Positions 1 through 64,000 of a stretch of 64,000 bases of DNA are shown here, in pieces. A program made the position numbers and the translations under genes. Under the pieces are notes generated by a model. It was not told the DNA's origin. It did no database searches and worked only from the letters and a program-made list of their open reading frames with translations. Within the stretch, counting starts at the first letter, position 1; each line of letters begins with the position of its first letter. Source of the stretch: an uncultured delta proteobacterium (GTDB lineage Bacteria > Desulfobacterota > RBG-13-43-22); contig CAWJJC010000027.1 of the NCBI GenBank assembly GCA_963843145.1, forward strand, positions 320,001 through 384,000. The letters are read 5' to 3'.

Positions 1-899
1 GCCGAGGAATAACAAATGGCCAGGGGATTCCTGATTTCATGGGCGATGCCCCCGGCCATAACCCCCAGAGCGGCCATTTTTTGGGATTGAAGGAGTTCCA
101 TTTCGAATTTCCTCTTTTCCGTCAAATCCCGGCCTACGGCCACGATACCTACTGTTTGATCGCTACTGTCCCTCAGGGGGGAGAAGACCCAGGATACCGG
201 GATAAAAGTCGATCGGCTGGTTCTTAATAAACACTCCTTCATCCGGGCGCCCTTCCAGGTTTCGATACGGGGAAAAATCTCCTGGATTTCCTTTCGATCC
301 TCGGCGGTACAGAAATCGGTAAAATCGCGTTCCCGCGCTTCCGCGGCGGAATAACCGGAAATTCTTTCGGCGGCGCCGTTCCAGGTCTGGATCCTGCCCT
401 TTCGGTCCATGGACAAAATCAAATCATTGGCGCTCTCCACAATGCTGGCCAGATGACCTTCCACCCGTCGCATCTCCTCGCTGAGGCGCGCTTCCTCGGT
501 CACATCATCCATCAGGAGGATAACCCCCTCCACCTTTTCCCGGGAGGAGAAGGGCAGGAGACTGTAGTAATAAATCCGGGTGGGCACCCCGGGGGCGCGG
601 TAGGTCATCCGTTCTCCCTTGGCCGGTTGATTGGTTTCAATGACCTCTCGCATCCGCTTGCCGATGTCCATCTGTTCGAAGATCACGGGGGGAAAAACTT
701 TTTCCAGTTTGTAGCCGAGGGTATTCGTTCGAGTCCTTTGACTCTTTTCGAGAAAATTGCGGTTGGCCGAGACAATACGCATGTCTGGACCAATCAGGAG
801 GACGGATGAGGGTATGGCGTCCAGAAGCATGGTGTAGAGCTGCTCAAACTGGTCCGGAAATTCCTGGAGGGTCGGATCAGGGGGTTTGGATTTGATCAT
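1..899 (-). CDS. PAS-PAS sensor histidine kinase (GvrB-like), runs off the window edge
   Basis: Not in the ORF track. Manual translation from ATG at 899: MIKSKPPDP...LLDAIPSSVLLI...WNGAAERISGY...QSQKMAALGVMAGGIAHEIRNPL (H-box). Overlaps the 3' end of the GvpL/F gene. Confidence 0.9.
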   Translation of the reverse strand, partial: MIKSKPPDPTLQEFPDQFEQLYTMLLDAIPSSVLLIGPDMRIVSANRNFLEKSQRTRTNTLGYKLEKVFPPVIFEQMDIGKRMREVIETNQPAKGERMTYRAPGVPTRIYYYSLLPFSSREKVEGVILLMDDVTEEARLSEEMRRVEGHLASIVESANDLILSMDRKGRIQTWNGAAERISGYSAAEARERDFTDFCTAEDRKEIQEIFPRIETWKGARMKECLLRTSRSTFIPVSWVFSPLRDSSDQTVGIVAVGRDLTEKRKFEMELLQSQKMAALGVMAGGIAHEIRNPLAICYSS

Positions 900-2436
900 T
901 CCTTCCCTTCCTGCCTCGATCCGACTTCTGGGCGGATGGTCCGGCGGGTGCGAGATCGGTGGCGACAAAATTATAAGGCGGCCAGGGACCGCTGATCAGG
1001 GCCTTGGCCTCTCCATCCTTCGGCATTCGCCGGAAGGCTTCCTGGAAGAGGCTGACTTTATTTCCCGGCACCAGGAAATAGAGGGACAAGATGACCGACC
1101 CGTTTTTGGCGGCCGTCTCGGTCCGGTGTCTGCCGTACAGACCGGAAAAGGCCTGGATGGTGCGATCCAGAAGCATCTGTTGCCGGCGGGAGTTCTCAGC
1201 CCTCATCCGGTAATGGGTCTTCCGCAGGGTGAGGTAATCCTGTCCGTTGACCGGCTGTTTTTCCGACGGTGACTCCACCGCCTCCTCGGGCAACAGGATA
1301 CGGATTCCCATTTCGACCCGACCGGCCAGTATATCGAGCAGCGCCTGGTATTGACGCCTCCTCTCTCCCAGGATCTTGCGGATCGCTTCCTTGCCGTTGA
1401 GGAAACAGCCGTAGCGCAGGGGAACAACCGCCTGCCGGCGATGAAGGTCCTCCATAACCCGGCTATAGATCAGGAGTTCGGAAACAGGGGGCGCCCCTTC
1501 CTCGGCCGACATCTCCGACACGGCGGCGCACAGGCCATGAACGGCGACGAAGGATATCTCCCGGCCCTTCACCCCCGTCAGAGGCCCGCCGGGGACGACC
1601 GGATCTTTGGTGATACCGTAGAGCAGATAGGTCATCATCCCTGACGTTTCGAGAACCGGGGCGAAGTGGTAAGGCGGCCAGGGACCGGAAAGCTCAAGCC
1701 GAAGCCCCTGGGCACCATGATCCCTGTTCCATTCGCCCAGCAGGCTTTCCAGGATATCTACGGATCGGTCGGGAACAAGAAAAGCGCCATGGAAAAACAT
1801 CTCACCGTCCATTCCCGTCACCTCCCGCGACAGGAGGCGACGTTCACTGAAAGACGAAGACGTCTCCTGAAAGATCCTCAGGATTTCCTCCCCTCTCTCC
1901 CTGAGCCGGGAGGTCAGCTCCCGCTCTACGGCCCCTTTGATTTTTTGTTCCAGAAAATAGCGCTTCCCCGGAGAAAGGCCGTCTAATTGTTCTTTTTCCG
2001 CCGCTAACCGCGCGTCCAGGATCTGCCTCCGGGCCTGCGGTTTGTCCACATAAGCCTTGAGGCTCCATTCCTTTTTCCCGGCCGTATCCCGGAAAAAGCT
2101 TGACCAGGTACCCTGATGCCGCCTCAGCGGCACCTCCAGCGCCTCGAGGGAAGAAAAGACCGTGCCAAAGCGAACGGGCAGCACGGGGACCTGCTCCATG
2201 ACGTCCATGATGACCGCCTCGTGACGCAGCGCCCGAGATCCGATCCAGGCCAGATCTTCCAGGCGGGTCTGGGCTTCCGGTCCGCAGAAATCCACCAAGG
2301 CGACCTCGGAGAAGATGGCGGCCACGTCCCCGACGATTTCGGCAGCGAGGGGATGCTCCCCGCCGATCCCCGTTCCCTTGACCTCCGGAAGAGGATTTCC
2401 CGGCGTCAGGCAAAAAAGATAGATTCCGGTGCTCAC
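877..2436 (-). CDS. Gas vesicle protein with two tandem GvpL/GvpF domains (gvpF2-gvpF3-like fusion)
   Basis: Two units, each starting with YL(F/L)(C/Y), containing (V)LP(V/L)R(F/Y)G and ending in SGPWPPY(H/N)F. Confidence 0.9.
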   Translation of the reverse strand: MSTGIYLFCLTPGNPLPEVKGTGIGGEHPLAAEIVGDVAAIFSEVALVDFCGPEAQTRLEDLAWIGSRALRHEAVIMDVMEQVPVLPVRFGTVFSSLEALEVPLRRHQGTWSSFFRDTAGKKEWSLKAYVDKPQARRQILDARLAAEKEQLDGLSPGKRYFLEQKIKGAVERELTSRLRERGEEILRIFQETSSSFSERRLLSREVTGMDGEMFFHGAFLVPDRSVDILESLLGEWNRDHGAQGLRLELSGPWPPYHFAPVLETSGMMTYLLYGITKDPVVPGGPLTGVKGREISFVAVHGLCAAVSEMSAEEGAPPVSELLIYSRVMEDLHRRQAVVPLRYGCFLNGKEAIRKILGERRRQYQALLDILAGRVEMGIRILLPEEAVESPSEKQPVNGQDYLTLRKTHYRMRAENSRRQQMLLDRTIQAFSGLYGRHRTETAAKNGSVILSLYFLVPGNKVSLFQEAFRRMPKDGEAKALISGPWPPYNFVATDLAPAGPSAQKSDRGRKGRNDQIQTP

Positions 2437-4568
2437 CCCATCCGCCCGCGCACTTCCTCCAGGGCCTCCTCGATATCCTCAGGCCGGATGAGGATTTCCG
2501 GTTCCCCGGCCCCGGACTTCTCCAGGGTCTTTACGGCCCGGCGAACCGCCGTCATGGCGGCTTGGCGCATGACCGCGGCGATGTCGGCCCCGGTGAAGCC
2601 TTCGGTCCTTTCTGCCAGTTTCGTGCTGTGAATATTTTTAGCTAGAGGTTTCTGACGAAAATGCACCACAAATATCTCCTTCCGATCTGCTTGGGTGGGC
2701 ACCATCATCTCGACAATATCGTCGAAGCGGCCCGGTCGGAGGACCGCGGCATCCAAAATATCTAAACGATTGGTCGCCCCCAGGACGAGAACTCCTCGAA
2801 GTTCGTCGATGCCGTCAAACTCAGCCAAAAACTGGCTGAGGATCCGTTCGGAGACATGGGAATCCGAAGCCCCGGCGCTCCGGGTCGGAACGAGCGCGTC
2901 GATCTCGTCAAAAAAGATGATGCAGGGCGCCGCCTGTCTGGCTTTGTGAAAGATCTCCCGGAGCCCCTTCTCCGACTCTCCGACCCATTTCGACATCAAG
3001 GCCGGCCCTTTGACGGAGATGAAATTTACCTGGCTTTCCGTGGCAATCGCCTTGGCCATCATCGTCTTGCCGCATCCCGGAGGACCGGCAAGAAGAATCC
3101 CCTTGGGCGGGGTCACGCCCCCCTTTTCAAAAAGGTGCGGATACTTCAGCGGCCACTCCACGGCCTCGACGAGGCGCTGTTTCAAAGAAGCGAGGCCTCC
3201 GACGTCTCCCCAGTGCACATTCGGAGATTCGACAAAGACCTCCCGGATGGCGGATGGTTCGATCTCCCGCAGGGCGGCCAGGAAGTCTTCCATGCGCACC
3301 TCGAGTTTCGAGAGGGTTTCGTAAGGAATCCCGGCCTGCCCGAAATCGATCTCCCCCATGATCTGGCGCAGGCAGCTCATGGCCGCTTCCCGGCAGAGGG
3401 CCTCTAAATCCGCTCCGACGAAACCGTGGGTGATTTCCGCCAGGTGATCCAGGTGGACGTCTTCGGCCAGGGGCATCCCCCGGCTGTGAATCTCCAGGAT
3501 CTCCAGACGGCCGCGCCGGTCCGGGATGGGAATAACGATCTCCCGGTCAAAGCGGCCCGGTCGCCGCAGGGCCGGGTCAAGGGCATTGGGAATATTGGTA
3601 GCGGCAATGACGATGACGTTCTGTCTCTTGTTCAGACCGTCCATGAGGGCCAGAAGCTGGGCGACGACCCTTTTTTCCACGTCCCCGACCACGTTTTCCC
3701 GGCGGGGGGCGATGGCGTCGATTTCGTCAAGAAAGAGGATGCTCGGTCCCTTCCGGGTCGCCTCTTCGAAGATCTTCCGCAGGTGGGCCTCGCTTTCACC
3801 ATAAAACTTGTGGATAATCTCCGGTCCGCTGATGGAAAAGAAATTGGCCTCCGTCTCGTGAGCAATGGCGCGGGCGATGAGGGTCTTCCCGCACCCCGGA
3901 GGACCATAGAGCAGCACTCCTTTGGGGGCATCGATCCCCAGGCGTTCAAAAACCTCGGGATAGCGCAGCGGCAGTTCAATCATCTCCCGGATGCGCTGAA
4001 GCTGGGATTTCAAACCGCCGATGTCTTCATAGGCCAGGGTCCTGCCGACCCCTTCTTCTCCTTGCGACTTGCCGATAACCAGAATGGTGGTCGGGTTGAT
4101 GATCACCGGCCCCTTGGGCGTCACGGATTCGACTTTGAAGAAAGCGGCCCGGCTGCCGAACAGGGCCGCCTGGATCTTGGCCCCCTCCATGACCGGCAGC
4201 CCATCGAGGAGGCTCCCGATGTATTTCAGGTCCCGCTCCGCCGGGGTGACGTTGGTCGGCGTCAGGACGATCCGTTCCGCCGGACGGCATTTCAATTTGC
4301 CGATTTTCACCATTTCATCAAGCCCGACGCCGGCGTTCTCCCGGGTCAATCCGTCCAGTTGGACTCGGGACTGGCCGCGGATTTCCTTAAAAGCGGGCAT
4401 GACTTTGCAGAGGGCCTTGCGCTTTCCCTCGACTTCCACCGTGTCGCCGACAGCCGCCTGGAGTCGATCGAGATCTTCCGGTCCCATCCGGGCTAAAGCG
4501 CGTCCGACGTCCTTGGTCAGGGCTTCGGTTACTTTCAGCTTGATGAACGGTTTTTCAGTCTCTTTCAT
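2433..4568 (-). CDS. CDC48/VCP-family AAA+ ATPase (GvpZ-like)
   Basis: CDC48 N-domain (LKVTEALTKDVGRALARM) plus two AAA modules with GPPGCGKT, FLDEID/FFDEID and RPGRFD. Confidence 0.95.
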   Translation of the reverse strand: MKETEKPFIKLKVTEALTKDVGRALARMGPEDLDRLQAAVGDTVEVEGKRKALCKVMPAFKEIRGQSRVQLDGLTRENAGVGLDEMVKIGKLKCRPAERIVLTPTNVTPAERDLKYIGSLLDGLPVMEGAKIQAALFGSRAAFFKVESVTPKGPVIINPTTILVIGKSQGEEGVGRTLAYEDIGGLKSQLQRIREMIELPLRYPEVFERLGIDAPKGVLLYGPPGCGKTLIARAIAHETEANFFSISGPEIIHKFYGESEAHLRKIFEEATRKGPSILFLDEIDAIAPRRENVVGDVEKRVVAQLLALMDGLNKRQNVIVIAATNIPNALDPALRRPGRFDREIVIPIPDRRGRLEILEIHSRGMPLAEDVHLDHLAEITHGFVGADLEALCREAAMSCLRQIMGEIDFGQAGIPYETLSKLEVRMEDFLAALREIEPSAIREVFVESPNVHWGDVGGLASLKQRLVEAVEWPLKYPHLFEKGGVTPPKGILLAGPPGCGKTMMAKAIATESQVNFISVKGPALMSKWVGESEKGLREIFHKARQAAPCIIFFDEIDALVPTRSAGASDSHVSERILSQFLAEFDGIDELRGVLVLGATNRLDILDAAVLRPGRFDDIVEMMVPTQADRKEIFVVHFRQKPLAKNIHSTKLAERTEGFTGADIAAVMRQAAMTAVRRAVKTLEKSGAGEPEILIRPEDIEEALEEVRGRMG

Positions 4569-4579
4569 AATCCCTCACT

Positions 4580-5269
4580 TTAGGTCTTTTCACATCGGAT
4601 GGTCACAATGCCGTTGTTGCAGGTTACCTTGATCCTCTCCTCGGAAAGGCTGTGACGCAACAGGATCTCTTTCCGGTATTTTTTCCCGCCTTTCTTGGCG
4701 AAGACCGTCAGGACGTCGTCCCGGACTTCAATTTTGATATCCTCCGGCCCCACCCCCGGCATTTCGGCGATCAAGGTGGTGCCGGACTCATCCTCGAAGA
4801 CATCGAGGGGAGGTTCGTGGATTTCCTGAACCACCGCCTCACCGGTTTTCTTGTCTTTGCGTATGTTGCCAAAAGGTTCCACCCGGATTTGATCGTCCTG
4901 GCCCCCTAAACCCGTTTTCATGGTAAATCCATAGACCCCTTTGAGGCCGCCTTCTTTTGACGAGAAGGTAAATTCCCCTTTATCAGACAGGGATTCCCCT
5001 TTTTCCGAAATAGCATTGAGCTTTTCAGCTATGTCCGTCAAACCGGTGAGGAACCGGCTGAAACGGTTCTCGCCGGCCGTCTTTTCCCCGCTTCCACGGT
5101 CCGCCCGGTCGCTCCCCGGACGGGAAGCCCGATCTCGAGCGTGCTTCTCTCCTGCCTCGGCCAGGTCCCCAAGGTTATTCAAAAATCCGGTCAGGCTATT
5201 AAAAACGCCGCCTCCAAATCCCGCTTGTTCCCCTTCGCCGTTTTTGAGGTCCGGCCTACGTTTTTTCAT
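4580..5269 (-). CDS. Hsp20/alpha-crystallin family protein (GvpH-like)
   Basis: C-terminal EPPLDVFED...IAEMPGV...NNGIVTI; also the GVYGFTMKTGLG...PFGNI segment seen in archaeal-type Hsp20s. Confidence 0.85.
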   Translation of the reverse strand: MKKRRPDLKNGEGEQAGFGGGVFNSLTGFLNNLGDLAEAGEKHARDRASRPGSDRADRGSGEKTAGENRFSRFLTGLTDIAEKLNAISEKGESLSDKGEFTFSSKEGGLKGVYGFTMKTGLGGQDDQIRVEPFGNIRKDKKTGEAVVQEIHEPPLDVFEDESGTTLIAEMPGVGPEDIKIEVRDDVLTVFAKKGGKKYRKEILLRHSLSEERIKVTCNNGIVTIRCEKT

Positions 5270-6677
5270 TGGTTCCTCCGTTTATTCGGATTCCAAATTT
5301 TTTCACTTTCGTATGAATGGTCTTATAGTCGACCTTCAACAACCTGGCCGCCTGGGCCTTGTTTCCTCCTGTTGTTTTCAGCACTTCCGTGAGAACCTTT
5401 TTTTCCACGTCCAGAACGTTCATTCGAACAATTTCGGCGAGGGACGTATGCTCCCAAGGCGTTCTCTGAACCTTCGAGGCATAGGCCATTTCCGGCGCCG
5501 AAGCCCGCTTGATGCTGAGATTCTTTTCGGTGATCACCTCCTTGACCACCAGGGCGGCCTGCCGGATTACCGATCGGAGCTGGCGGACATTTCCCGGCCA
5601 GTCATAAGACATCAAGGTCTCCACCGCCCCGTCCGTGAAACCCTTGACCAACTTGTTCAATTCGATATTGGCCAGATCCAGAAAACGCTTGGCCAGGTAA
5701 GGAATATCGTCTTTTCTCTCTCGGAGGGGGGGGATAATAATCGTAAACTCGCTCAGACGGTAATAGAGATCCTTTCGAAAAGTACCCGCAGCACTCATTT
5801 GCTGAAGGTCCTGATTGGTCGCCACGATGATCCGGATATCCACGTCCACGGGTTTCGACCCGCCGATCCGATAGAGCTTCCGATCTTGAATAACCCGGAG
5901 GAACTTCGCCTGAGAACCGGGGGGCATATTGGCGATCTCATCCATGAACAGGGTCCCGCCGTGGGCCAGTTCAAACTTGCCAATTTTCTGGCGCTCCGCT
6001 CCGGTGAACGATCCCTTTTCATGACCAAACAGTTCGCTCTCCAACAGCGGTTCGGGAATGGCACCGCAATCCACCGGCATAAAGGTCGCGTCCCTCCGCT
6101 GGCTGTCTTCATGTATGGCCTCGGCAACCAGTTCTTTTCCCGTGCCCGTCTCGCCCAGGATGACCACAGAGAAGTCCGATTTCGATACCCGGTGGACCTC
6201 GGCCACAAGCCGGCTGACCATTTCGCTGGGTCCCATGCGCTGGATAAGGCCAAAGTTTCCCTGATAGCCGTCTTTTTTGGATTTCAGGGCCCTCTTTAAT
6301 TTTCCTTCCGCCAGGGCGCGGCGGGTAATCCTGACCACCTCGTCATTGTCGAAGGGTTTGGACAAATAATCAAAGGCCCCTATCTTTATGGCCTCCACGG
6401 CCTGGTGAATATCGGCGTAGGCCGTGACCAGCACCACCGGCAGGTCGTCGTCAATGGTCTTAATTTTTTTCAGGACCTCCATGCCGTTGAGGCCAGGCAT
6501 GCGGATATCCAGGAGCACGGCATCCGGGGTATCGAATAAAATCCTCTGGATGGCCTGATCTCCGTCAGGAGCGGTGATGACTTTGATTCCCTCATTTTCC
6601 AGGATATGGATCAGAATCTTTCTGATTCCCTCTTCATCATCGACGACCAGAATACGTCCTATAAAATCATCCTTCAT
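5256..6677 (-). CDS. Sigma-54-dependent response regulator, NtrC family (GvrA-like)
   Basis: REC domain (ILVVDDE, LLDIRMP), GETGTGKE, ESELFGHEKGSFTGA, WPGNVRQL and a Fis-type HTH. Start reassigned to MKDDF at 6677. Confidence 0.95.
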   Translation of the reverse strand: MKDDFIGRILVVDDEEGIRKILIHILENEGIKVITAPDGDQAIQRILFDTPDAVLLDIRMPGLNGMEVLKKIKTIDDDLPVVLVTAYADIHQAVEAIKIGAFDYLSKPFDNDEVVRITRRALAEGKLKRALKSKKDGYQGNFGLIQRMGPSEMVSRLVAEVHRVSKSDFSVVILGETGTGKELVAEAIHEDSQRRDATFMPVDCGAIPEPLLESELFGHEKGSFTGAERQKIGKFELAHGGTLFMDEIANMPPGSQAKFLRVIQDRKLYRIGGSKPVDVDIRIIVATNQDLQQMSAAGTFRKDLYYRLSEFTIIIPPLRERKDDIPYLAKRFLDLANIELNKLVKGFTDGAVETLMSYDWPGNVRQLRSVIRQAALVVKEVITEKNLSIKRASAPEMAYASKVQRTPWEHTSLAEIVRMNVLDVEKKVLTEVLKTTGGNKAQAARLLKVDYKTIHTKVKKFGIRINGGTNEKT

Positions 6678-6678
6678 A

Positions 6679-7293
6679 TCATCTTTTTCCTTTATTTGAA
6701 GGACGATTAATGGGATAAAGAATATGAATATCTTCCGGCAGGAAATCGGCAACATTATGCAGCATCCCCAGGAAAAGGATGCCTGTCTCCCCCGCCTGCA
6801 GGGTCGTTGCGATCCTCGACGCAATGAACGCGTCCCGCTTCCTCAGCAGAAGATCACTGGCCGCCTTTTGACTGGCCTCGATCTCGATGGCCTTTTTTAC
6901 CTCGCCGGATTCGAGAACCTTTTTGATGAGCCGATACTCTTCGATGAGCAGTTCCGCCGATTCCGTGCCCATGATCGTCGCCCCTTTTTCCATAAGGCGG
7001 ACCAAGAGTTGGTGATTGGGACTTCCTTTTCTTGCTATTTCAGTTATTATCTCCATCTCTTTATCACACACCGGCAGGCCATCCTGGTAAACGCGGGTTT
7101 GTCCATAGGAAAGAGAAAGGGTATCGAGGGTGTCTTCTATGCCGGACCAAAACTTTTCGATAAGCTGGTGTTTACGTCTCCAGGTTCGCTCACCGAGCTT
7201 TTGGAGGGTGACCTTTTTGACCGATTCGCTCAGTGTCCCCATATCTGACTCGGTGTGGACAATAGGAATGTAGATAAGCGTTCTGGAAGTCAT
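6679..7293 (-). CDS. Hypothetical protein, positional equivalent of GvpY
   Basis: 204-aa ORF with RBS (GAAGGAG) that abuts the gvrA-like gene. Motifs IPIVH, YQDGLP, RDAFIA and LFLGMLH suggest a TraB/TIKI-like fold. Confidence 0.75.
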   Translation of the reverse strand: MTSRTLIYIPIVHTESDMGTLSESVKKVTLQKLGERTWRRKHQLIEKFWSGIEDTLDTLSLSYGQTRVYQDGLPVCDKEMEIITEIARKGSPNHQLLVRLMEKGATIMGTESAELLIEEYRLIKKVLESGEVKKAIEIEASQKAASDLLLRKRDAFIASRIATTLQAGETGILFLGMLHNVADFLPEDIHILYPINRPSNKGKR

Positions 7294-7322
7294 GGCTCCT
7301 TCGCCCGATACTGTGGGATATA

Positions 7323-7372
7323 TGGAATCTCTTCTATGGAAAACGTTCCATCATAATATGGAATATGTTCCA
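7323..7372. promoter_or_regulatory. Three TGGAA-N4-TTCCA palindromic operator-like sites
   Basis: TGGAAtctcTTCTA (7323), TGGAAaacgTTCCA (7337), TGGAAtatgTTCCA (7359). Confidence 0.6.
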
Positions 7373-7474
7373 GCAGGTCAACCATATTCAGGAAATATTG
7401 AGAATAATTTCGCTGATTTTATCTGGTCCTATCGCCCATTCCTCGCTGGGCGAAAGCCTGATGACCCTGTAATA

Positions 7475-7492
7475 TTGCATGAATCATGCCTT
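7475..7492 (-). promoter_or_regulatory. Putative sigma-54 (-24/-12) promoter facing the gvp-like operon
   Basis: Minus strand aaGGCATGATTCATGCaa = GG-N10-GC. Confidence 0.6.
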
Positions 7493-7574
7493 CTTTCCGT
7501 CAGTCCTGTATAGGCTGGAATCCGGAGTTTACTTAACCCGTATCCACCCGGAGGCTGAAAGCGTTGGTCACTTT

Positions 7575-9110
7575 TCATGGTTGGCAAAGAGGCAGCTCAA
7601 TGATGAAGGATGTCCCTCCCAGGGTATTGTTTTCCGCGTGAATCGTCCCGCCGTGCTCCCGGATGATCCCTTTGCAGACAGACAAACCCAGTCCGGTGCC
7701 CTCTCCCGGATCTTTGGTAGTAAAGAACGGCTCGAAAATCAGGCCCAAGTTTTCCGCAAGAATACCCTGGCCGTTATCCGCAACGGTCAGGAGGACAGAA
7801 GGCCTGTTCGAAGAAATTCCCGGACGGTGGACCGTAATAATCAGCCGTTTCTGTCGATTGCCGGCCATCGCGGCACAGGCGTTGCGGATAAGGTTGAAAA
7901 CCACTTCCACCAGCCGGGCGCTTTCCATTTTTACCGGTATGACCTCCGGCGGGGCATGGTACTCAACCTGGACCCGATCATCTTTAATCTTGAGCTCCGC
8001 CATTTGCAGACCCCGGTCGATGACCTGGCGGAGGTCGCCGCCAATAAGCCTCGTTGATTCTTTAGCGGAGGATTGACGCAAGTCATGGACAATCTTTACA
8101 ATTCGCTTTATCTGTTCCCGGCTGATCTGCAGGTTTTCTCTGGCCCCTGGCGAAAGGGGTTCTTCTTCCAGAAATTGAAGCCGCGAGGAGATGATGCTGG
8201 CGGGATTGAGGATTTCATGGGCAACGCCGGCGGCCAAGCGTCCGACAGCCGCATCCCTTTCGATCTGGATCAGCAGGTCTTTTGTCTTCTGCAAATGGTC
8301 CAATGTCTCCGTCAGTTTCTCCTCCGCCTGCTTGCGCCCGGTAATGTCTTTTGATACAACAACGACTTCTGAAATTTCTCCAGCGTGCTTCCGATCCCTT
8401 ATCGGGGTGAAGGTACGGAGAAAATACCTCCCATCCCTTTCACTTCGGTATTCTTGAGTGATCGGTTCACCCATTTTAAATACTTTTCTCATCGTTTCCG
8501 CAAAGTCGTTTGAGTTCTCCCGGGAGTGAAATTTGCTGTATCTTTTGCCGACAATATCCTTTAATGGAAGCCCAAATCTCTGCCGGTGTCCTTCATTCAT
8601 GAATAAATACTCGCCTTCCCGGTTTACTAAATACATGGAATCTATGGAAGACGCTAATAACCGGTATTTCTCCAGACTCTGGGCCAATAGCTCCTCTGTC
8701 TTTCTCCTTTCCTGCTCCACCCTGGAGGTATATAGGGCTATTTCGATATTGACTTTGATCTCACTGCTCTGAAAGGGTTTGAGTATATAACCAAAAGGAT
8801 TGACCAATTTAGCCCGTTCCACCCATTCCCGGTCCGCATAGGCCGTGACAAAGATCACCGGGATTCCCCAACGGGAGCGAATGAGGGCCGCGGCCTCGAT
8901 CCCGTCCATTTGACCTTTCAGAACGATGTCCATGAGGACGAGGTCCGGAGATTCCCGCTCCACCACTTCCAGAGACTTTTTCGCCGAATCCACACAAACA
9001 ATGGCCCTATATCCCAACTGCTCCACGCAGGATTTGAGATCAACGGCAATAACGCCCTCATCTTCCACAATCAGGATTTTGGGTTGGGTTGCTGCTTGCT
9101 GTTCAGTCAT
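7575..9110 (-). CDS. REC-PAS-histidine kinase hybrid
   Basis: N-terminal ILIVEDE...LMDI receiver, PAS, AHEILNP H-box, DNGQG / FFTTK / GTGLGL ATPase boxes. Confidence 0.93.
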   Translation of the reverse strand: MTEQQAATQPKILIVEDEGVIAVDLKSCVEQLGYRAIVCVDSAKKSLEVVERESPDLVLMDIVLKGQMDGIEAAALIRSRWGIPVIFVTAYADREWVERAKLVNPFGYILKPFQSSEIKVNIEIALYTSRVEQERRKTEELLAQSLEKYRLLASSIDSMYLVNREGEYLFMNEGHRQRFGLPLKDIVGKRYSKFHSRENSNDFAETMRKVFKMGEPITQEYRSERDGRYFLRTFTPIRDRKHAGEISEVVVVSKDITGRKQAEEKLTETLDHLQKTKDLLIQIERDAAVGRLAAGVAHEILNPASIISSRLQFLEEEPLSPGARENLQISREQIKRIVKIVHDLRQSSAKESTRLIGGDLRQVIDRGLQMAELKIKDDRVQVEYHAPPEVIPVKMESARLVEVVFNLIRNACAAMAGNRQKRLIITVHRPGISSNRPSVLLTVADNGQGILAENLGLIFEPFFTTKDPGEGTGLGLSVCKGIIREHGGTIHAENNTLGGTSFIIELPLCQP

Positions 9111-9193
9111 AGAGGTCCCCCCTGAATTGGGTTTTGCTGTTCAACGGTCGGAGTTCGGCAACAGACAGGACCCGGTACTCAGTGTCCTCAACG

Positions 9194-10692
9194 CTATTTT
9201 TTCGGAAAGGTGACTCGAAATTCTGTTCCCCCCTCCTGGTGGATCGTGATAGTACCCTCCAACTGTTGGACCAGGGCCATTACCAGTTGAAAACCCGTGG
9301 AAGCCGTCTGCTGAAAATCCACCTCGCCGGGAAAATCGATACCGTTATCCCCGACCGATAGCCGGATCATCCCCTCATCAACCAGGGCTAACTCCACCCG
9401 GATTTCACCCCCCCCTCCTGCCGGAAAGCCGTGCTTCAGGGCATTGGTTACCAGTTCATTGATGATCAACCCTAAAGGGATGGCTTTATCAATACCGACC
9501 TGGACTTCCTCGACCTCGATTTTAAGATCCACTCCATCCAGATTAGCCCCGTAGGAATAAAATAGACTGCTGCTCAGGTTTCGAAGATAATCGGCCATCT
9601 CGATCCGGGCCAGGTCCGAAGATCCGGTAAAGCTTCTCGTGCACCAGGGCCATGGACTGGATGCGGTCGTGGGTTTGCTTAAAAGCCTCTAGGACCTCGG
9701 GGTCCTTGATCTTCCTGGTCTGTAGATTCAACAGACTTTGAATCACCTGCAAATTGTTCTTCACCCGGTGATGGATCTCCTTGAGCATGGTCTCCTTCTC
9801 CAGAAGCGACGCCTTGAGCTTTTCCTCCACCTGTTTGCGCTCGGTGATGTCGATATAGCTGTATCGGATAGCCTGCGGTCAGCAGACGGCAATCGGACTA
9901 ACCGCGTTCACAGATAGATCCTTTCCTTCGCCATTATGGATCGCCCTTTCAGTCACCACCTTTCTCTAGCCATGGTACCTTTCGATGTTCTTTTTTATGC
10001 TCTCGGAGATGGGGCGTCCATCAGGCTGGATCGGCGCATAGAAACCTTGCGGTCCAACCTTGAGTAATTCAGGGCTATATCCGAACAGCTTTTCGGCTTG
10101 GGCATTGGCCGAAATAAACCGATTTTCATCGACGTCGAAAACTAGGATAGCTTCCGGCGCCTGTTCCAATAACAAGCGAAACCGCTCCTCGCTCTCCCGC
10201 ACTCTCCTCCGCCTGCTTGCGTTCGGTGATGTCCACTATCACGCCAAGCAGCCCCGCCACTTCACCTTTAGCATTTGTGAAAGTCGCCTTGTTGAAGATA
10301 ACGTTGCGGCGTATTCCATTTGAAGATGCGACTGAAGTTTCGTAGCTTTGCACACCGGGGTTGTTGAGCAACTCCTTGTCGGCCCTCTCGTAAATCTCAG
10401 CCAAGTCCGGAGGTGAAATGTCATACACTGTCTTTCCGATGATTTGATCCAGCGGCCGCCCCCAGAGTCGCTCAAGCGCCTTATTGCCTCCACGATAGAT
10501 GCCGTCTGCATCTTTGTAAAAGATAGGAGAAGGAATCGCATCCATCAACATCTGTTGGAACAGTATGTTGTTTTGGATTACTTCTTCCGCCTGCTTGCGC
10601 TCGCTATCTGAATTTTCGAGTTCAGCAATCCTCCAGCGAAGATTTTCCACTTCCTCTAGCAGTTGTTCTTTGGACTTCCTGTAATCGTTCAT
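9194..10692 (-). pseudogene. Multi-PAS HisKA_2-type histidine kinase, several frameshifts
   Basis: Four consecutive ORF fragments (10126-10692, 9966-10202, 9543-9830, 9194-9598) carry [17 protein letters not shown] and NELVTNALKH/DNGI in changing frames. Confidence 0.85.
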
Positions 10693-10723
10693 TCCTTACA
10701 TCCCCAATGGAGGCATTCACCAT

Positions 10724-10756
10724 AAAAAACCCCATCTCTCTATTGAGAAATGGGGT
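10724..10756 (-). terminator. Intrinsic terminator-like hairpin ~30 nt upstream of the kinase start
   Basis: Minus strand ACCCCATTTCTC-aata-GAGAGATGGGGT followed by a T run. Confidence 0.65.
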
Positions 10757-10878
10757 CCGTTATTCTTTCATTTGACTTCCTTTTTATGAAGGTGACATCA
10801 AGAAAACATTTGATTTCACAAATACCAATTCTTTTTATACCATAACATCAGCAATTTTCAAATAATTTCCTTCAGGTA

Positions 10879-10908
10879 CCCCCCCGGCTTTGCCGGAGGT
10901 CCATGACT
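10879..10908. mobile_element. Hairpin resembling an IS200-family end
   Basis: CCCCGGC-ttt-GCCGGAGG...GACT; no tnpA nearby. Confidence 0.4.
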
Positions 10909-11204
10909 GGGGTCCTGGATCGCAGGGAGCCTTGCAGGCCTGTCTCCCCTGTTCATCACTGGAATCCAAGCTATTTTTTTCTATTTTTCAATCAACGGAA
11001 GAGAGGTCTTCCCCTCGTAAGCCGGGCAGAAAACAGTCGTGGAAGAGGAAGTCGAAGTACCATCCCCCATATAGGCATTCGCCGTCAATAAAAAGGACCT
11101 GAACACAGTTCGGGTTCCTCATCTGGAGGGTGACCGAAGCCGCCTGGGCGAGCTCGCCGGGAAACCGCAAGACCGTGATCAGACCAACCAACAGAAAAAG
11201 GTTG

Positions 11205-11294
11205 TTCACCCTTTTGGGTGGGTAGACACAATATGTGGTAGCTTAGACTGAATTCGGGCCTCCGTGGCCGCCGGGTCTCGGCGAAAGGGATTCC
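11205..11294. repeat. Unrecognised ~90-nt dispersed element, copy 1
   Basis: 72/90 identical without gaps to 22240-22329 (manual count). Confidence 0.85.
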
Positions 11295-11412
11295 CACCTT
11301 GCTTTTTAGGTTCTAACCCGACCCTTATGTTTTCAAATCTTCCAGGAGGCAGGTCCGGCCTGGGAGGCACCAAGAAACACGGAGTTTGGGCCTGCTCTAA
11401 ATAAAATTATAT

Positions 11413-11955
11413 TTGCGGGCCATGCGCGCCATCGAGATCTGCAAAACCGCTGCCCTGGGTGGCCATAAGGATCAATGCGACCACTGCGGTCATCTGGATA
11501 TATCCTATAACTCCTGCCGGAACCGGCACTGCCCCAAATGCCAGACGTTACGGAAAGAGCAATGGATCGAGGCGCGCGGTCAGGACCTCCTGAAAAGACA
11601 ACCTGTCCGGTCTGTCAAAAAGGCAAAATGTCCCGGATAGCGGTATTGCTTCCCTATCGAAGCCACAGCCCCTAGCTATTCAGAGAAGTCCTATGATCCA
11701 TTTACAAACCAACCCTCCCGCTTCCTGCGAAAAGGGCACCCTGTTTCGCCAGGGCTTCCTATGGCCAAAATCCATACATTACCACTTCCCCCGATCAGCA
11801 ATGGCCCAATCGATACCGTTACCGGCACCTAGGACCAACCAGTTCCAGTCCCTAAACGAAGGCCATCCGCCTGGCAGACCCTCTCCACTAGGAAATAAAC
11901 TGCGAAGACAGGATTGAATCCCCATAGGAGGCGGCAGCGGCTCCGTTCTTCATGC
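11413..11955 (+). mobile_element. IS91-family transposase remnant (zinc-binding N-terminus) with probable element end
   Basis: CKTAALGGH...CDHCGH..SYNSCRNRHCPKCQ, truncated. Downstream GATTGAATCCCCATAG...GGCTCCGTTC resembles ends of this IS group. Confidence 0.8.
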
Positions 11956-12084
11956 GTCAATCCAAAATTGCTCTCCAGGCTTTGGATATCTTCATATTCT
12001 TCCCTTGAGCAACTTTGAATTGACGCTTATTCGAAATATGGGCAAAATGGTTGGCCTACCCCGGACTTAACTCGTGGTCCTTCC

Positions 12085-12312
12085 TTCGGGTTTAACTCAG
12101 AGATCCTTCTCTATTCTGCTGTTCTCAACGGTTTGGTCGCACCTCCATTAATTGCTGTGTTGCTGTTCATCTGCAACAACCGTAATATTGTTGGCAAGAA
12201 TGCGAACGGATGGCTATCAAATACTCTTGGGTGGCAAGCCGTGGTTCTCATGTCCTTACCAGGAGAACTTTTGATCTGGTCGCTCTTCACTCACCACCGA
12301 GAAATTGCATGA
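12085..12312 (+). pseudogene. C-terminal fragment of an NRAMP/MntH-type divalent metal transporter
   Basis: Start-less frame: LLYSAVLNGLVAPPLIAVLLFICNNRNIVGKNANGWLSNTLGW. Confidence 0.7.
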
Positions 12313-12352
12313 TTAAAGTGGCAGTAATCAGATACGTTCCAATCAAGAACCC

Positions 12353-13282
12353 TTATCCTCCTAATTGGCGTTCGTCCCTTGGTCGCCATGCCTCCGCCTC
12401 TATGAATACACGCTTCACCTGCGGATAGGCTTCCCTAATCTTTCTATCCAACCCAACCACAGCCTTCTCGATTTCGTTTGCGGAGGCAGGGTCCGTGAAA
12501 TCGACACTTATGTTGACCAGTATGAAATCCGGTCCCATGTGCATGGTCAGTATTTCGTTGACGTGTTGAATTTCCCCGCATGAACCTGCGATGTCCCGTA
12601 TTCCTTTCACAACTTCTCGGTTGGCGCCTTCTCCTATCAAGAGGCCTTTTGTTTCATAAGCAAGAAAAGTCGCCGTTGCAGCGAGGATGAAGCCTATGAT
12701 GATTGACGCTGAGGCGTCAAAACGCGGGTTTCCGGTGGCGTGGCTGAGATAGATGCCGGCAAACGCGACGGCAAGGCCAAGAAGAGCCGCCGAATCCTCA
12801 AGGAGGACAACGAAAATGGAAGGGTCTTTGCTCCGGTGGACGGCCTCAAGGTAGTCCCTTTTTCCCTTTCCTTTGGAGAATTCTCTCAGTGAGATAAACC
12901 AGGTTGCCCCTTCAAACACCATAGATATAATTATGACCACATAGTTGACAGTAGGGTTTAGGATGGGACGAGGTGCAGCGAGGCGATGGATGCCCTGGTA
13001 TATTGAAAGACCGGCACCCACGCCGAATATCTGAATGGCAACGATAAAACTCCAGAAGTAGACTTCTTTACCATGACCGAAGGGGAATCGTTCATCGGCC
13101 GGCATCTTCGCCTGTCGTAATCCGTATAATATGAGAAGTTGGTCGCCCGTATCGACAACGGAATGAATTGCCTCCGAAAGCATTGCGGAACTGCCCGTTG
13201 TGAGAGCGGCAATGAACTTCGTCACCCCAACGAAACAGTTCCCGATTAGCGCAGCATAGACTACTTTCTTGCGAGATTCCAA
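12353..13282 (-). CDS. Cation diffusion facilitator (CDF) transporter
   Basis: GSSAMLSEAIHSVVD, FGHGKE.YFW, EDSAAL and a C-terminal dimerisation domain. Probable TTG start at 13282. Confidence 0.92.
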   Translation of the reverse strand: MESRKKVVYAALIGNCFVGVTKFIAALTTGSSAMLSEAIHSVVDTGDQLLILYGLRQAKMPADERFPFGHGKEVYFWSFIVAIQIFGVGAGLSIYQGIHRLAAPRPILNPTVNYVVIIISMVFEGATWFISLREFSKGKGKRDYLEAVHRSKDPSIFVVLLEDSAALLGLAVAFAGIYLSHATGNPRFDASASIIIGFILAATATFLAYETKGLLIGEGANREVVKGIRDIAGSCGEIQHVNEILTMHMGPDFILVNISVDFTDPASANEIEKAVVGLDRKIREAYPQVKRVFIEAEAWRPRDERQLGG

Positions 13283-13670
13283 AGTATTTGAAAAGAATTT
13301 CCTTTTTGGTGGTAACAGTATAAGAAAAGATAAAAACACGGTCAACGAGAAAAATAGGCGAAAGGCAAGGGGACAAAAGGGGCCTTTTGAAGAACAAGGA
13401 CGCTGGGAATCCGATGAGTCTATCTGGAGTTCTAGAGATGGTTTGAGGGGGCTACGTTTTGTTTGCCAATGATTAAATCTTCTACCTGGTTGATAACAAT
13501 TTCGGTTTGTACTCTTCCGTTTTAATCAAAATGGAAATTTGAGGAAACAGAAAGGAAGCGGTATTGGGGGATACCGGACAATGAGTTGCTTTCCGTTATA
13601 CCCGGTATTATACTTTTAACAGCAACTATAGGTCCCTCGTGTAGACCTTCTGAGAAGCGGAGATAAGCAG

Positions 13671-14252
13671 ATGACAATTGAGTATGTGATCTTGAACTAT
13701 GGGTATGTGGCGTTGGTTATCGGCACATTCTTGGAAGGAGAAAGCATCTTGATTGTCGCGGGTTTTGCAGTACACCTTGGATACCTAAAGTTGCCGTGGG
13801 TTATACTATGCGCCTTCGCGGGGACGGTGGCGAGTGATCAACTTTATTTCTTTCTTGGGCGAGTGAAGGGTGAAGCGTTCCTGCAGAGACGGCCTCGTTG
13901 GAAGATAAAGGTTAAACGGGTTTGGAAGCTTCTCGACCAGTACCGGACGCTCTTGGTTATCGGATTTCGTTTTGTGTACGGTCTTCGTACCGTGACACCT
14001 TTCGCAATTGGCCTGAGCAACATCCGCACGAGCCGTTTTATTGTTCTCAATATGATGGGGGGGATCGCCTGGTCAGTTGTTGTGGCCCTTGTCGGTTACT
14101 TTTTCGGAGCCGCAGCAAGGGCAGTCGAGATCGATGTTAAGAAGTACGCTCACTGGATCATTGCTGGAATGCTTTTAACCGCCGCTGTAGTCTGGATAAT
14201 CTATTTCTTCCACAAGAGGAAAAAGGATCGGACAGAACATCGGCCTGTTTAA
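13671..14252 (+). CDS. DedA family membrane protein
   Basis: GTFLEGE, SDQLYFFLGR, RFVYGLR. Confidence 0.93.
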   Translation: MTIEYVILNYGYVALVIGTFLEGESILIVAGFAVHLGYLKLPWVILCAFAGTVASDQLYFFLGRVKGEAFLQRRPRWKIKVKRVWKLLDQYRTLLVIGFRFVYGLRTVTPFAIGLSNIRTSRFIVLNMMGGIAWSVVVALVGYFFGAAARAVEIDVKKYAHWIIAGMLLTAAVVWIIYFFHKRKKDRTEHRPV

Positions 14253-14372
14253 AGGGAATGGTGATAGCAGCCAGAAGCCGGAGTATCCCAATAATCTGCT
14301 CCGACGTATAATGCCTTTATATCCCTCCTTATCTTTGAATAGCTTGGACCATAATAAGGGGTAAGGTAGCCT

Positions 14373-14606
14373 CTACCATGTGTGCCGACTTTTCTCAGCT
14401 TCCCCGATCATCTTTCTGGCTTGGGTTACGATAGTCCGTACCTTTTGTGGGTTCATCCCCGCTATTCTCTCTAACCCTTTTATTTCTGCACCAGCAACCT
14501 TGGCAATTGTGTCATAGCCTGATTCGACCAAGCGCCGCGATAGAACTTCCCCTATCCCTTCGAGCTTTTGAAGCTCTTTCATTTGTTCTTTCATAGCATC
14601 TCCCAT
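14373..14606 (-). CDS. Small helix-hairpin-helix domain protein
   Basis: LQKLEGIGEVLSRRLVESGYDTI...LERIAGM. Confidence 0.75.
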   Translation of the reverse strand: MGDAMKEQMKELQKLEGIGEVLSRRLVESGYDTIAKVAGAEIKGLERIAGMNPQKVRTIVTQARKMIGEAEKSRHTW

Positions 14607-14693
14607 GATTTTTCATTAGTCGCCAACTAACGTAAACATTAAAATGCAAAGGGGAGGCTCGCTGTCTCCCCTTTTCCTGATATAACCGGATTC

Positions 14694-14903
14694 TTACTCC
14701 GTCGTTTCTGTCTTTGTCTTTGTTGTGGTGGTCTTCATCTTCCTCGTTTTACCCCTGGTGACTGAAAAGGCCATCATCTTGCCGTCTTTCTCCCTGTACT
14801 TCACCGTGACCATGTCGCCGGCCTTCGCCTCGCCCTTCATCTTGACGTTTGAAACATCGAAGGTCATCTCGCCCTTCCTACCTTTCACGGTCATACCAGT
14901 CAT
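14694..14903 (-). CDS. Small basic OB-fold-like protein, possibly N-truncated
   Basis: MTVKG..GEMTFDV...KAGDMVTVKY.EKDGKMMA; its ATG overlaps the upstream stop (ATGA). Confidence 0.55.
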   Translation of the reverse strand: MTGMTVKGRKGEMTFDVSNVKMKGEAKAGDMVTVKYREKDGKMMAFSVTRGKTRKMKTTTTKTKTETTE

Positions 14904-14968
14904 CTCCTTACAAGCCACACGATTACTAAAATAACTATAATCGTTCCAACTACACCCAAGCCCAACAT
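14900..14968 (-). CDS. 22-aa single-pass membrane peptide
   Basis: GGAGGTGAT RBS followed by MLGLGVVGTIIVILVIVWLVRR*. Confidence 0.7.
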   Translation of the reverse strand: MLGLGVVGTIIVILVIVWLVRR

Positions 14969-15227
14969 AGTATCACCTCCTTAAAACCGAGCTTACTGAT
15001 TTAATTCCATCGGTAGTTCGGCCTTATCTTGAGAGACCCGCCGCTTGTCTCCTTCACACGGAATGTTTAGCTCCCTCAGTATAGGATTTTAATTTGACTG
15101 CTGGGTTAGCATCCCCCTCTTCATCCTTATGGAACCGGTTGTGAAGCAATCATCCAACTTCATGGGCTTCTCAGAAGGTACTTTCATTCGTCTGATTACC
15201 AGAATCATAGATCATAGAAAATTGATA

Positions 15228-15245
15228 TTGCAAAGAGATTGCCAA
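15228..15245 (-). promoter_or_regulatory. Putative sigma-54 promoter facing the small-protein genes
   Basis: Minus strand TTGGCAATCTCTTTGCAA = TGGCA-N6-TTGCA. Confidence 0.7.
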
Positions 15246-15593
15246 AACTTCGAAAAAAGGGGAAACTTGGAATCTGGCTTGATATCGGGAGCTTGATTAA
15301 CCGGAGAGAATGGTACCGAAGGTTGAACCGATAAGTTTGACCTCTATATCTGGTGGAACCTCCATATTTGGTGGGAAACTTTGAGGGGTGCCGAACAGAA
15401 AGGAAGCTGAGAATCTGAGTAGTTTATCTGAAGTTTGAAGGCTTTAGGTTTGGGTGGGGGTCATTGGGTTGGTTTGACGATGGTTAAAATTATTAGCTAC
15501 CTTGTAATTGATTACCATTTGAACACTTCCGAATTTTATGAAATAGCAATTGGATGATTTCAGAACTTTAATAATCAACTGGTATAGAAAAAA

Positions 15594-16430
15594 TCAGCCC
15601 AATACCCGCAGTCGGATCCAGGACAGGAGAAAAAGCAGACAACTGATCAGGATGATGGTGGCCCCGGCCGGGGTGTCCAGGTAGAAGGAGAGCAGGATGC
15701 CGGTGAGGCCGGAGAAGGAGGCGGCGCCTACGGCGATCCAGAACAAACTGGCTATTCCCTGAGCCAGGTTCCGGGCCGTGGCCGCCGGGATGACCAGCAG
15801 AGCGGTCACCATAAAAAGGCCCACGGCCCGAAGGCTGAAAGTCACTACCAGGGCCAGCAGGACGGCAAACAGGTATTCCGTTCTTCCGGCGGCGATCCCC
15901 CGGGAGGCGGCCAGATTCGTATTCAGGCTGATCAGAATCAGGCGGTTGAACCAACCGGCCATAAGGAAGAAAATCACCCCCCCCACCAGAAAAAGCAAAA
16001 TCAATTCCTCGTCGGTCAGGGACAGAATCGCCCCATACAAGTAGGCATCAAAGTTCCGGGTTTCCTGCCGGACGAAAAGCAGGGTTATCCCTATGGCCAC
16101 CAGGCCCGAAAGAATGACGCTGATGATCGTATCCGAGGAGAGCTCGGACCGGCTCTTCAAGTAGGTGATAAACAGCCCCGACAAGACTCCCAGCCCGATC
16201 ACCGAATAAAAAGGATCCAGCCCGAAAAGGATCCCCAAGGCCACCCCGGTGAAGGTGGAGTGGCTGATGGCATCCGAAAAAAAAGCCATCCGGAAATTGA
16301 CCACATGCACCCCCATGACGGCGCACAGCGGGGCAATGACCCCCATGGCCAGCACGGCCCGCCACATGAAGGAAAATTGGGCCCATTCGAAGGGGACCCA
16401 GGATTGGAGGGCGGCATAGAGGGGGTCCAT
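15594..16430 (-). CDS. znuB: Zn/Mn ABC transporter permease
   Basis: FRMAFFSDAISH, YLYGAIL, VGLFMVTALLVIPAA. Start reassigned to MDPLY. Confidence 0.9.
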   Translation of the reverse strand: MDPLYAALQSWVPFEWAQFSFMWRAVLAMGVIAPLCAVMGVHVVNFRMAFFSDAISHSTFTGVALGILFGLDPFYSVIGLGVLSGLFITYLKSRSELSSDTIISVILSGLVAIGITLLFVRQETRNFDAYLYGAILSLTDEELILLFLVGGVIFFLMAGWFNRLILISLNTNLAASRGIAAGRTEYLFAVLLALVVTFSLRAVGLFMVTALLVIPAATARNLAQGIASLFWIAVGAASFSGLTGILLSFYLDTPAGATIILISCLLFLLSWIRLRVLG

Positions 16431-16442
16431 ATTCAACCAACC

Positions 16443-16500
16443 AGGGAGAAGGGAGAAGAGAGAAGGAAGAGAGGAGAAAGGAGATGGAAGAGGGAAGATG
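16443..16500. repeat. Purine-rich heptamer tandem repeat (AGGGAGA-type)
   Basis: agggaga agggaga agagaga aggaaga gaggaga aaggaga tggaaga gggaaga. Confidence 0.85.
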
Positions 16501-16512
16501 AAAATCTCATGT

Positions 16513-17337
<825 letters not shown>

Positions 17338-17347
17338 AATGGCCTCC

Positions 17348-18337
17348 TTAGCGAAATATTCTTTTCATGGCTTCCAGGTTGGCTCTCATCACCCGTTCAT
17401 AGGTGCCGGCAGCCGGCTGACCGGTAGCCACGGGGTCCAGAAGAAGAATCGGGGTCCCGGTTTCCCGGGCCAGAGTCCGGGCAGTCTTATCGGAATACTG
17501 GGGTTCGGTGATAATGGCCGTCACCCCGTCCTTTTTGATCACCCGGATCAACCGGACCATCTCCCGCGGAGAGGGCTCCACGCCGGGGGCCGATTGGATC
17601 GACCCCACATCCTGCCAACCCAGGTCTCGGGCCAGATAATCGAAACTGTTGTGAACGGTCAAAACCTTTTTATTCCGGGACCGGCCCACCAGAGACTTCA
17701 TTTCCTCAAACAAGTTCTCCAGCTTCAGTTGATACGCCTTTCCGTTGGCCCGATAAAGCTCGGCTCGACCCGGATCAATCCGGGCCAGGCCCTCGGCGAT
17801 GGCCTTGACCATCAAGGCCGCCTGTTTCGGCGAGACCCAGGCATGCCCGTTCACCGCGTCTTCCGCGTCGGAAAGATCGTGGCTGACCGAGCGTTTTCTC
17901 TTTTCAGGCGGATGATCGGTATCCGGTCCTTTCAAAGGCACTATCCCTTCCGTAGCGATAATCCACTGGACTCGAGGATGGGCCTGCTTGAGGGGTTTGG
18001 TCAAGAATTCTTCCAGGCCCAACCCATTAACGATGATCACCTCAGCTTGAGCAATTCGCTTCATTTCCCCGGGGGTTAAATCATAGTCGTGGGGACAACC
18101 CAGATTGGGAGGCAAAAGCATCTCCACCCGGACCCCGGGGGCCTTACCCACCACATTCAAGGTAAAAATGGTCACCGGCAGGGTCGTAGTAACGATTCGC
18201 AAGGGGATTGCATTCTTTTTACCCTCCACCGCCTGGGCGGCAAGGAGATTTGGAAACATGAGTCCGAGAGCTAATAGCCAGACCAGGAAGGCCTTAGGGC
18301 TTACCATCTTCTTTAGAATCCCCGCTATCCTGTTCAT
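17348..18337 (-). CDS. znuA: Zn/Mn ABC transporter substrate-binding protein
   Basis: Signal peptide, CPHDY, NGLGLE, NGHAWVSP, HNSFDY. Confidence 0.92.
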   Translation of the reverse strand: MNRIAGILKKMVSPKAFLVWLLALGLMFPNLLAAQAVEGKKNAIPLRIVTTTLPVTIFTLNVVGKAPGVRVEMLLPPNLGCPHDYDLTPGEMKRIAQAEVIIVNGLGLEEFLTKPLKQAHPRVQWIIATEGIVPLKGPDTDHPPEKRKRSVSHDLSDAEDAVNGHAWVSPKQAALMVKAIAEGLARIDPGRAELYRANGKAYQLKLENLFEEMKSLVGRSRNKKVLTVHNSFDYLARDLGWQDVGSIQSAPGVEPSPREMVRLIRVIKKDGVTAIITEPQYSDKTARTLARETGTPILLLDPVATGQPAAGTYERVMRANLEAMKRIFR

Positions 18338-18423
18338 ACGACTCCTTTCTAATTGGATAAACCGCTTGATTTATACAATCTATTTAATAGAATATATTTA
18401 TTGAAAATCGTCAAGGATTTTGT

Positions 18424-19512
18424 ATGACCCTTTCTGCCTCGAATCATGATCGCCTGCTGGAAGAGATCCTCCCGGTCATTCAGAAAAATTGCCGGATCTC
18501 CGATGCCACCCATAGCGGCTTTTATTCCCTTTGCGGGTTGTTTCTGCGTTTGAAAGATCAATTCCTCCTGGAAAAGGATCTGCCCCCCTGGACCGAAACC
18601 GATAAGACGGCCTTGATGGCCTGGATCGAGGCCCGGGAAAACCTCTGGCTCAGCCATCTGGACCTACCTTTTGAGGACCTCACCCTGCAAGGTCGGGGTT
18701 TCGGTTTCCTGGACAATCAGCGGATCAACGACCTCATTTTACCCCAGGGGCTCTATTACGGGGCCGGGTTGGGACGGGGTTTGAAACCGACTTTTTTTCT
18801 GGGGGAAGTGATCGAGCAAAGGAAGTTTGGCAGTTATACGGTCATCACCCTGGATCGGGAATATGCCAGCGACCTGCTGGTGACCCCAGCCGTTCGACGG
18901 GGGAAATGGATCATCCTGCGCTTGAACCCTTTGCGTTTTCTCCTTTGGGGGAAGATCCAGGAAATAGAACACCTGGAACGGGAGGCGACCAAAGCGGCCC
19001 TGGCCTATTACGGCTGGGACCCGGACCAGCCGACTGAAGCCCAGTTGGAGCGCCTGGTCCGTGAAGAAATCGAGGCGGTCCTCTTGCATGAGATTGGGGA
19101 AGGGCGGGACCGGACCCTGCCTTTCAGGTTCTGGACCAACCTCTTGCGCCTTTTTCCCCACAGCCGCCTGGAAATCTATCTGCGCAGTTTGAAAGACCTG
19201 TTAGGGGACACCCACCCGGCCGGCCCGCTGCGCCACATGGTCCAAAACCGGAAGGCCGGCTCCTGGGCTTTTTATGTTTCCAACTTGAAAGGCATGGCTC
19301 GGCTGATTGTTCCGGAAATCGTCGAGGCCTTCTATTCCTTCCAAAAAAATCCCGATTGGGGAGAGATTGAACAAACCCGCCGCAAAATCCGCCGTCGATT
19401 AGTCGCTCAAGGGAACCGGATTCGGGCTTTGGCCGCTGACTTGCTTCCTGGCCACCCCGGCGGATTCCAGCAGGCTTTTGAGGAGGAATTTATGAAGCCC
19501 CTTAAGATATAA
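18424..19512 (+). CDS. Conserved hypothetical protein (Sfum_1244-like)
   Basis: IQKNCRISDA..G.YSLCGL.LRL N-terminus, YGAG.G...PTFFLG, HEIGE. Confidence 0.75.
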   Translation: MTLSASNHDRLLEEILPVIQKNCRISDATHSGFYSLCGLFLRLKDQFLLEKDLPPWTETDKTALMAWIEARENLWLSHLDLPFEDLTLQGRGFGFLDNQRINDLILPQGLYYGAGLGRGLKPTFFLGEVIEQRKFGSYTVITLDREYASDLLVTPAVRRGKWIILRLNPLRFLLWGKIQEIEHLEREATKAALAYYGWDPDQPTEAQLERLVREEIEAVLLHEIGEGRDRTLPFRFWTNLLRLFPHSRLEIYLRSLKDLLGDTHPAGPLRHMVQNRKAGSWAFYVSNLKGMARLIVPEIVEAFYSFQKNPDWGEIEQTRRKIRRRLVAQGNRIRALAADLLPGHPGGFQQAFEEEFMKPLKI

Positions 19513-19518
19513 AGAAAG

Positions 19519-19722
19519 ATGAACATCGAACATCGAACGTCCAACATCGAATGTTGAATGTAATATTTTTTGACGCTTCGGCATTTTCGGTGGGTACCCC
19601 CCCAGATTTGTTATGGCCCGATTTCAGTTTAATCTGCCAGAAATCGTGACCGCCCGCCCAAAAGGACGAACAACTAATTTTTTTTCATTCGATGTTGGAC
19701 GTTCGATGTTCGATGTTCATTT
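19519..19722. repeat. Inverted AACATCG/CGATGTT heptamer arrays enclosing a partial copy of the 90-nt element
   Basis: atgaacatcgaacatcgaacgtccaacatcgaatg ... cattcgatgttggacgttcgatgttcgatgttcat. Confidence 0.9.
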
Positions 19723-19756
19723 AGGCGCGGCGCCTGTCCCACCTCGGCGCCCTACG

Positions 19757-20215
19757 CTACAATAGCGACCGGATCAGCCGCTCGATCTCGTTCTTGGGCA
19801 GGGCCCCTACCTGGCGGTTGACTAATTGCCCCCCTTTAAAAAAAAGGAGCGTCGGGATGCTCTGAATTTGAAATTGCCCGGCGATCCTCTGATTCTGATC
19901 CGTGTTCAATTTGGCGATTTTAACCCGTCCGGCGTATTCCCCGGCCAATTGGTCCATGATCGGCCCTACCGTTCGGCAGGGGCCGCACCAGGGGGCCCAG
20001 CAGTCCACCAGCACCGGTCCCGTGTGCTGGATCACTTCCCGGGCAAAGGTCTGGTCGCTCACTTCCACCGGGCGACCCGGAAAAGACCCTGCCGCCGGCA
20101 ATGGAGTTTTGCATTTACCGCAAACCGCCCGGTCCTTTTGCCGGGCCGCGGGAATTCTATTTTTTGCCCCGCATCGGGGACAAGGAACAATAAGCGTATC
20201 ACCGGTCATGGCCAC
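19757..20215 (-). CDS. trxC: Thioredoxin 2 with N-terminal zinc finger
   Basis: CPRC...CGKC plus WAPWCGPC. Confidence 0.93.
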   Translation of the reverse strand: MAMTGDTLIVPCPRCGAKNRIPAARQKDRAVCGKCKTPLPAAGSFPGRPVEVSDQTFAREVIQHTGPVLVDCWAPWCGPCRTVGPIMDQLAGEYAGRVKIAKLNTDQNQRIAGQFQIQSIPTLLFFKGGQLVNRQVGALPKNEIERLIRSLL

Positions 20216-20272
20216 CCCCTTGATTGCTTTAATTAATAGAAAGTAAGAATGGTTGGACTCAAAATCAAGATA

Positions 20273-21169
20273 TTATCTTTTATTGACCCAATAAATCCCC
20301 ACGGAGATCAGGGCCAGGGAGATCAGCAGGGAGAGGCTGATCGGTTCCCCCAACAACAGGCTGCTGAGGAAGACCCCGGAGATGGGAGTAAAAAAGGAAA
20401 AAGCGGCCAACGTGGTGGCGGGGTAGATATGCAAAAGATAAAACCAGGCCCAGTAACTCAACCAGGCCACGATAATCGTTTGATAAAATAGTGAAAGAAG
20501 TATCGTTTGATCGAGATACCGGATGGGACTCCCCTCCAGGAAGAAACTCAAGCCAAACAGGACCGGAGCGGAAAACAACAGTTGATAGATCAGGGTTTGA
20601 AAGGCGCTGCAGGAGCGGATCAGAAATTTTTTGATATACAGCGTGGTGGCTGCCCAGCCCAACGCGCCCAGCAGGACATAAAAATCTCCCTTCAAGACGG
20701 TGGCCGAAAAATGCCGCAAGCCTTCCGAGAAGGCGAAGGCCAGTCCGGTAAAAGCCAGGAGCAATCCCGCGAACCGCTTCCAGCTCAGACGATCCCCCGG
20801 AAGGAAGTAATGCGCCCCCAGGGCCACCCAGAAGGGATGGGTGTACAGGAAGATATAAGCCCGGCCGGCAAAGGTATAGCGTTGGGACAAGTAAATAAAG
20901 GCGAACTCCACCCCGAAAAGCACCCCCACAATAACCGCGTGCATTTTATTGAAGGCCGGTGGGAAGACCCGCTCTTTCCGAATACGCATCCAGAAATACA
21001 TCAGACCGGCGGCCACCAGGGAACGCAGTCCCGCCGTGAACATCGGGGCCATTCCCCGGTTGGTGAATTTGATGGCCGCCATGTTCCCGCCCCAGAGGGT
21101 GCAGAGGATCAGCAGAATGACAACGGCTTTCCAGTCCAAATGGGTTTTTTGCGTATAGAGGGAGGACAT
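20273..21169 (-). CDS. EamA/DMT family transporter
   Basis: About 10 hydrophobic helices; LWGGN, LRSLVA and repeated EamA units. Confidence 0.92.
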   Translation of the reverse strand: MSSLYTQKTHLDWKAVVILLILCTLWGGNMAAIKFTNRGMAPMFTAGLRSLVAAGLMYFWMRIRKERVFPPAFNKMHAVIVGVLFGVEFAFIYLSQRYTFAGRAYIFLYTHPFWVALGAHYFLPGDRLSWKRFAGLLLAFTGLAFAFSEGLRHFSATVLKGDFYVLLGALGWAATTLYIKKFLIRSCSAFQTLIYQLLFSAPVLFGLSFFLEGSPIRYLDQTILLSLFYQTIIVAWLSYWAWFYLLHIYPATTLAAFSFFTPISGVFLSSLLLGEPISLSLLISLALISVGIYWVNKR

Positions 21170-21207
21170 GAGGGAAGGAGACGGGTGGTTTTACGTATGG
21201 GGTCCTT

Positions 21208-21334
21208 AAATCCGAAATCCGAAACACGAAATCCGAAACAAGCACGAAGGTCCAAAATCCAAATGATCAAAACAAAAACGTTTCGAATTTTGAGGTTTGG
21301 GCATTTGAATTTGTTTCGAGTTTCCGATTTTGTT
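21208..21334. repeat. CGAAAT(C/T)-heptamer hairpin element, copy A
   Basis: Near reverse complement of 33316-33452. Confidence 0.9.
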
Positions 21335-21391
21335 TTCTAATTTAATTTTTTTGAGGCCCCCTTCGGTTAGCCTCGGGAGGCTTCAAAAAAA

Positions 21392-22132
21392 TTAGACGAT
21401 ACCAAAAATATTCCGGGCGTTCTGATTGGTCCTTAAAACGACTTCTTCCGGATCCATCCGCTTAATCCGGGCCAGCTCGGTCAAGCTCTGGATCACCTGG
21501 GCCGGCCGGGCTTCCACCCCCTGATAGCGCACCGGAGAATCGGTTTCCAGCAGTATCTGTTTGAGGGGCGTGACGGCTACGGCTTCCTGGTGTTTGGGAC
21601 TGTAGGCCAGCGCCGGAGTGGCGGAGATGGAATATCCCTGGAGCAAAAGGTTCTTCAGGACTTCTATCGGGCCGCTGTACCAATGAAAAATGGCCTGGGT
21701 GAGGTCATTCTTCCGGACCAGCTCATAGCTCTCCTCATGGGCCAACCGAGAATGGATGATAACCGGCTTTTTTCTTTTCCAGGCCAGATCCAACAGGTCC
21801 TGAAAAACCAGATATTGCAATTCTTTTTCCACCGGGACCTTAAAATCCAGCCCTATTTCACCTAACGCCACGACCTGATCCAGATGCTCTTGAATAAACA
21901 GCAGATTGTCCCGCACCCCCGACAAGGTTATTTTCCAGGGGTGGTAGCCGATAGCCGGATAAACGAAGCCGGGATAGCGGCGGGCCAGGTCCAGGATCTT
22001 TTTGTTGGAGACTAAATCCATGCCCACGGCCACAATGGCCGCGACATTGGCCTCGCGAGCTTCTTGGAGGACCCGGTCCGGATCAGGGAATTCGTCCAGA
22101 TGGACATGCGTATCAATGACCGGGATATTCAT
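21392..22132 (-). CDS. tatD: TatD family hydrolase
   Basis: DTHVH, GYHP, GEIGLD, IIHSR, LLETDSP. Confidence 0.93.
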   Translation of the reverse strand: MNIPVIDTHVHLDEFPDPDRVLQEAREANVAAIVAVGMDLVSNKKILDLARRYPGFVYPAIGYHPWKITLSGVRDNLLFIQEHLDQVVALGEIGLDFKVPVEKELQYLVFQDLLDLAWKRKKPVIIHSRLAHEESYELVRKNDLTQAIFHWYSGPIEVLKNLLLQGYSISATPALAYSPKHQEAVAVTPLKQILLETDSPVRYQGVEARPAQVIQSLTELARIKRMDPEEVVLRTNQNARNIFGIV

Positions 22133-22239
22133 TGTTGGGCTTTTTGCGAGATTCTCATGGATTAACTATAGTATTCCCCGTCCGAATTCGCAACCCAATT
22201 ATCCGTTACGGCGGGACCGACCGGTTGTCTTTTTGTCGC

Positions 22240-22329
22240 TTCGCCCTTTTGGGTGGGTGGCCACAATACAGGGTAGCCCAGTCTTAAATCGGAACTGTGT
22301 GGCCGCCGGGCCTCGGCGAAAGGGTTTTC
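22240..22329. repeat. Unrecognised ~90-nt dispersed element, copy 2
   Basis: Homologous to 11205-11294; begins 4 nt past the pbpC stop. Confidence 0.85.
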
Positions 22330-22333
22330 CTCC

Positions 22334-24472
22334 TTATTTAACCACAAACGCCACGGAATCGACGAGACGGTTTTCCCGGTCCACCAGGGACAATACAAAT
22401 TTCCCGCGCTCCGGTTTCCATAAAAACAGCGGATCGGAATTGCCGGTCTTCCGGTCGTTTATCACCCACTCGTACGGGTGGGTGGGAGGCTGAAATTGAA
22501 AAGGGACCCGCTGCAGGTCTTCCGGGATTTCGGGATCGAGGCTGATCAGCGTATCCGGGGCCGGGTAGATGATCCGGGGTTTCTGATAGTTCGTATCCAG
22601 CCGGACGGGGAAAACCGGTTCGCTGCCCTTTAGAAACCGCTCTTCTCTTGGCGGTTCCAGGTCCTGATGATAGGAAACCCGGGCCGCCGTCACCCCGGCG
22701 GATAATCGGGGAGGGTTGGAAGGCCGGTTGGCGTGCAGGGTATTCATCATCTCCAGCCAGACCGGCGCCGCTCCGGATACACCGCTCACATTTTTCATCG
22801 GCTCCCCGGAAAAATTCCCCACCCAGACCCCCACCGTATATTTCTCCGAATATCCCAGACACCAGTTATCGCGCATGTCCTTGCTGGTCCCGGTCTTGAC
22901 GGCGGTCCAAAACCGGGTGGACAAAGAATTTTCAAGTCCGAAGGTGATGCTTCGAGCTTCCCGGTCGGCCAGGATATGGGAGACGATCCAGGCCGCGTTT
23001 TTATCGAAGACCCGCACCGGATTTCCCGTCTTTTGATCCGGGCGGAGTTTCAGTTCACTCCATTGCCCCCCATTGGCCAGGGTTCGATAGGCGTTAGCCA
23101 GTTCGCGGAGGGTAATGTCCGCCGAGCCGAGGGCCAGAGAATACCCGTAATAGTCCGCCTCTTCGGTCAGGCTGTCAAAGCCCAACTGCTTGAGCCGGTC
23201 CCTAAAGGGCTGGAGGCCGACCAGCAGCAGGGTCCGGACCGCGGGGATATTGATCGAGGCTGAGAGTGCCGTCCGGACACTCACCGGACCTCTGAATAAA
23301 TGGTCATAATTTTGGGGAACATAAAGCCCCGTTGCCGTGGGCACCTGGAGCGGGGAATCATCGAGGAGCGAGGCCGGGGTCAGGAGTCCTTTTTCAATGG
23401 CCAACCCGTACAGAAAGGGTTTGAGCGTTGATCCGGCCTGTCTTCGGGCGGTGACCCCATCCACCCAGGAGGCGCTGGCGGTCGGCCCGCTGTTCCCCAC
23501 ATAGGCCAGGATTTCACCCGTCCCATTGTCGATGACCAGAACCGCCCCATCGGAGACCCGGCCGTCCTTTAAGCTACCCAAGGCTTGGTTCAGCGTTTCC
23601 AGGGCCAACCGTTGCAACCGGCCGTCAATGGTGGAAACGACTCTGGTTTCCCCATCCTGCATCAGGATCCGGGCCGCCTGGGGGGCCAGGGCGGCTGCGG
23701 GTCTTATCCGGTAAGCGGTTCGCAACCGTTCATCGGCCAGGGCTTTAATCGTCGGAGCGGCAGTCGCTGCGCCCAGGGACTGCCCCAGGAAACAGGCCCG
23801 CTTGATGATACGGTCTACGGGGGCATTGGGCGCGGTAATGAGTGCGGCCAGGATCAAGGATTCGGCTTCGTTCAATCCGCTGGGTTCTTTGTCGAAAAGC
23901 CCCCGGGAGGCGGCGGACAACCCCTGCAATTCAACCCGGTAGGAAACCAGGTTGACATAGGCTTCGAGAATCTGTTCCTTGGACCAGGTCTTTTCCAGCT
24001 CCAGGGCGGCCAGCATCTGGTTCCATTTCTGTTTTAAAGTCCTCCTCCCCTTCCGAGGTTTGAGCCTTTTCTGGAGCAGACCGGAAAGCTGCATGGTGAT
24101 CGTGCTGCCACCCCTCTTCCGCTCCGCCAACGGATTTTCTAAAGCGGAGGCGGCCAATCCCAACCAGTCCACTCCATGATGCCGATAAAACCGCCGATCT
24201 TCCGCCCCCAGGAGCGCCTGAAGGAAGGCCGGAGAAATCTCTTTCCAGGAGACCCAGGCCAGCCTCCGGCCCTGCTTATCAATCCTCAACTCCTGAATGA
24301 CCTGTCCTTGTCGGTCGAGAAGCAGGGCATCCGATTTTTTATAGGCATTTTTAACCGTTTCAAAGGAGGGCGATTTCTGAAGATCGGCCGCGCTGATCAA
24401 ACAAATCCCCAGCCCGACCAGGAGAATAACCAGGGAAAGCGCGACCCATTTCAGTATTCGGGACTTATTCAT
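22334..24472 (-). CDS. pbpC: Penicillin-binding protein 1C
   Basis: EDRRF, GGSTITMQ, STLK, KTG and a C-terminal BiPBP domain; downstream of A2M. Start reassigned to MNKSR. Confidence 0.95.
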   Translation of the reverse strand: MNKSRILKWVALSLVILLVGLGICLISAADLQKSPSFETVKNAYKKSDALLLDRQGQVIQELRIDKQGRRLAWVSWKEISPAFLQALLGAEDRRFYRHHGVDWLGLAASALENPLAERKRGGSTITMQLSGLLQKRLKPRKGRRTLKQKWNQMLAALELEKTWSKEQILEAYVNLVSYRVELQGLSAASRGLFDKEPSGLNEAESLILAALITAPNAPVDRIIKRACFLGQSLGAATAAPTIKALADERLRTAYRIRPAAALAPQAARILMQDGETRVVSTIDGRLQRLALETLNQALGSLKDGRVSDGAVLVIDNGTGEILAYVGNSGPTASASWVDGVTARRQAGSTLKPFLYGLAIEKGLLTPASLLDDSPLQVPTATGLYVPQNYDHLFRGPVSVRTALSASINIPAVRTLLLVGLQPFRDRLKQLGFDSLTEEADYYGYSLALGSADITLRELANAYRTLANGGQWSELKLRPDQKTGNPVRVFDKNAAWIVSHILADREARSITFGLENSLSTRFWTAVKTGTSKDMRDNWCLGYSEKYTVGVWVGNFSGEPMKNVSGVSGAAPVWLEMMNTLHANRPSNPPRLSAGVTAARVSYHQDLEPPREERFLKGSEPVFPVRLDTNYQKPRIIYPAPDTLISLDPEIPEDLQRVPFQFQPPTHPYEWVINDRKTGNSDPLFLWKPERGKFVLSLVDRENRLVDSVAFVVK

Positions 24473-24487
24473 AGTATCATTTGACGT

Positions 24488-25036
24488 ATTGAACGTCGAA
24501 CATCCAACATCGAACATCGAACATCGAATGAAGGTTTGTTTTTCGTAGGGCCGGCGACCCCGCCGGCCGGCTGAGTGAGGGATAGGGTGCCCTGCACATC
24601 CAAGGTAAGGCTACGGCGACGGTGACCAAATCCGGCCCCGATTTGGGCGGCGAGGTCGCCGCCCCTACGAAAGACCACTTCGTCATTCGGGATTCGAAGT
24701 CGGAAATTCGAAATTCGTTTCTATTTTCATACTAACCCCCCATGCCCGGGGCGGGCACCCACGAAGCATGAAAATACATGGACTTGCCAGCAAAGACGTC
24801 ATTGCGAGGAGTGGAGCGACGAAGCAATCCCCCAACTGGCTCCCGGGTTCCTCTAAGCTGTCGATGGGGATTGCTTCGCTCCGCTCGCAATGACCGGAGC
24901 TGGGGCTATTTTCGTATTAAACCCCCATGCCCGCGGGCGGGCGCCCAAACGCATGAAAATATTTCAATAAATACTCACAGCCGAGGGCGGCTGTGCTACA
25001 TTATGCTGTGGCCACCCTCCAGGAGGGTGAACAACC
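24488..25036. repeat. Stack of several repeat families between A2M and pbpC
   Basis: AACATCG array (24490-24530); GTAGGG...CCCTAC pair (24545-24668); CGAAATT array (24685-24717); ~56-nt direct repeat (24721-24776 / 24906-24961) bracketing a GTCATTGCGAG...CTCGCAATGAC palindrome (24798-24894); CACAGCCG hairpin; partial 90-nt element (24995-25036). Confidence 0.88.
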
Positions 25037-25038
25037 CA

Positions 25039-28000
25039 TCATTTTTTTATCTCCATCTTCCGGTTCGGCAGTTCTCCGAACATCTCCGGGGAATAGAGGG
25101 CCTCGGCCCGGGTTTCCGGCAAATAAAAGAGGCCTTCATTATTGAGCCGGAGGGTGTATTCCACCGTCCATTTCCCCTTGGGGACAAATTCGTAATAAAC
25201 CCTCAACGCTTCAAAAGAACGTTCCCGGAAAGCCTCCCAGGGCCGGCCCTGCTCCTGCTCGCCCCCGGAGAGCAGACTTGAATCCCTTCCCAGACCGCTG
25301 CCGAGTATCAGCGCCCCTCCGGGGATGGGATCACTGACCACGACCCAGGTCCGATCCGCCTGGGATTCCAATTCGATCCGCACCCGGATCACGTCGCCCT
25401 TGCTCCAAAGGCCCTTAATTTTTTGCTCCATCGGAATGAGCGTCTTTTTGATGGCATACCCGGTGAAAAAAGGCTGCTTCAAAGGGATGGCCGCCCGGCT
25501 GGTGACAATGGCCCAGGGGTTTCCGGCGCCTTTATGAGTAATTTGAAGGGCTTCTCTCTTTTTGCCCCAAGGAAAGGCGATCTCCCCTCCGGCCGGGTTC
25601 TTCCTCCAGTCCAGCGTTTGCGTTTTATTCGAGAGCGCCGCCTCGGTGAAACCGGTGACGGGTCCCGATTCGTGGATCGCCCCGAATTTTTCCAGGGCCA
25701 GCAGGCCCCAGGCATTGGCCGGGGTCGTATCCCAGTGTCCCCTTTTCATTCGCTCCAACAGACCCCGAACCATTCGGGGCTGATCTTCCTTCCAGCCCTC
25801 CAAAGGGAGGGTGGTCAGCAGCGCCCTGACGGCATTGGTGTCCGGGCTGGCCATGAGCCACCAAAGATTGTCCGTCTTTTCGCTGGAAAAGCCCAAAAGG
25901 GTTCCCTGGAGATTCATCCGCGAGCGGAGGCTTTGCTCGGCTTCCCTCAGTTTTTTCAGCCGGTCGGGGAGCTCTTTAACCCGCTGCAGGACGTTTATCC
26001 AGTCCAGGACCGCCGAGGTGGGCCAGAGCGAAGGTTCCGGGACAATGGTGGTCAGCAGCCCGGCGGGTGCTTCTCCGTAACGGGAAAGGGCCTCCATGGC
26101 GGACAGTTTCCTTAAGGTCAGGTCGGCCGCCGGCCAAACGGACTGCCGGATGACCCGTCCTTCGATGAAGGCTTTAAGCCCCTGGAGCATCTGTTTTCTC
26201 AACGGGCCGGGGATCTCCTGCCCGGCCTCCTGGCTGATGGAGAGCACGTAGGCCGTCAGGACCTCGCTTCCCTGTTTCATGTTGGGAAAATATTTGGCCA
26301 GGCCCTGATCGTCGAGATAGGAAGGGAGTTCTGCCATCAGGGACGGCCAGGCCTCCTTTTCCCGCGCCACGATAGCCTTGGAGAGTTTCTGTTCCAGGCA
26401 AAGGTAGGGGTATTTTTTCATGTACTCGATCAGGGCGCCAAGACCCTCCAGCAATTTAGGCTTCAACGCCAGGCGGGTCCCGCCCCGGCCGGGAACAGCG
26501 TCTCCGGGCATCTCCACCTCCAAACGCACCGGATCCTTGAGCTGAAAAAGGGTGGCCTGAACGGTTCGCACCGAAACGGCGGGGGCTATTTTCTGGGAGA
26601 CCTTGATCCGGTCCCGGGCGGTCCCTCCCACTTCCTGGATCAAGGCCTCGTAGTCCGTTCTTTCAATCCCCAGGGGCGCGGTAACCTCCCAGCCGATTTC
26701 TTTGGCCTCACCGGCCGGGATGGTTTCTTTGACCGGTTCTCTGGCTTGTTTTCCCCGGACATCCTGCATCGCCAGGGCGGCCTCCACCCGCATTTCTCTG
26801 GTAGAGGCGTTCCGCACGGTGAAGCCGGCCCAAAAACGGTCCCCTTCCCGCACCAGCGGGGGGATCCCCGAGAGAATCATCAGTTCCTGGGCGGCCCGGA
26901 TGCTGGTGCCACCCGTCCCAAAATAACCTGCTCCTCCGTTGGCCACCGCCGTTATTCGGAAGGAGGTCAGGGAATCGTTGAGGGGAAACTTTACCTCGGC
27001 TTCGCCGTTTTCATCCAAAAGCACCACCCCTTTCCAGTAGACAAGGGTATTGAACAATTCCCGGGTGAACTGCCTTCCACCGCCGCCTCCGTGCGGGAGG
27101 GCCTTGCGGCCGAAATGCCTTTTCCCGATCACCATCATCTGGGCGGTGGCCGTCTCCACGTCGCACCCGGCCCGCTTCATCATCGCCTCCAGCAGTTTCC
27201 AACTTTCATTGGGCTTCAGCTCCAACAGGCCTTCATCGACCACGGCCACAGCCGCTTCACTTCCTGGGGGAGGCGGCTTCCCGTCGGCGGTTCTGACCCT
27301 TATCCGGACCGCCACGGTTTCCCGGGCCGTATAGGTTTTCTTATCCGACGACACCTCCACCTTCAACTCGTGGGCCTTCCAGCCCACCCGGATCTCAGTC
27401 AGACCCAGTTTGTAGGCGGGCTTCCCCGGATCAAAGGCGGCGGTCGGCCGGCTCCCGGTAACCCGGCCTCTAACCACCAGGGCGGAGATAAATACATTGG
27501 GCGCGTAATTCGCTTTCACCGGAATTTCTACCATGGGATTCGCCCGGGAAAGTCTCTTGATATAGGCTTCCAGGACCCCTTCCCGTTCCACGGTAATCAG
27601 GGCCGTGGCCTCCCGAAAAGGCAGCTTCACCTGAAAGCGGGCCTGTTCGCCGGGCTCCCATTGTCTCTTATCCGGAAGGATATCCATGCGGTCATCGTTT
27701 CGGGCTTCCAACCAAAGGTCGTCCTTCCCGGGAATCCAGATCTCCAGGTGCGTCAGGGCCCGGGGGCCTGATTCGCCGGAGACTTCGGCCTGAATGAGCA
27801 GCGAACCGGTAACGGGCGATGGGGCGTCAACGTGCAAAATCCCGTTTCGGTCTGTTTTGCCCTGAAAATGCGGGCCGATTTCCTTAATCTCGTTTACATG
27901 TTCGTAGGCATAAAATCCTCCAGCCAGGCGTTTCCGGTGAGAATAGGTTTTTCTCTGAAAGAGGGTCGTCTTCACCTCCACAGCGGGCCTCGGCCGGCCT

Positions 28001-30752
28001 TTCAAATCCAGGACCACCACCTGATAGCTGAGAGAAGCCGCGGAAGGCTCCCGGACACCGAGGGTGATCCCCACCAGCCAAGGAGCAGGATAGGTGGGGA
28101 TTCGAGTAGCCACGGTTTGCATTTCCCCGTTGGGGTCCCGGAATTCAAGTTCGGCCAGGAGATCCAGCGGGGTATCGGCGGCCGGGAGTCCTGATAGCCT
28201 CGTTCGGGCCCCGCCTTGTTTATCCAGGGTCAGTTCCCGGGTCTGAAGAACTTTCCTTTTTTGCTGAGCGCCGGGATCTCCCGACCCTTCTTCCTCCTCC
28301 TCTAAGGTCACGTCAGACCGCTCGAATTTTTCCAGGCCGGTTTTAACTCCACCATTGGAAAAAATCGTTTCTTCATAATCCGGAAAAACGATCGATCGGG
28401 GTTGAATTTCTGTGCGGATCTTTACCGGCAGATGGGCGGCCCCGCCTCCGGAGAGAAAGCTGACCGCCAGGTCCACCTCCAGCTCCCGGGCGTTGACCAC
28501 TGGTTCTCGGGGGCCCTGGATGACCGCCTTCATCAAGGGGACACGGAATTCCTCCACCCGGAAAGATCCGCTGGAGATTCTTGAACCGGAACCGGGACGC
28601 GCCGGGTCGGAGGGGACAGACAGGTAAACTTCATAGGTCCCTAATTTGGCCCGTTCCGGTATCTTGAAAACGGTCTCGGCCGTCCCATTGGCCCGCCACT
28701 TCAGAGGAAACACGGTCGGCTGATTACTGCCCGTCTGTTCCACCACCACTTCCTTAAGCTCCTTGATTTCCGGGGGGATGAAAAGCCCCTTGGGGGAGCG
28801 ACGTCGAACCAGGTGCTTCATATGGACTTCTTCCCCGGCTCGAAAAAGGGTGCGGTCCAAAACCGTGTGGGCCAAAACACCCAGCCGGTCATCGGAGGTC
28901 CCGGTGGGAACATTAAACCGCCAGGGTTCTATCCCCTGGTTCCAACTGGAATGGGTGAAGGTCAGGTCCTGTCCGGCCCTGGCAAAAACAAATAGGCCTC
29001 CCCGGAGTCCGGAAAGGGCCGGGGTATATTCTTCTACTTCCTCCTTGTCCGAACAGCGGCGGAGACTGTCCTCGGAAGGCAGAGGGATTGCGATTTTAGC
29101 CAGTCCGCGTTCATCGGTTTTCCCCTCCCAGAGACGTTTTCCCGCGCAGTCCCGGAGGGTGACCGCGGCCTCCTTTACCGGTTCCCCTTTATCCAGCGTA
29201 GTCACCCAGACCAGGGAGGAAGCCTTACCCCATTTTAGATGGGCCGACAAGTTGGTCACCAGAGCGGCGGTCGGCACATACATAGGCGCCGGCCTGGCCA
29301 ACAGACGGGATCCCAAGATAGCGCTCTCCAGTTCCACCACAAAAAAACCAGGCGCTGGGAGAGGAATGCCGATCACTTCAAATTCTTTTGGGCCTCCGGG
29401 TTTTGGGAGGGTCAGCTTTTGAATTTTTTCCCGCCCCTTCAGGAGAGATGTTTTCCTTTTTGCCTTTCTGAGGATGTTCAACCATTCAATGATCTTTTCT
29501 TCTTCATTCCCCCGGACCTGCAAAAGGTTCCCTTTTATCTTTAAGTCGGCGCTCTGGCTCTCCCCTTTCCCCGCCCCGCCGGCTTCCGCCGGCTCTTGGG
29601 TGCCGGTCATCCGGGCCAGGACCTCGGCCTCCAGGTTTCTCACGGTCACCGGCAGCAGAGGGGTCTCCTCCGATTCGATAATCCCAAATCGGGCGGCGAA
29701 CTTGGCCAGCGAAGGATAGCGATCGGTTTTCACAGCAAGCGGGAATTTGTCCTGATTGGTCAGGGGCCGTCCTGAATCGTCTTTAATATTTTTGGGCAGG
29801 TGCAACGTCAAGGATTGATTTTCCGGGAAAGGACCCTCAAAAACGACCCGGTCTACATAGGAACCGGATTCCCACGGTTCTTTGGGCTTCCATATTTTTC
29901 CGCTTTTACTTTTCAGCCTGATCTCCCGGGCTGTATCCCAGGCCACCGGCGCGGAGAAATTCAAGGTCAACGGCAAAAGCGGAATGAAGCCCATGGCGGG
30001 TTTCTCTTTTTTCCCTGATACCTTGGCCAAAAATAGTTCCCGTGTTTTAAAAACCAGGACCTGGTCATGGGTACTGGGAACACCACTGGCCGACCGGACC
30101 CCTTTTCCCCAGATGATCTTGACTTCCGATTCCGGCGGAAAGGTTTGCCGACATTGAAAAACGAGGGTGGGCCCCGGGTCTTTTCTAACTTTTAAGGACT
30201 CAAATAATTTTTCTTTTTCCGGACCCTGGATCAGCCTCAGGCCCACCCGTTCCTGAACCCCTTCCACCGAGCAGTAGACCGCTTTCAGAATCGAGGCCGC
30301 CTCAGGTTCCGCATCCAGGGAGAAGATAAAGACCTGACGTTCATCGATCCGCTGACTCCCTTCTTCCGGCCTGGAGGCCCGGACCGCCGGACCGCCTGTA
30401 TTGAAGGAAAACTTTTTTTGACCGCCGAGAGTCTCTCCGGCCAGGGTTTTCAGATCCGGCTTGAGGATGAATTCGCAGACCTGCCCGGCGGGCAGGTCCC
30501 GCTCAAAGTCATAGACCCAATTCTTGCCGTCCACCCACCGCCCCCGGCCTTTTTCAGCGCATTCGATGGAAAAAGGATCTTCCAGGCGGGGATCTCCGAA
30601 AGGCACCATGGGTTCGGAAAAACGGACCGTCACCTGCCGGACCTCTTTGGCCTCACCCTGGGGGAAAAAAGCTGCACCTGAGCCGCTTCCCCGGCAAAAA
30701 CAAAGCCGGCGAAAAGCAACCCGACAGCCAGAACCTTACACAGGATTTTCAT
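25039..30752 (-). CDS. Bacterial alpha-2-macroglobulin, with an apparent frameshift near the 5' end
   Basis: MG domains (DRTLFRAGE, FRVEEFR), thioester motif YPYLCLEQ, EALYSPE C-terminus. The signal peptide (MKILCKVL...) from 30752 is out of frame at a T6C5 run near 30660-30670. Confidence 0.93.
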
Positions 30753-31070
30753 ATCCACCTCGATCCTTTGATTAAGCTGAATGATATCAGAACGGTTTAT
30801 TATTGGCAACGCCCTCTATGAAAACGGAATTCGAGCGGATTTACCTCCGCCGGCTAACCAAAATTGGTTAGGGTCTGACTGAAAAGCAGGCACCGGGTCT
30901 TAGCCCGTCGAAGGGGGATCAGTTCTGGACAGGCGTTCTAGACGTTTGACGGCGGTCTTGAATCGCTAATAGCGATAGTTAGGGCGAAGGCTGCAACGCA
31001 GCCCTCCGGTTTTGATCAGGATTTTAAAAGATATTAACAGTTAGAACCGACTATCCCCTGGCCTTCCTAT

Positions 31071-31156
31071 CGTCATTCCCGCAGCGATTTTGGGCGGGAA
31101 TCCAGTCCATGTCTGGTGCGATGCTGGATCCCCGATTAAAACACTCGGGGATGACG
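31071..31156. repeat. REP-like palindrome CGTCATTCCCGC...GCGGGAATCCAG...CTGGATCCCCG...CGGGGATGACG
   Basis: Nested inverted repeats; same architecture as 31807-31886. Confidence 0.85.
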
Positions 31157-31375
31157 GTCGGGGTATGAACAGACTATTTTGAGACCCTTAATAAAGGGCC
31201 GAGGGATGGAAATCAGATACGGGCAGGGAAGGGTTTCATTACACCTTAAACGAGGAAGCGACTATTCTTTCTTCTCCGGAGAGGGCGGGCTTGACGCCCG
31301 CCCACATTCCAAGGAGGGATACCCCCCTCCCCCAAATAGGAGAAAATTTCTTCTGCTTATTTTGAAATTGAGGGC

Positions 31376-31702
31376 CTAAGCACAACTGCCGCCGCTGACA
31401 TCCTTTCTATCAAACACCCAAGTATTGTTCGTCTTCTTAAAGGTCAGCTTAATCTGCTTGTTGGTGTCACCCTCAAAATTCCCGCAGAACCAGGTCAATT
31501 CCCGGAAATCCGTCCCCTGGGTCGGGATGGTATAATCCCGGGAGGTGTTGGCGTTATGGATTATGGTGCTGCCGCTAATCGTGTATTGAACATTCACATT
31601 GGCAAAACCTCCTCCGGAGGAAGAGCTGGAATTACAACCGGTCAAGACCAGGGCCAGGCCCAAAAGCAGGGCGATGGCAATTAGAATTTGTGTTCTTTTC
31701 AT
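31376..31702 (-). CDS. Small lipoprotein, unknown function
   Basis: AGGAGG RBS, lipobox LTGC, Ser/Gly linker. Confidence 0.85.
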   Translation of the reverse strand: MKRTQILIAIALLLGLALVLTGCNSSSSSGGGFANVNVQYTISGSTIIHNANTSRDYTIPTQGTDFRELTWFCGNFEGDTNKQIKLTFKKTNNTWVFDRKDVSGGSCA

Positions 31703-31787
31703 TTTGATTATCCTCCTTTTTTTGAATTAGACATTTGCAGGGATAGACGACCGTAACTCAGTAAAGTTAAAAAGCATACTTCACTAA

Positions 31788-31922
31788 TGATGGATTCGCC
31801 AATAGCCGTCACCCCGGTGAAAACCGGGGTCCAGTGATTTCATAACTAGTTGAATCTACTGGATTCCGACTTTTGTCGGAATGACGAAAGCGGTCTTTCG
31901 GTGACTTTTTGCGAAATCATCA
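31788..31922. mobile_element. MITE-like element with CTAA target duplication
   Basis: ctaa|TGATGGATTCGCCAATAGCC...GACTTTTTGCGAAATCATCA|ctaa, with an internal palindrome at 31807-31886. Confidence 0.7.
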
Positions 31923-31948
31923 CTAATTACCCGGCTATTTTTCTCGTT

Positions 31949-32541
31949 TTAAGAATGGCCTCTCCCCGGTTCTCTGAAGATTATTACCGACCGGTTGTGA
32001 TCTTGGCGGCTGCTCGGCGTCGGCGAAATGTTAATGCTGGCCGATCCGGTTGATCCCTGAAAGGTGACGTTGATGGACGCGGTACCCGGCGAAAAACCGG
32101 CAAAGAAATCGATAAAGGTCCGGCCGTTGCTTAAAACCCTATTGTCCGTGGTAATCGGCTGCCCGTAATCGTACCCGCTGCCGGTGGTTCGGAACCGGAA
32201 ACCGAAGGCCCCGTTGGAGCAGGTGATGAAAACGGTGGAATTGGGGGGGCCGGGGTACCCGAGGGATCGGTAACAGTAATCATCACCGTGGTGGTACTCA
32301 GCGTCGCCGGGATATCGGAGGAGGTGGAGGCAACGGACTGGAACATGTTCGATTGGGCCGGAGCCACCCCGACCACCCAGTGACCTTCAAAGTTGCCAGT
32401 ACCCCCCGAACCGCTTTGGGTCCCGCTGGAGCTGCTGGCGTTCTGGGTGCAGGACGAGAGCCCCAAAACGGTTGCCATCAGTAGCAGCCAGATCGAAAAT
32501 AGCGACATGGGGTTGGACGTCCCCCTATTTCTACACCGCAT
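31949..32541 (-). pseudogene. Lipoprotein with Ig-like (Big-1/invasin-type) region, frameshifted at a C7 run
   Basis: Lipobox LSSC, then ITVTDPSGTPAP. One extra C at 32243-32249 continues as NSTVFITCSNG...PGTASINVTFQG to TAA at 31949. Confidence 0.7.
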
Positions 32542-32692
32542 GGTTATACCCTCCTCGATTTCGGATCGTGGTCAAACGGAAAATCGGGTTACCCGGAAGA
32601 ATCGCCTGAACCCGCATATATTAATAACTTCTACAGAAATTTATCAAGTTATTTTTCTTCCTGGTCTAATTACCCGATAACGTTTGGAAGTG

Positions 32693-33250
32693 TCAGGAAA
32701 GACGATATTGTTTGAGCCCTTCTTCATACAGATCCCGCCCGAAGGTATCATTGATCACCAACGCCGGGAAATCCTCCACTACCAGGCGGCGAATGGCCTC
32801 GGGGCCCAGTTCCTCATAGGCGATTATTTCCGCAGACCGGATCGACCGGGAGATTAAGGCCCCGGCCCCGCCGGTCGCGCCTAGATAGACGGCCTTGTAC
32901 CGCGTCATGGCCTCCCGGACGGACGGCGCCCGTTTCCCCTTGCCGATCATTCCCTTAAGGCCGATTTCCATCAATCGCGGCGCATAGGGGTCCATGCGGT
33001 AACTGGTGGTCGGCCCGGCAGCCCCGATGACTCGGCCCGGCCTGGCCGGTGAGGGCCCTACATAATAGATAACCTGCCCTTGCATTTCAAACGGAAGGGC
33101 TTGGCCGGCATCCAATAGCTCGATCAGACGTTTGTGGGCGGCATCGCGGGCGGAGTAGATGATTCCGTTAAGGAACACCTTATCCCCGATTTCCAGCGAA
33201 GAGACCATGTCATCCGTTAGGGGAGTGGATAAGGTCACGGTTTTGGGCAT
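32693..33250 (-). CDS. Fe-S hydro-lyase (class I fumarate hydratase/tartrate dehydratase) beta subunit
   Basis: ARDAAHKR, GPTTSYRM, MIGKG, ELGPEAI. Confidence 0.95.
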   Translation of the reverse strand: MPKTVTLSTPLTDDMVSSLEIGDKVFLNGIIYSARDAAHKRLIELLDAGQALPFEMQGQVIYYVGPSPARPGRVIGAAGPTTSYRMDPYAPRLMEIGLKGMIGKGKRAPSVREAMTRYKAVYLGATGGAGALISRSIRSAEIIAYEELGPEAIRRLVVEDFPALVINDTFGRDLYEEGLKQYRLS

Positions 33251-33285
33251 GGGAAAAACTCCTTGGTGACGTTCATTGCAGAAAC

Positions 33286-33452
33286 CTAACCAAAAATATT
33301 TGCATTTTTGGTTAAAATTCGAAATCCGAATATCGAAATCCGAAACAAATTCAAATGATCAAATTTCAAAATTCAAAACGTTTTTGTTTCGATCATTTGG
33401 ATTTTGAACCTTCGTGCTTGTTTCGGATTTCGTGCTTCGAATTTCGAATTTA
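33286..33452. repeat. CTAACCAAAA...TTTTGGTTA hairpin plus CGAAAT heptamer hairpin element, copy B
   Basis: Same composite layout as 37325-37479. Confidence 0.9.
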
Positions 33453-33509
33453 TAAGTTCTCTTATTCAAACGGAAGAGATAACTGCTCAAATTAAAATTA
33501 CCTAAATAA

Positions 33510-34352
33510 CTATATAACGGCTTCTTTATGCCGACTGGCATGGCACTGAACATTGACCGCCACAGGCAGACTGGCAATGTGGCAAGGGAGCAGCCGGATG
33601 TGAACCCCTAAGGAAGTCGTCCTGCCGCCCAGACCCTGGGGACCGATACCCAGTTTATTGATCTCGGTCAGCAATTCCTTTTCCAAGTCATCCAATTCCG
33701 AATCGGGGTTGGGGCTTCCCAAAGGCCTCAACAGGGACTTTTTAGCCTGCAGCGCGGCCTGTTCAAAGGTTCCGCCTATCCCCACCCCGATAATAGTCGG
33801 GGGGCAGGGATTGGGACCGGCGTCTTTAACCGTCTCCAGAACCCGCTCTTTCATTCCGGCCAGACCGGCGGAGGGCGGCAGCATGAACAGCCGGCTCATA
33901 TTCTCGCTTCCCCCTCCCTTAGGCACGACCATAACCTTGACTTGGTCCCCGGGAACAATATCGATATAAATTACCGCCGGCGTGTTGTCCCCGGTATTGG
34001 CCCGGGTAAAAGGATGGCAGGAGGACTTTCGCAAATATCCCTCCCCGTACCCTTCCCGGACCCCCTGATTCACCGCCTCCTTCAAGTCCCCGCCCACCAG
34101 GTGGACCTCCTGCCCGATTTCCAGGAAAATGACCGCCAGGCCGGTATCCTGGCAGATGGGGACATGTTCCTCCCGGGCCAGGCGGGCGTTTTCTATCAAT
34201 TGGGCCAGAATTTCCTTCCCCACGGGTGAAACTTCGTTTTTGAGGGCCTTCTGAAAGCCCAGGAGGACATCTTCACCAAGCTGCTCGTTGGCCTCAATGC
34301 TAAGCCGTTTGACCGCGTCGCTTATTTCTCGGGTATTGATTTCTCTGACCAT
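33510..34352 (-). CDS. Fe-S hydro-lyase (class I fumarate hydratase/tartrate dehydratase) alpha subunit
   Basis: PICQDTG, KGGGSEN, NPCPP, GIGPQGLGG, VQCHA. Confidence 0.95.
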   Translation of the reverse strand: MVREINTREISDAVKRLSIEANEQLGEDVLLGFQKALKNEVSPVGKEILAQLIENARLAREEHVPICQDTGLAVIFLEIGQEVHLVGGDLKEAVNQGVREGYGEGYLRKSSCHPFTRANTGDNTPAVIYIDIVPGDQVKVMVVPKGGGSENMSRLFMLPPSAGLAGMKERVLETVKDAGPNPCPPTIIGVGIGGTFEQAALQAKKSLLRPLGSPNPDSELDDLEKELLTEINKLGIGPQGLGGRTTSLGVHIRLLPCHIASLPVAVNVQCHASRHKEAVI

Positions 34353-34532
34353 GATCGGCAATCCTCATAACCTCGCAAAAAGTCAAAAAACGACTTTCTG
34401 TCTTTATGTTTGATGAATTTGATTTATTGTTATAATGTTGGTGAAACCCTGTCAACAGCAAACTACTCGCCAGGCGATCGGCTTGGGGCAAAAGGCCCGA
34501 GAAGCAATGGCAAAGGACGAAATGTAAGGTTG

Positions 34533-35327
34533 ATGAAACCTGATCCCCATAATCCGAACAGCGAAAAACCGTCCGTTTTGGTAACCAATGATGACGGCAT
34601 CCATGCCCGGGGATTGGAAGTTTTGGCCCGGGCGCTGGAAAAGGATTACCGGGTTCTAATCGTCGCTCCGGAGGTGGAGCAAAGCGCCGTGGGGCACGCC
34701 CTCACCTTGACCCAACCCCTCCGGGTCAAAAAGGTTAAGAAAAACGGGAATTTTTTCGGTTACGGGGTAAATGGGACTCCGGCCGACTGCGTAAAGATCG
34801 CTTTGAATGAATTGCTGATCCCTCCCCCTCGGTTACTGGTTTCGGGAATCAATCTGGGAGCCAACGTGGGTATCAATGTCATTTATTCCGGGACGGTCTC
34901 CGCGGCTACCGAGGGGGCCATGATGGGACTCTCCTCCCTGGCCATATCCCTGGATTCCGATCAATCACCGGACTTCCGGGCAGCCGCCGAGATAGGCCGC
35001 CGCTTGGTGAATTATCTCGATCGTAACCCGCTTCCCAGCGGGATTTCCTTAAACTGTAACGTACCGGATCGTCCTCTGGCCGAACTCCGGGGCATCCGCC
35101 TGGTACGCCAGGGGACCTTCCGTTTTTTGGAAAAATTTGATAAACGGGTAGATCCCCGGGAAAACATCTACTACTGGCAGGCCGGAAGTCTCCCCTCGCC
35201 GGACGAAGCTCCGGACACCGACCACGCCCTGCTGGCCGGGGGATACGTCACCCTGACCCCTATTGGGTATGACCTGACCCATTATCCCTCCCTGGAGCTG
35301 CTCCGAGGGTTGGAGGCGCTGGGATAG
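34533..35327 (+). CDS. surE: 5'/3'-nucleotidase SurE
   Basis: LVTNDDG, GTPADCV, SGINLGAN, YSGTVSAA. Confidence 0.96.
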   Translation: MKPDPHNPNSEKPSVLVTNDDGIHARGLEVLARALEKDYRVLIVAPEVEQSAVGHALTLTQPLRVKKVKKNGNFFGYGVNGTPADCVKIALNELLIPPPRLLVSGINLGANVGINVIYSGTVSAATEGAMMGLSSLAISLDSDQSPDFRAAAEIGRRLVNYLDRNPLPSGISLNCNVPDRPLAELRGIRLVRQGTFRFLEKFDKRVDPRENIYYWQAGSLPSPDEAPDTDHALLAGGYVTLTPIGYDLTHYPSLELLRGLEALG

Positions 35328-35408
35328 TATGGAACTAAGCGAACCGGTTAATAATTAACAATTGATTATTGATTATTAATAATTTGCCTTTCCAAAGGAC
35401 CTATTGAT

Positions 35409-37328
35409 ATGAAACAGATCATTCTAGGGACTGCCGGACATATCGATCATGGGAAAACCAGCCTGGTCAAAGCCCTGACCGGGATCGATACCGACCGGCT
35501 GAAAGAAGAAAAAGAACGGGGCATCACCATTGAATTGGGCTTCGCCCATTTGGACCTGCCCCATGGCCAGCGTCTGGGAATCATCGATGTTCCGGGTCAC
35601 GAACGCTTCATCAAAAATATGGTGGCCGGGGCCAGCACCATCGATATGGTGACCATGATCATCGCCGCCGATGAGGGGGTCATGCCACAGACCCGGGAAC
35701 ACATGGACATCTGCACCCTCCTGGGAATCAATAAGGGCCTGGTGGCCTTAACCAAAATCGATATGGTCGATGAGGAATGGCTGGAACTGGTCACGGAAGA
35801 TATACGGGAATTCTTAAAAGGGACCTTTCTGGAGGGCGCGCCCATCCTCCCGGTTTCCTCCACTACCGGGCAAGGGGTTCCGGAATTCATCCGGGTACTC
35901 GAGACCCTATCCGCCGAAGTGGAAGAACGGTCGGCCGCCGGAATTTTTCGCCTCCCCGTGGACCGAGTCTTTACCATGAAGGGTTTTGGAACCGTGATTA
36001 CCGGAACCGCCATTTCGGGTTCTTTGGCCGTGGGGGACGCGGTGACCATTTATCCCCAGCAGATTCAGGCCAAAGTCCGAGGCATTCAGGTCCACAATCA
36101 AGAGGCGGAACAGGTTCGAGCCGGGCTGCGGACAGCCATTAACCTCCAGGGTATTGAAAAAACCACGGTCAACCGGGGAGATGTGGTGGCCTCGCTAAAC
36201 GGAATGCTTCCCACCCGGCTGCTTGATATCCGCCTGTCCCTGCTGAAGTCCGCCACTAAACCCCTCAAACACCGAGCCCAGGTCCGTTTTCACAGCGGCA
36301 CCAATGAAATTTTGGGCCGGGTGCTCTTGCTGGAAGGAGACGAGATCAAACCCGGCGAATCCCAATTCTGTCAAATCCGGCTGGATGACCCGGTGGCCGT
36401 CCTGCCCAGCGACCTGGCGGTCATCCGCAGTTATTCTCCGGTCCATACCATCGGCGGCGCTCGGGTCTTGAACGTATCTCCGGGAAAACACAAACGCCTG
36501 AATCCGGAGGTCTTGAACCAATTACAGGTCCTGGAATCGGGATCGGATTTGGATAAAACGGCCCTGCCGGTGCTATTGGCCGGAGCCGCCGGTCTTTCCC
36601 GGTCGAACCTGGGCCGGGGCCTGCCTCTCCCGGCTAAGAAATTGGAGGACCTGCTGAAAGAACTCCTTTCCCAACGGATCCTGATCCAATGGGACAAGGA
36701 AAACCGCATCCTGATTCACCAACAGGAATACGCCAAACTGGTACAATCCATTGAAGCCATGCTGGAGGAATATCACCGGGCCAACCCCTTGAAACCCGGT
36801 TTGCTCAAAGAGGAGTTAAAATCCCGACTCCCGCAGATTAAAGAAACCAAGCTCTTCAATTTCCTCTTGAATCAACTGGCCGACCAGGGGGTCCTGGTCC
36901 AGGAAAAAGAACTGGTCCGCCTTAAATCCCACAAAGTCCAGCTCAAGGAGGACCAAGAGGCGGCCCGGGAGGCCATCGAACAAATCTATTTAAAGAGTGG
37001 GCTCGAACCCCCTTATTTCAAAGACTTGGTCGAAAAATTCCCCAAGGGGAATCCCCGGGAAGTATTGGAATTGATGGTCAAGGAAGGGAAACTGGTCAAG
37101 GTCAAAGAGGACCTCTACTTCCATAGTCAGGCCATTGAGGGAATCAAGAAAAAACTGGTCCTCTGGCTCAAAGAAAAAAGGGAGCTCACCACTCCGGAGT
37201 TCAAGGAAATGACTCAGACCTCGAGGAAATACACCATCCCCCTATTGGAATACTTTGACAGTACACAAGTCACCATTCGGGTAGAGGATAAACGCATCCT
37301 CAGAGAAACTAGGGAAGCCCACGCCTAA
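35409..37328 (+). CDS. selB: Selenocysteine-specific elongation factor
   Basis: [28 protein letters not shown] and a winged-helix C-terminus ([13 protein letters not shown]). Confidence 0.97.
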
Positions 37329-37479
37329 CCAAAAATTTCTAAATTTTTGGTTAGAAATTCGAAACTCGAAACTCGAAACAAATTCAAATGACCAAATTTC
37401 AAAATTCGAAACGTTTTGATCATTTGTATTTTGGACTTTCGTGCTTGTTTCGAATTTCGTGCTTCGAATTTCGGATTTA
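37325..37479. repeat. CTAACC hairpin plus CGAAA heptamer hairpin element, copy C
   Basis: Closely similar to copy B; overlaps the selB stop. Confidence 0.9.
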
Positions 37480-37540
37480 TAGATCCTACCTGGGGGCCTC
37501 CAGCAAATGAGTTATCACAAATGACCAGGGATATTTTTTA

Positions 37541-38845
37541 ATGCCTTCCCCCCGCCTGTCTGCGCTTACGGGGAAAGTCAAGAGGCTTAATAACCGTCTC
37601 CGCTTTCTCTTTTCCTCGGACCGGTCCTTCCTAACCCAGGTTTACAGGGAAATCCTTGGCCGTCCGCCGGATGAGGAAGGTCTCAATCATTTTCTCCCTT
37701 TTCTAGAAGGCGGAGAAAGCCGCCTGGAGGTCATCCTGGCGCTGACCCGTTCCGAAGAATTTTATCAAAAATCCCTCCGGGAACTCACCACCGCAGGACA
37801 AAACCTGGCTTTCCTGAAAGAAACCTATCAGCGACTATTTGGACGAACAATTGATGAGGAAGGTCTCAAGAAATACAGTCGTCTCCTGCTGCAAGGAACT
37901 AGAAGGGAAGAGATTATTTTTGAACTGATATCCTCGGAGGAATGGGTCAGTAAAATTTTACAGGACCACATAAGGTTGAAGAATATCAGCATCCTCAAAC
38001 CTTCCCAATATCTCGCGGATATCAACCTGATGACCTCGGAACCCCTGACGACCTTCAAGATTTTGGGCCCACAGGATTTCGATTGGCTGGAAACCATGAT
38101 CCGGCAAAACGATTATTACGAACGTCCAGGGATCTGGGGATATGGATTGGATTCAGATAAACAACGGATCGCCGAGATGGCGGGCGAATTTTCTCCTCAG
38201 CAAGTCTTGGAGATCGGCTGTTCCAGCGGAGCTATTCTGAAGGCTCTTTATGACCGGGGCGTCGAAGGCGAGGGCGTTGAAATCAGCGCCATGGCCATTC
38301 GACGGGCTTTTCCGGAGATCAAAGATAAAATCCATGAAGGGGACCTCCTGGAAATTCAATTGTCCGCCGGCTATGACCTCGTTTTGGGTTTGGATATCTT
38401 CGAACATCTAAACCCTAAAAAGATAAACCAGTATATTCGGGCCCTCATGGATCTATCAAGGAAGGGGGGCTATTTTCTTTGCAACATCCCGGCCTTTGGG
38501 CAGGATTCGGTTTTCGGAACTGTTTTTCCTTTGTACCTCAAGGATTGGGAAGAGTCGGGACACCTTTTTCAAACGCTGCCGGTGGATGAGTCCGGCTACC
38601 CCCTCCATGGACATCTGATCTGGGCCGACACCCACTGGTGGACGGACCAATTTCTACAGGCAGGTCTGGTGCGGGAAATTGAAATCGAAAAAGCCCTTCA
38701 TCAAAAATACGACCCTTATTTTGATCAAACCGCTCCGGCCCGGAGGTCTTTTTATATCTTTTCCAAACAGGGCGACCCGAACCGAAAGCAGGAAATCATC
38801 GAAACCATTCAAACGCGACCATCCCCGGTTCTCGGTGGATCATAA
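37541..38845 (+). CDS. Class I SAM methyltransferase with two N-terminal DUF4214-like repeats
   Basis: FL...Y..(I/L)(L/F)GR..DEEGL occurs twice; VLEIGCSSG, GVEIS, DIFEHL. Confidence 0.85.
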   Translation: MPSPRLSALTGKVKRLNNRLRFLFSSDRSFLTQVYREILGRPPDEEGLNHFLPFLEGGESRLEVILALTRSEEFYQKSLRELTTAGQNLAFLKETYQRLFGRTIDEEGLKKYSRLLLQGTRREEIIFELISSEEWVSKILQDHIRLKNISILKPSQYLADINLMTSEPLTTFKILGPQDFDWLETMIRQNDYYERPGIWGYGLDSDKQRIAEMAGEFSPQQVLEIGCSSGAILKALYDRGVEGEGVEISAMAIRRAFPEIKDKIHEGDLLEIQLSAGYDLVLGLDIFEHLNPKKINQYIRALMDLSRKGGYFLCNIPAFGQDSVFGTVFPLYLKDWEESGHLFQTLPVDESGYPLHGHLIWADTHWWTDQFLQAGLVREIEIEKALHQKYDPYFDQTAPARRSFYIFSKQGDPNRKQEIIETIQTRPSPVLGGS

Positions 38846-39039
38846 GCGAGTTTGGAATTAAGGATGGCCATCTTCTGGGGTTCCGAAATAATCAAATCAA
38901 ATTCCCCATTCTCTTGCAGAAGGCGGATAGCCGTCTTCAAAGGGACGGTTGATCTAATACTGGTTCTCTCCCCCAGGATGAAGTAAACGATTTGATAAGC
39001 AGGATCGATATGCAAAATCCTTCTGGTTTTTCTCACCAC
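38809..39039 (-). CDS. Small hypothetical protein, degenerate receiver-like
   Basis: GGGGGGA RBS with GTG start; RILHID...AIRLL....FDLIISE. Confidence 0.5.
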   Translation of the reverse strand: MVRKTRRILHIDPAYQIVYFILGERTSIRSTVPLKTAIRLLQENGEFDLIISEPQKMAILNSKLAYDPPRTGDGRV

Positions 39040-39050
39040 AGTGTCCCCCC

Positions 39051-39312
39051 TTACCTTATCATTTGAAAGGCCTTTAATTCTCCTTCCTGCTGTGCAGGCC
39101 GGGTGAGCTGGTTGCGGATACCCACCACCTTGATCGTCTTTTCAATCAGGGCACTGGTATTTTTAACCGCCTCGGCCGCTCGCCTGGCCAGGTTTCGGAC
39201 CTCATCGGCCACTTCGGCAATACCGACGCCGGCCTCTCCGGCCCGGGTCGCTTCCACCGCAGCGTTCAGGGCCAGGAGATTGGTCTGCAAGGCGATCTCA
39301 TCAATAATTGGA
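39051..39312 (-). pseudogene. Methyl-accepting chemotaxis protein signalling-domain fragment
   Basis: [27 protein letters not shown]...VADEVRNLA with no upstream domains. Confidence 0.88.
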
Positions 39313-39335
39313 AACCTAGACTTTTATTTCTATTA

Positions 39336-39352
39336 TTCAAGAACGGTGCCAT
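39336..39352 (-). promoter_or_regulatory. Putative sigma-54 promoter directly upstream of the MCP fragment
   Basis: Minus strand TGGCACCGTTCTTGAA = TGGCAC-N5-TTGA. Confidence 0.6.
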
Positions 39353-39642
39353 ATTATTTATTTAATTAATTTGATTGGTTATAATTCCAATAGAAAAACA
39401 GGCGGGTAAATAGACGGCAAAATATTGACGGAACTGTCAGTTTTTCCTACAGCGTAAGGAGCAGAAAATCGCAGAGAGTTTGACCGAGAGGTCTAAGTGG
39501 ACAGGCTATTTCATCGAGCACCTAATCCCCGGGGGCTTGAGCAATAAAAGACACTTGATGATTAGTCCTACAAAAATTATAGCAGGACAAAGGATTCAGA
39601 TATCGGAAAATAAATTGAAAAAGATGTCGGTCCCGTTACCGT

Positions 39643-40557
39643 TTATCCGATCAGGGTCCCGATCAGGTCGTCTATCTTGGAAATCCCCTGGTCCGTTAAA
39701 AATCGTCTTATTCCCTCGATGATTTCGAGACCCGCGGTGGGGCGGATAAAATTGGCAGTCCCGACCTGAACGGCCTGGGCGCCTACCATGAGAAATTCCA
39801 GGGCATCTTCGGCGGTCCGGATCCCCCCCAGACCGATCACCGGTATTTTCACCGCCTTCGCGGCCAGGTAAACCAGGCGCAGGGCCACCGGCTTGACGGC
39901 CGGCCCGGAAAGCCCCCCGCTGATCCGGCCCAACCTGGATTTTCGGGTTCGGATATCCACGGCCATGGCCGGTAGCGTATTAATCAAGGAAAGGGCATCG
40001 GAGCCGGCCTCCTCCACCGCCCGGGCGATCAAACCGATATCGGTCACCTGAGGGGTCAACTTGGTAATTAAAGGGAGGGTCGTAGCCTGCCGTACGCTGG
40101 AGACCACTTTGGCCGCCAACCGAGGATCGGCTCCGAAGGCCAGCCCCCCCCGGGACACGTTGGGACAGGAAATATTGAGTTCCAGGGCGGCGATACCGGA
40201 CAGCCCGTCCAGGTGCCGGGCCACTTCCGGATATTCTTTCAGGGAATGGCCGAGGATGTTGACGATGACCGGAATATCCAGACCGGCCAAAAAGGGCAGT
40301 TTATCCCGGATAAAGGCTTCCACTCCCACGTTCTCGAGACCGATGGCATTCAACATGCCGCCCGCCGTTTCATAAATCCGGGGCGGCGGATTGCCGGCCA
40401 GGGGCTCCAGCGATATGCCTTTGGTGACCAGGGCGCCCAAACGGTTCAAATCGAAAAAGGGTTGATATTCCCGTCCGTAGCCGAAGGTGCCGGAAGCGGT
40501 CATGACCGGGTTCTTCATTCGGAGTCCGGCGATATTCACCGTCAGGTCGGGGACCAT
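39643..40557 (-). CDS. pyrD: Dihydroorotate dehydrogenase (family 1B), catalytic subunit
   Basis: NPVMTASGT, NAIGLEN, ELNISCPN, GGLSGPA. Confidence 0.96.
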   Translation of the reverse strand: MVPDLTVNIAGLRMKNPVMTASGTFGYGREYQPFFDLNRLGALVTKGISLEPLAGNPPPRIYETAGGMLNAIGLENVGVEAFIRDKLPFLAGLDIPVIVNILGHSLKEYPEVARHLDGLSGIAALELNISCPNVSRGGLAFGADPRLAAKVVSSVRQATTLPLITKLTPQVTDIGLIARAVEEAGSDALSLINTLPAMAVDIRTRKSRLGRISGGLSGPAVKPVALRLVYLAAKAVKIPVIGLGGIRTAEDALEFLMVGAQAVQVGTANFIRPTAGLEIIEGIRRFLTDQGISKIDDLIGTLIG

Positions 40558-40561
40558 GGAT

Positions 40562-41359
40562 TTACGCATCCCAGGCCACCTCTTGGGCCGCGAAGACCGG
40601 TCCATCCTGGCATACCTTGGCATAGCTCAGTCCGCCGGCAGTTGGGCGGGCCACCGAACAGCCCAAACAGGCCCCCAGTCCGCAGGCCATCCGGGCTTCC
40701 AGGGAAACCTGGCAAGGAACGTTTCTGGCGGCAGCCCAGGAAGCCAGGGCCCGCAGCATCCCTTGGGGACCGCAGGTGTAAATCACGGCTCGATCGAGAC
40801 CTTTGGCCGACACCCCTTTCAACAGGTCGGTGACCAACCCTTGCCGGCCGAAGGACCCGTCTTCCGTGACCGACTGCACCCGGAGGCCCATTTCTTTGAA
40901 TTCCCCGAGAACCAGCAGTTCCTTTTTGGAACCGGCTCCGATCATCACCCGGGGTGGGGCGAAGGTTTTGCCTCTACGCATTTTCATAAGCCGCTGAGCC
41001 AGAAAAAACAGCGGGGCCACGCCGATACCGCCGGCCACCAGGATGGGATCCTTTTCGGGATCCAATACGAACCCCCGGCCCAGGGGACCCTTGATCTCTA
41101 AGACCTCCCCGGGATTCAGTCCGCACAGTTGTCGAGTCCCCGGACCGGAGGCCCGGATCAGGAGATCGATCCGATTCCCTTGAAGGCGATGAATGGAAAT
41201 AGGCCGCGGCAGAAGAGGCTCCGAAAATTTCCTCGGACGGATCATCACAAACTGCCCCGGCTGGGCTTCCCGGGCGATTTCCTTCGATAGAAAACTCACC
41301 CGAAAAACCGCCGAAGTAACGGGTTCTATCTTCTTTATAGGAATTTCCTGGAAGAACAT
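40562..41359 (-). CDS. pyrK: Dihydroorotate dehydrogenase electron transfer subunit
   Basis: PGQFVM, RPIS, AGGIG, CGP, MACGLGACLGC...VCQDGPVF. Confidence 0.96.
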   Translation of the reverse strand: MFFQEIPIKKIEPVTSAVFRVSFLSKEIAREAQPGQFVMIRPRKFSEPLLPRPISIHRLQGNRIDLLIRASGPGTRQLCGLNPGEVLEIKGPLGRGFVLDPEKDPILVAGGIGVAPLFFLAQRLMKMRRGKTFAPPRVMIGAGSKKELLVLGEFKEMGLRVQSVTEDGSFGRQGLVTDLLKGVSAKGLDRAVIYTCGPQGMLRALASWAAARNVPCQVSLEARMACGLGACLGCSVARPTAGGLSYAKVCQDGPVFAAQEVAWDA

Positions 41360-41373
41360 AAAGTCCAAAGACA

Positions 41374-41549
41374 TTTGACAGGATCAACAGGATGGACATG
41401 ATTTTTTGCCCATACATTTAGACAGGATAAATTTTCCTGCGGAGCCGGGCCAAAACTAATAATTCCACCGCCGGAGGCTGATGGCTGTTTTCCTCGTTTC
41501 TTCCGGAAACGGGGAAAAATATCTTGTTCATCCTGTAGATCCTGTCAAA
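41374..41549. repeat. Inverted repeat element built from 9-mer ACAGGAT units
   Basis: tgacaggat caacaggat ggacatgat ... atcttgttc atcctgtag atcctgtca. Confidence 0.85.
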
Positions 41550-41576
41550 AAGTCTTTCCTTTCTTTCGATCGCCTA

Positions 41577-42368
41577 TCAAATCTCCAACAACCCGATCAC
41601 ACTCCCGAACCGCCCAGTCACCTTTTCCTTCCGGTAGGAATAGAATTCATCCGTATGGCAGGAGGTACAGATCCCGGCGACGGCAATATTTTCGTTTCTC
41701 ACCCCGGCGGCCAGCAACTGGTCCCGGCTCCACTGCCAGAGATCAAAGTAAAAGGGCCGGACCTGGTACTGCCAGGCCTCTTCCGGCAATTCTTTTCGGT
41801 AATGGATGAATTCAGCGCAACAGGGTCCCAGAGAAGGGCCTACGGCGGCGAGCAGGTCGGCCGGATCGGTCCCAAAAAAAGCCCGCATTTGTTTTATCCC
41901 TTCCGGAATCACCCCCCGGACGTTTCCCCGCCAGCCGCAGTGCATATTGGCCAGGGCTTTATGGCGCGGATCAGAGAGCATGACCGCCTGGCAATCGGCC
42001 TGCTTGATCAGCAGACCGACCCCGGGTCTGTCCGTCAGGAGGATGTCCCCGGATTCGGTTTCCGGAGTTTTCGTCAGGTCCGGCCCCCGGCCGTTGGAAA
42101 TGATAACCGCTTGCGTTCCATGGACCTGCCTCAGGGAAACGATCGACCGCAACGCCAGTGAGTCCCGAACCCGAATTCGGTTGTCGGCCACCTTTTTCGG
42201 CTGATCGCCCACCGAGAAACTCAGATTTAAACCGCGCAGGTCACCCGCGCTCTCCCCGCCTCGGCGGGTGAATACACCATGCACCAGACCGGGGACGGAT
42301 TGAAGCATCGGGAACTGATATAAAACCAGGTTTTCTTTTTCCCGACGAATTAAGGGTGAATTGCCCAT
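41577..42368 (-). CDS. pgeF: YfiH/PgeF family protein (laccase-like domain, purine nucleoside phosphorylase)
   Basis: HGVFTRRGG, QVHG, ADC, HCGWRG, GPSLGPCC, CTSC...FYSYR. Confidence 0.93.
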   Translation of the reverse strand: MGNSPLIRREKENLVLYQFPMLQSVPGLVHGVFTRRGGESAGDLRGLNLSFSVGDQPKKVADNRIRVRDSLALRSIVSLRQVHGTQAVIISNGRGPDLTKTPETESGDILLTDRPGVGLLIKQADCQAVMLSDPRHKALANMHCGWRGNVRGVIPEGIKQMRAFFGTDPADLLAAVGPSLGPCCAEFIHYRKELPEEAWQYQVRPFYFDLWQWSRDQLLAAGVRNENIAVAGICTSCHTDEFYSYRKEKVTGRFGSVIGLLEI

Positions 42369-42773
42369 GGAGTTATTATCTTCCCCTAATGCGGCGCGAT
42401 TGTCAATACACCGCGGATGTCTCCCGGAGGCGGCGCGATTTGCTGATATCAGGGAGCGTCTGGCCCCTTGGATCATGACGCTTTTCACAGGGTGAGTGCC
42501 CAGGCGGTGGGGTTTTGGTATCCGGCGAAGAAAAATAAATTGTCAAGGCAATAGTTAACTCTTATAATTGGATACAAAATTTCTGTGAAGGTGTGTAAGA
42601 CCAAGGGTCGTCAATCCTGAGACAATTGGTTTCTTTTCCTCTCCAGAATCCTGGGTTGAAGGTGTTCTTAGCCGGCCGGGAAACAGGGCCGGGTGGAGCA
42701 AACAAAAGGGTGGTTTCTTTTTAGGTCGGCGATCTGAACGAGCAGGTCCTAACGCAGTTGACGAGGGATAGGA

Positions 42774-45251
42774 ATGAGTGATTATCGACTTTCCGATCTG
42801 CTTGATTTAAGTACCATCCAGAAGATGGCTGATGCGCATTACCGCGCGTCGGGCATGCCGATCGGCATCATTGATGCCATCGATGGTTCGATCTTGGTTA
42901 GGTCCGGCTGGCAGGATATCTGTGTCAAATTTCACCGGGCCCATCCGGTTTCACTTCAGCGCTGCCAGGAGAGTGACCGTTACCTTAAGGACCACCTGGT
43001 CGAAGGCGAGGTCTGTCGGTACAAATGCAAAAACGGGCTCTGGGATATCGGCCTGCCGATTGTGGCCGCCGGACGTCATTTGGCCAGCATGTTCCTGGGG
43101 CAATTTTTTTATGAAGGAGAGGAGGCGGATCGAGAGTTCTTCTCTCAATTGGCGCATGAGTTTGGTTTCGAGGTTAACGACTATCTCGCGGCGCTCGATC
43201 GGGTGCCGGTCTTCAACCGCGAAAAAGTCGATTACATCCTTGAATATAACCGGGCGCTGGTGAAGTTTATCGCTGACCTCGCAGAGAACTCGCTCGCAAA
43301 AATCAAAGCGGACGAAACAATCCGCACCGAGCGCCAGCGGTCGGAGGAGGAGGTCAAGCGGCAGACCGAATTTCTCCAGCTCCTGATTGACACCATGCCC
43401 TACCCGATCTTTTACAAGGATAGTCAGGGCCGGTATCTCGGGTGCAATCGCGCCTTTGAGCAGTTCTATGGGCTATTGAGAAAACAGATCGTCGGCAAGA
43501 CGGTTTACGAGCTGGCCCCGAAGGACCTGGCCGACGCCTACTGCCGGGCCGACGAGGAGCTTTTCTCGCATCCGGGAACGCAGATATACGAAAGTTGTAT
43601 CCAAGATGCTAACGGAGTTCGACACGAGGTCATCTTCCATAAGGCCGCGATTGAGGGACCGGATGGAACGCTGATAGGTATCATCGGCGGGTTAACGGAC
43701 ATCACCGCGCGCAAACGGGCAGAGAGTGCCTTGAGAGAGAGCGAAGCCAAAATACGCAGCATTCTGGATAACATCGGAATCGGCGTGGCCCTTATCAGCC
43801 CCGAGATGGAGATCCTCGACCTGAACCGCCAGATGCGCGAGTGGTTTCCAAACGTCGATCCCGGTCAACGCCCCATCTGTTACCGCTCCTTCAACGACCC
43901 GCCGCGCGAGGAGGTCTGTGACTACTGCCCGACCCGTAAGACCCTCCAGGATGGTTTGGTCCACGAAGCCACGGTGCAAACACCGCGGGCAGGACTCGTC
44001 CGCAATTACCGCATCGTGGCTTCTCCGATCTTTAATGCCTTGGGCGAGGTTACGGCGGCGATCGAGATGGTCGAAGACATCACCGAGAAACTTTCCCTGG
44101 AGTCCCAGATCCGGCAGGCCCAGAAGATGGAGGCCGTCGGCCGGCTGGCAGGCGGCGTGGCCCATGATTTCAACAACATACTCAGCGTGATTCTCGGTTA
44201 TACGGAAATGGCCCTGGGCAAGGTGGACCCGGCCCATCCGCTTCATGCCGACCTCATGGAAATCCTAAATGCCGCCAGGCGTTCCGCGGCCATTATCCGG
44301 CAATTGCTGGCCTTTGCCCGCAAACAGACGATCGACCCCCAGGTGCTCGACCTGAACGAGACGGTGGAGGGCATGCTCAAGATGCTCCGGCGGCTGATCG
44401 GCGAGGACATCGATCTTGTCTGGCTGCCGGCCTCCGGCTTGTGGCCGGTCAAGATGGACCCCACCCAGGTCGAACAGATCCTGGCCAATCTCTGCGTCAA
44501 CGCCCGGGACGCCATTGCCGAAGTCGGCGAGGTCACCATCGAAACGGGAAACATCGTCCTGGACCAGTCCTACTGCGCCGATCATCCGGGTTTTTTGCCG
44601 GGAGAGTATGTGCTGCTGGCCGTTAGCGACAACGGTTGCGGCATGGATAAGGAAACCCTCGGCCAGATTTTTGAACCGTTTTTTACTACCCAGGAGGTGG
44701 GGCAGGGAACCGGTCTGGGGCTGGCCACGGTTTACGGCATCGTCAAGCAGAACAACGGGTTCATCAACGTCTATAGCGAACCGGGGAAAGGAACAACCTT
44801 TAAAGTTTACCTGGCCCGGCACGCGGGCCAGCCCACCGATATCCTGGAGGAAAGCGAGGGCGCGCTCCCTTTAAGCCAAGGCCAGACCGTGCTGGTGGTG
44901 GAGGACGAGGTCTCGCTGCTGAAGCTTACCCGCGAGATCCTCGGCAGGCTGGGCTATCGCGTGCTGACCGCGGGCGCACCGGGGGAGGCCCTGCGTTTGG
45001 TTGAGGAATACACCGGGGAGATTCACCTCCTGATCGCCGACGTTATCCTGCCCGAAATGAACGGCCGGGACTTGGCGGAACAAATTAAAAAGGTCCGGCC
45101 GACGATGAAATGCCTGTTCATGTCCGGCTACACCGCTGAAGTGATCGCCCACCGAGGCATGCTCGACGAGGGCGTACAGTTCATCCCCAAGCCCTTCTCG
45201 GTGAGGGACCTGGCTGCCAAAGTCCGAAAGCTACTGGAAAAAAATGAGTGA
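42774..45251 (+). CDS. PocR-PAS-PAS hybrid histidine kinase with C-terminal receiver
   Basis: [17 protein letters not shown] PocR motif, AHDFNN, NARDA, GTGLGL, REC domain with MSGY. Confidence 0.95.
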
Positions 45252-45430
45252 CCCCGGAAATCAGGAGGGAAATCTGCTGGGCAGAGTGGACGACATCGCA
45301 GAACGCAAGCGAGCCGAGGCGGTCTCGGACCAGCGCGCCCGGGAACTGGCAGCGCTCCAGGCCCTGGGTCTCGCGGTCAGTGCTTCCCTCTCGCTGAAGC
45401 AAATCTCGACGGAAGTGAATCCATCGAGCC
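45244..45430 (+). pseudogene. Remnant of a PAS-GAF linker from another signalling gene
   Basis: DDIAERKRAE...RARELAALQALGLAVSASLSLKQI, then runs into the convergent AOR gene. Confidence 0.55.
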
Positions 45431-45431
45431 C

Positions 45432-47282
45432 TTATAAGCCCAGCGCTTCCAGTCGGCGCCGGGTGGGAACGCCGGTCTCGCGGTCCCAGCCCTGTTCGTC
45501 GTAATAATCCCCCACCATCTGCTCCAGGGCTTCTCGGGTGACCGGGACGTCGGTCAGGTAATCCCGAAAACCTTCGGCCCCGAACCATTGCTCCGGAAAA
45601 CCGTCTTCCTTCCGGGAGAATCCCTCCCGAAGGTTGGCCAGCCGCAGCAGGGTCCAGACCCGGTCGGCTCCTTGCCGCAGTGCTTCCAGATCGGTAGCCA
45701 GGCCGGTCACCGCCCGATACAGATCGGCACAAAGGGCGGCGCTGTAGAAACGGTTGACTTGCCCCCGAGCGCAAAGTCCCAGGGACCCGAGGATGGCAAA
45801 CCAGCGGTGGGAATATTTGAGCAGGCGGCCGATCCGGAGGTCCGGTGTTTGATCCGCCTGGCCCAGTCCGGGAAGAATGCGCCCGATGGCCTCCTCCGGC
45901 GCACCCATCCGGTCGAGATGAGAGGGGAAGGCCTCCAGCGGACGTCGGGCGAAATAGGTCGGCGAACCACTAGCGCCCACATGCGGGCCCCGGGGATCCA
46001 ACACCTGCCCGAGTTCCTGAGTCCCGAAAAGGTTCCAGATCATCGGTCCCTGGGGACCGATGTAGGGCTGCATCCCCTTGATCAGCGGCGGGGCGAACCG
46101 CCGGGCCGCTTCCCCGAATTCAGCCACTATCCCCCGAAACCCTTTCCCCAAAATCTTTCCCAGGCCCTCCCTCCGGCTGATTTTCCCGGCCCAAGCCTCC
46201 AGGGAAGCCAATGAGCCCATCCGGATTTCCGGTTCAGCCTGCTCGGCAGGAATGCCCCCTTCCTCTACCAGCTTCCCGGCCAGGGCCAGCACCCCGAAAA
46301 ATTCGAACATGTCCAGCCCATAATCGTCCAGGGTGGTGACGCACTTGACGGCCTCCGCCCGATCCCGAAAACCGTAGATCAGCGGCGTGGCCAGGTTAGC
46401 CGCCGAAGTGGAGCAGAACCGCTGCCCTTGAAACGCACCCTCCTGAAATTCGATCACCTCCTTGTCGCCGATGGGGCAGGAGACGCAGGCCACCCGTCTC
46501 TTCTTGATTCGGAGATAATCTTCTTTGGGCATAAGAGGCAGGGCCTTTAAGAGCCCGAGTTCCTGCCATTCTTTCAACTGGGGATAGTTGCGGATCCGGG
46601 TCAGCAGCTTTTCGTTCAACTCCCGGTACCGTTTCGGATCGGCTACCCGGATGCCCTGGGTTCCCCGGACCCGGATGGCTTTGAGGTTTTTAGACCCCAT
46701 TACCGCGCCGAACCCGCCCCGGCCCAGGGTAGCCAGGTTATCGATCGAGGCCATGGAAAAAACCACCCCGTTTTCCCCACCCGGCCCGATGGCGATGATC
46801 CCGGCGGAACGGCCTTCCCTTTCCCAAAGGGTCTCGCAGGTCTCGGCGATCCCCCGGCCCCACAAGAAGGCGGCCTCTTGGATTTCGACCCGATCGTCCT
46901 CGATGTTCAACCAGACCGGCCGATCGGCCCGTCCCTCGATAATCAAATGATCGAATCCCGAGTTTTTCAGGTTACAGCCCCAGCGCCCCCCTCCCCCACC
47001 GCACCAGCCGATCGTTCCGCTGGTCGGAAATTTGGTGATGCCGTAGACCCGGGAACTGGCAGGGATGCTGGTTCCCACCAGGGGTCCGGCCCCCAAGACC
47101 AGGGGGTTGTCCGGGGAAAGCGGATCCGTACCGGGTTTGATCCGGTCACAGGCCAGCTTGACGCACAAGCCCAGGCCGCCAATAAACTTTTCGGCCAGGC
47201 CGGCGTCCAACGGCAAGATTTCCGACTCTCTCCGGGTCAAGTCCACCCGGAGGACCCGGCCGGCGAATCCCCCCAGCTTCAT
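45432..47282 (-). CDS. Aldehyde:ferredoxin oxidoreductase family protein (W/Mo-pterin)
   Basis: GRVLRVDLT, IGGLG, IGPGGEN, GRGGFGAVMGSKNLKAI, YYDEQGWD..TGVP. Start reassigned to MKLGG. Confidence 0.92.
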   Translation of the reverse strand: MKLGGFAGRVLRVDLTRRESEILPLDAGLAEKFIGGLGLCVKLACDRIKPGTDPLSPDNPLVLGAGPLVGTSIPASSRVYGITKFPTSGTIGWCGGGGGRWGCNLKNSGFDHLIIEGRADRPVWLNIEDDRVEIQEAAFLWGRGIAETCETLWEREGRSAGIIAIGPGGENGVVFSMASIDNLATLGRGGFGAVMGSKNLKAIRVRGTQGIRVADPKRYRELNEKLLTRIRNYPQLKEWQELGLLKALPLMPKEDYLRIKKRRVACVSCPIGDKEVIEFQEGAFQGQRFCSTSAANLATPLIYGFRDRAEAVKCVTTLDDYGLDMFEFFGVLALAGKLVEEGGIPAEQAEPEIRMGSLASLEAWAGKISRREGLGKILGKGFRGIVAEFGEAARRFAPPLIKGMQPYIGPQGPMIWNLFGTQELGQVLDPRGPHVGASGSPTYFARRPLEAFPSHLDRMGAPEEAIGRILPGLGQADQTPDLRIGRLLKYSHRWFAILGSLGLCARGQVNRFYSAALCADLYRAVTGLATDLEALRQGADRVWTLLRLANLREGFSRKEDGFPEQWFGAEGFRDYLTDVPVTREALEQMVGDYYDEQGWDRETGVPTRRRLEALGL

Positions 47283-47518
47283 GGTTCGACCTCCAGCGGC
47301 TTTTTCTCGAGGGCCTGGTAAAAACAATGGTCCACGCAGATCCCGCATTGGTTGCAATCCTCGCTAAAGGCAATGGTGCAATCGGCGCCGGAGAGCTCCA
47401 CCCGGATTCGGGCCGCCGAGGGGTTAAAGGCCCGGGTATAAACCTCCGAACAGGCCAATTGGCAGCGCAGGCACCCGGCGCACTTTTCGGGGAAAGTCGA
47501 TACCTGATATTTGGTCAT
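47279..47518 (-). CDS. 4Fe-4S dicluster ferredoxin-like protein
   Basis: CAGCLRCQLAC and CNQCGICVDHC; coupled to the AOR start. Confidence 0.92.
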   Translation of the reverse strand: MTKYQVSTFPEKCAGCLRCQLACSEVYTRAFNPSAARIRVELSGADCTIAFSEDCNQCGICVDHCFYQALEKKPLEVEP

Positions 47519-47884
47519 GGCGGGTCGGCTCTTTAACTGAAGTTCAATAATAGCTTTGGGTTCAGCCGCGGGACTTAATTCCTGGAATGCTGATGTCAGA
47601 ATCTATTTATGGACCATTCGGATCGAAAAATCAAGATAGCAATCTGTCAATCCAGGATTTGACATTTTTGATGATTTGTTTGGGCTAGATTTTTACATCA
47701 TCGTTCTGAGAATTTGTCTCTAACAATGGATGTAAAAATCTAAAAATTCAATAATGGCTTTTAGCTCATCCGCGGAACCGAACCCAGGCCGTTGAATAGG
47801 TATCCGAATTAATAACGAAAATAAGTATATTGCTATTTCCGTCGCGCTGTTGATATAATTCTGCCACTAGAGACATTGCGATTT

Positions 47885-48070
47885 CTGGCGACAACCGATT
47901 GACTCACCGGCCTCTATAACAGAAGGCATTTCAATAAACTCGCCGAGGATGAGATCAGCAGGGCTCTCCGCTACTCACGTCCTCTGTCGGTTATGATGTT
48001 CGATATTGACTTCTTCAAGCGCGTCAACGATACCCTCGGGCATACTACCGGAGATACGGTGCTTAAAGGG
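47885..48070 (+). pseudogene. Diguanylate cyclase (GGDEF) N-terminal fragment
   Basis: LATTD*LTGLYNRRHF...VMMFDIDFFKRVNDTLGHTTGDTVLK, with an internal TGA at 47900 and truncation before the GGDEF motif. Confidence 0.88.
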
Positions 48071-48126
48071 AGAAGAATGCCCGACAGGGGAATCGAGGGC
48101 CATCGTCCTCACCCACTGAGGATCAA

Positions 48127-48729
48127 ATGGCTATGAAGGAAAGAGAAAAAAACGACCTGCTCCGGTCAGTGTTTGATGCGCTGCCCTCACTGGTTTTTGT
48201 AGTCGACCAAGACGTGAGGATTCAAGAGTACAATGCGGCAGCGGCCGATATTCTGATGGCCGGGAGAAAGACCGTCCTTAGACAGCGAGCCGGGGATATA
48301 TTACATTGTATACATTCGATTGAAGTGCCGGAGGGTTGCGGTAGATCTCCGGCCTGTAAGGACTGCGTTATCAGGAATTCCGTCCGGGAAGCCTTCCGGG
48401 GAAACCGTATTGGTCGCCGTCGCGCCAGATTGGAGTTCACCCGAGATACGAACAAAATAGAGTTTTACGCACTGATCACCGCTTCTCCCTTTTCCTTCCA
48501 GGATAGGCCGCTGGCGTTACTGGTGATTGAAGATATCAGCGAGATCGCCGAGCTTTATCGCCTGATACCTATTTGTTCCGTCTGCAAAAAAGTGCGCGAC
48601 GATAAGGAATCCTGGATGCGAGTCGAAACCTATTTCAGGAATAATTGGGGCGTCGACTTCACTCATGGTCTTTGTCCGGACTGCTATAAGAACGAGTTGG
48701 ACCAACTGAAGCAATTACCCAAAAAATAG
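48127..48729 (+). CDS. PAS domain protein with C-terminal Cys-motif domain
   Basis: VFDALP...YNAAA; C-terminal IPICSVCKKVRDD...W...FTHGLCPDC. Confidence 0.85.
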   Translation: MAMKEREKNDLLRSVFDALPSLVFVVDQDVRIQEYNAAAADILMAGRKTVLRQRAGDILHCIHSIEVPEGCGRSPACKDCVIRNSVREAFRGNRIGRRRARLEFTRDTNKIEFYALITASPFSFQDRPLALLVIEDISEIAELYRLIPICSVCKKVRDDKESWMRVETYFRNNWGVDFTHGLCPDCYKNELDQLKQLPKK

Positions 48730-48802
48730 CAAGGCACTCTAACAGACCCATACCAGCCACTTCGCAGAAAAATATGTGGAAGATAATTATAAAGGAGCGA
48801 CC

Positions 48803-49852
48803 ATGAATTTCGAGACGATCGTCAAAGAAACCGTTATATCCGACCCTCAAAAGGATGGGACCGAACGGCGTATCCCCAGTGAAATCCGCACCGATCCCCT
48901 GACCGGGCGAACCGCCCGGATCTGCCATTTCATGAAGCTGCAATGGGAAAAGCCCGATTTCGATACCCTGGTCGCGGGAACCGAAGCCTGGTGCCCGTTC
49001 TGCCCGGAAAAGGTATTGGAGGTGACCCCCTGCTTTCCCCGAGATCTCATCCCGGAAGGCCGCCTGCAAAAAAACGATATGGTGCTCTTCCCGAATATCG
49101 CCCCCTACGACAGCATCGGGGCCGTGGCCACCTTCGGCGCCCGCCATTATATCCCCATGACCGCTTTCGAGCCGGCGCAGATGGCGTCCACCTTCGCCTT
49201 TGCCTTGGAATTTTTCCGGCGGGTCGAGGCCAGCGGCCATCCCGAATCCGTCTACCACCTCATCAATTGGAATTACATGCCGCCGGCCGGAAGCACGCTC
49301 ATCCATCCTCACCTGCAGGTTTTCTCCTCCTCCTCCGCGCCCAACCTGATGCGTCAGGAGCTGGAGGCCTCAAAGCGTTACCAGGAGAATCACGGATCCA
49401 ACTACTGGGATGATCTGCTGACGGCCGAGAGGAAATCAGGCGAACGGTATTTGGGGAAAATAGGCCGAACCCACTGGACGACGGCCTTTGCCCCTATGGG
49501 CGTTGCCGGGGACGTGCTGGCGGTCGTGGAAGACGCCCGGAGCACGCTGGAACTTACCGATCAGGATCTTCTGGACATTGCCGCCGGCCTGACCAAGGTC
49601 ATGGCCGCCTACGACCGGATGGGAATTTACAGTTTCAACATGAACTTTTTCACCGGGACGAAAACCGACGCCCACTTCCGATTTCACCTGCTCTTCTCAC
49701 CTCGCACCTTTTTCAGCCAGAAATTGGGGACCCCGGACATCGGCGCCCTGCGCAACCTGTTTAATGAAACCCTGTGTATGGCCTATCCGGAGGAAATCAA
49801 CCAATTGCTGAAACCTTATTTTCTTGACACCACGCAGCCTGATTCACTATAA
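48803..49852 (+). CDS. GalT-like (HIT superfamily) nucleotidyltransferase
   Basis: EIRTDPLTG, CPFCP, FPN, GSTLIHPHLQ (HxHxQ). Confidence 0.85.
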   Translation: MNFETIVKETVISDPQKDGTERRIPSEIRTDPLTGRTARICHFMKLQWEKPDFDTLVAGTEAWCPFCPEKVLEVTPCFPRDLIPEGRLQKNDMVLFPNIAPYDSIGAVATFGARHYIPMTAFEPAQMASTFAFALEFFRRVEASGHPESVYHLINWNYMPPAGSTLIHPHLQVFSSSSAPNLMRQELEASKRYQENHGSNYWDDLLTAERKSGERYLGKIGRTHWTTAFAPMGVAGDVLAVVEDARSTLELTDQDLLDIAAGLTKVMAAYDRMGIYSFNMNFFTGTKTDAHFRFHLLFSPRTFFSQKLGTPDIGALRNLFNETLCMAYPEEINQLLKPYFLDTTQPDSL

Positions 49853-49924
49853 AATTAAACAGAATACGGCAGCCATTGGAAGGATTAAAAAAATACTCAA
49901 AAAAGAGGCTATTCTAAATACTCC

Positions 49925-51058
49925 GTGCCCGACCATCAACTCCTAGCAAAAATCCAGGCTGAAATCGAAGCCTTCACCTCCAGAGACTATAAGGACCTGG
50001 GGGCCGCATTGCCCGCCAATCGGCCCGCCATCGGCACCTTCTGCCCCTTCGTTCCGGAAGAAATGATTCTGGCCGGCGGCGGCCATCCCTTCCGCCTGGT
50101 GGATACCCCGGTCAAAATCAACCAGGCCCAGGCCTTTCTTCCGGCTTACTGCTGCCATCCGGTTAAATCCTATTTGCAGCATTTGTTGGCCGGAGACTTG
50201 GATTTCCTGAAAGGGGTGGTCTTTTCTCATAGCTGCGACGCCCATAAGGGTCTCTCTGAAATCTGGATCAGACAGGGGCGCCTTCCTTTTCATTATAACT
50301 TGATGATCCCTACCCGGCTGGATTCCCCCCTGGCCCGCACTTTTCTGCGAGCGGAGTTCGATTGCTTTCGGACGGAACTGGAAAAGCATCTGGGACCGAT
50401 TTCGGACGCCAAAATTAAAGAAGCCCTGGCCCTCTCTAAGGCTATTCGCGATCAACTGGCCGGGTTGTATACGCTCCGGTCAAACTATTGGCATGAACTT
50501 CCGGCGGATTTTTTCGCCCGGCTGATACGGGCCGGTTTCTGGATGGATCGAGAAGCCTACCTCCGGCTTCTTAATGACCTCACCGAAGCGCTCCCGGAAA
50601 CTCCCGAGTCCGGCACGCGGCCGATCCCGGTTTTTGTCACCGGGAACATGAACCACGAACCTTACTGGCAGACACTTATTGAAGACAGCGGGGCCCAAAT
50701 CGTCTGGGACGACCTGTGCAGCGGGGCCCGGACCTTTCGACTGAAATCCTCGGATTTCGACGATCCCCTGGACACCCTGACCGACCGCTACTTCAGCAGC
50801 TTCTTCTGCCCCACCAAATACTACGGTCCCCAGGCCCGGCAAGAAACCCTGGCTCAGGAAGTGAAAAGCTCCGGAGCCCAAGGGGTTATTTTTTTACTCT
50901 ATAAATATTGTGAGCCCCACTTTTTTGATTATCCGGACCTGAAAACTTTTTTTGAGGCGCAGGGGATTCCCACCTTGCTGCTCGAAGTCGAGGACCCCTC
51001 GCAATCCCGGGAACAGAATAAAATTCGGATTCAGGCCTTTGTGGAGATGCTGGGATAA
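49925..51058 (+). CDS. 2-hydroxyacyl-CoA dehydratase / benzoyl-CoA reductase family subunit (HgdB/BcrC-like)
   Basis: FCPFVPEE, HSCD, DDLCSG, KYCEPH, RIQAFVEML. Confidence 0.88.
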   Translation: MPDHQLLAKIQAEIEAFTSRDYKDLGAALPANRPAIGTFCPFVPEEMILAGGGHPFRLVDTPVKINQAQAFLPAYCCHPVKSYLQHLLAGDLDFLKGVVFSHSCDAHKGLSEIWIRQGRLPFHYNLMIPTRLDSPLARTFLRAEFDCFRTELEKHLGPISDAKIKEALALSKAIRDQLAGLYTLRSNYWHELPADFFARLIRAGFWMDREAYLRLLNDLTEALPETPESGTRPIPVFVTGNMNHEPYWQTLIEDSGAQIVWDDLCSGARTFRLKSSDFDDPLDTLTDRYFSSFFCPTKYYGPQARQETLAQEVKSSGAQGVIFLLYKYCEPHFFDYPDLKTFFEAQGIPTLLLEVEDPSQSREQNKIRIQAFVEMLG

Positions 51059-51063
51059 GACCA

Positions 51064-51142
51064 GGGGCGCGAGGCGCTGAGCGCGGGGCGAAAAACGCGG
51101 GGCGCAAAGCGCAAAGGGCATAGAGCAGAGGGCCATTGGCAT
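51064..51142. repeat. Heptamer tandem repeat (NNNGCGC / AGAGGGC type)
   Basis: ggggcgc gaggcgc tgagcgc ggggcga aaaacgc ggggcgc aaagcgc aaagggc atagagc agagggc cattggc. Confidence 0.85.
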
Positions 51143-51151
51143 AAAAAGACC

Positions 51152-52378
51152 ATGACGGAACAATCCAAAGAATCGAAGAACTATCGCGAAATCAAGTCCG
51201 TTTCGGCCTATCGGCGGCTGATGAAGGGCTATTACCTGATCGCCAAAAATCCGCGCTGGTTCGGCAAAAAGGTGGCCTGGATCACCAGCGGCGGGCCGGT
51301 GGAACCTCTGTACGCCATGGGGGTCCTGCCCTTTTATCCTGAAAATTACGGGGCCATGTGCGGGGCCAGCCGGACGGCGGTGGGCCTCTGTGAAATCGCC
51401 GAGCAGCAGGGCTACTCCCGCGACCTTTGTTCCTATGCTCGCTGCGATATCGGCAGTTCCTTAAGCGGCCAAGGGCCTTTGGGCGCCCTGCCCCGGCCCG
51501 ACTTCTTAGTATGCGGAAACAATATTTGCGGGACCGTCATTAAATGGTATGAAATCCAGGCCCGCAAATACCAGGTTCCGCTATTTTTCTTGGACACCCC
51601 CTTCATCCACGACGAAATACCGGACCATGCCTTAACCTTCGTCCAGGACCAATTGAAGGAATTCGTCGTCTTCCTGGAAACCCACCTGAAGAAATCGTTC
51701 TCCGTAAAACGCTTTGAAAGGGTTTCCGCCCGGTCGTTGGAGGCCATCACCCTTTGGAAGGATATCCTGGACCTCTCCCGCCATCGCCCGGCCCCCTTTG
51801 CCGCCTTCGACGCCTTTATCCATATGGCCCCGATCGTTACCCTGCGGGGGACCCGCTGGGCCGTCGCTTACTACCAAAAGCTCAAAAAAGAACTGGAAGA
51901 AAGGGTCCGCCGAGGAGAAGGGGCCTTCGCCCGGGAAGAGATCCGGCTGATTTGGGATAATATTCCCATCTGGTATGACATCCGGAATCTGTCCAAAATG
52001 CTCTCCAGCCAGGGAGCGGTCCTGGTGGCCGACACCTATACCTCGGCCTGGACCTTAAAAGGGTTGGACCTGGAACGGCCTCTGGAAAGTCTGGCTCGCA
52101 CCTATGCCACCGTTCACTTGAACCTGGGCTTGGACCATAAGATTCGTAAAATGGCTGCCTTGCTACAAGACTATCAGGCGGACGGCTTTATCATGCATTC
52201 CAACCGCAGTTGCAAAACCTACTCCCTGGGGCAATTCGATATCAAACGAAAGGTCTCGGAGATTACCGGCAAACCCGGTTTGATCATCGAAGCCGACCAC
52301 ACCGATGCTCGAAGCTATGCCCCCCAGCAGACGGAAAATCAGATTCAGACCTTCATGGAAATGGTTAAAAAGAATTGA
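51152..52378 (+). CDS. 2-hydroxyacyl-CoA dehydratase / benzoyl-CoA reductase family subunit (HgdA/BcrB-like)
   Basis: YPENY, GYSRDLCSYAR, NNICGTVIKWYE, HSNRSCK. Confidence 0.9.
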   Translation: MTEQSKESKNYREIKSVSAYRRLMKGYYLIAKNPRWFGKKVAWITSGGPVEPLYAMGVLPFYPENYGAMCGASRTAVGLCEIAEQQGYSRDLCSYARCDIGSSLSGQGPLGALPRPDFLVCGNNICGTVIKWYEIQARKYQVPLFFLDTPFIHDEIPDHALTFVQDQLKEFVVFLETHLKKSFSVKRFERVSARSLEAITLWKDILDLSRHRPAPFAAFDAFIHMAPIVTLRGTRWAVAYYQKLKKELEERVRRGEGAFAREEIRLIWDNIPIWYDIRNLSKMLSSQGAVLVADTYTSAWTLKGLDLERPLESLARTYATVHLNLGLDHKIRKMAALLQDYQADGFIMHSNRSCKTYSLGQFDIKRKVSEITGKPGLIIEADHTDARSYAPQQTENQIQTFMEMVKKN

Positions 52379-52593
52379 CAGACCAAGGGACGGTTGGTAT
52401 TTAGTTAGAAGTCTTGGCCTTGGATTAAGCCAGGAAATCTGATCTCGCACTATTTCAGCCAAACATTGTTGGGGCACCCCTCCGCGGTTGCCCGCTCCAA
52501 AGAAGGGAGGGATGATTAAAACACGCCTGAGCCTCTTTCAAAAGTACTTAGTCGTTAATCATCATTAACCCCAATCCATTTAAGGAGAAAAAT

Positions 52594-53793
52594 ATGATCA
52601 GGAAAGCCGGTTGGATCGGAATAGTTAGTCTGGTGCTGTTACTGGGTTTTGTTTTTTCAACTCAGGCCGCCTCGGTATCAGGTGTGACGGACACGGAAGT
52701 GACCGTCGGTATGACCACTCCCCTGTCGGGACCGGCCGCCCTCTGGGGTACCACGGCCCTTGGGGCTAAAGCCTGGGCCGACTATATTAACGATCAAGGC
52801 GGGGTTCACGGTCGCAAGATCAAAGTCATCATGAAGGACGATGGCTATAACCCGGCCCGGGCCATGGCCAACCTGACCGAAATGAAGGGTCAGGTCTTTG
52901 CCGTCAATGCCCTGCTGGGCACGGCGATCATCAATGCCACCAAAGATTTCTTCGCGGAAAACAAAATCCCTTTGATTAATGCCTATGCCGATGTCCGCAT
53001 CTGGGCCAAATATCCCAAGGACAAATTAAGATACGTTTTTATCGGTTACCCGGACTATGAAAATGAAGCCGAGTACTTGACTACCTATGCCATCCAGCAC
53101 CTGGGTGCTAAAAAAATCGCCCTTTTTTATCAGAATGATGATTATGGGAAAATGGCCATGACGGGGGTTAACCTGGGGCTGAAGAAACTGTCCGGGCAGG
53201 CCAGTCTGGTAGGCGCCGTTCCCTATGAAGTAACGGAAAGGGCCTTAGCCACTCAGGCCCAAAAGCTCAAAGAAACGGGTGCCGATACCCTGATAATGTA
53301 TCCCACCATGACGCACGGGGCCCTGATCCTGAAGGAGATGGCCAAACTGGGCTACAAACCCAAAGTCCTGGTCACCTTTACCCTGGGCGATCCGATCATG
53401 TACAAAATCGCCGGACCGGAGGTCTGGGAAGGGGTCTATCCGGCCAGTCCGGCCAACTCCGGTGTCCCGGGGGAAAAAGAGGTGGATCGGGTGATCGAAA
53501 TCCTGAAAAAATATGATCCCAAGCTGGCCGGAAAGGAATACCTGGCGGTTTTTGGGGCCACCTCCATGATGTACCTGGTGGAGGGCCTGAAGAATGCCGG
53601 CCGGAATCTGACCCCGGAGACCATGATCAAGGGTATGGAAATGATCAAAAACTGGAAACCGGAAGGGATCGGGGCCCCGGTGACTTTCGCACCGGACCGT
53701 CACCATGGGGTCAACGGTTCCCGAGTGATGCGAGCCGAAAAAGGCAAGCACGTCCCGATTACGGATTATACGCTTTTTAAACCGTTGTTTTAA
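52594..53793 (+). CDS. Branched-chain amino acid-type ABC substrate-binding protein
   Basis: Signal peptide, PLSGPA, INDQGGVHGRKI, DDGYNP, YQNDDYG. Confidence 0.93.
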   Translation: MIRKAGWIGIVSLVLLLGFVFSTQAASVSGVTDTEVTVGMTTPLSGPAALWGTTALGAKAWADYINDQGGVHGRKIKVIMKDDGYNPARAMANLTEMKGQVFAVNALLGTAIINATKDFFAENKIPLINAYADVRIWAKYPKDKLRYVFIGYPDYENEAEYLTTYAIQHLGAKKIALFYQNDDYGKMAMTGVNLGLKKLSGQASLVGAVPYEVTERALATQAQKLKETGADTLIMYPTMTHGALILKEMAKLGYKPKVLVTFTLGDPIMYKIAGPEVWEGVYPASPANSGVPGEKEVDRVIEILKKYDPKLAGKEYLAVFGATSMMYLVEGLKNAGRNLTPETMIKGMEMIKNWKPEGIGAPVTFAPDRHHGVNGSRVMRAEKGKHVPITDYTLFKPLF

Positions 53794-53807
53794 TGCCGAA
53801 TTGAATG

Positions 53808-53838
53808 GCAGGGGCGGGGTTCCATCCCCGCCCCCTAC
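53808..53838. repeat. REP-like GC hairpin after the SBP gene
   Basis: GCAGGGGCGGGG-ttccat-CCCCGCCCCCTAC. Confidence 0.7.
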
Positions 53839-53871
53839 AAAAAATCTATTCGTGGGCCAAATATTTTTCCG

Positions 53872-54624
53872 ATGTCTCTTTTAGAAATTAACGATCTATC
53901 GATCAGTTTCGGAGGAATCATGGCCCTGAGCGGGGTGAATCTCTCCGTCAAGGAAAATTCCATCCTGGGGATCATCGGCCCTAACGGTTCGGGTAAAACC
54001 ACTCTCTTTAATTGTTTGACCGGCATCTACCATCCCAACCGGGGAGACATCCTCTTCCAGGGAAAAAGCGTTCGCCGGCTTTCTCCGGACCGTATCGCCG
54101 CCCGGGGGATGGCCCGCACCTTTCAGAACTTACGGTTGTTCATGAACATGAGCGTCCTGGATAATCTTTTGGTGGGACGGCATCTTCGCTTTAAGAAAAA
54201 CCCGCTCTATCCCCTGTTCCGGATCCGTAAGGAGGAAATCCGCCACCGGGAGTGGGTGGAGGAGATTATCGACTTCCTGGATCTCCAGGCCTATCGCAGC
54301 GCCCGGGTGTCCGACTGCCCTTACGGCGTGCAGAAGCGGGTGGAGTTGGGGCGGGCCCTGGCCCTGGAGCCCAAGGTGCTCCTGCTCGATGAGCCCATCT
54401 CCGGGTTGACCTCTGAGGAAAAGGAGGAATCGGCCTACCGGATCAATGAAATCCGGGGGCGGTATCAGATGACCATCCTGCTGGTGGAACATGATCTGCG
54501 GATTGCATCCCGTTTGTCCGATTCCATGGTCGCCCTCTACTATGGACAAAAAATGGCCGAGGGAACTCCCGCGGAGGTCCAGCGCAATCCCGAAGTGATC
54601 CGGGCCTACCTGGGGGATGACTGA
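53872..54624 (+). CDS. LivG-type ABC ATP-binding protein
   Basis: GPNGSGKTT, RTFQN, LLLDEP, AYLG. Confidence 0.94.
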   Translation: MSLLEINDLSISFGGIMALSGVNLSVKENSILGIIGPNGSGKTTLFNCLTGIYHPNRGDILFQGKSVRRLSPDRIAARGMARTFQNLRLFMNMSVLDNLLVGRHLRFKKNPLYPLFRIRKEEIRHREWVEEIIDFLDLQAYRSARVSDCPYGVQKRVELGRALALEPKVLLLDEPISGLTSEEKEESAYRINEIRGRYQMTILLVEHDLRIASRLSDSMVALYYGQKMAEGTPAEVQRNPEVIRAYLGDD

Positions 54625-55397
54625 TGGGCTTCCTGCAGATCGCCAATATCGAAACCCTTTATTTCGACCGGATTTACGCCCTGCACGGCCTGACCCTGGA
54701 AATCAAGGAAAAAGAAATCTTCGCCGTCCTCGGGCCGAACGGCGCCGGAAAGACCACCCTGCTCAAGACGGTAGCCGGACTGCTTAAAGACCAGCCCAAG
54801 AAAGGGAGCATTGAATTCGACGGGCATCGTATTCACCGGCTTCCGCCGGAAAAAGTCTCCTCCCTGGGAATCGTTTACGTGCCGGAAGACCGGGGCCTTT
54901 TCCGGGAATTGACCGTTCGGGAAAACCTGGAACTTGGCTGCTGGGGCCGACACGACAAGGGGATCAAGGACGATCTGGATTTTATTTACACCCTTTTCCC
55001 TATCTTAAAGGAACGGACCCACCAGCAATCGGAAACGCTGTCCGGCGGGGAACAACAGATGCTGGCCATCGCCCGGGCCATCCTGCGCAGACCGCGGCTG
55101 CTGATGTTGGATGAACCCTCCCTGGGCCTGGCCCCTTTAGTGGCCCGCACGGTCTACGACGCCCTGGTTAAAATCAGCGAGTTGGGGACCACCATTCTGC
55201 TGGTCGAACAGAACGCCAAGCTGGCCCTGAAGATCGCCCATTACGGCTACATCCTCGAGGCCGGCCGAATCGTGCTTAAAGGGACCGCGGAAGAACTCAA
55301 GAGCAACGAAGACGTGCAGGAATTGTATCTGGGCCTGGGCGGTCAAACGGATTCTTCCAAAGGCTGGCGCCTGTACAAAAAAAGGAGGCGCTGGTAA
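54624..55397 (+). CDS. LivF-type ABC ATP-binding protein
   Basis: GPNGAGKTT, LSGGEQQMLA, DEPSLGLAP, VEQN. Confidence 0.94.
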   Translation: MGFLQIANIETLYFDRIYALHGLTLEIKEKEIFAVLGPNGAGKTTLLKTVAGLLKDQPKKGSIEFDGHRIHRLPPEKVSSLGIVYVPEDRGLFRELTVRENLELGCWGRHDKGIKDDLDFIYTLFPILKERTHQQSETLSGGEQQMLAIARAILRRPRLLMLDEPSLGLAPLVARTVYDALVKISELGTTILLVEQNAKLALKIAHYGYILEAGRIVLKGTAEELKSNEDVQELYLGLGGQTDSSKGWRLYKKRRRW

Positions 55398-57205
55398 TGG
55401 CCGCAGGGAACGGCAATTTTCCGGACCTTTTTTTCAGCCAGGTGGCCCGTTATCAGGACCGGGTGGCCCTGCGCCACAAAGATTACGGCATCTGGAAACG
55501 GATCTCCTGGAAAGAGTACGGGGCCATGGTCCGCACCGTAGCCGCCGGGCTGATTTCCCTGGGGGTGCAGCGGGGTGATAAAGTTTCCATCTTAGGGGAG
55601 AACCGCCCCGAATGGCTCTTCTGCGATCTGGGGAATATGAGTATCGGGGGGGTCTCGGTCGGGGTCTATCCGACTTCCGCCCCCGACCAGGTGGCCTATG
55701 TGGTGGGCCACTCGGAGTCCCAGGTCCTCTTTATCGAAAACGAGGAGCAGGTCGACAAAGTCCTGCAAATCCTTCCCGAACTGCAGGTGAAGCAAGTCAT
55801 TATCTGGGACCCTAAAGGCCTCTGGGGGTTTTCCCAGGAACGGATTATCTTCTTCGACGAATTCCTTAAAAGGTCCCAAGCCTACCTGGAAGAAAACCCC
55901 GACTGTGTGGACCGGCGTTTGGCGGAAATCCAGCCGGAGGACACGGCGATGATCATTTACACCTCGGGCACCACCGGAAGGCCCAAGGGCGCCATGATCA
56001 GCCATCACAACATCCTGAGCATGACCGAATCGTATCTCCAGGCCAACCCCGGGTATGACACCGATGAAGCCTTGTCCTATCTGCCCCTGGCCCATATTTA
56101 CGAAAACCTGATCTCCCTTTTCCAGGCCATCAAGGCCGGCGGCACGGTCAACTTTGTGGAAAGCATGGATACCCTGCCCCACAATCTGAAAGAAGTCTCC
56201 CCCACCATCTTTGCCAGCGTACCCCGGATCTGGGAAAAATTTGCTTCCCTGATCGCCATCCGCATGGCCGATTCCACCCCTACCAAAAAATTGCTTTACC
56301 AATTAAGCATCGGGGTGGGCCTGAAGTACGTCCAGACCCCCGAGGGCTCCAGCCGGCGATTCTGGTGGAGCCTGCTTTACTGGCCCTTTTATGGGCTGGT
56401 CCTTTACCATTTAAAAAAACAACTGGGATTGGAGCGGGTCCGGGTGGCCATCTGCGGGGCTGCACCGGCATCCCCGGAACTCTTTCAATACTACAATGCC
56501 ATCGGGGTCCCTCTCCGGGAAGGGTACGGTCAGACCGAATCCACCGGGGTTATCGCTCTCCAGCGTCTGGCTCGCCCTCGGTGGGGTTATGTGGGTGAGG
56601 TAGTGCCCGGCGTGGAAGTCAAAATTGCCGAGGACGGGGAGATCCTGGCCAAGGGGGCCAACGTTTTCAAAGGATATTTCAAAAACCCGGAACTCACGGC
56701 CGAAACCGTGAAAGATGGCTGGCTCTATACCGGTGATGTGGGGACCCTGGAGGACGGCTTCCTCAAAATCATGGATCGTAAAAAAGATATTCTCATCACA
56801 GCCGGGGGCAAAAATATCACCCCGGCCTTTATTGAAAACAAGCTCAAGTTCAGTTCCTATATCCAGGACGCCGTAGTCATCGGGGACGGGAGAAAATTTC
56901 TGTCGGCCCTGGTCCTGATCGACGAGGACAACGTCACCAAATATGCCCAGGACAACCGCATCCCCTATACCACCTTTGAAGATCTGACCCAGAATCCGGA
57001 TATCCTGAAATTGATCGATCAGGAGGTGGTCAAGGTCAACAAAACCCTTTCCCAGGTAGAGTCGATTAAAAAGTTTGCCCTCCTCCCGCGGAGGTTTTAC
57101 GAGGAAGACGGAGATGTCACCCCCACCAAGAAAGTAAAAAGGCGATTCCTGGAAAAGCGCTATGCGGAGTTAATCGAATCGTTGTATAAAGGGGGAAGAG
57201 GATAG
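55397..57205 (+). CDS. Long-chain acyl-CoA synthetase family protein
   Basis: YTSGTTGRPKG, YLPLAH, EGYGQTE, TGD, DRKKD. Confidence 0.95.
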   Translation: MAAGNGNFPDLFFSQVARYQDRVALRHKDYGIWKRISWKEYGAMVRTVAAGLISLGVQRGDKVSILGENRPEWLFCDLGNMSIGGVSVGVYPTSAPDQVAYVVGHSESQVLFIENEEQVDKVLQILPELQVKQVIIWDPKGLWGFSQERIIFFDEFLKRSQAYLEENPDCVDRRLAEIQPEDTAMIIYTSGTTGRPKGAMISHHNILSMTESYLQANPGYDTDEALSYLPLAHIYENLISLFQAIKAGGTVNFVESMDTLPHNLKEVSPTIFASVPRIWEKFASLIAIRMADSTPTKKLLYQLSIGVGLKYVQTPEGSSRRFWWSLLYWPFYGLVLYHLKKQLGLERVRVAICGAAPASPELFQYYNAIGVPLREGYGQTESTGVIALQRLARPRWGYVGEVVPGVEVKIAEDGEILAKGANVFKGYFKNPELTAETVKDGWLYTGDVGTLEDGFLKIMDRKKDILITAGGKNITPAFIENKLKFSSYIQDAVVIGDGRKFLSALVLIDEDNVTKYAQDNRIPYTTFEDLTQNPDILKLIDQEVVKVNKTLSQVESIKKFALLPRRFYEEDGDVTPTKKVKRRFLEKRYAELIESLYKGGRG

Positions 57206-57217
57206 ACTAAGAACAGC

Positions 57218-57383
57218 TAAATTCGAAATTCGAAGCACGAAATTCGAAACAAACAGCAATGTCCAAAATTCAAATGACCAAAACAACGTACCTTACCGGA
57301 TCGGCAGGATTCTGAGTTCTGGCATGGGGGTGTTTTGAATTTTGGATTTCGGTCATTTGGATTTGTTTCGGATTTCGGATTTT
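57218..57383. repeat. CGAAAT heptamer hairpin element, copy D, with extra loop sequence
   Basis: Arms match copy A; about 45 nt of unrelated sequence sits between them. Confidence 0.88.
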
Positions 57384-57421
57384 AAAGAAAGTATCCAACA
57401 TTTGGGATAGATTTAATAGAT

Positions 57422-58402
57422 ATGGATTTAATCGAAAGCTACAAACAAGAATTGCGGCTGATCCGCAAACCCTGGACGGGGTTTTGGATAGGCCTGCTGG
57501 GGGTTGCCCTGATCCTCCTGCCCTGGTACGGCAAAGAGCACTGGGTCTACATCCTGACCCTGATCTTTATCTTTTCCATCGGTGTCCAGGGGCAGAATCT
57601 GCTCATCGGCTATACCGGCCAGATCTCCTTCGGCCAGGCCGGGTTCCTGGCTCTGGGGGCCTTTACTTTCGGGCATTTGGTGCGCCTGGGGGTGCCGGTA
57701 CTCATTTCCCTGCTCGGTGCCGGTCTGTTGGCCGGCCTTTTCGGCCTCTTGGTGGGGTTTCCCTCGCTTCGCCTGAAAGGACCTTACCTGGCTATCGCCA
57801 CCTTGGGTTTCGGTATCGCGGTCTATCAGGTCTTTGTCAACTCGGAAGTACTTTCCGGGGGGCGCATGGGCCTGACGGTTCAAAAACTTCCCGCCCTTTT
57901 CGGGTTGAGCCAGGGGAACACCTATTATTATTTCAATCTGCTGCTGGCCACCCTTTTTACCCTGGCCTCCTACAACCTGGTTTCTTCTTTTCTAGGCCGG
58001 GCCTTCATTGCCATCCGCGACAACGACATCTCGGCGCAGGCCATGGGGATCAATCTTACCATTTACAAACTGCTGGCTTTCGCCATCAGCTCCTTCTATA
58101 CCGGAATTCAGGGAGGGCTCTATGCCCTGCTCCTGGGCTACCTGGAACCCAACATGTTCACCTTTCTGGAAACGATCGGCCTTTTTGTAGCGGTCATCGT
58201 CGGCGGGCTGGCCTCAATAGAGGGATCCATCCTGGGCGCCGCCTTTGTGATCCTGATTCCTCAAGTTTTCAGCAACGCCAAAAATCTGGTCCCGGTGGTT
58301 TATGGGGTGGCCATCCTGATCATCCTCATCTTTGAACCCTTAGGGCTGGCGGGCCGCTGGTTGAAATTCCGATTGTATTTGAGAATGTGGCCCTTTCGGT
58401 AA
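57422..58402 (+). CDS. LivM-type ABC permease
   Basis: NLLIGYTGQISFGQAGF, LKGPYLAIATLGF, AIRDN. Confidence 0.94.
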   Translation: MDLIESYKQELRLIRKPWTGFWIGLLGVALILLPWYGKEHWVYILTLIFIFSIGVQGQNLLIGYTGQISFGQAGFLALGAFTFGHLVRLGVPVLISLLGAGLLAGLFGLLVGFPSLRLKGPYLAIATLGFGIAVYQVFVNSEVLSGGRMGLTVQKLPALFGLSQGNTYYYFNLLLATLFTLASYNLVSSFLGRAFIAIRDNDISAQAMGINLTIYKLLAFAISSFYTGIQGGLYALLLGYLEPNMFTFLETIGLFVAVIVGGLASIEGSILGAAFVILIPQVFSNAKNLVPVVYGVAILIILIFEPLGLAGRWLKFRLYLRMWPFR

Positions 58403-58411
58403 GGAACTAAA

Positions 58412-59296
58412 ATGAGCCAATTTCTGCAATACGCCGTATCCGGTTTGTCCATTGGGGCCTTGTACGCCCTGGTGGCCCTGGGGCTGGTCCTCATCTATCG
58501 CTCCACCCGCATCTTGAATTTCGCGCATGGGGACCTGGCCACGATCGGAACCTTTTTCGCTTTTACCCTTTTAACTCATAATGTTTCCGGGATCGTCGCC
58601 TTTCCCCTGGCCCTGGTCATCGGCGCGGTCCTGGCCATGGTCTTTTATTTTGTCATTCTGATCCCGGCCCAGCGGCGCAATGCCACCCTGCTCGGCCAGA
58701 TCATCCTTACCGTGGGCTTGAGCCTGATCATCCAGGGATCGGTATCCCATTTTTGGGGCACTGAACCGCAGTCCTTTCCCTTTCCCCTTTCCGATACCAA
58801 GACCTGGAAGGTTTACCGGGACGTGGTCATCAGCGAACTCAGCTTGGGGGCCTTGGGCATAGGCCTTTTGGGCAGCCTGGCTCTCTTCCTCTTGGTTCAG
58901 AAAACCCGACTGGGCCTGGCCATGCGGGCTACTTCGGAAAACCTTACGGCGGCCCAGACCCTGGGTATTCCCACCCGCCGGGTTCTTTCCCTCTCCTGGG
59001 GCTTGGCCGCGCTCTTAGGCGTGCTGGCCGGGCTCTTCCTGGCCCCGGCCCTGCTGCTTGATCCTTTCTTTATGATGGAACCCTTCCTGAAAGGGTTTGC
59101 CGCCGCCATCTTGGGAGGCTTGAACAGCCTTCCCGGAGCTATTGTGGGGGGTCTCATTTTAGGGGTAGCGGAGAGTTTAGCCGGAGGGTACATTACCGTG
59201 GCCTTTAAGAATACCCTGGCCTTTGTGGTGATCATTGTGGTTCTGCTCATCCGCCCGGAGGGCCTCCTGGGCAAAGAATTTGTCGAACGGGTTTAA
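58412..59296 (+). CDS. LivH-type ABC permease
   Basis: YALVALGL...NFAHG, TRLGLAMRA, RPEGLLG. Confidence 0.94.
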   Translation: MSQFLQYAVSGLSIGALYALVALGLVLIYRSTRILNFAHGDLATIGTFFAFTLLTHNVSGIVAFPLALVIGAVLAMVFYFVILIPAQRRNATLLGQIILTVGLSLIIQGSVSHFWGTEPQSFPFPLSDTKTWKVYRDVVISELSLGALGIGLLGSLALFLLVQKTRLGLAMRATSENLTAAQTLGIPTRRVLSLSWGLAALLGVLAGLFLAPALLLDPFFMMEPFLKGFAAAILGGLNSLPGAIVGGLILGVAESLAGGYITVAFKNTLAFVVIIVVLLIRPEGLLGKEFVERV

Positions 59297-59342
59297 CTTT
59301 TCTTAACTTTTCCGGAAAAAATTCGATATACTGACAAGGACT

Positions 59343-60176
59343 ATGAGAAAACCCGTTCCCATTAAGAATTTTTTAATTTCGAGACCTATGTTGCCCGGAA
59401 AACTTCGTCCTCTCATCTGGCTTCTTTTTTGGGTTTTGGCCTTTGGGGGCCTCTTTCCATCGGCCGTCGCCCAGGCAGCCATCGGCAAAAATAAATTGAC
59501 CATCGTCAACCAGTCCGGGGAAGATACCGCCATTAAGCTAATCGGTCCACGGGAATGGCTTATCGAAATCCCGGCCGGCCAGGAACGGACCGTCCTTTTG
59601 CCCAGCGGAGATTATAGCTATGTGACCCGCTACGGCCAGGACTCGAATTTCCGGTATTCCCGCGGCACCCCCTTTCAGATTGAACAATCACGGATCGGCT
59701 TCACCGAAGCCACCTTAACCCTCATTTCCGCACCCGGCTCCACCTATATAGACCCGGCCCTGGTGGAACAATTCAACCGGCCGGTGACACCCCCTCTCGA
59801 GTCCCCGGACGATAAACCACCCCAGGCAGAGAAGGCGCCGCCTGTACCGGCCTCTCCCAAAGACAAGCCCAAAGAAGATTTTATCCTTCACCGGGTGTCC
59901 GGAGGGGAAACCCTGCCTGACATTTCCGAGTATTACTCGGGAGAAGCCGACTACTGGCCCGAAATAGCCAAGTATAATTCCAACCTGGACCCCTTCCGCT
60001 TGAAGCCCGGCACGACGGTTAAGGTCCCTATTTACCTGGCCATAATCCACAAAACCCCACCCGAGGCCAAACCTTCGCCCCCCTCGCCAAAGGCTCCCAA
60101 GAAAAAAACCGCTAAGCCAATGTCCCCTCCCCCTGCTTTACCTAAGGCCCCAGAGGGCGGGTTTGGGCCGAAATAA
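59343..60176 (+). CDS. Exported LysM-domain protein with Pro-rich linkers
   Basis: Signal-like segment; HRVSGGETL..IS.YY.G...W..IAKYN...L.PG..V.VP. Confidence 0.8.
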   Translation: MRKPVPIKNFLISRPMLPGKLRPLIWLLFWVLAFGGLFPSAVAQAAIGKNKLTIVNQSGEDTAIKLIGPREWLIEIPAGQERTVLLPSGDYSYVTRYGQDSNFRYSRGTPFQIEQSRIGFTEATLTLISAPGSTYIDPALVEQFNRPVTPPLESPDDKPPQAEKAPPVPASPKDKPKEDFILHRVSGGETLPDISEYYSGEADYWPEIAKYNSNLDPFRLKPGTTVKVPIYLAIIHKTPPEAKPSPPSPKAPKKKTAKPMSPPPALPKAPEGGFGPK

Positions 60177-60181
60177 ACGGA

Positions 60182-61669
60182 TTATCCGCGAAAGGAGGGC
60201 CCCGGCCGGAAGCCCGGGACTTTTTTACTTTCAGGAGTGGGTTTAGGCTTTTCTTCTTTGGAGGGGACCAGTTTTTTGACTTCTTTTTCCACCGTGTCTT
60301 TTAGGTCCGGATTCTTATCTAAATATTTCAAGGCGGTCTTAAAATGGAAAAGCGCTTTATCGGTTTGACCCCGTCTTTGAAAAAAGCGTCCTAAATTGTA
60401 ATGGGCCGGTCCCAGCTCACCCAGGTTTCCGTAGACCATCCCTAAATATTGGTAGACCTCATCGTTTTCGGCACCCATATTCAAGGCTCGCTGAAAATTC
60501 TCTAAGGCCAAGGGGTTATCGCCCTTTTCCAGGTAGGACCGCCCCAAATAAAAGGCGGCATTGGAATCCCGGGGATTCATCAGGGAGGCCTGACTCAAAT
60601 ATTGGATGGCTGAATTCAGGTCGTTTTTTAGCAGGTAGGTCTGCCCAAGATCCCTCAAGACATAGGGGTCGTGTGGTTTCAGGCTCAGCGCCTTTTGAAA
60701 TTCGTTGACGGCTCCCTCCAGGTTTTTTTCCCGGAGGTCCACCCATCCCCAGGCATAGTGGATCAAGAAGGGCGGGGCGTTCTCCTGCTCCATTTGTCGA
60801 AAACGATTCCGGGCCCTCTGAAGATCCCCGTATTGGGCCAAAATGAGAATCTGGAAGCGCCGAAAATCTTCGGAGCTGCCCCGGGTCCAGGGTCCCTGAT
60901 CTTTATACCGTTTCTCCAGTGACTCGATTTGGGCAATCCGGTCGCCGGTGCCGGGATGGGTCAACATATAGGCCGGGATTAGATCGGAACCGAAAGACCC
61001 CCATTTTCGCAGCTTGTTCAGTAATTCTATCATTCCCTCCGGATTAAAATCGGCTCGAGTCATGGTTTTGAACCCGTAGTTATCCGCCTCCGTTTCATCT
61101 TCCCGGCTATATTTCAAGCCAAGCGATATCCCCGTGGCCAGGGAACCGGTAATCACCGCGCTGGCAATCCGGGGGTCCCCGGCAAAGATACTGGCCAGAA
61201 CAGCCGCAACGGTTGCCAGGCTGATCTTCTTCTGTTGCTCCATCCGCTTGGCAATATGGTGGGAGGTCACGTGCGCGATTTCATGCCCCAGCAACCCGGC
61301 CAGTTCCGCTTCCGAATCCATAATCTCCAGAATACCCGTGGTAACGAAAACATGGCCCCCCGGTACCGAAAAGGCATTTAATTGGGGGTCCTTGATCAGG
61401 TAGAAGTGGAAGGGGTAAGCTATGGGGTGGGCGTCGCGCACCATTTCCTGGCCGATCCGATTCAAATAGTCCAGGAGCAACGGATCGTGGATTAGGGTAA
61501 AATGAGCCTCTACTTCCCGGAGCACCTGGTCCCCGAGCTTCTGTTCATCCTCCAGGGTGAGGGCGTAAACCGGATCGGCGCCGTTAAAGACCGGCACCCA
61601 AGAGGACACCCCGAAGAGGATCAGGAATAGAATCCCCAGTCGTAAACAGAAAAAAAACTTGGAGAACAT
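60182..61669 (-). CDS. bepA: M48 metalloprotease with TPR repeats (BepA/YfgC-like)
   Basis: NAFSVPGG, HEIAH, YSREDETEAD, THP, TPR C-terminus. Confidence 0.9.
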   Translation of the reverse strand: MFSKFFFCLRLGILFLILFGVSSWVPVFNGADPVYALTLEDEQKLGDQVLREVEAHFTLIHDPLLLDYLNRIGQEMVRDAHPIAYPFHFYLIKDPQLNAFSVPGGHVFVTTGILEIMDSEAELAGLLGHEIAHVTSHHIAKRMEQQKKISLATVAAVLASIFAGDPRIASAVITGSLATGISLGLKYSREDETEADNYGFKTMTRADFNPEGMIELLNKLRKWGSFGSDLIPAYMLTHPGTGDRIAQIESLEKRYKDQGPWTRGSSEDFRRFQILILAQYGDLQRARNRFRQMEQENAPPFLIHYAWGWVDLREKNLEGAVNEFQKALSLKPHDPYVLRDLGQTYLLKNDLNSAIQYLSQASLMNPRDSNAAFYLGRSYLEKGDNPLALENFQRALNMGAENDEVYQYLGMVYGNLGELGPAHYNLGRFFQRRGQTDKALFHFKTALKYLDKNPDLKDTVEKEVKKLVPSKEEKPKPTPESKKVPGFRPGPSFRG

Positions 61670-61742
61670 TATTACCTCGCAAAAAGTCCAAAAACGACTT
61701 TCTGCACGGACTTAAGACGCGCCCGTCAATTATTACCTCGCC

Positions 61743-62144
61743 TTAAAGCTCGCCTTCGCCGGGAAAGGATCCGGCCGGCAGGTCCAGCCGCGGGGCATCG
61801 ATCCAGAGACCCTCGACATCGTAAAATTCCCGGACGGTCTCCAGAAAAATATGGACGATCACTTCGTCGTAGTCCATAAGAATCCATTGCCCGGGTTCCT
61901 CTCCCTCCACCCCCAGGGGACGAATACCCGTTTTCCCCAAGGCCGTTCGCAGGTGCTCGGCTAAGGCCTGGGTCTGCCGGGTAGAATTCCCGCTTAAAAT
62001 CAGAAAGTATTCGGAAAAGGAGCAAAAGCCCTCCACCTGCAGCGCAATCGGGTTAACCGGTTTCTTTTGCAGAGCGGTTTGGATAATTATCTGGGCCTTT
62101 TCACGGGCCGAGAGATTACTTCGCGGTTTTTTCTTGGGTTCCAT
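61743..62144 (-). CDS. rsfS: Ribosome silencing factor
   Basis: YFLILSGNS.RQ, EG...QWILMDY..VIVHIF...REFYDVEGLW. Start reassigned to MEPKK. Confidence 0.94.
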   Translation of the reverse strand: MEPKKKPRSNLSAREKAQIIIQTALQKKPVNPIALQVEGFCSFSEYFLILSGNSTRQTQALAEHLRTALGKTGIRPLGVEGEEPGQWILMDYDEVIVHIFLETVREFYDVEGLWIDAPRLDLPAGSFPGEGEL

Positions 62145-62781
62145 AGAGCCTTTTCTGGAGGATATATTCCTCCACGGCCTCCGGGAGGAGGTAGGTGATG
62201 CTTTTCCCTTGCCGGCACAGTCCGCGGATGAAGGTGGATGAAATGTCCAGCCGGGTAATCGGTGCCCAGTGGACCGAAAATCCAGCGGGGTGGAGGAAAC
62301 GATGTTCCCGAGGATAGGGAACGAAACCCGGGAATATTTCCCGATTGAGAAATTCCGGTAAGCGCCGTCGCGAAACTCCCTGTCGGTCCAGGATGATGAA
62401 ATGACAAAGTTCGAAAAGTTGGAGATAATCCTTCCAGGAGGAAATTTCCAGGAAGGCATCCAAGCCGAGGATAAAAAAGAGCTCCACTCCTTGGGGGAAG
62501 GTCCGGTGAAAATGGCGCACGGTTTGGATGGAATAGGATTTTCCGCGACGCTTAATTTCCGCATCCGAGGCCTTTAAACGGGGTTGGCCCGCCACGGCCA
62601 ACCGGACCATCTTCAGACGGTGGGCGAACGAGAGGATCTCCCGGCTCGTCTTATGCGGCGGGATGGCGGCCGGAAGGTAGAGGACCCGGTCCAAGTTAAA
62701 ATGTTCCTGGATCTCCAACCCGGCCCGGAGATGTCCGTGATGAATCGGATTAAAGGTCCCGCCGAAAAGTCCCAGTCGCAT
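62116..62781 (-). CDS. nadD: Nicotinate-nucleotide adenylyltransferase
   Basis: GGTFNPIHHGH, PPHK, ISST. Confidence 0.96.
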   Translation of the reverse strand: MRLGLFGGTFNPIHHGHLRAGLEIQEHFNLDRVLYLPAAIPPHKTSREILSFAHRLKMVRLAVAGQPRLKASDAEIKRRGKSYSIQTVRHFHRTFPQGVELFFILGLDAFLEISSWKDYLQLFELCHFIILDRQGVSRRRLPEFLNREIFPGFVPYPREHRFLHPAGFSVHWAPITRLDISSTFIRGLCRQGKSITYLLPEAVEEYILQKRLYGTQEKTAK

Positions 62782-62785
62782 CCAA

Positions 62786-64000
62786 CTAACTCCGGATTTG
62801 TCCCTGACCGAAGACAATGAACTTGGTGGTGGTTAATTCATTCAGTCCCATGGGGCCGAAGGCGTGCAGCTTGGACGTGCTGATGCCGATCTCGGCCCCT
62901 AAGCCTAATTGATTCCCGTCATTAAAACGGGTGGAGGCGTTCACCAGGACCACCGAGGAATTAACCGCCTGGAGAAACTGCCGCGCCCGGGTATAATCCT
63001 GGGTGATGATGGCCTCCGTGTGTTGTGAACCGTAGCGCTGGATATGCCGGACGGCCTCGTCCAGATCCTTAACCACTCGAACGGCTAAAATCAAATCCAG
63101 GTACTCCGCGGACCAGTCCGCTTCCCGGGCCGGGATGATCCCCTTCCCCCCGCCCACTATCTTCAGAGTGGCCGGGCAGCCCCGGATCTCCACGCCCGCT
63201 TCCCGAAAGCGTTTGATCATCTGCGGTAGAAACTTCGGAGCCGCTTGTCGATGAACCAGCAGGGTTTCCATGGCGTTGCAGACGCCCGGCCGCTGCACCT
63301 TGGCATTGAGGCTGACGTTTTCCGCCAAAGCCAGGTCGGCGCCCTGGTCCACGAAAATATGACAAACCCCCTTGTAGTGTTTTAATACCGGGATCCGGGA
63401 TTGGGCGGTCACCGTCCGGATCAGTCCCTCTCCGCCCCGGGGAATGATCAGGTCGATATACTCCTCCAGTTTGAGCAGCTCCGTGGTGGCCTCCCGGTCG
63501 GTGATCGGGACGAGCTGAATGGCGCCCGGATGGACCTCCTCCCGGATCAGCACTTCCTGGAGAATTTGAGCCAATATCCGATTGGATCGCAGGGCTTCGC
63601 TGCCCCCCTTGAGGATCACGGCGTTGCCCGATTTTAAACAGAGTCCGGCGGCATCCACCGTCACATTGGGCCGAGCTTCATAAATAAAGCCGATGACCCC
63701 TAAAGGGATGCGCATCCGCCCCACCTGCAATCCGTTGGGCCGAAGCCGCAAGCCGGTAACTTCTCCGACCGGATCGGGCAGTCGAACCACTTCCCGCAGC
63801 CCCTGAGCCATTTCAGCCAAGGTTTTTTCGGTAAGCTGCAGTCGATCTAAAAAAGCCCGGGGCCGGCCGGCCCGGTGCGCCAGGGTGAGGTCTTCTTTGT
63901 TCTCCTTGAGGATGCTCTTGGTTTTTTTCTCCAAGGCCTCGGCCATGGCCGAAAGGCAACGATTCTTTTGGCTGGTGTTCAGGAGAGGCAGGGTATGCGC
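62786..64000 (-). CDS. proA: Glutamate-5-semialdehyde dehydrogenase, 5' end outside the window
   Basis: [48 protein letters not shown]. Confidence 0.97.

Follow-up and report, generated by a model that had tools for sequence, protein, structure and literature searches.

In Serratia sp. ATCC 39006, the gas-vesicle locus has the order gvpA1CNVF1GWA2KXA3Y followed by gvrA gvpH Z F2 F3 gvrB gvrC (PMC4982088; PMC9501494). Full transcription of gvpA1 needs each of GvrA, GvrB, and GvrC, and gvpF2, gvpF3, gvrA, and gvrB are required for vesicles (PMC4982088). The gvpA1 promoter is of the sigma-54 type and the gvrA promoter of the sigma-70 type (PMC4982088); in an rpoN mutant, transcription of gvpA1 went down and that of gvrA did not (PMC11778176). 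The genes gvpH, gvpY, and gvpZ are dispensable in Serratia, and their deletion lowered the vesicle signal in E. coli (PMC10344784). The presence of such gene clusters is no guarantee of vesicles (PMC3551663).

In the present study, we analyzed a 64,000-nt stretch of DNA (hereafter, the window) from a deltaproteobacterium-like genome, the host of the cluster described here. With a probability of about 0.89, the cassette at its left end is the regulator and helper half of an ordinary Serratia-type gas-vesicle cluster, whose contiguous shell genes would lie left of position 1. As first described, namely as a regulatory and chaperone half standing alone, the finding is of little importance, being an effect of the window edge on a type of cluster already known.

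The cassette and its Serratia counterpart

The first-pass annotation reported a tightly coupled minus-strand cassette and named its gene types, and both points were borne out by the gaps and domain matches: six open reading frames follow one another with gaps of +1, -14, +11, -4, and -26 nt (Table 1). Its "GvpL/F x2" holds for the domains, of which there are two, but not for the genes, since both domains are in one open reading frame. The gvpZ product scored 899.8 bits against TIGR01243 (CDC48; cut-off 802.65), whereas the match of the gvpH-like protein to NF041800 was below the NF041800 cut-off. The part of gvrB within the window is 75% identical to a 502-aa protein of L001, a Deltaproteobacteria MAG described below.

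Table 1. Features of the cassette, its leader, and the adjacent kinase genes (window coordinates)
Feature	Position	Strand	Remarks
gvrB-like PAS-PAS histidine kinase, 5' part	1..902 (start ~902)	-	leaves window at start of HisKA region
gvpF2 and gvpF3 in a single 519-aa ORF	877..2436	-	two GvpL/GvpF (PF06386) domains
gvpF2 part; gvpF3 part	~2436-1651; ~1635-877	-	halves of the 519-aa ORF
gvpZ, Cdc48/p97-type AAA+ ATPase, 711 aa	2433..4568	-	N domain and two AAA domains
gvpH-like small heat-shock protein (Hsp20), 229 aa	4580..5269	-	PF00011; same slot in relatives
gvrA, NtrC-type sigma-54 activator, 473 aa	5256..6677	-	REC-AAA-HTH domains
gvpY-family protein, 204 aa	6679..7293	-	predicted TIKI/EreA/ChaN-type fold
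Palindrome TGGAA-N4-TTCCA, three copies	7323..7372 (starts 7323, 7337, 7359)		two exact copies and a third with a single mismatch
Sigma-70-type promoter candidate TTGACC-17-TATTAT	7353..7381	-	10/12; nearer gvpY than the sigma-54-type site
Sigma-54-type GG-N10-GC site	7475..7492	-	199 nt before gvpY; 9/12 consensus positions
REC-PAS-HisKA-HATPase gene, neighbour	7575..9110	-	intact; not a constant member of the cassette
PAS-PAS-HisKA_2-HATPase kinase, broken	9194..10692	-	four pieces in three frames; outside the cassette

Compared by domain types, the window and Serratia have in common the gene types and their order from gvrA to gvrB, with an NtrC-type GvrA and a probable gvpY ahead of it; the match to the Serratia order given in the annotation agrees with PMC9501494. 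Three differences were found. In Serratia, gvpY ends the gvpA1 operon, whereas in the window it heads the regulator operon and is packed closely against gvrA. The shell genes are upstream in Serratia and expected downstream in the window. Furthermore, Serratia-type GvpF2 and GvpF3 are separate chains, whereas in the window they form one frame. As for gvrB, it follows gvpF3 in the window and in L022, whereas in the Desulfomonilaceae MAG L020, gvrB and gvrC are on the opposite strand, beyond the shell genes.

GvpF2 and GvpF3 are separate in each of the 32 locus pairs that were compared, some of which are more distant paralogues. The nearest GvpF2 relative among the matches listed, P0121 (92%), ends in ETQG, and compared with such an ending the window junction has one base too many. 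A conserved natural GvpF2-GvpF3 fusion was considered and rejected: among 120 listed matches of 285-909 aa (8000 candidates scored; the list does not include the window protein itself), only P0012 spans F2 and F3, and similarity in its F2 part ends past residue 198, as expected of a read-through. Either the join is a mutation private to this genome, which may be a damaging one, or the assembly is in error here. The junction is at 1651-1635.

Upstream of the cassette, the REC-PAS kinase and the decayed kinase were found as annotated (9110-7575, intact, and 10692-9194, in four pieces). The 3' part of the intact gene is syntenic with L003. Several relatives carry signalling genes of various kinds in this slot, so these kinases are unremarkable. 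Just ahead of the broken kinase is a terminator-like hairpin of 14 pairs (10758-10727, minus strand); a search of the whole window against Rfam gave 0 matches, and the hairpin thus stays a terminator-like site. At 11413-11640, the plus strand encodes part of the zinc-binding domain (PF14319) of an IS91-family transposase. Farther on, the window carries a bacterial alpha-2-macroglobulin gene beside a PBP1c-type gene, and selB (22334-30633 and 35409-37328), which are ordinary.

Purifying selection acts on each of the seven reading frames, with dN/dS values against L001 of 0.16 (gvpY), 0.22 (gvrA), 0.11 (gvpH), 0.07 (gvpZ), 0.32 (gvpF2), 0.40 (gvpF3), and 0.30 (gvrB), each pairwise value being an average over a long history and three comparisons with L004 being saturated. 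The dN/dS analysis of gvpZ and gvpF proposed with the annotation is compatible with any functional reading and does not separate the explanations.

Shell genes in related loci

Profiles of GvpA/J/S, GvpN, GvpK, GvpG, GvpC-like proteins, GvpV, and ArsA gave no convincing match in a six-frame search of the window at E values up to 10, in agreement with the absence of gvpA/N/K-like genes noted at first; the only row was the Cdc48 open reading frame against GvpN (E 0.065). The profiles had been built from related loci, in which those of GvpA gave 174 matches.

GTDB genomes were scanned with a 35-sequence GvpF2 alignment, and the best 80 of at least 516 confirmed stretches were kept, with flanks of up to 10 kb. 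Among these best 80 of at least 516, gvpY-gvrA-gvpH-gvpZ-gvpF2 occur in this order in 23 loci; 20 of the 23 have a GvpA-family gene downstream, and none has one upstream, where 0.8-5.3 kb was available. All 20 cassette loci of the same best 80 of at least 516 with 3.5 kb or more downstream have gvpA there, and none of these informative loci shows the cassette recurring without shell genes. The three remaining loci are L002 and L009, which extend only 64 and 745 nt past gvpF2, respectively, and L003, a true exception. Other shell genes downstream in the 23 loci (best 80 of at least 516) are gvpN (19), gvpG (17), and gvpK (14). Regulator-first order thus dominates the cassette loci among the best 80 of at least 516. 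The same arrangement, with the gvrA operon before the gvpA operon, has been described as an inverted order in Desulfomonile tiedjei DCB-1 and Psychromonas ingrahamii 37 (PMC4982088), and RefSeq annotation of Methylosinus and Methylocella plasmids gives the order regulator-gvpF-kinase-response regulator-gvpA.

The distance to gvpA can be estimated from loci in which, as in the window, gvrB follows the gvpF genes. When gvrB lies within 2.6 kb of gvpF2, gvpA1 is found 1041-1572 nt past the equivalent of position 1 (16 of 16 loci among the best 80 of at least 516); in the frameshifted L054, outside this gvrB filter, the distance is 2313 nt. L001 (JACQYK010000032.1), the closest relative among the best 80 of at least 516 with 63-91% protein identity, has gvrC after gvrB and a gvpA, confirmed by Pfam PF00741, 1340 nt past the equivalent of position 1. 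In L013, Pfam identified a full gvpA/N/F/G/K/J set.

Since gvpA is downstream in all 20 informative relatives, the shell genes of the present cluster are expected left of position 1. The operon is severed by the window edge on exactly this side. The gvpY protein of the window is on record in a contig of 485,828 bases, so that the source sequence extends beyond the window. The annotation, which called the cassette "standing alone" and held that shell genes belong upstream, had looked on the wrong side: an upstream position is true of Serratia but of 0 of the 23 relatives (best 80 of at least 516). Of its two alternatives, the first, namely that the shell operon is not within the window but elsewhere, is favoured by the gene order of the relatives. 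Left of position 1 there would be about 200 codons of gvrB, then gvrC, and then gvpA; judging from the relatives, the shell operon most likely starts about 1.3 kb from the edge. It would contain gvpA, a gvpC-like gene, gvpN, gvpV, gvpF1, gvpG, gvpK, and gvpJ/S.

Some side features of the relatives are recorded here. Tandem gvpA-gvpC-like repeats are present in L001 (13842-14579), L004, L010, and L018; the first gvpA frame of L001 stops after 59 codons, and the L001 contig ends inside the second copy. L004 has a second Cdc48 copy after gvpV (16922-18193), which is 94% identical to the window gvpZ, as against 85% for the first copy. L025 (JBIRBM010000004.1), labelled as a Parachlamydiaceae MAG, has a complete-looking gas-vesicle cluster without gvrA, gvrB, or gvrC; this is unexpected for the label, and the contig is possibly mis-binned.

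Candidate promoters and a candidate GvrA operator

The cassette had been credited with its own sigma-54 promoter. A GG-N10-GC site is present at 7492-7475, but it reaches only 9/12, and the sigma-70-type site, at 10/12, is nearer to gvpY. On both strands of the window, 17 sites reach the same 9/12 score. Similar sigma-54-type sites are found 196-224 nt before gvpY in L001-L004. Among the best 80 of at least 516 stretches, a score of 9/12 or more against the consensus occurs before gvpY in 7 of 23 loci and before gvpA1 in 21 of 25. The sigma-70-type site has aligned equivalents in L002 and L003. As a pattern match, a sigma-54 promoter of the cassette's own is possible.

The first copy of the palindrome TGGAA-N4-TTCCA lies in the spacer of the sigma-70-type site. 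With up to one mismatch, the palindrome is present in 10 of 23 gvpY leaders (shuffled sequences: mean 0.23, maximum 2) and 121-360 nt before gvpA1 in 12 of 23 loci (mean 0.29, maximum 3), and of the 40 such sites present in 27 loci (445 kb), 29 are in one of these two intervals; these counts overstate the significance, as the motif was taken from the window, the intervals were chosen after viewing the promoter data, and the loci are related. Examples in the relatives are L001:13511, L012:14214, and L033:3198. GvrA fits the palindrome by position: some sites are at the distance from a sigma-54 promoter that is usual for an enhancer, and others coincide with the regulator's own promoter. From this positional evidence, TGGAA-N4-TTCCA is probably a GvrA operator, and we treat it as a candidate. 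No GvrA binding site was named in the passages of the literature that were consulted.

We propose that the cluster works as follows. The PAS kinase GvrB, with the receiver protein GvrC, would activate GvrA, presumably by phosphotransfer, and if the Serratia scheme extends to this organism, GvrA would switch on a sigma-54 promoter ahead of gvpA. As the positions of the palindromes suggest, GvrA probably binds these boxes, by which it would activate gvpA from upstream and damp its own operon where the boxes overlap a sigma-70-type promoter. GvpF2 and GvpF3 would serve vesicle assembly, and GvpH, GvpZ, and GvpY would be accessory helpers, which probably keep the hydrophobic shell proteins soluble and remodel or clear them.

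Predicted fold of GvpY and readings without adjacent shell genes

GvpY is listed as having an unknown function in PMC4982088. The window protein matched no Pfam or NCBIfam family and no PDB sequence, and sequence searches led only to unnamed Atlas clusters and, at E 0.001, to 1317 representatives, likewise unnamed. Translation of the primers used to delete gvpY in Serratia gives LIHFPI and QPLGKG, which fit both ends of a 39-sequence family alignment; together with gene position, these two six-residue stretches support homology of the 204-aa protein to GvpY.

In the AlphaFold model of GvpY (pLDDT 91.4), helices flank a parallel sheet. Of the six best VIA-align rows, five were ChaN (Z 9.1, rmsd 4.0, 156 aligned), HopBA1 (Z 8.0, rmsd 3.4, 144 aligned), PMT (Z 7.2), EreC (Z 6.4), and RRSP (Z 6.2), the folds of which are grouped as TIKI/Ere relatives in PMC6254334. 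The TraB_PrgY_gumN model was weakly matched by 13 of the 39 family members (best E 2.7e-4), whereas a Foldseek search with the GvpY model gave nothing significant (E 0.3 or worse), and identity to the TIKI-superfamily structures is 9-12%. The VIA-align Z values are of moderate size as well, and the case for a TIKI/EreA/ChaN-type fold, which we regard as predicted, is built on the agreement among the matches. Like the superfamily (ChaN, HopBA1, the Ere esterases, and TraB/PrgY/GumN), modelled GvpY has a parallel sheet core. In the GvpY family, His13, Asp71, Glu111, Glu119, Arg153, and His179 are invariant in 39 of 39 members, and some of these might correspond to the 2His/2Glu catalytic set and the conserved Arg of the superfamily. 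GvpY has Gln-Asp where what we take to be the TIKI pattern expects Glu after strand 2. Some TIKI-fold members do not have the catalytic set, and a peptidase or esterase activity of GvpY is only a candidate. Among the gas-vesicle papers listed by literature searches, there was no mention of TraB or EreA, and no earlier assignment of the GvpY fold was found in the papers searched. The fold assignment and the candidate GvrA operator are by-products of this study that are testable in the Serratia model. A plasmid of Octadecabacter arcticus carries a lone gvpY homologue (L081:11977-12594), with no gvp genes within 12 kb.

The exceptions among the relatives bear on other readings of the window locus. 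In L003 (MICN01000040.1, a Syntrophus MAG; 2781-10458), which also has the window's upstream kinase, the cassette breaks off behind gvpF2, and the next gene encodes an unrelated membrane sensor of the Tll0287-HAMP-PAS type. In L039 (JAPLNP010000212.1, a Planctomycetia MAG; 7127-10780), Hsp20, Cdc48, and GvpF genes have no gvp shell gene within 20.7 kb. Both were viewed at the locus only, and they indicate that split or relic clusters exist. The proposed survey for cassettes without gvpA, which found none in the 20 informative loci among the best 80 of at least 516, did yield these two local exceptions.

One possible explanation of the missing shell genes is a split cluster, in which the shell operon is elsewhere in the genome and controlled by GvrA in trans. 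In addition to the broken cassette of L003, shell genes divergent from gvpH-gvpZ-gvpF2 in L041, GvpA-family genes upstream of gvpH in L030 and L034, and the divergent operons of Burkholderia thailandensis (PMC4982088) are precedents. However, the window retains gvpF3 and gvrB after gvpF2, and such loci run into gvpA in 16 of 16 cases among the best 80 of at least 516; a split is very unlikely here.

A second explanation, to which we give a slighter chance still, is that GvpY (as a candidate peptidase), GvpH, and GvpZ form a separable holdase-unfoldase-peptidase unit under GvrA that is kept here without shell genes, the joined GvpF2-GvpF3 acting as an adaptor; L003 and L039 would perhaps be in the same state. 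A milder version, in which the same trio controls the quality of shell proteins or recycles them within normal clusters, is more probable than this shell-free form, and is nevertheless a tentative idea that we do not expect to hold; it concerns the known system rather than the window locus.

We place lower again the proposal of the first-pass annotation that an intact Cdc48-Hsp20-GvpF module, with a TIKI-fold GvpY, acts in proteostasis without gas vesicles. Its appeal comes from the dispensability of gvpH, gvpY, and gvpZ for Serratia vesicles (PMC4982088; PMC10344784), the absence of adjacent shell genes in L039 and L003, and the position of the lone Octadecabacter homologue between transposases. 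However, GvpF2, GvpF3, GvrA, and GvrB are essential for Serratia vesicles (PMC4982088), deletion of gvpH, gvpY, or gvpZ reduced the vesicle signal in E. coli (PMC10344784), and the palindrome ties the window leader to gvpA promoters. In the best 80 of at least 516, gvpH-gvpZ-gvpF2 are adjacent in 32 loci, eight of which have no GvpA-family gene, and seven of these eight have 3.1 kb or less downstream, the eighth being L039; among the 23 such loci with more than 3.5 kb downstream, plus L034, the gene is missing only in L039. With gvpA in all 20 informative cassette loci among the best 80 of at least 516, the proposal is unsupported for the window locus. Equally improbable is a decaying relic that has lost its shell genes and is beginning to erode, as the longer junction that deletes the gvpF2 stop and the broken kinase and IS91 zinc-finger fragment 2-4 kb upstream might suggest, but the cassette has no internal stops, its promoter elements and palindromes are intact, and pairwise dN/dS, though averaged over a long history, is low. 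Among the relatives, the best candidate for a vesicle-free module is that of L039, which adjoins a divergent gene for a DegP-like protease.
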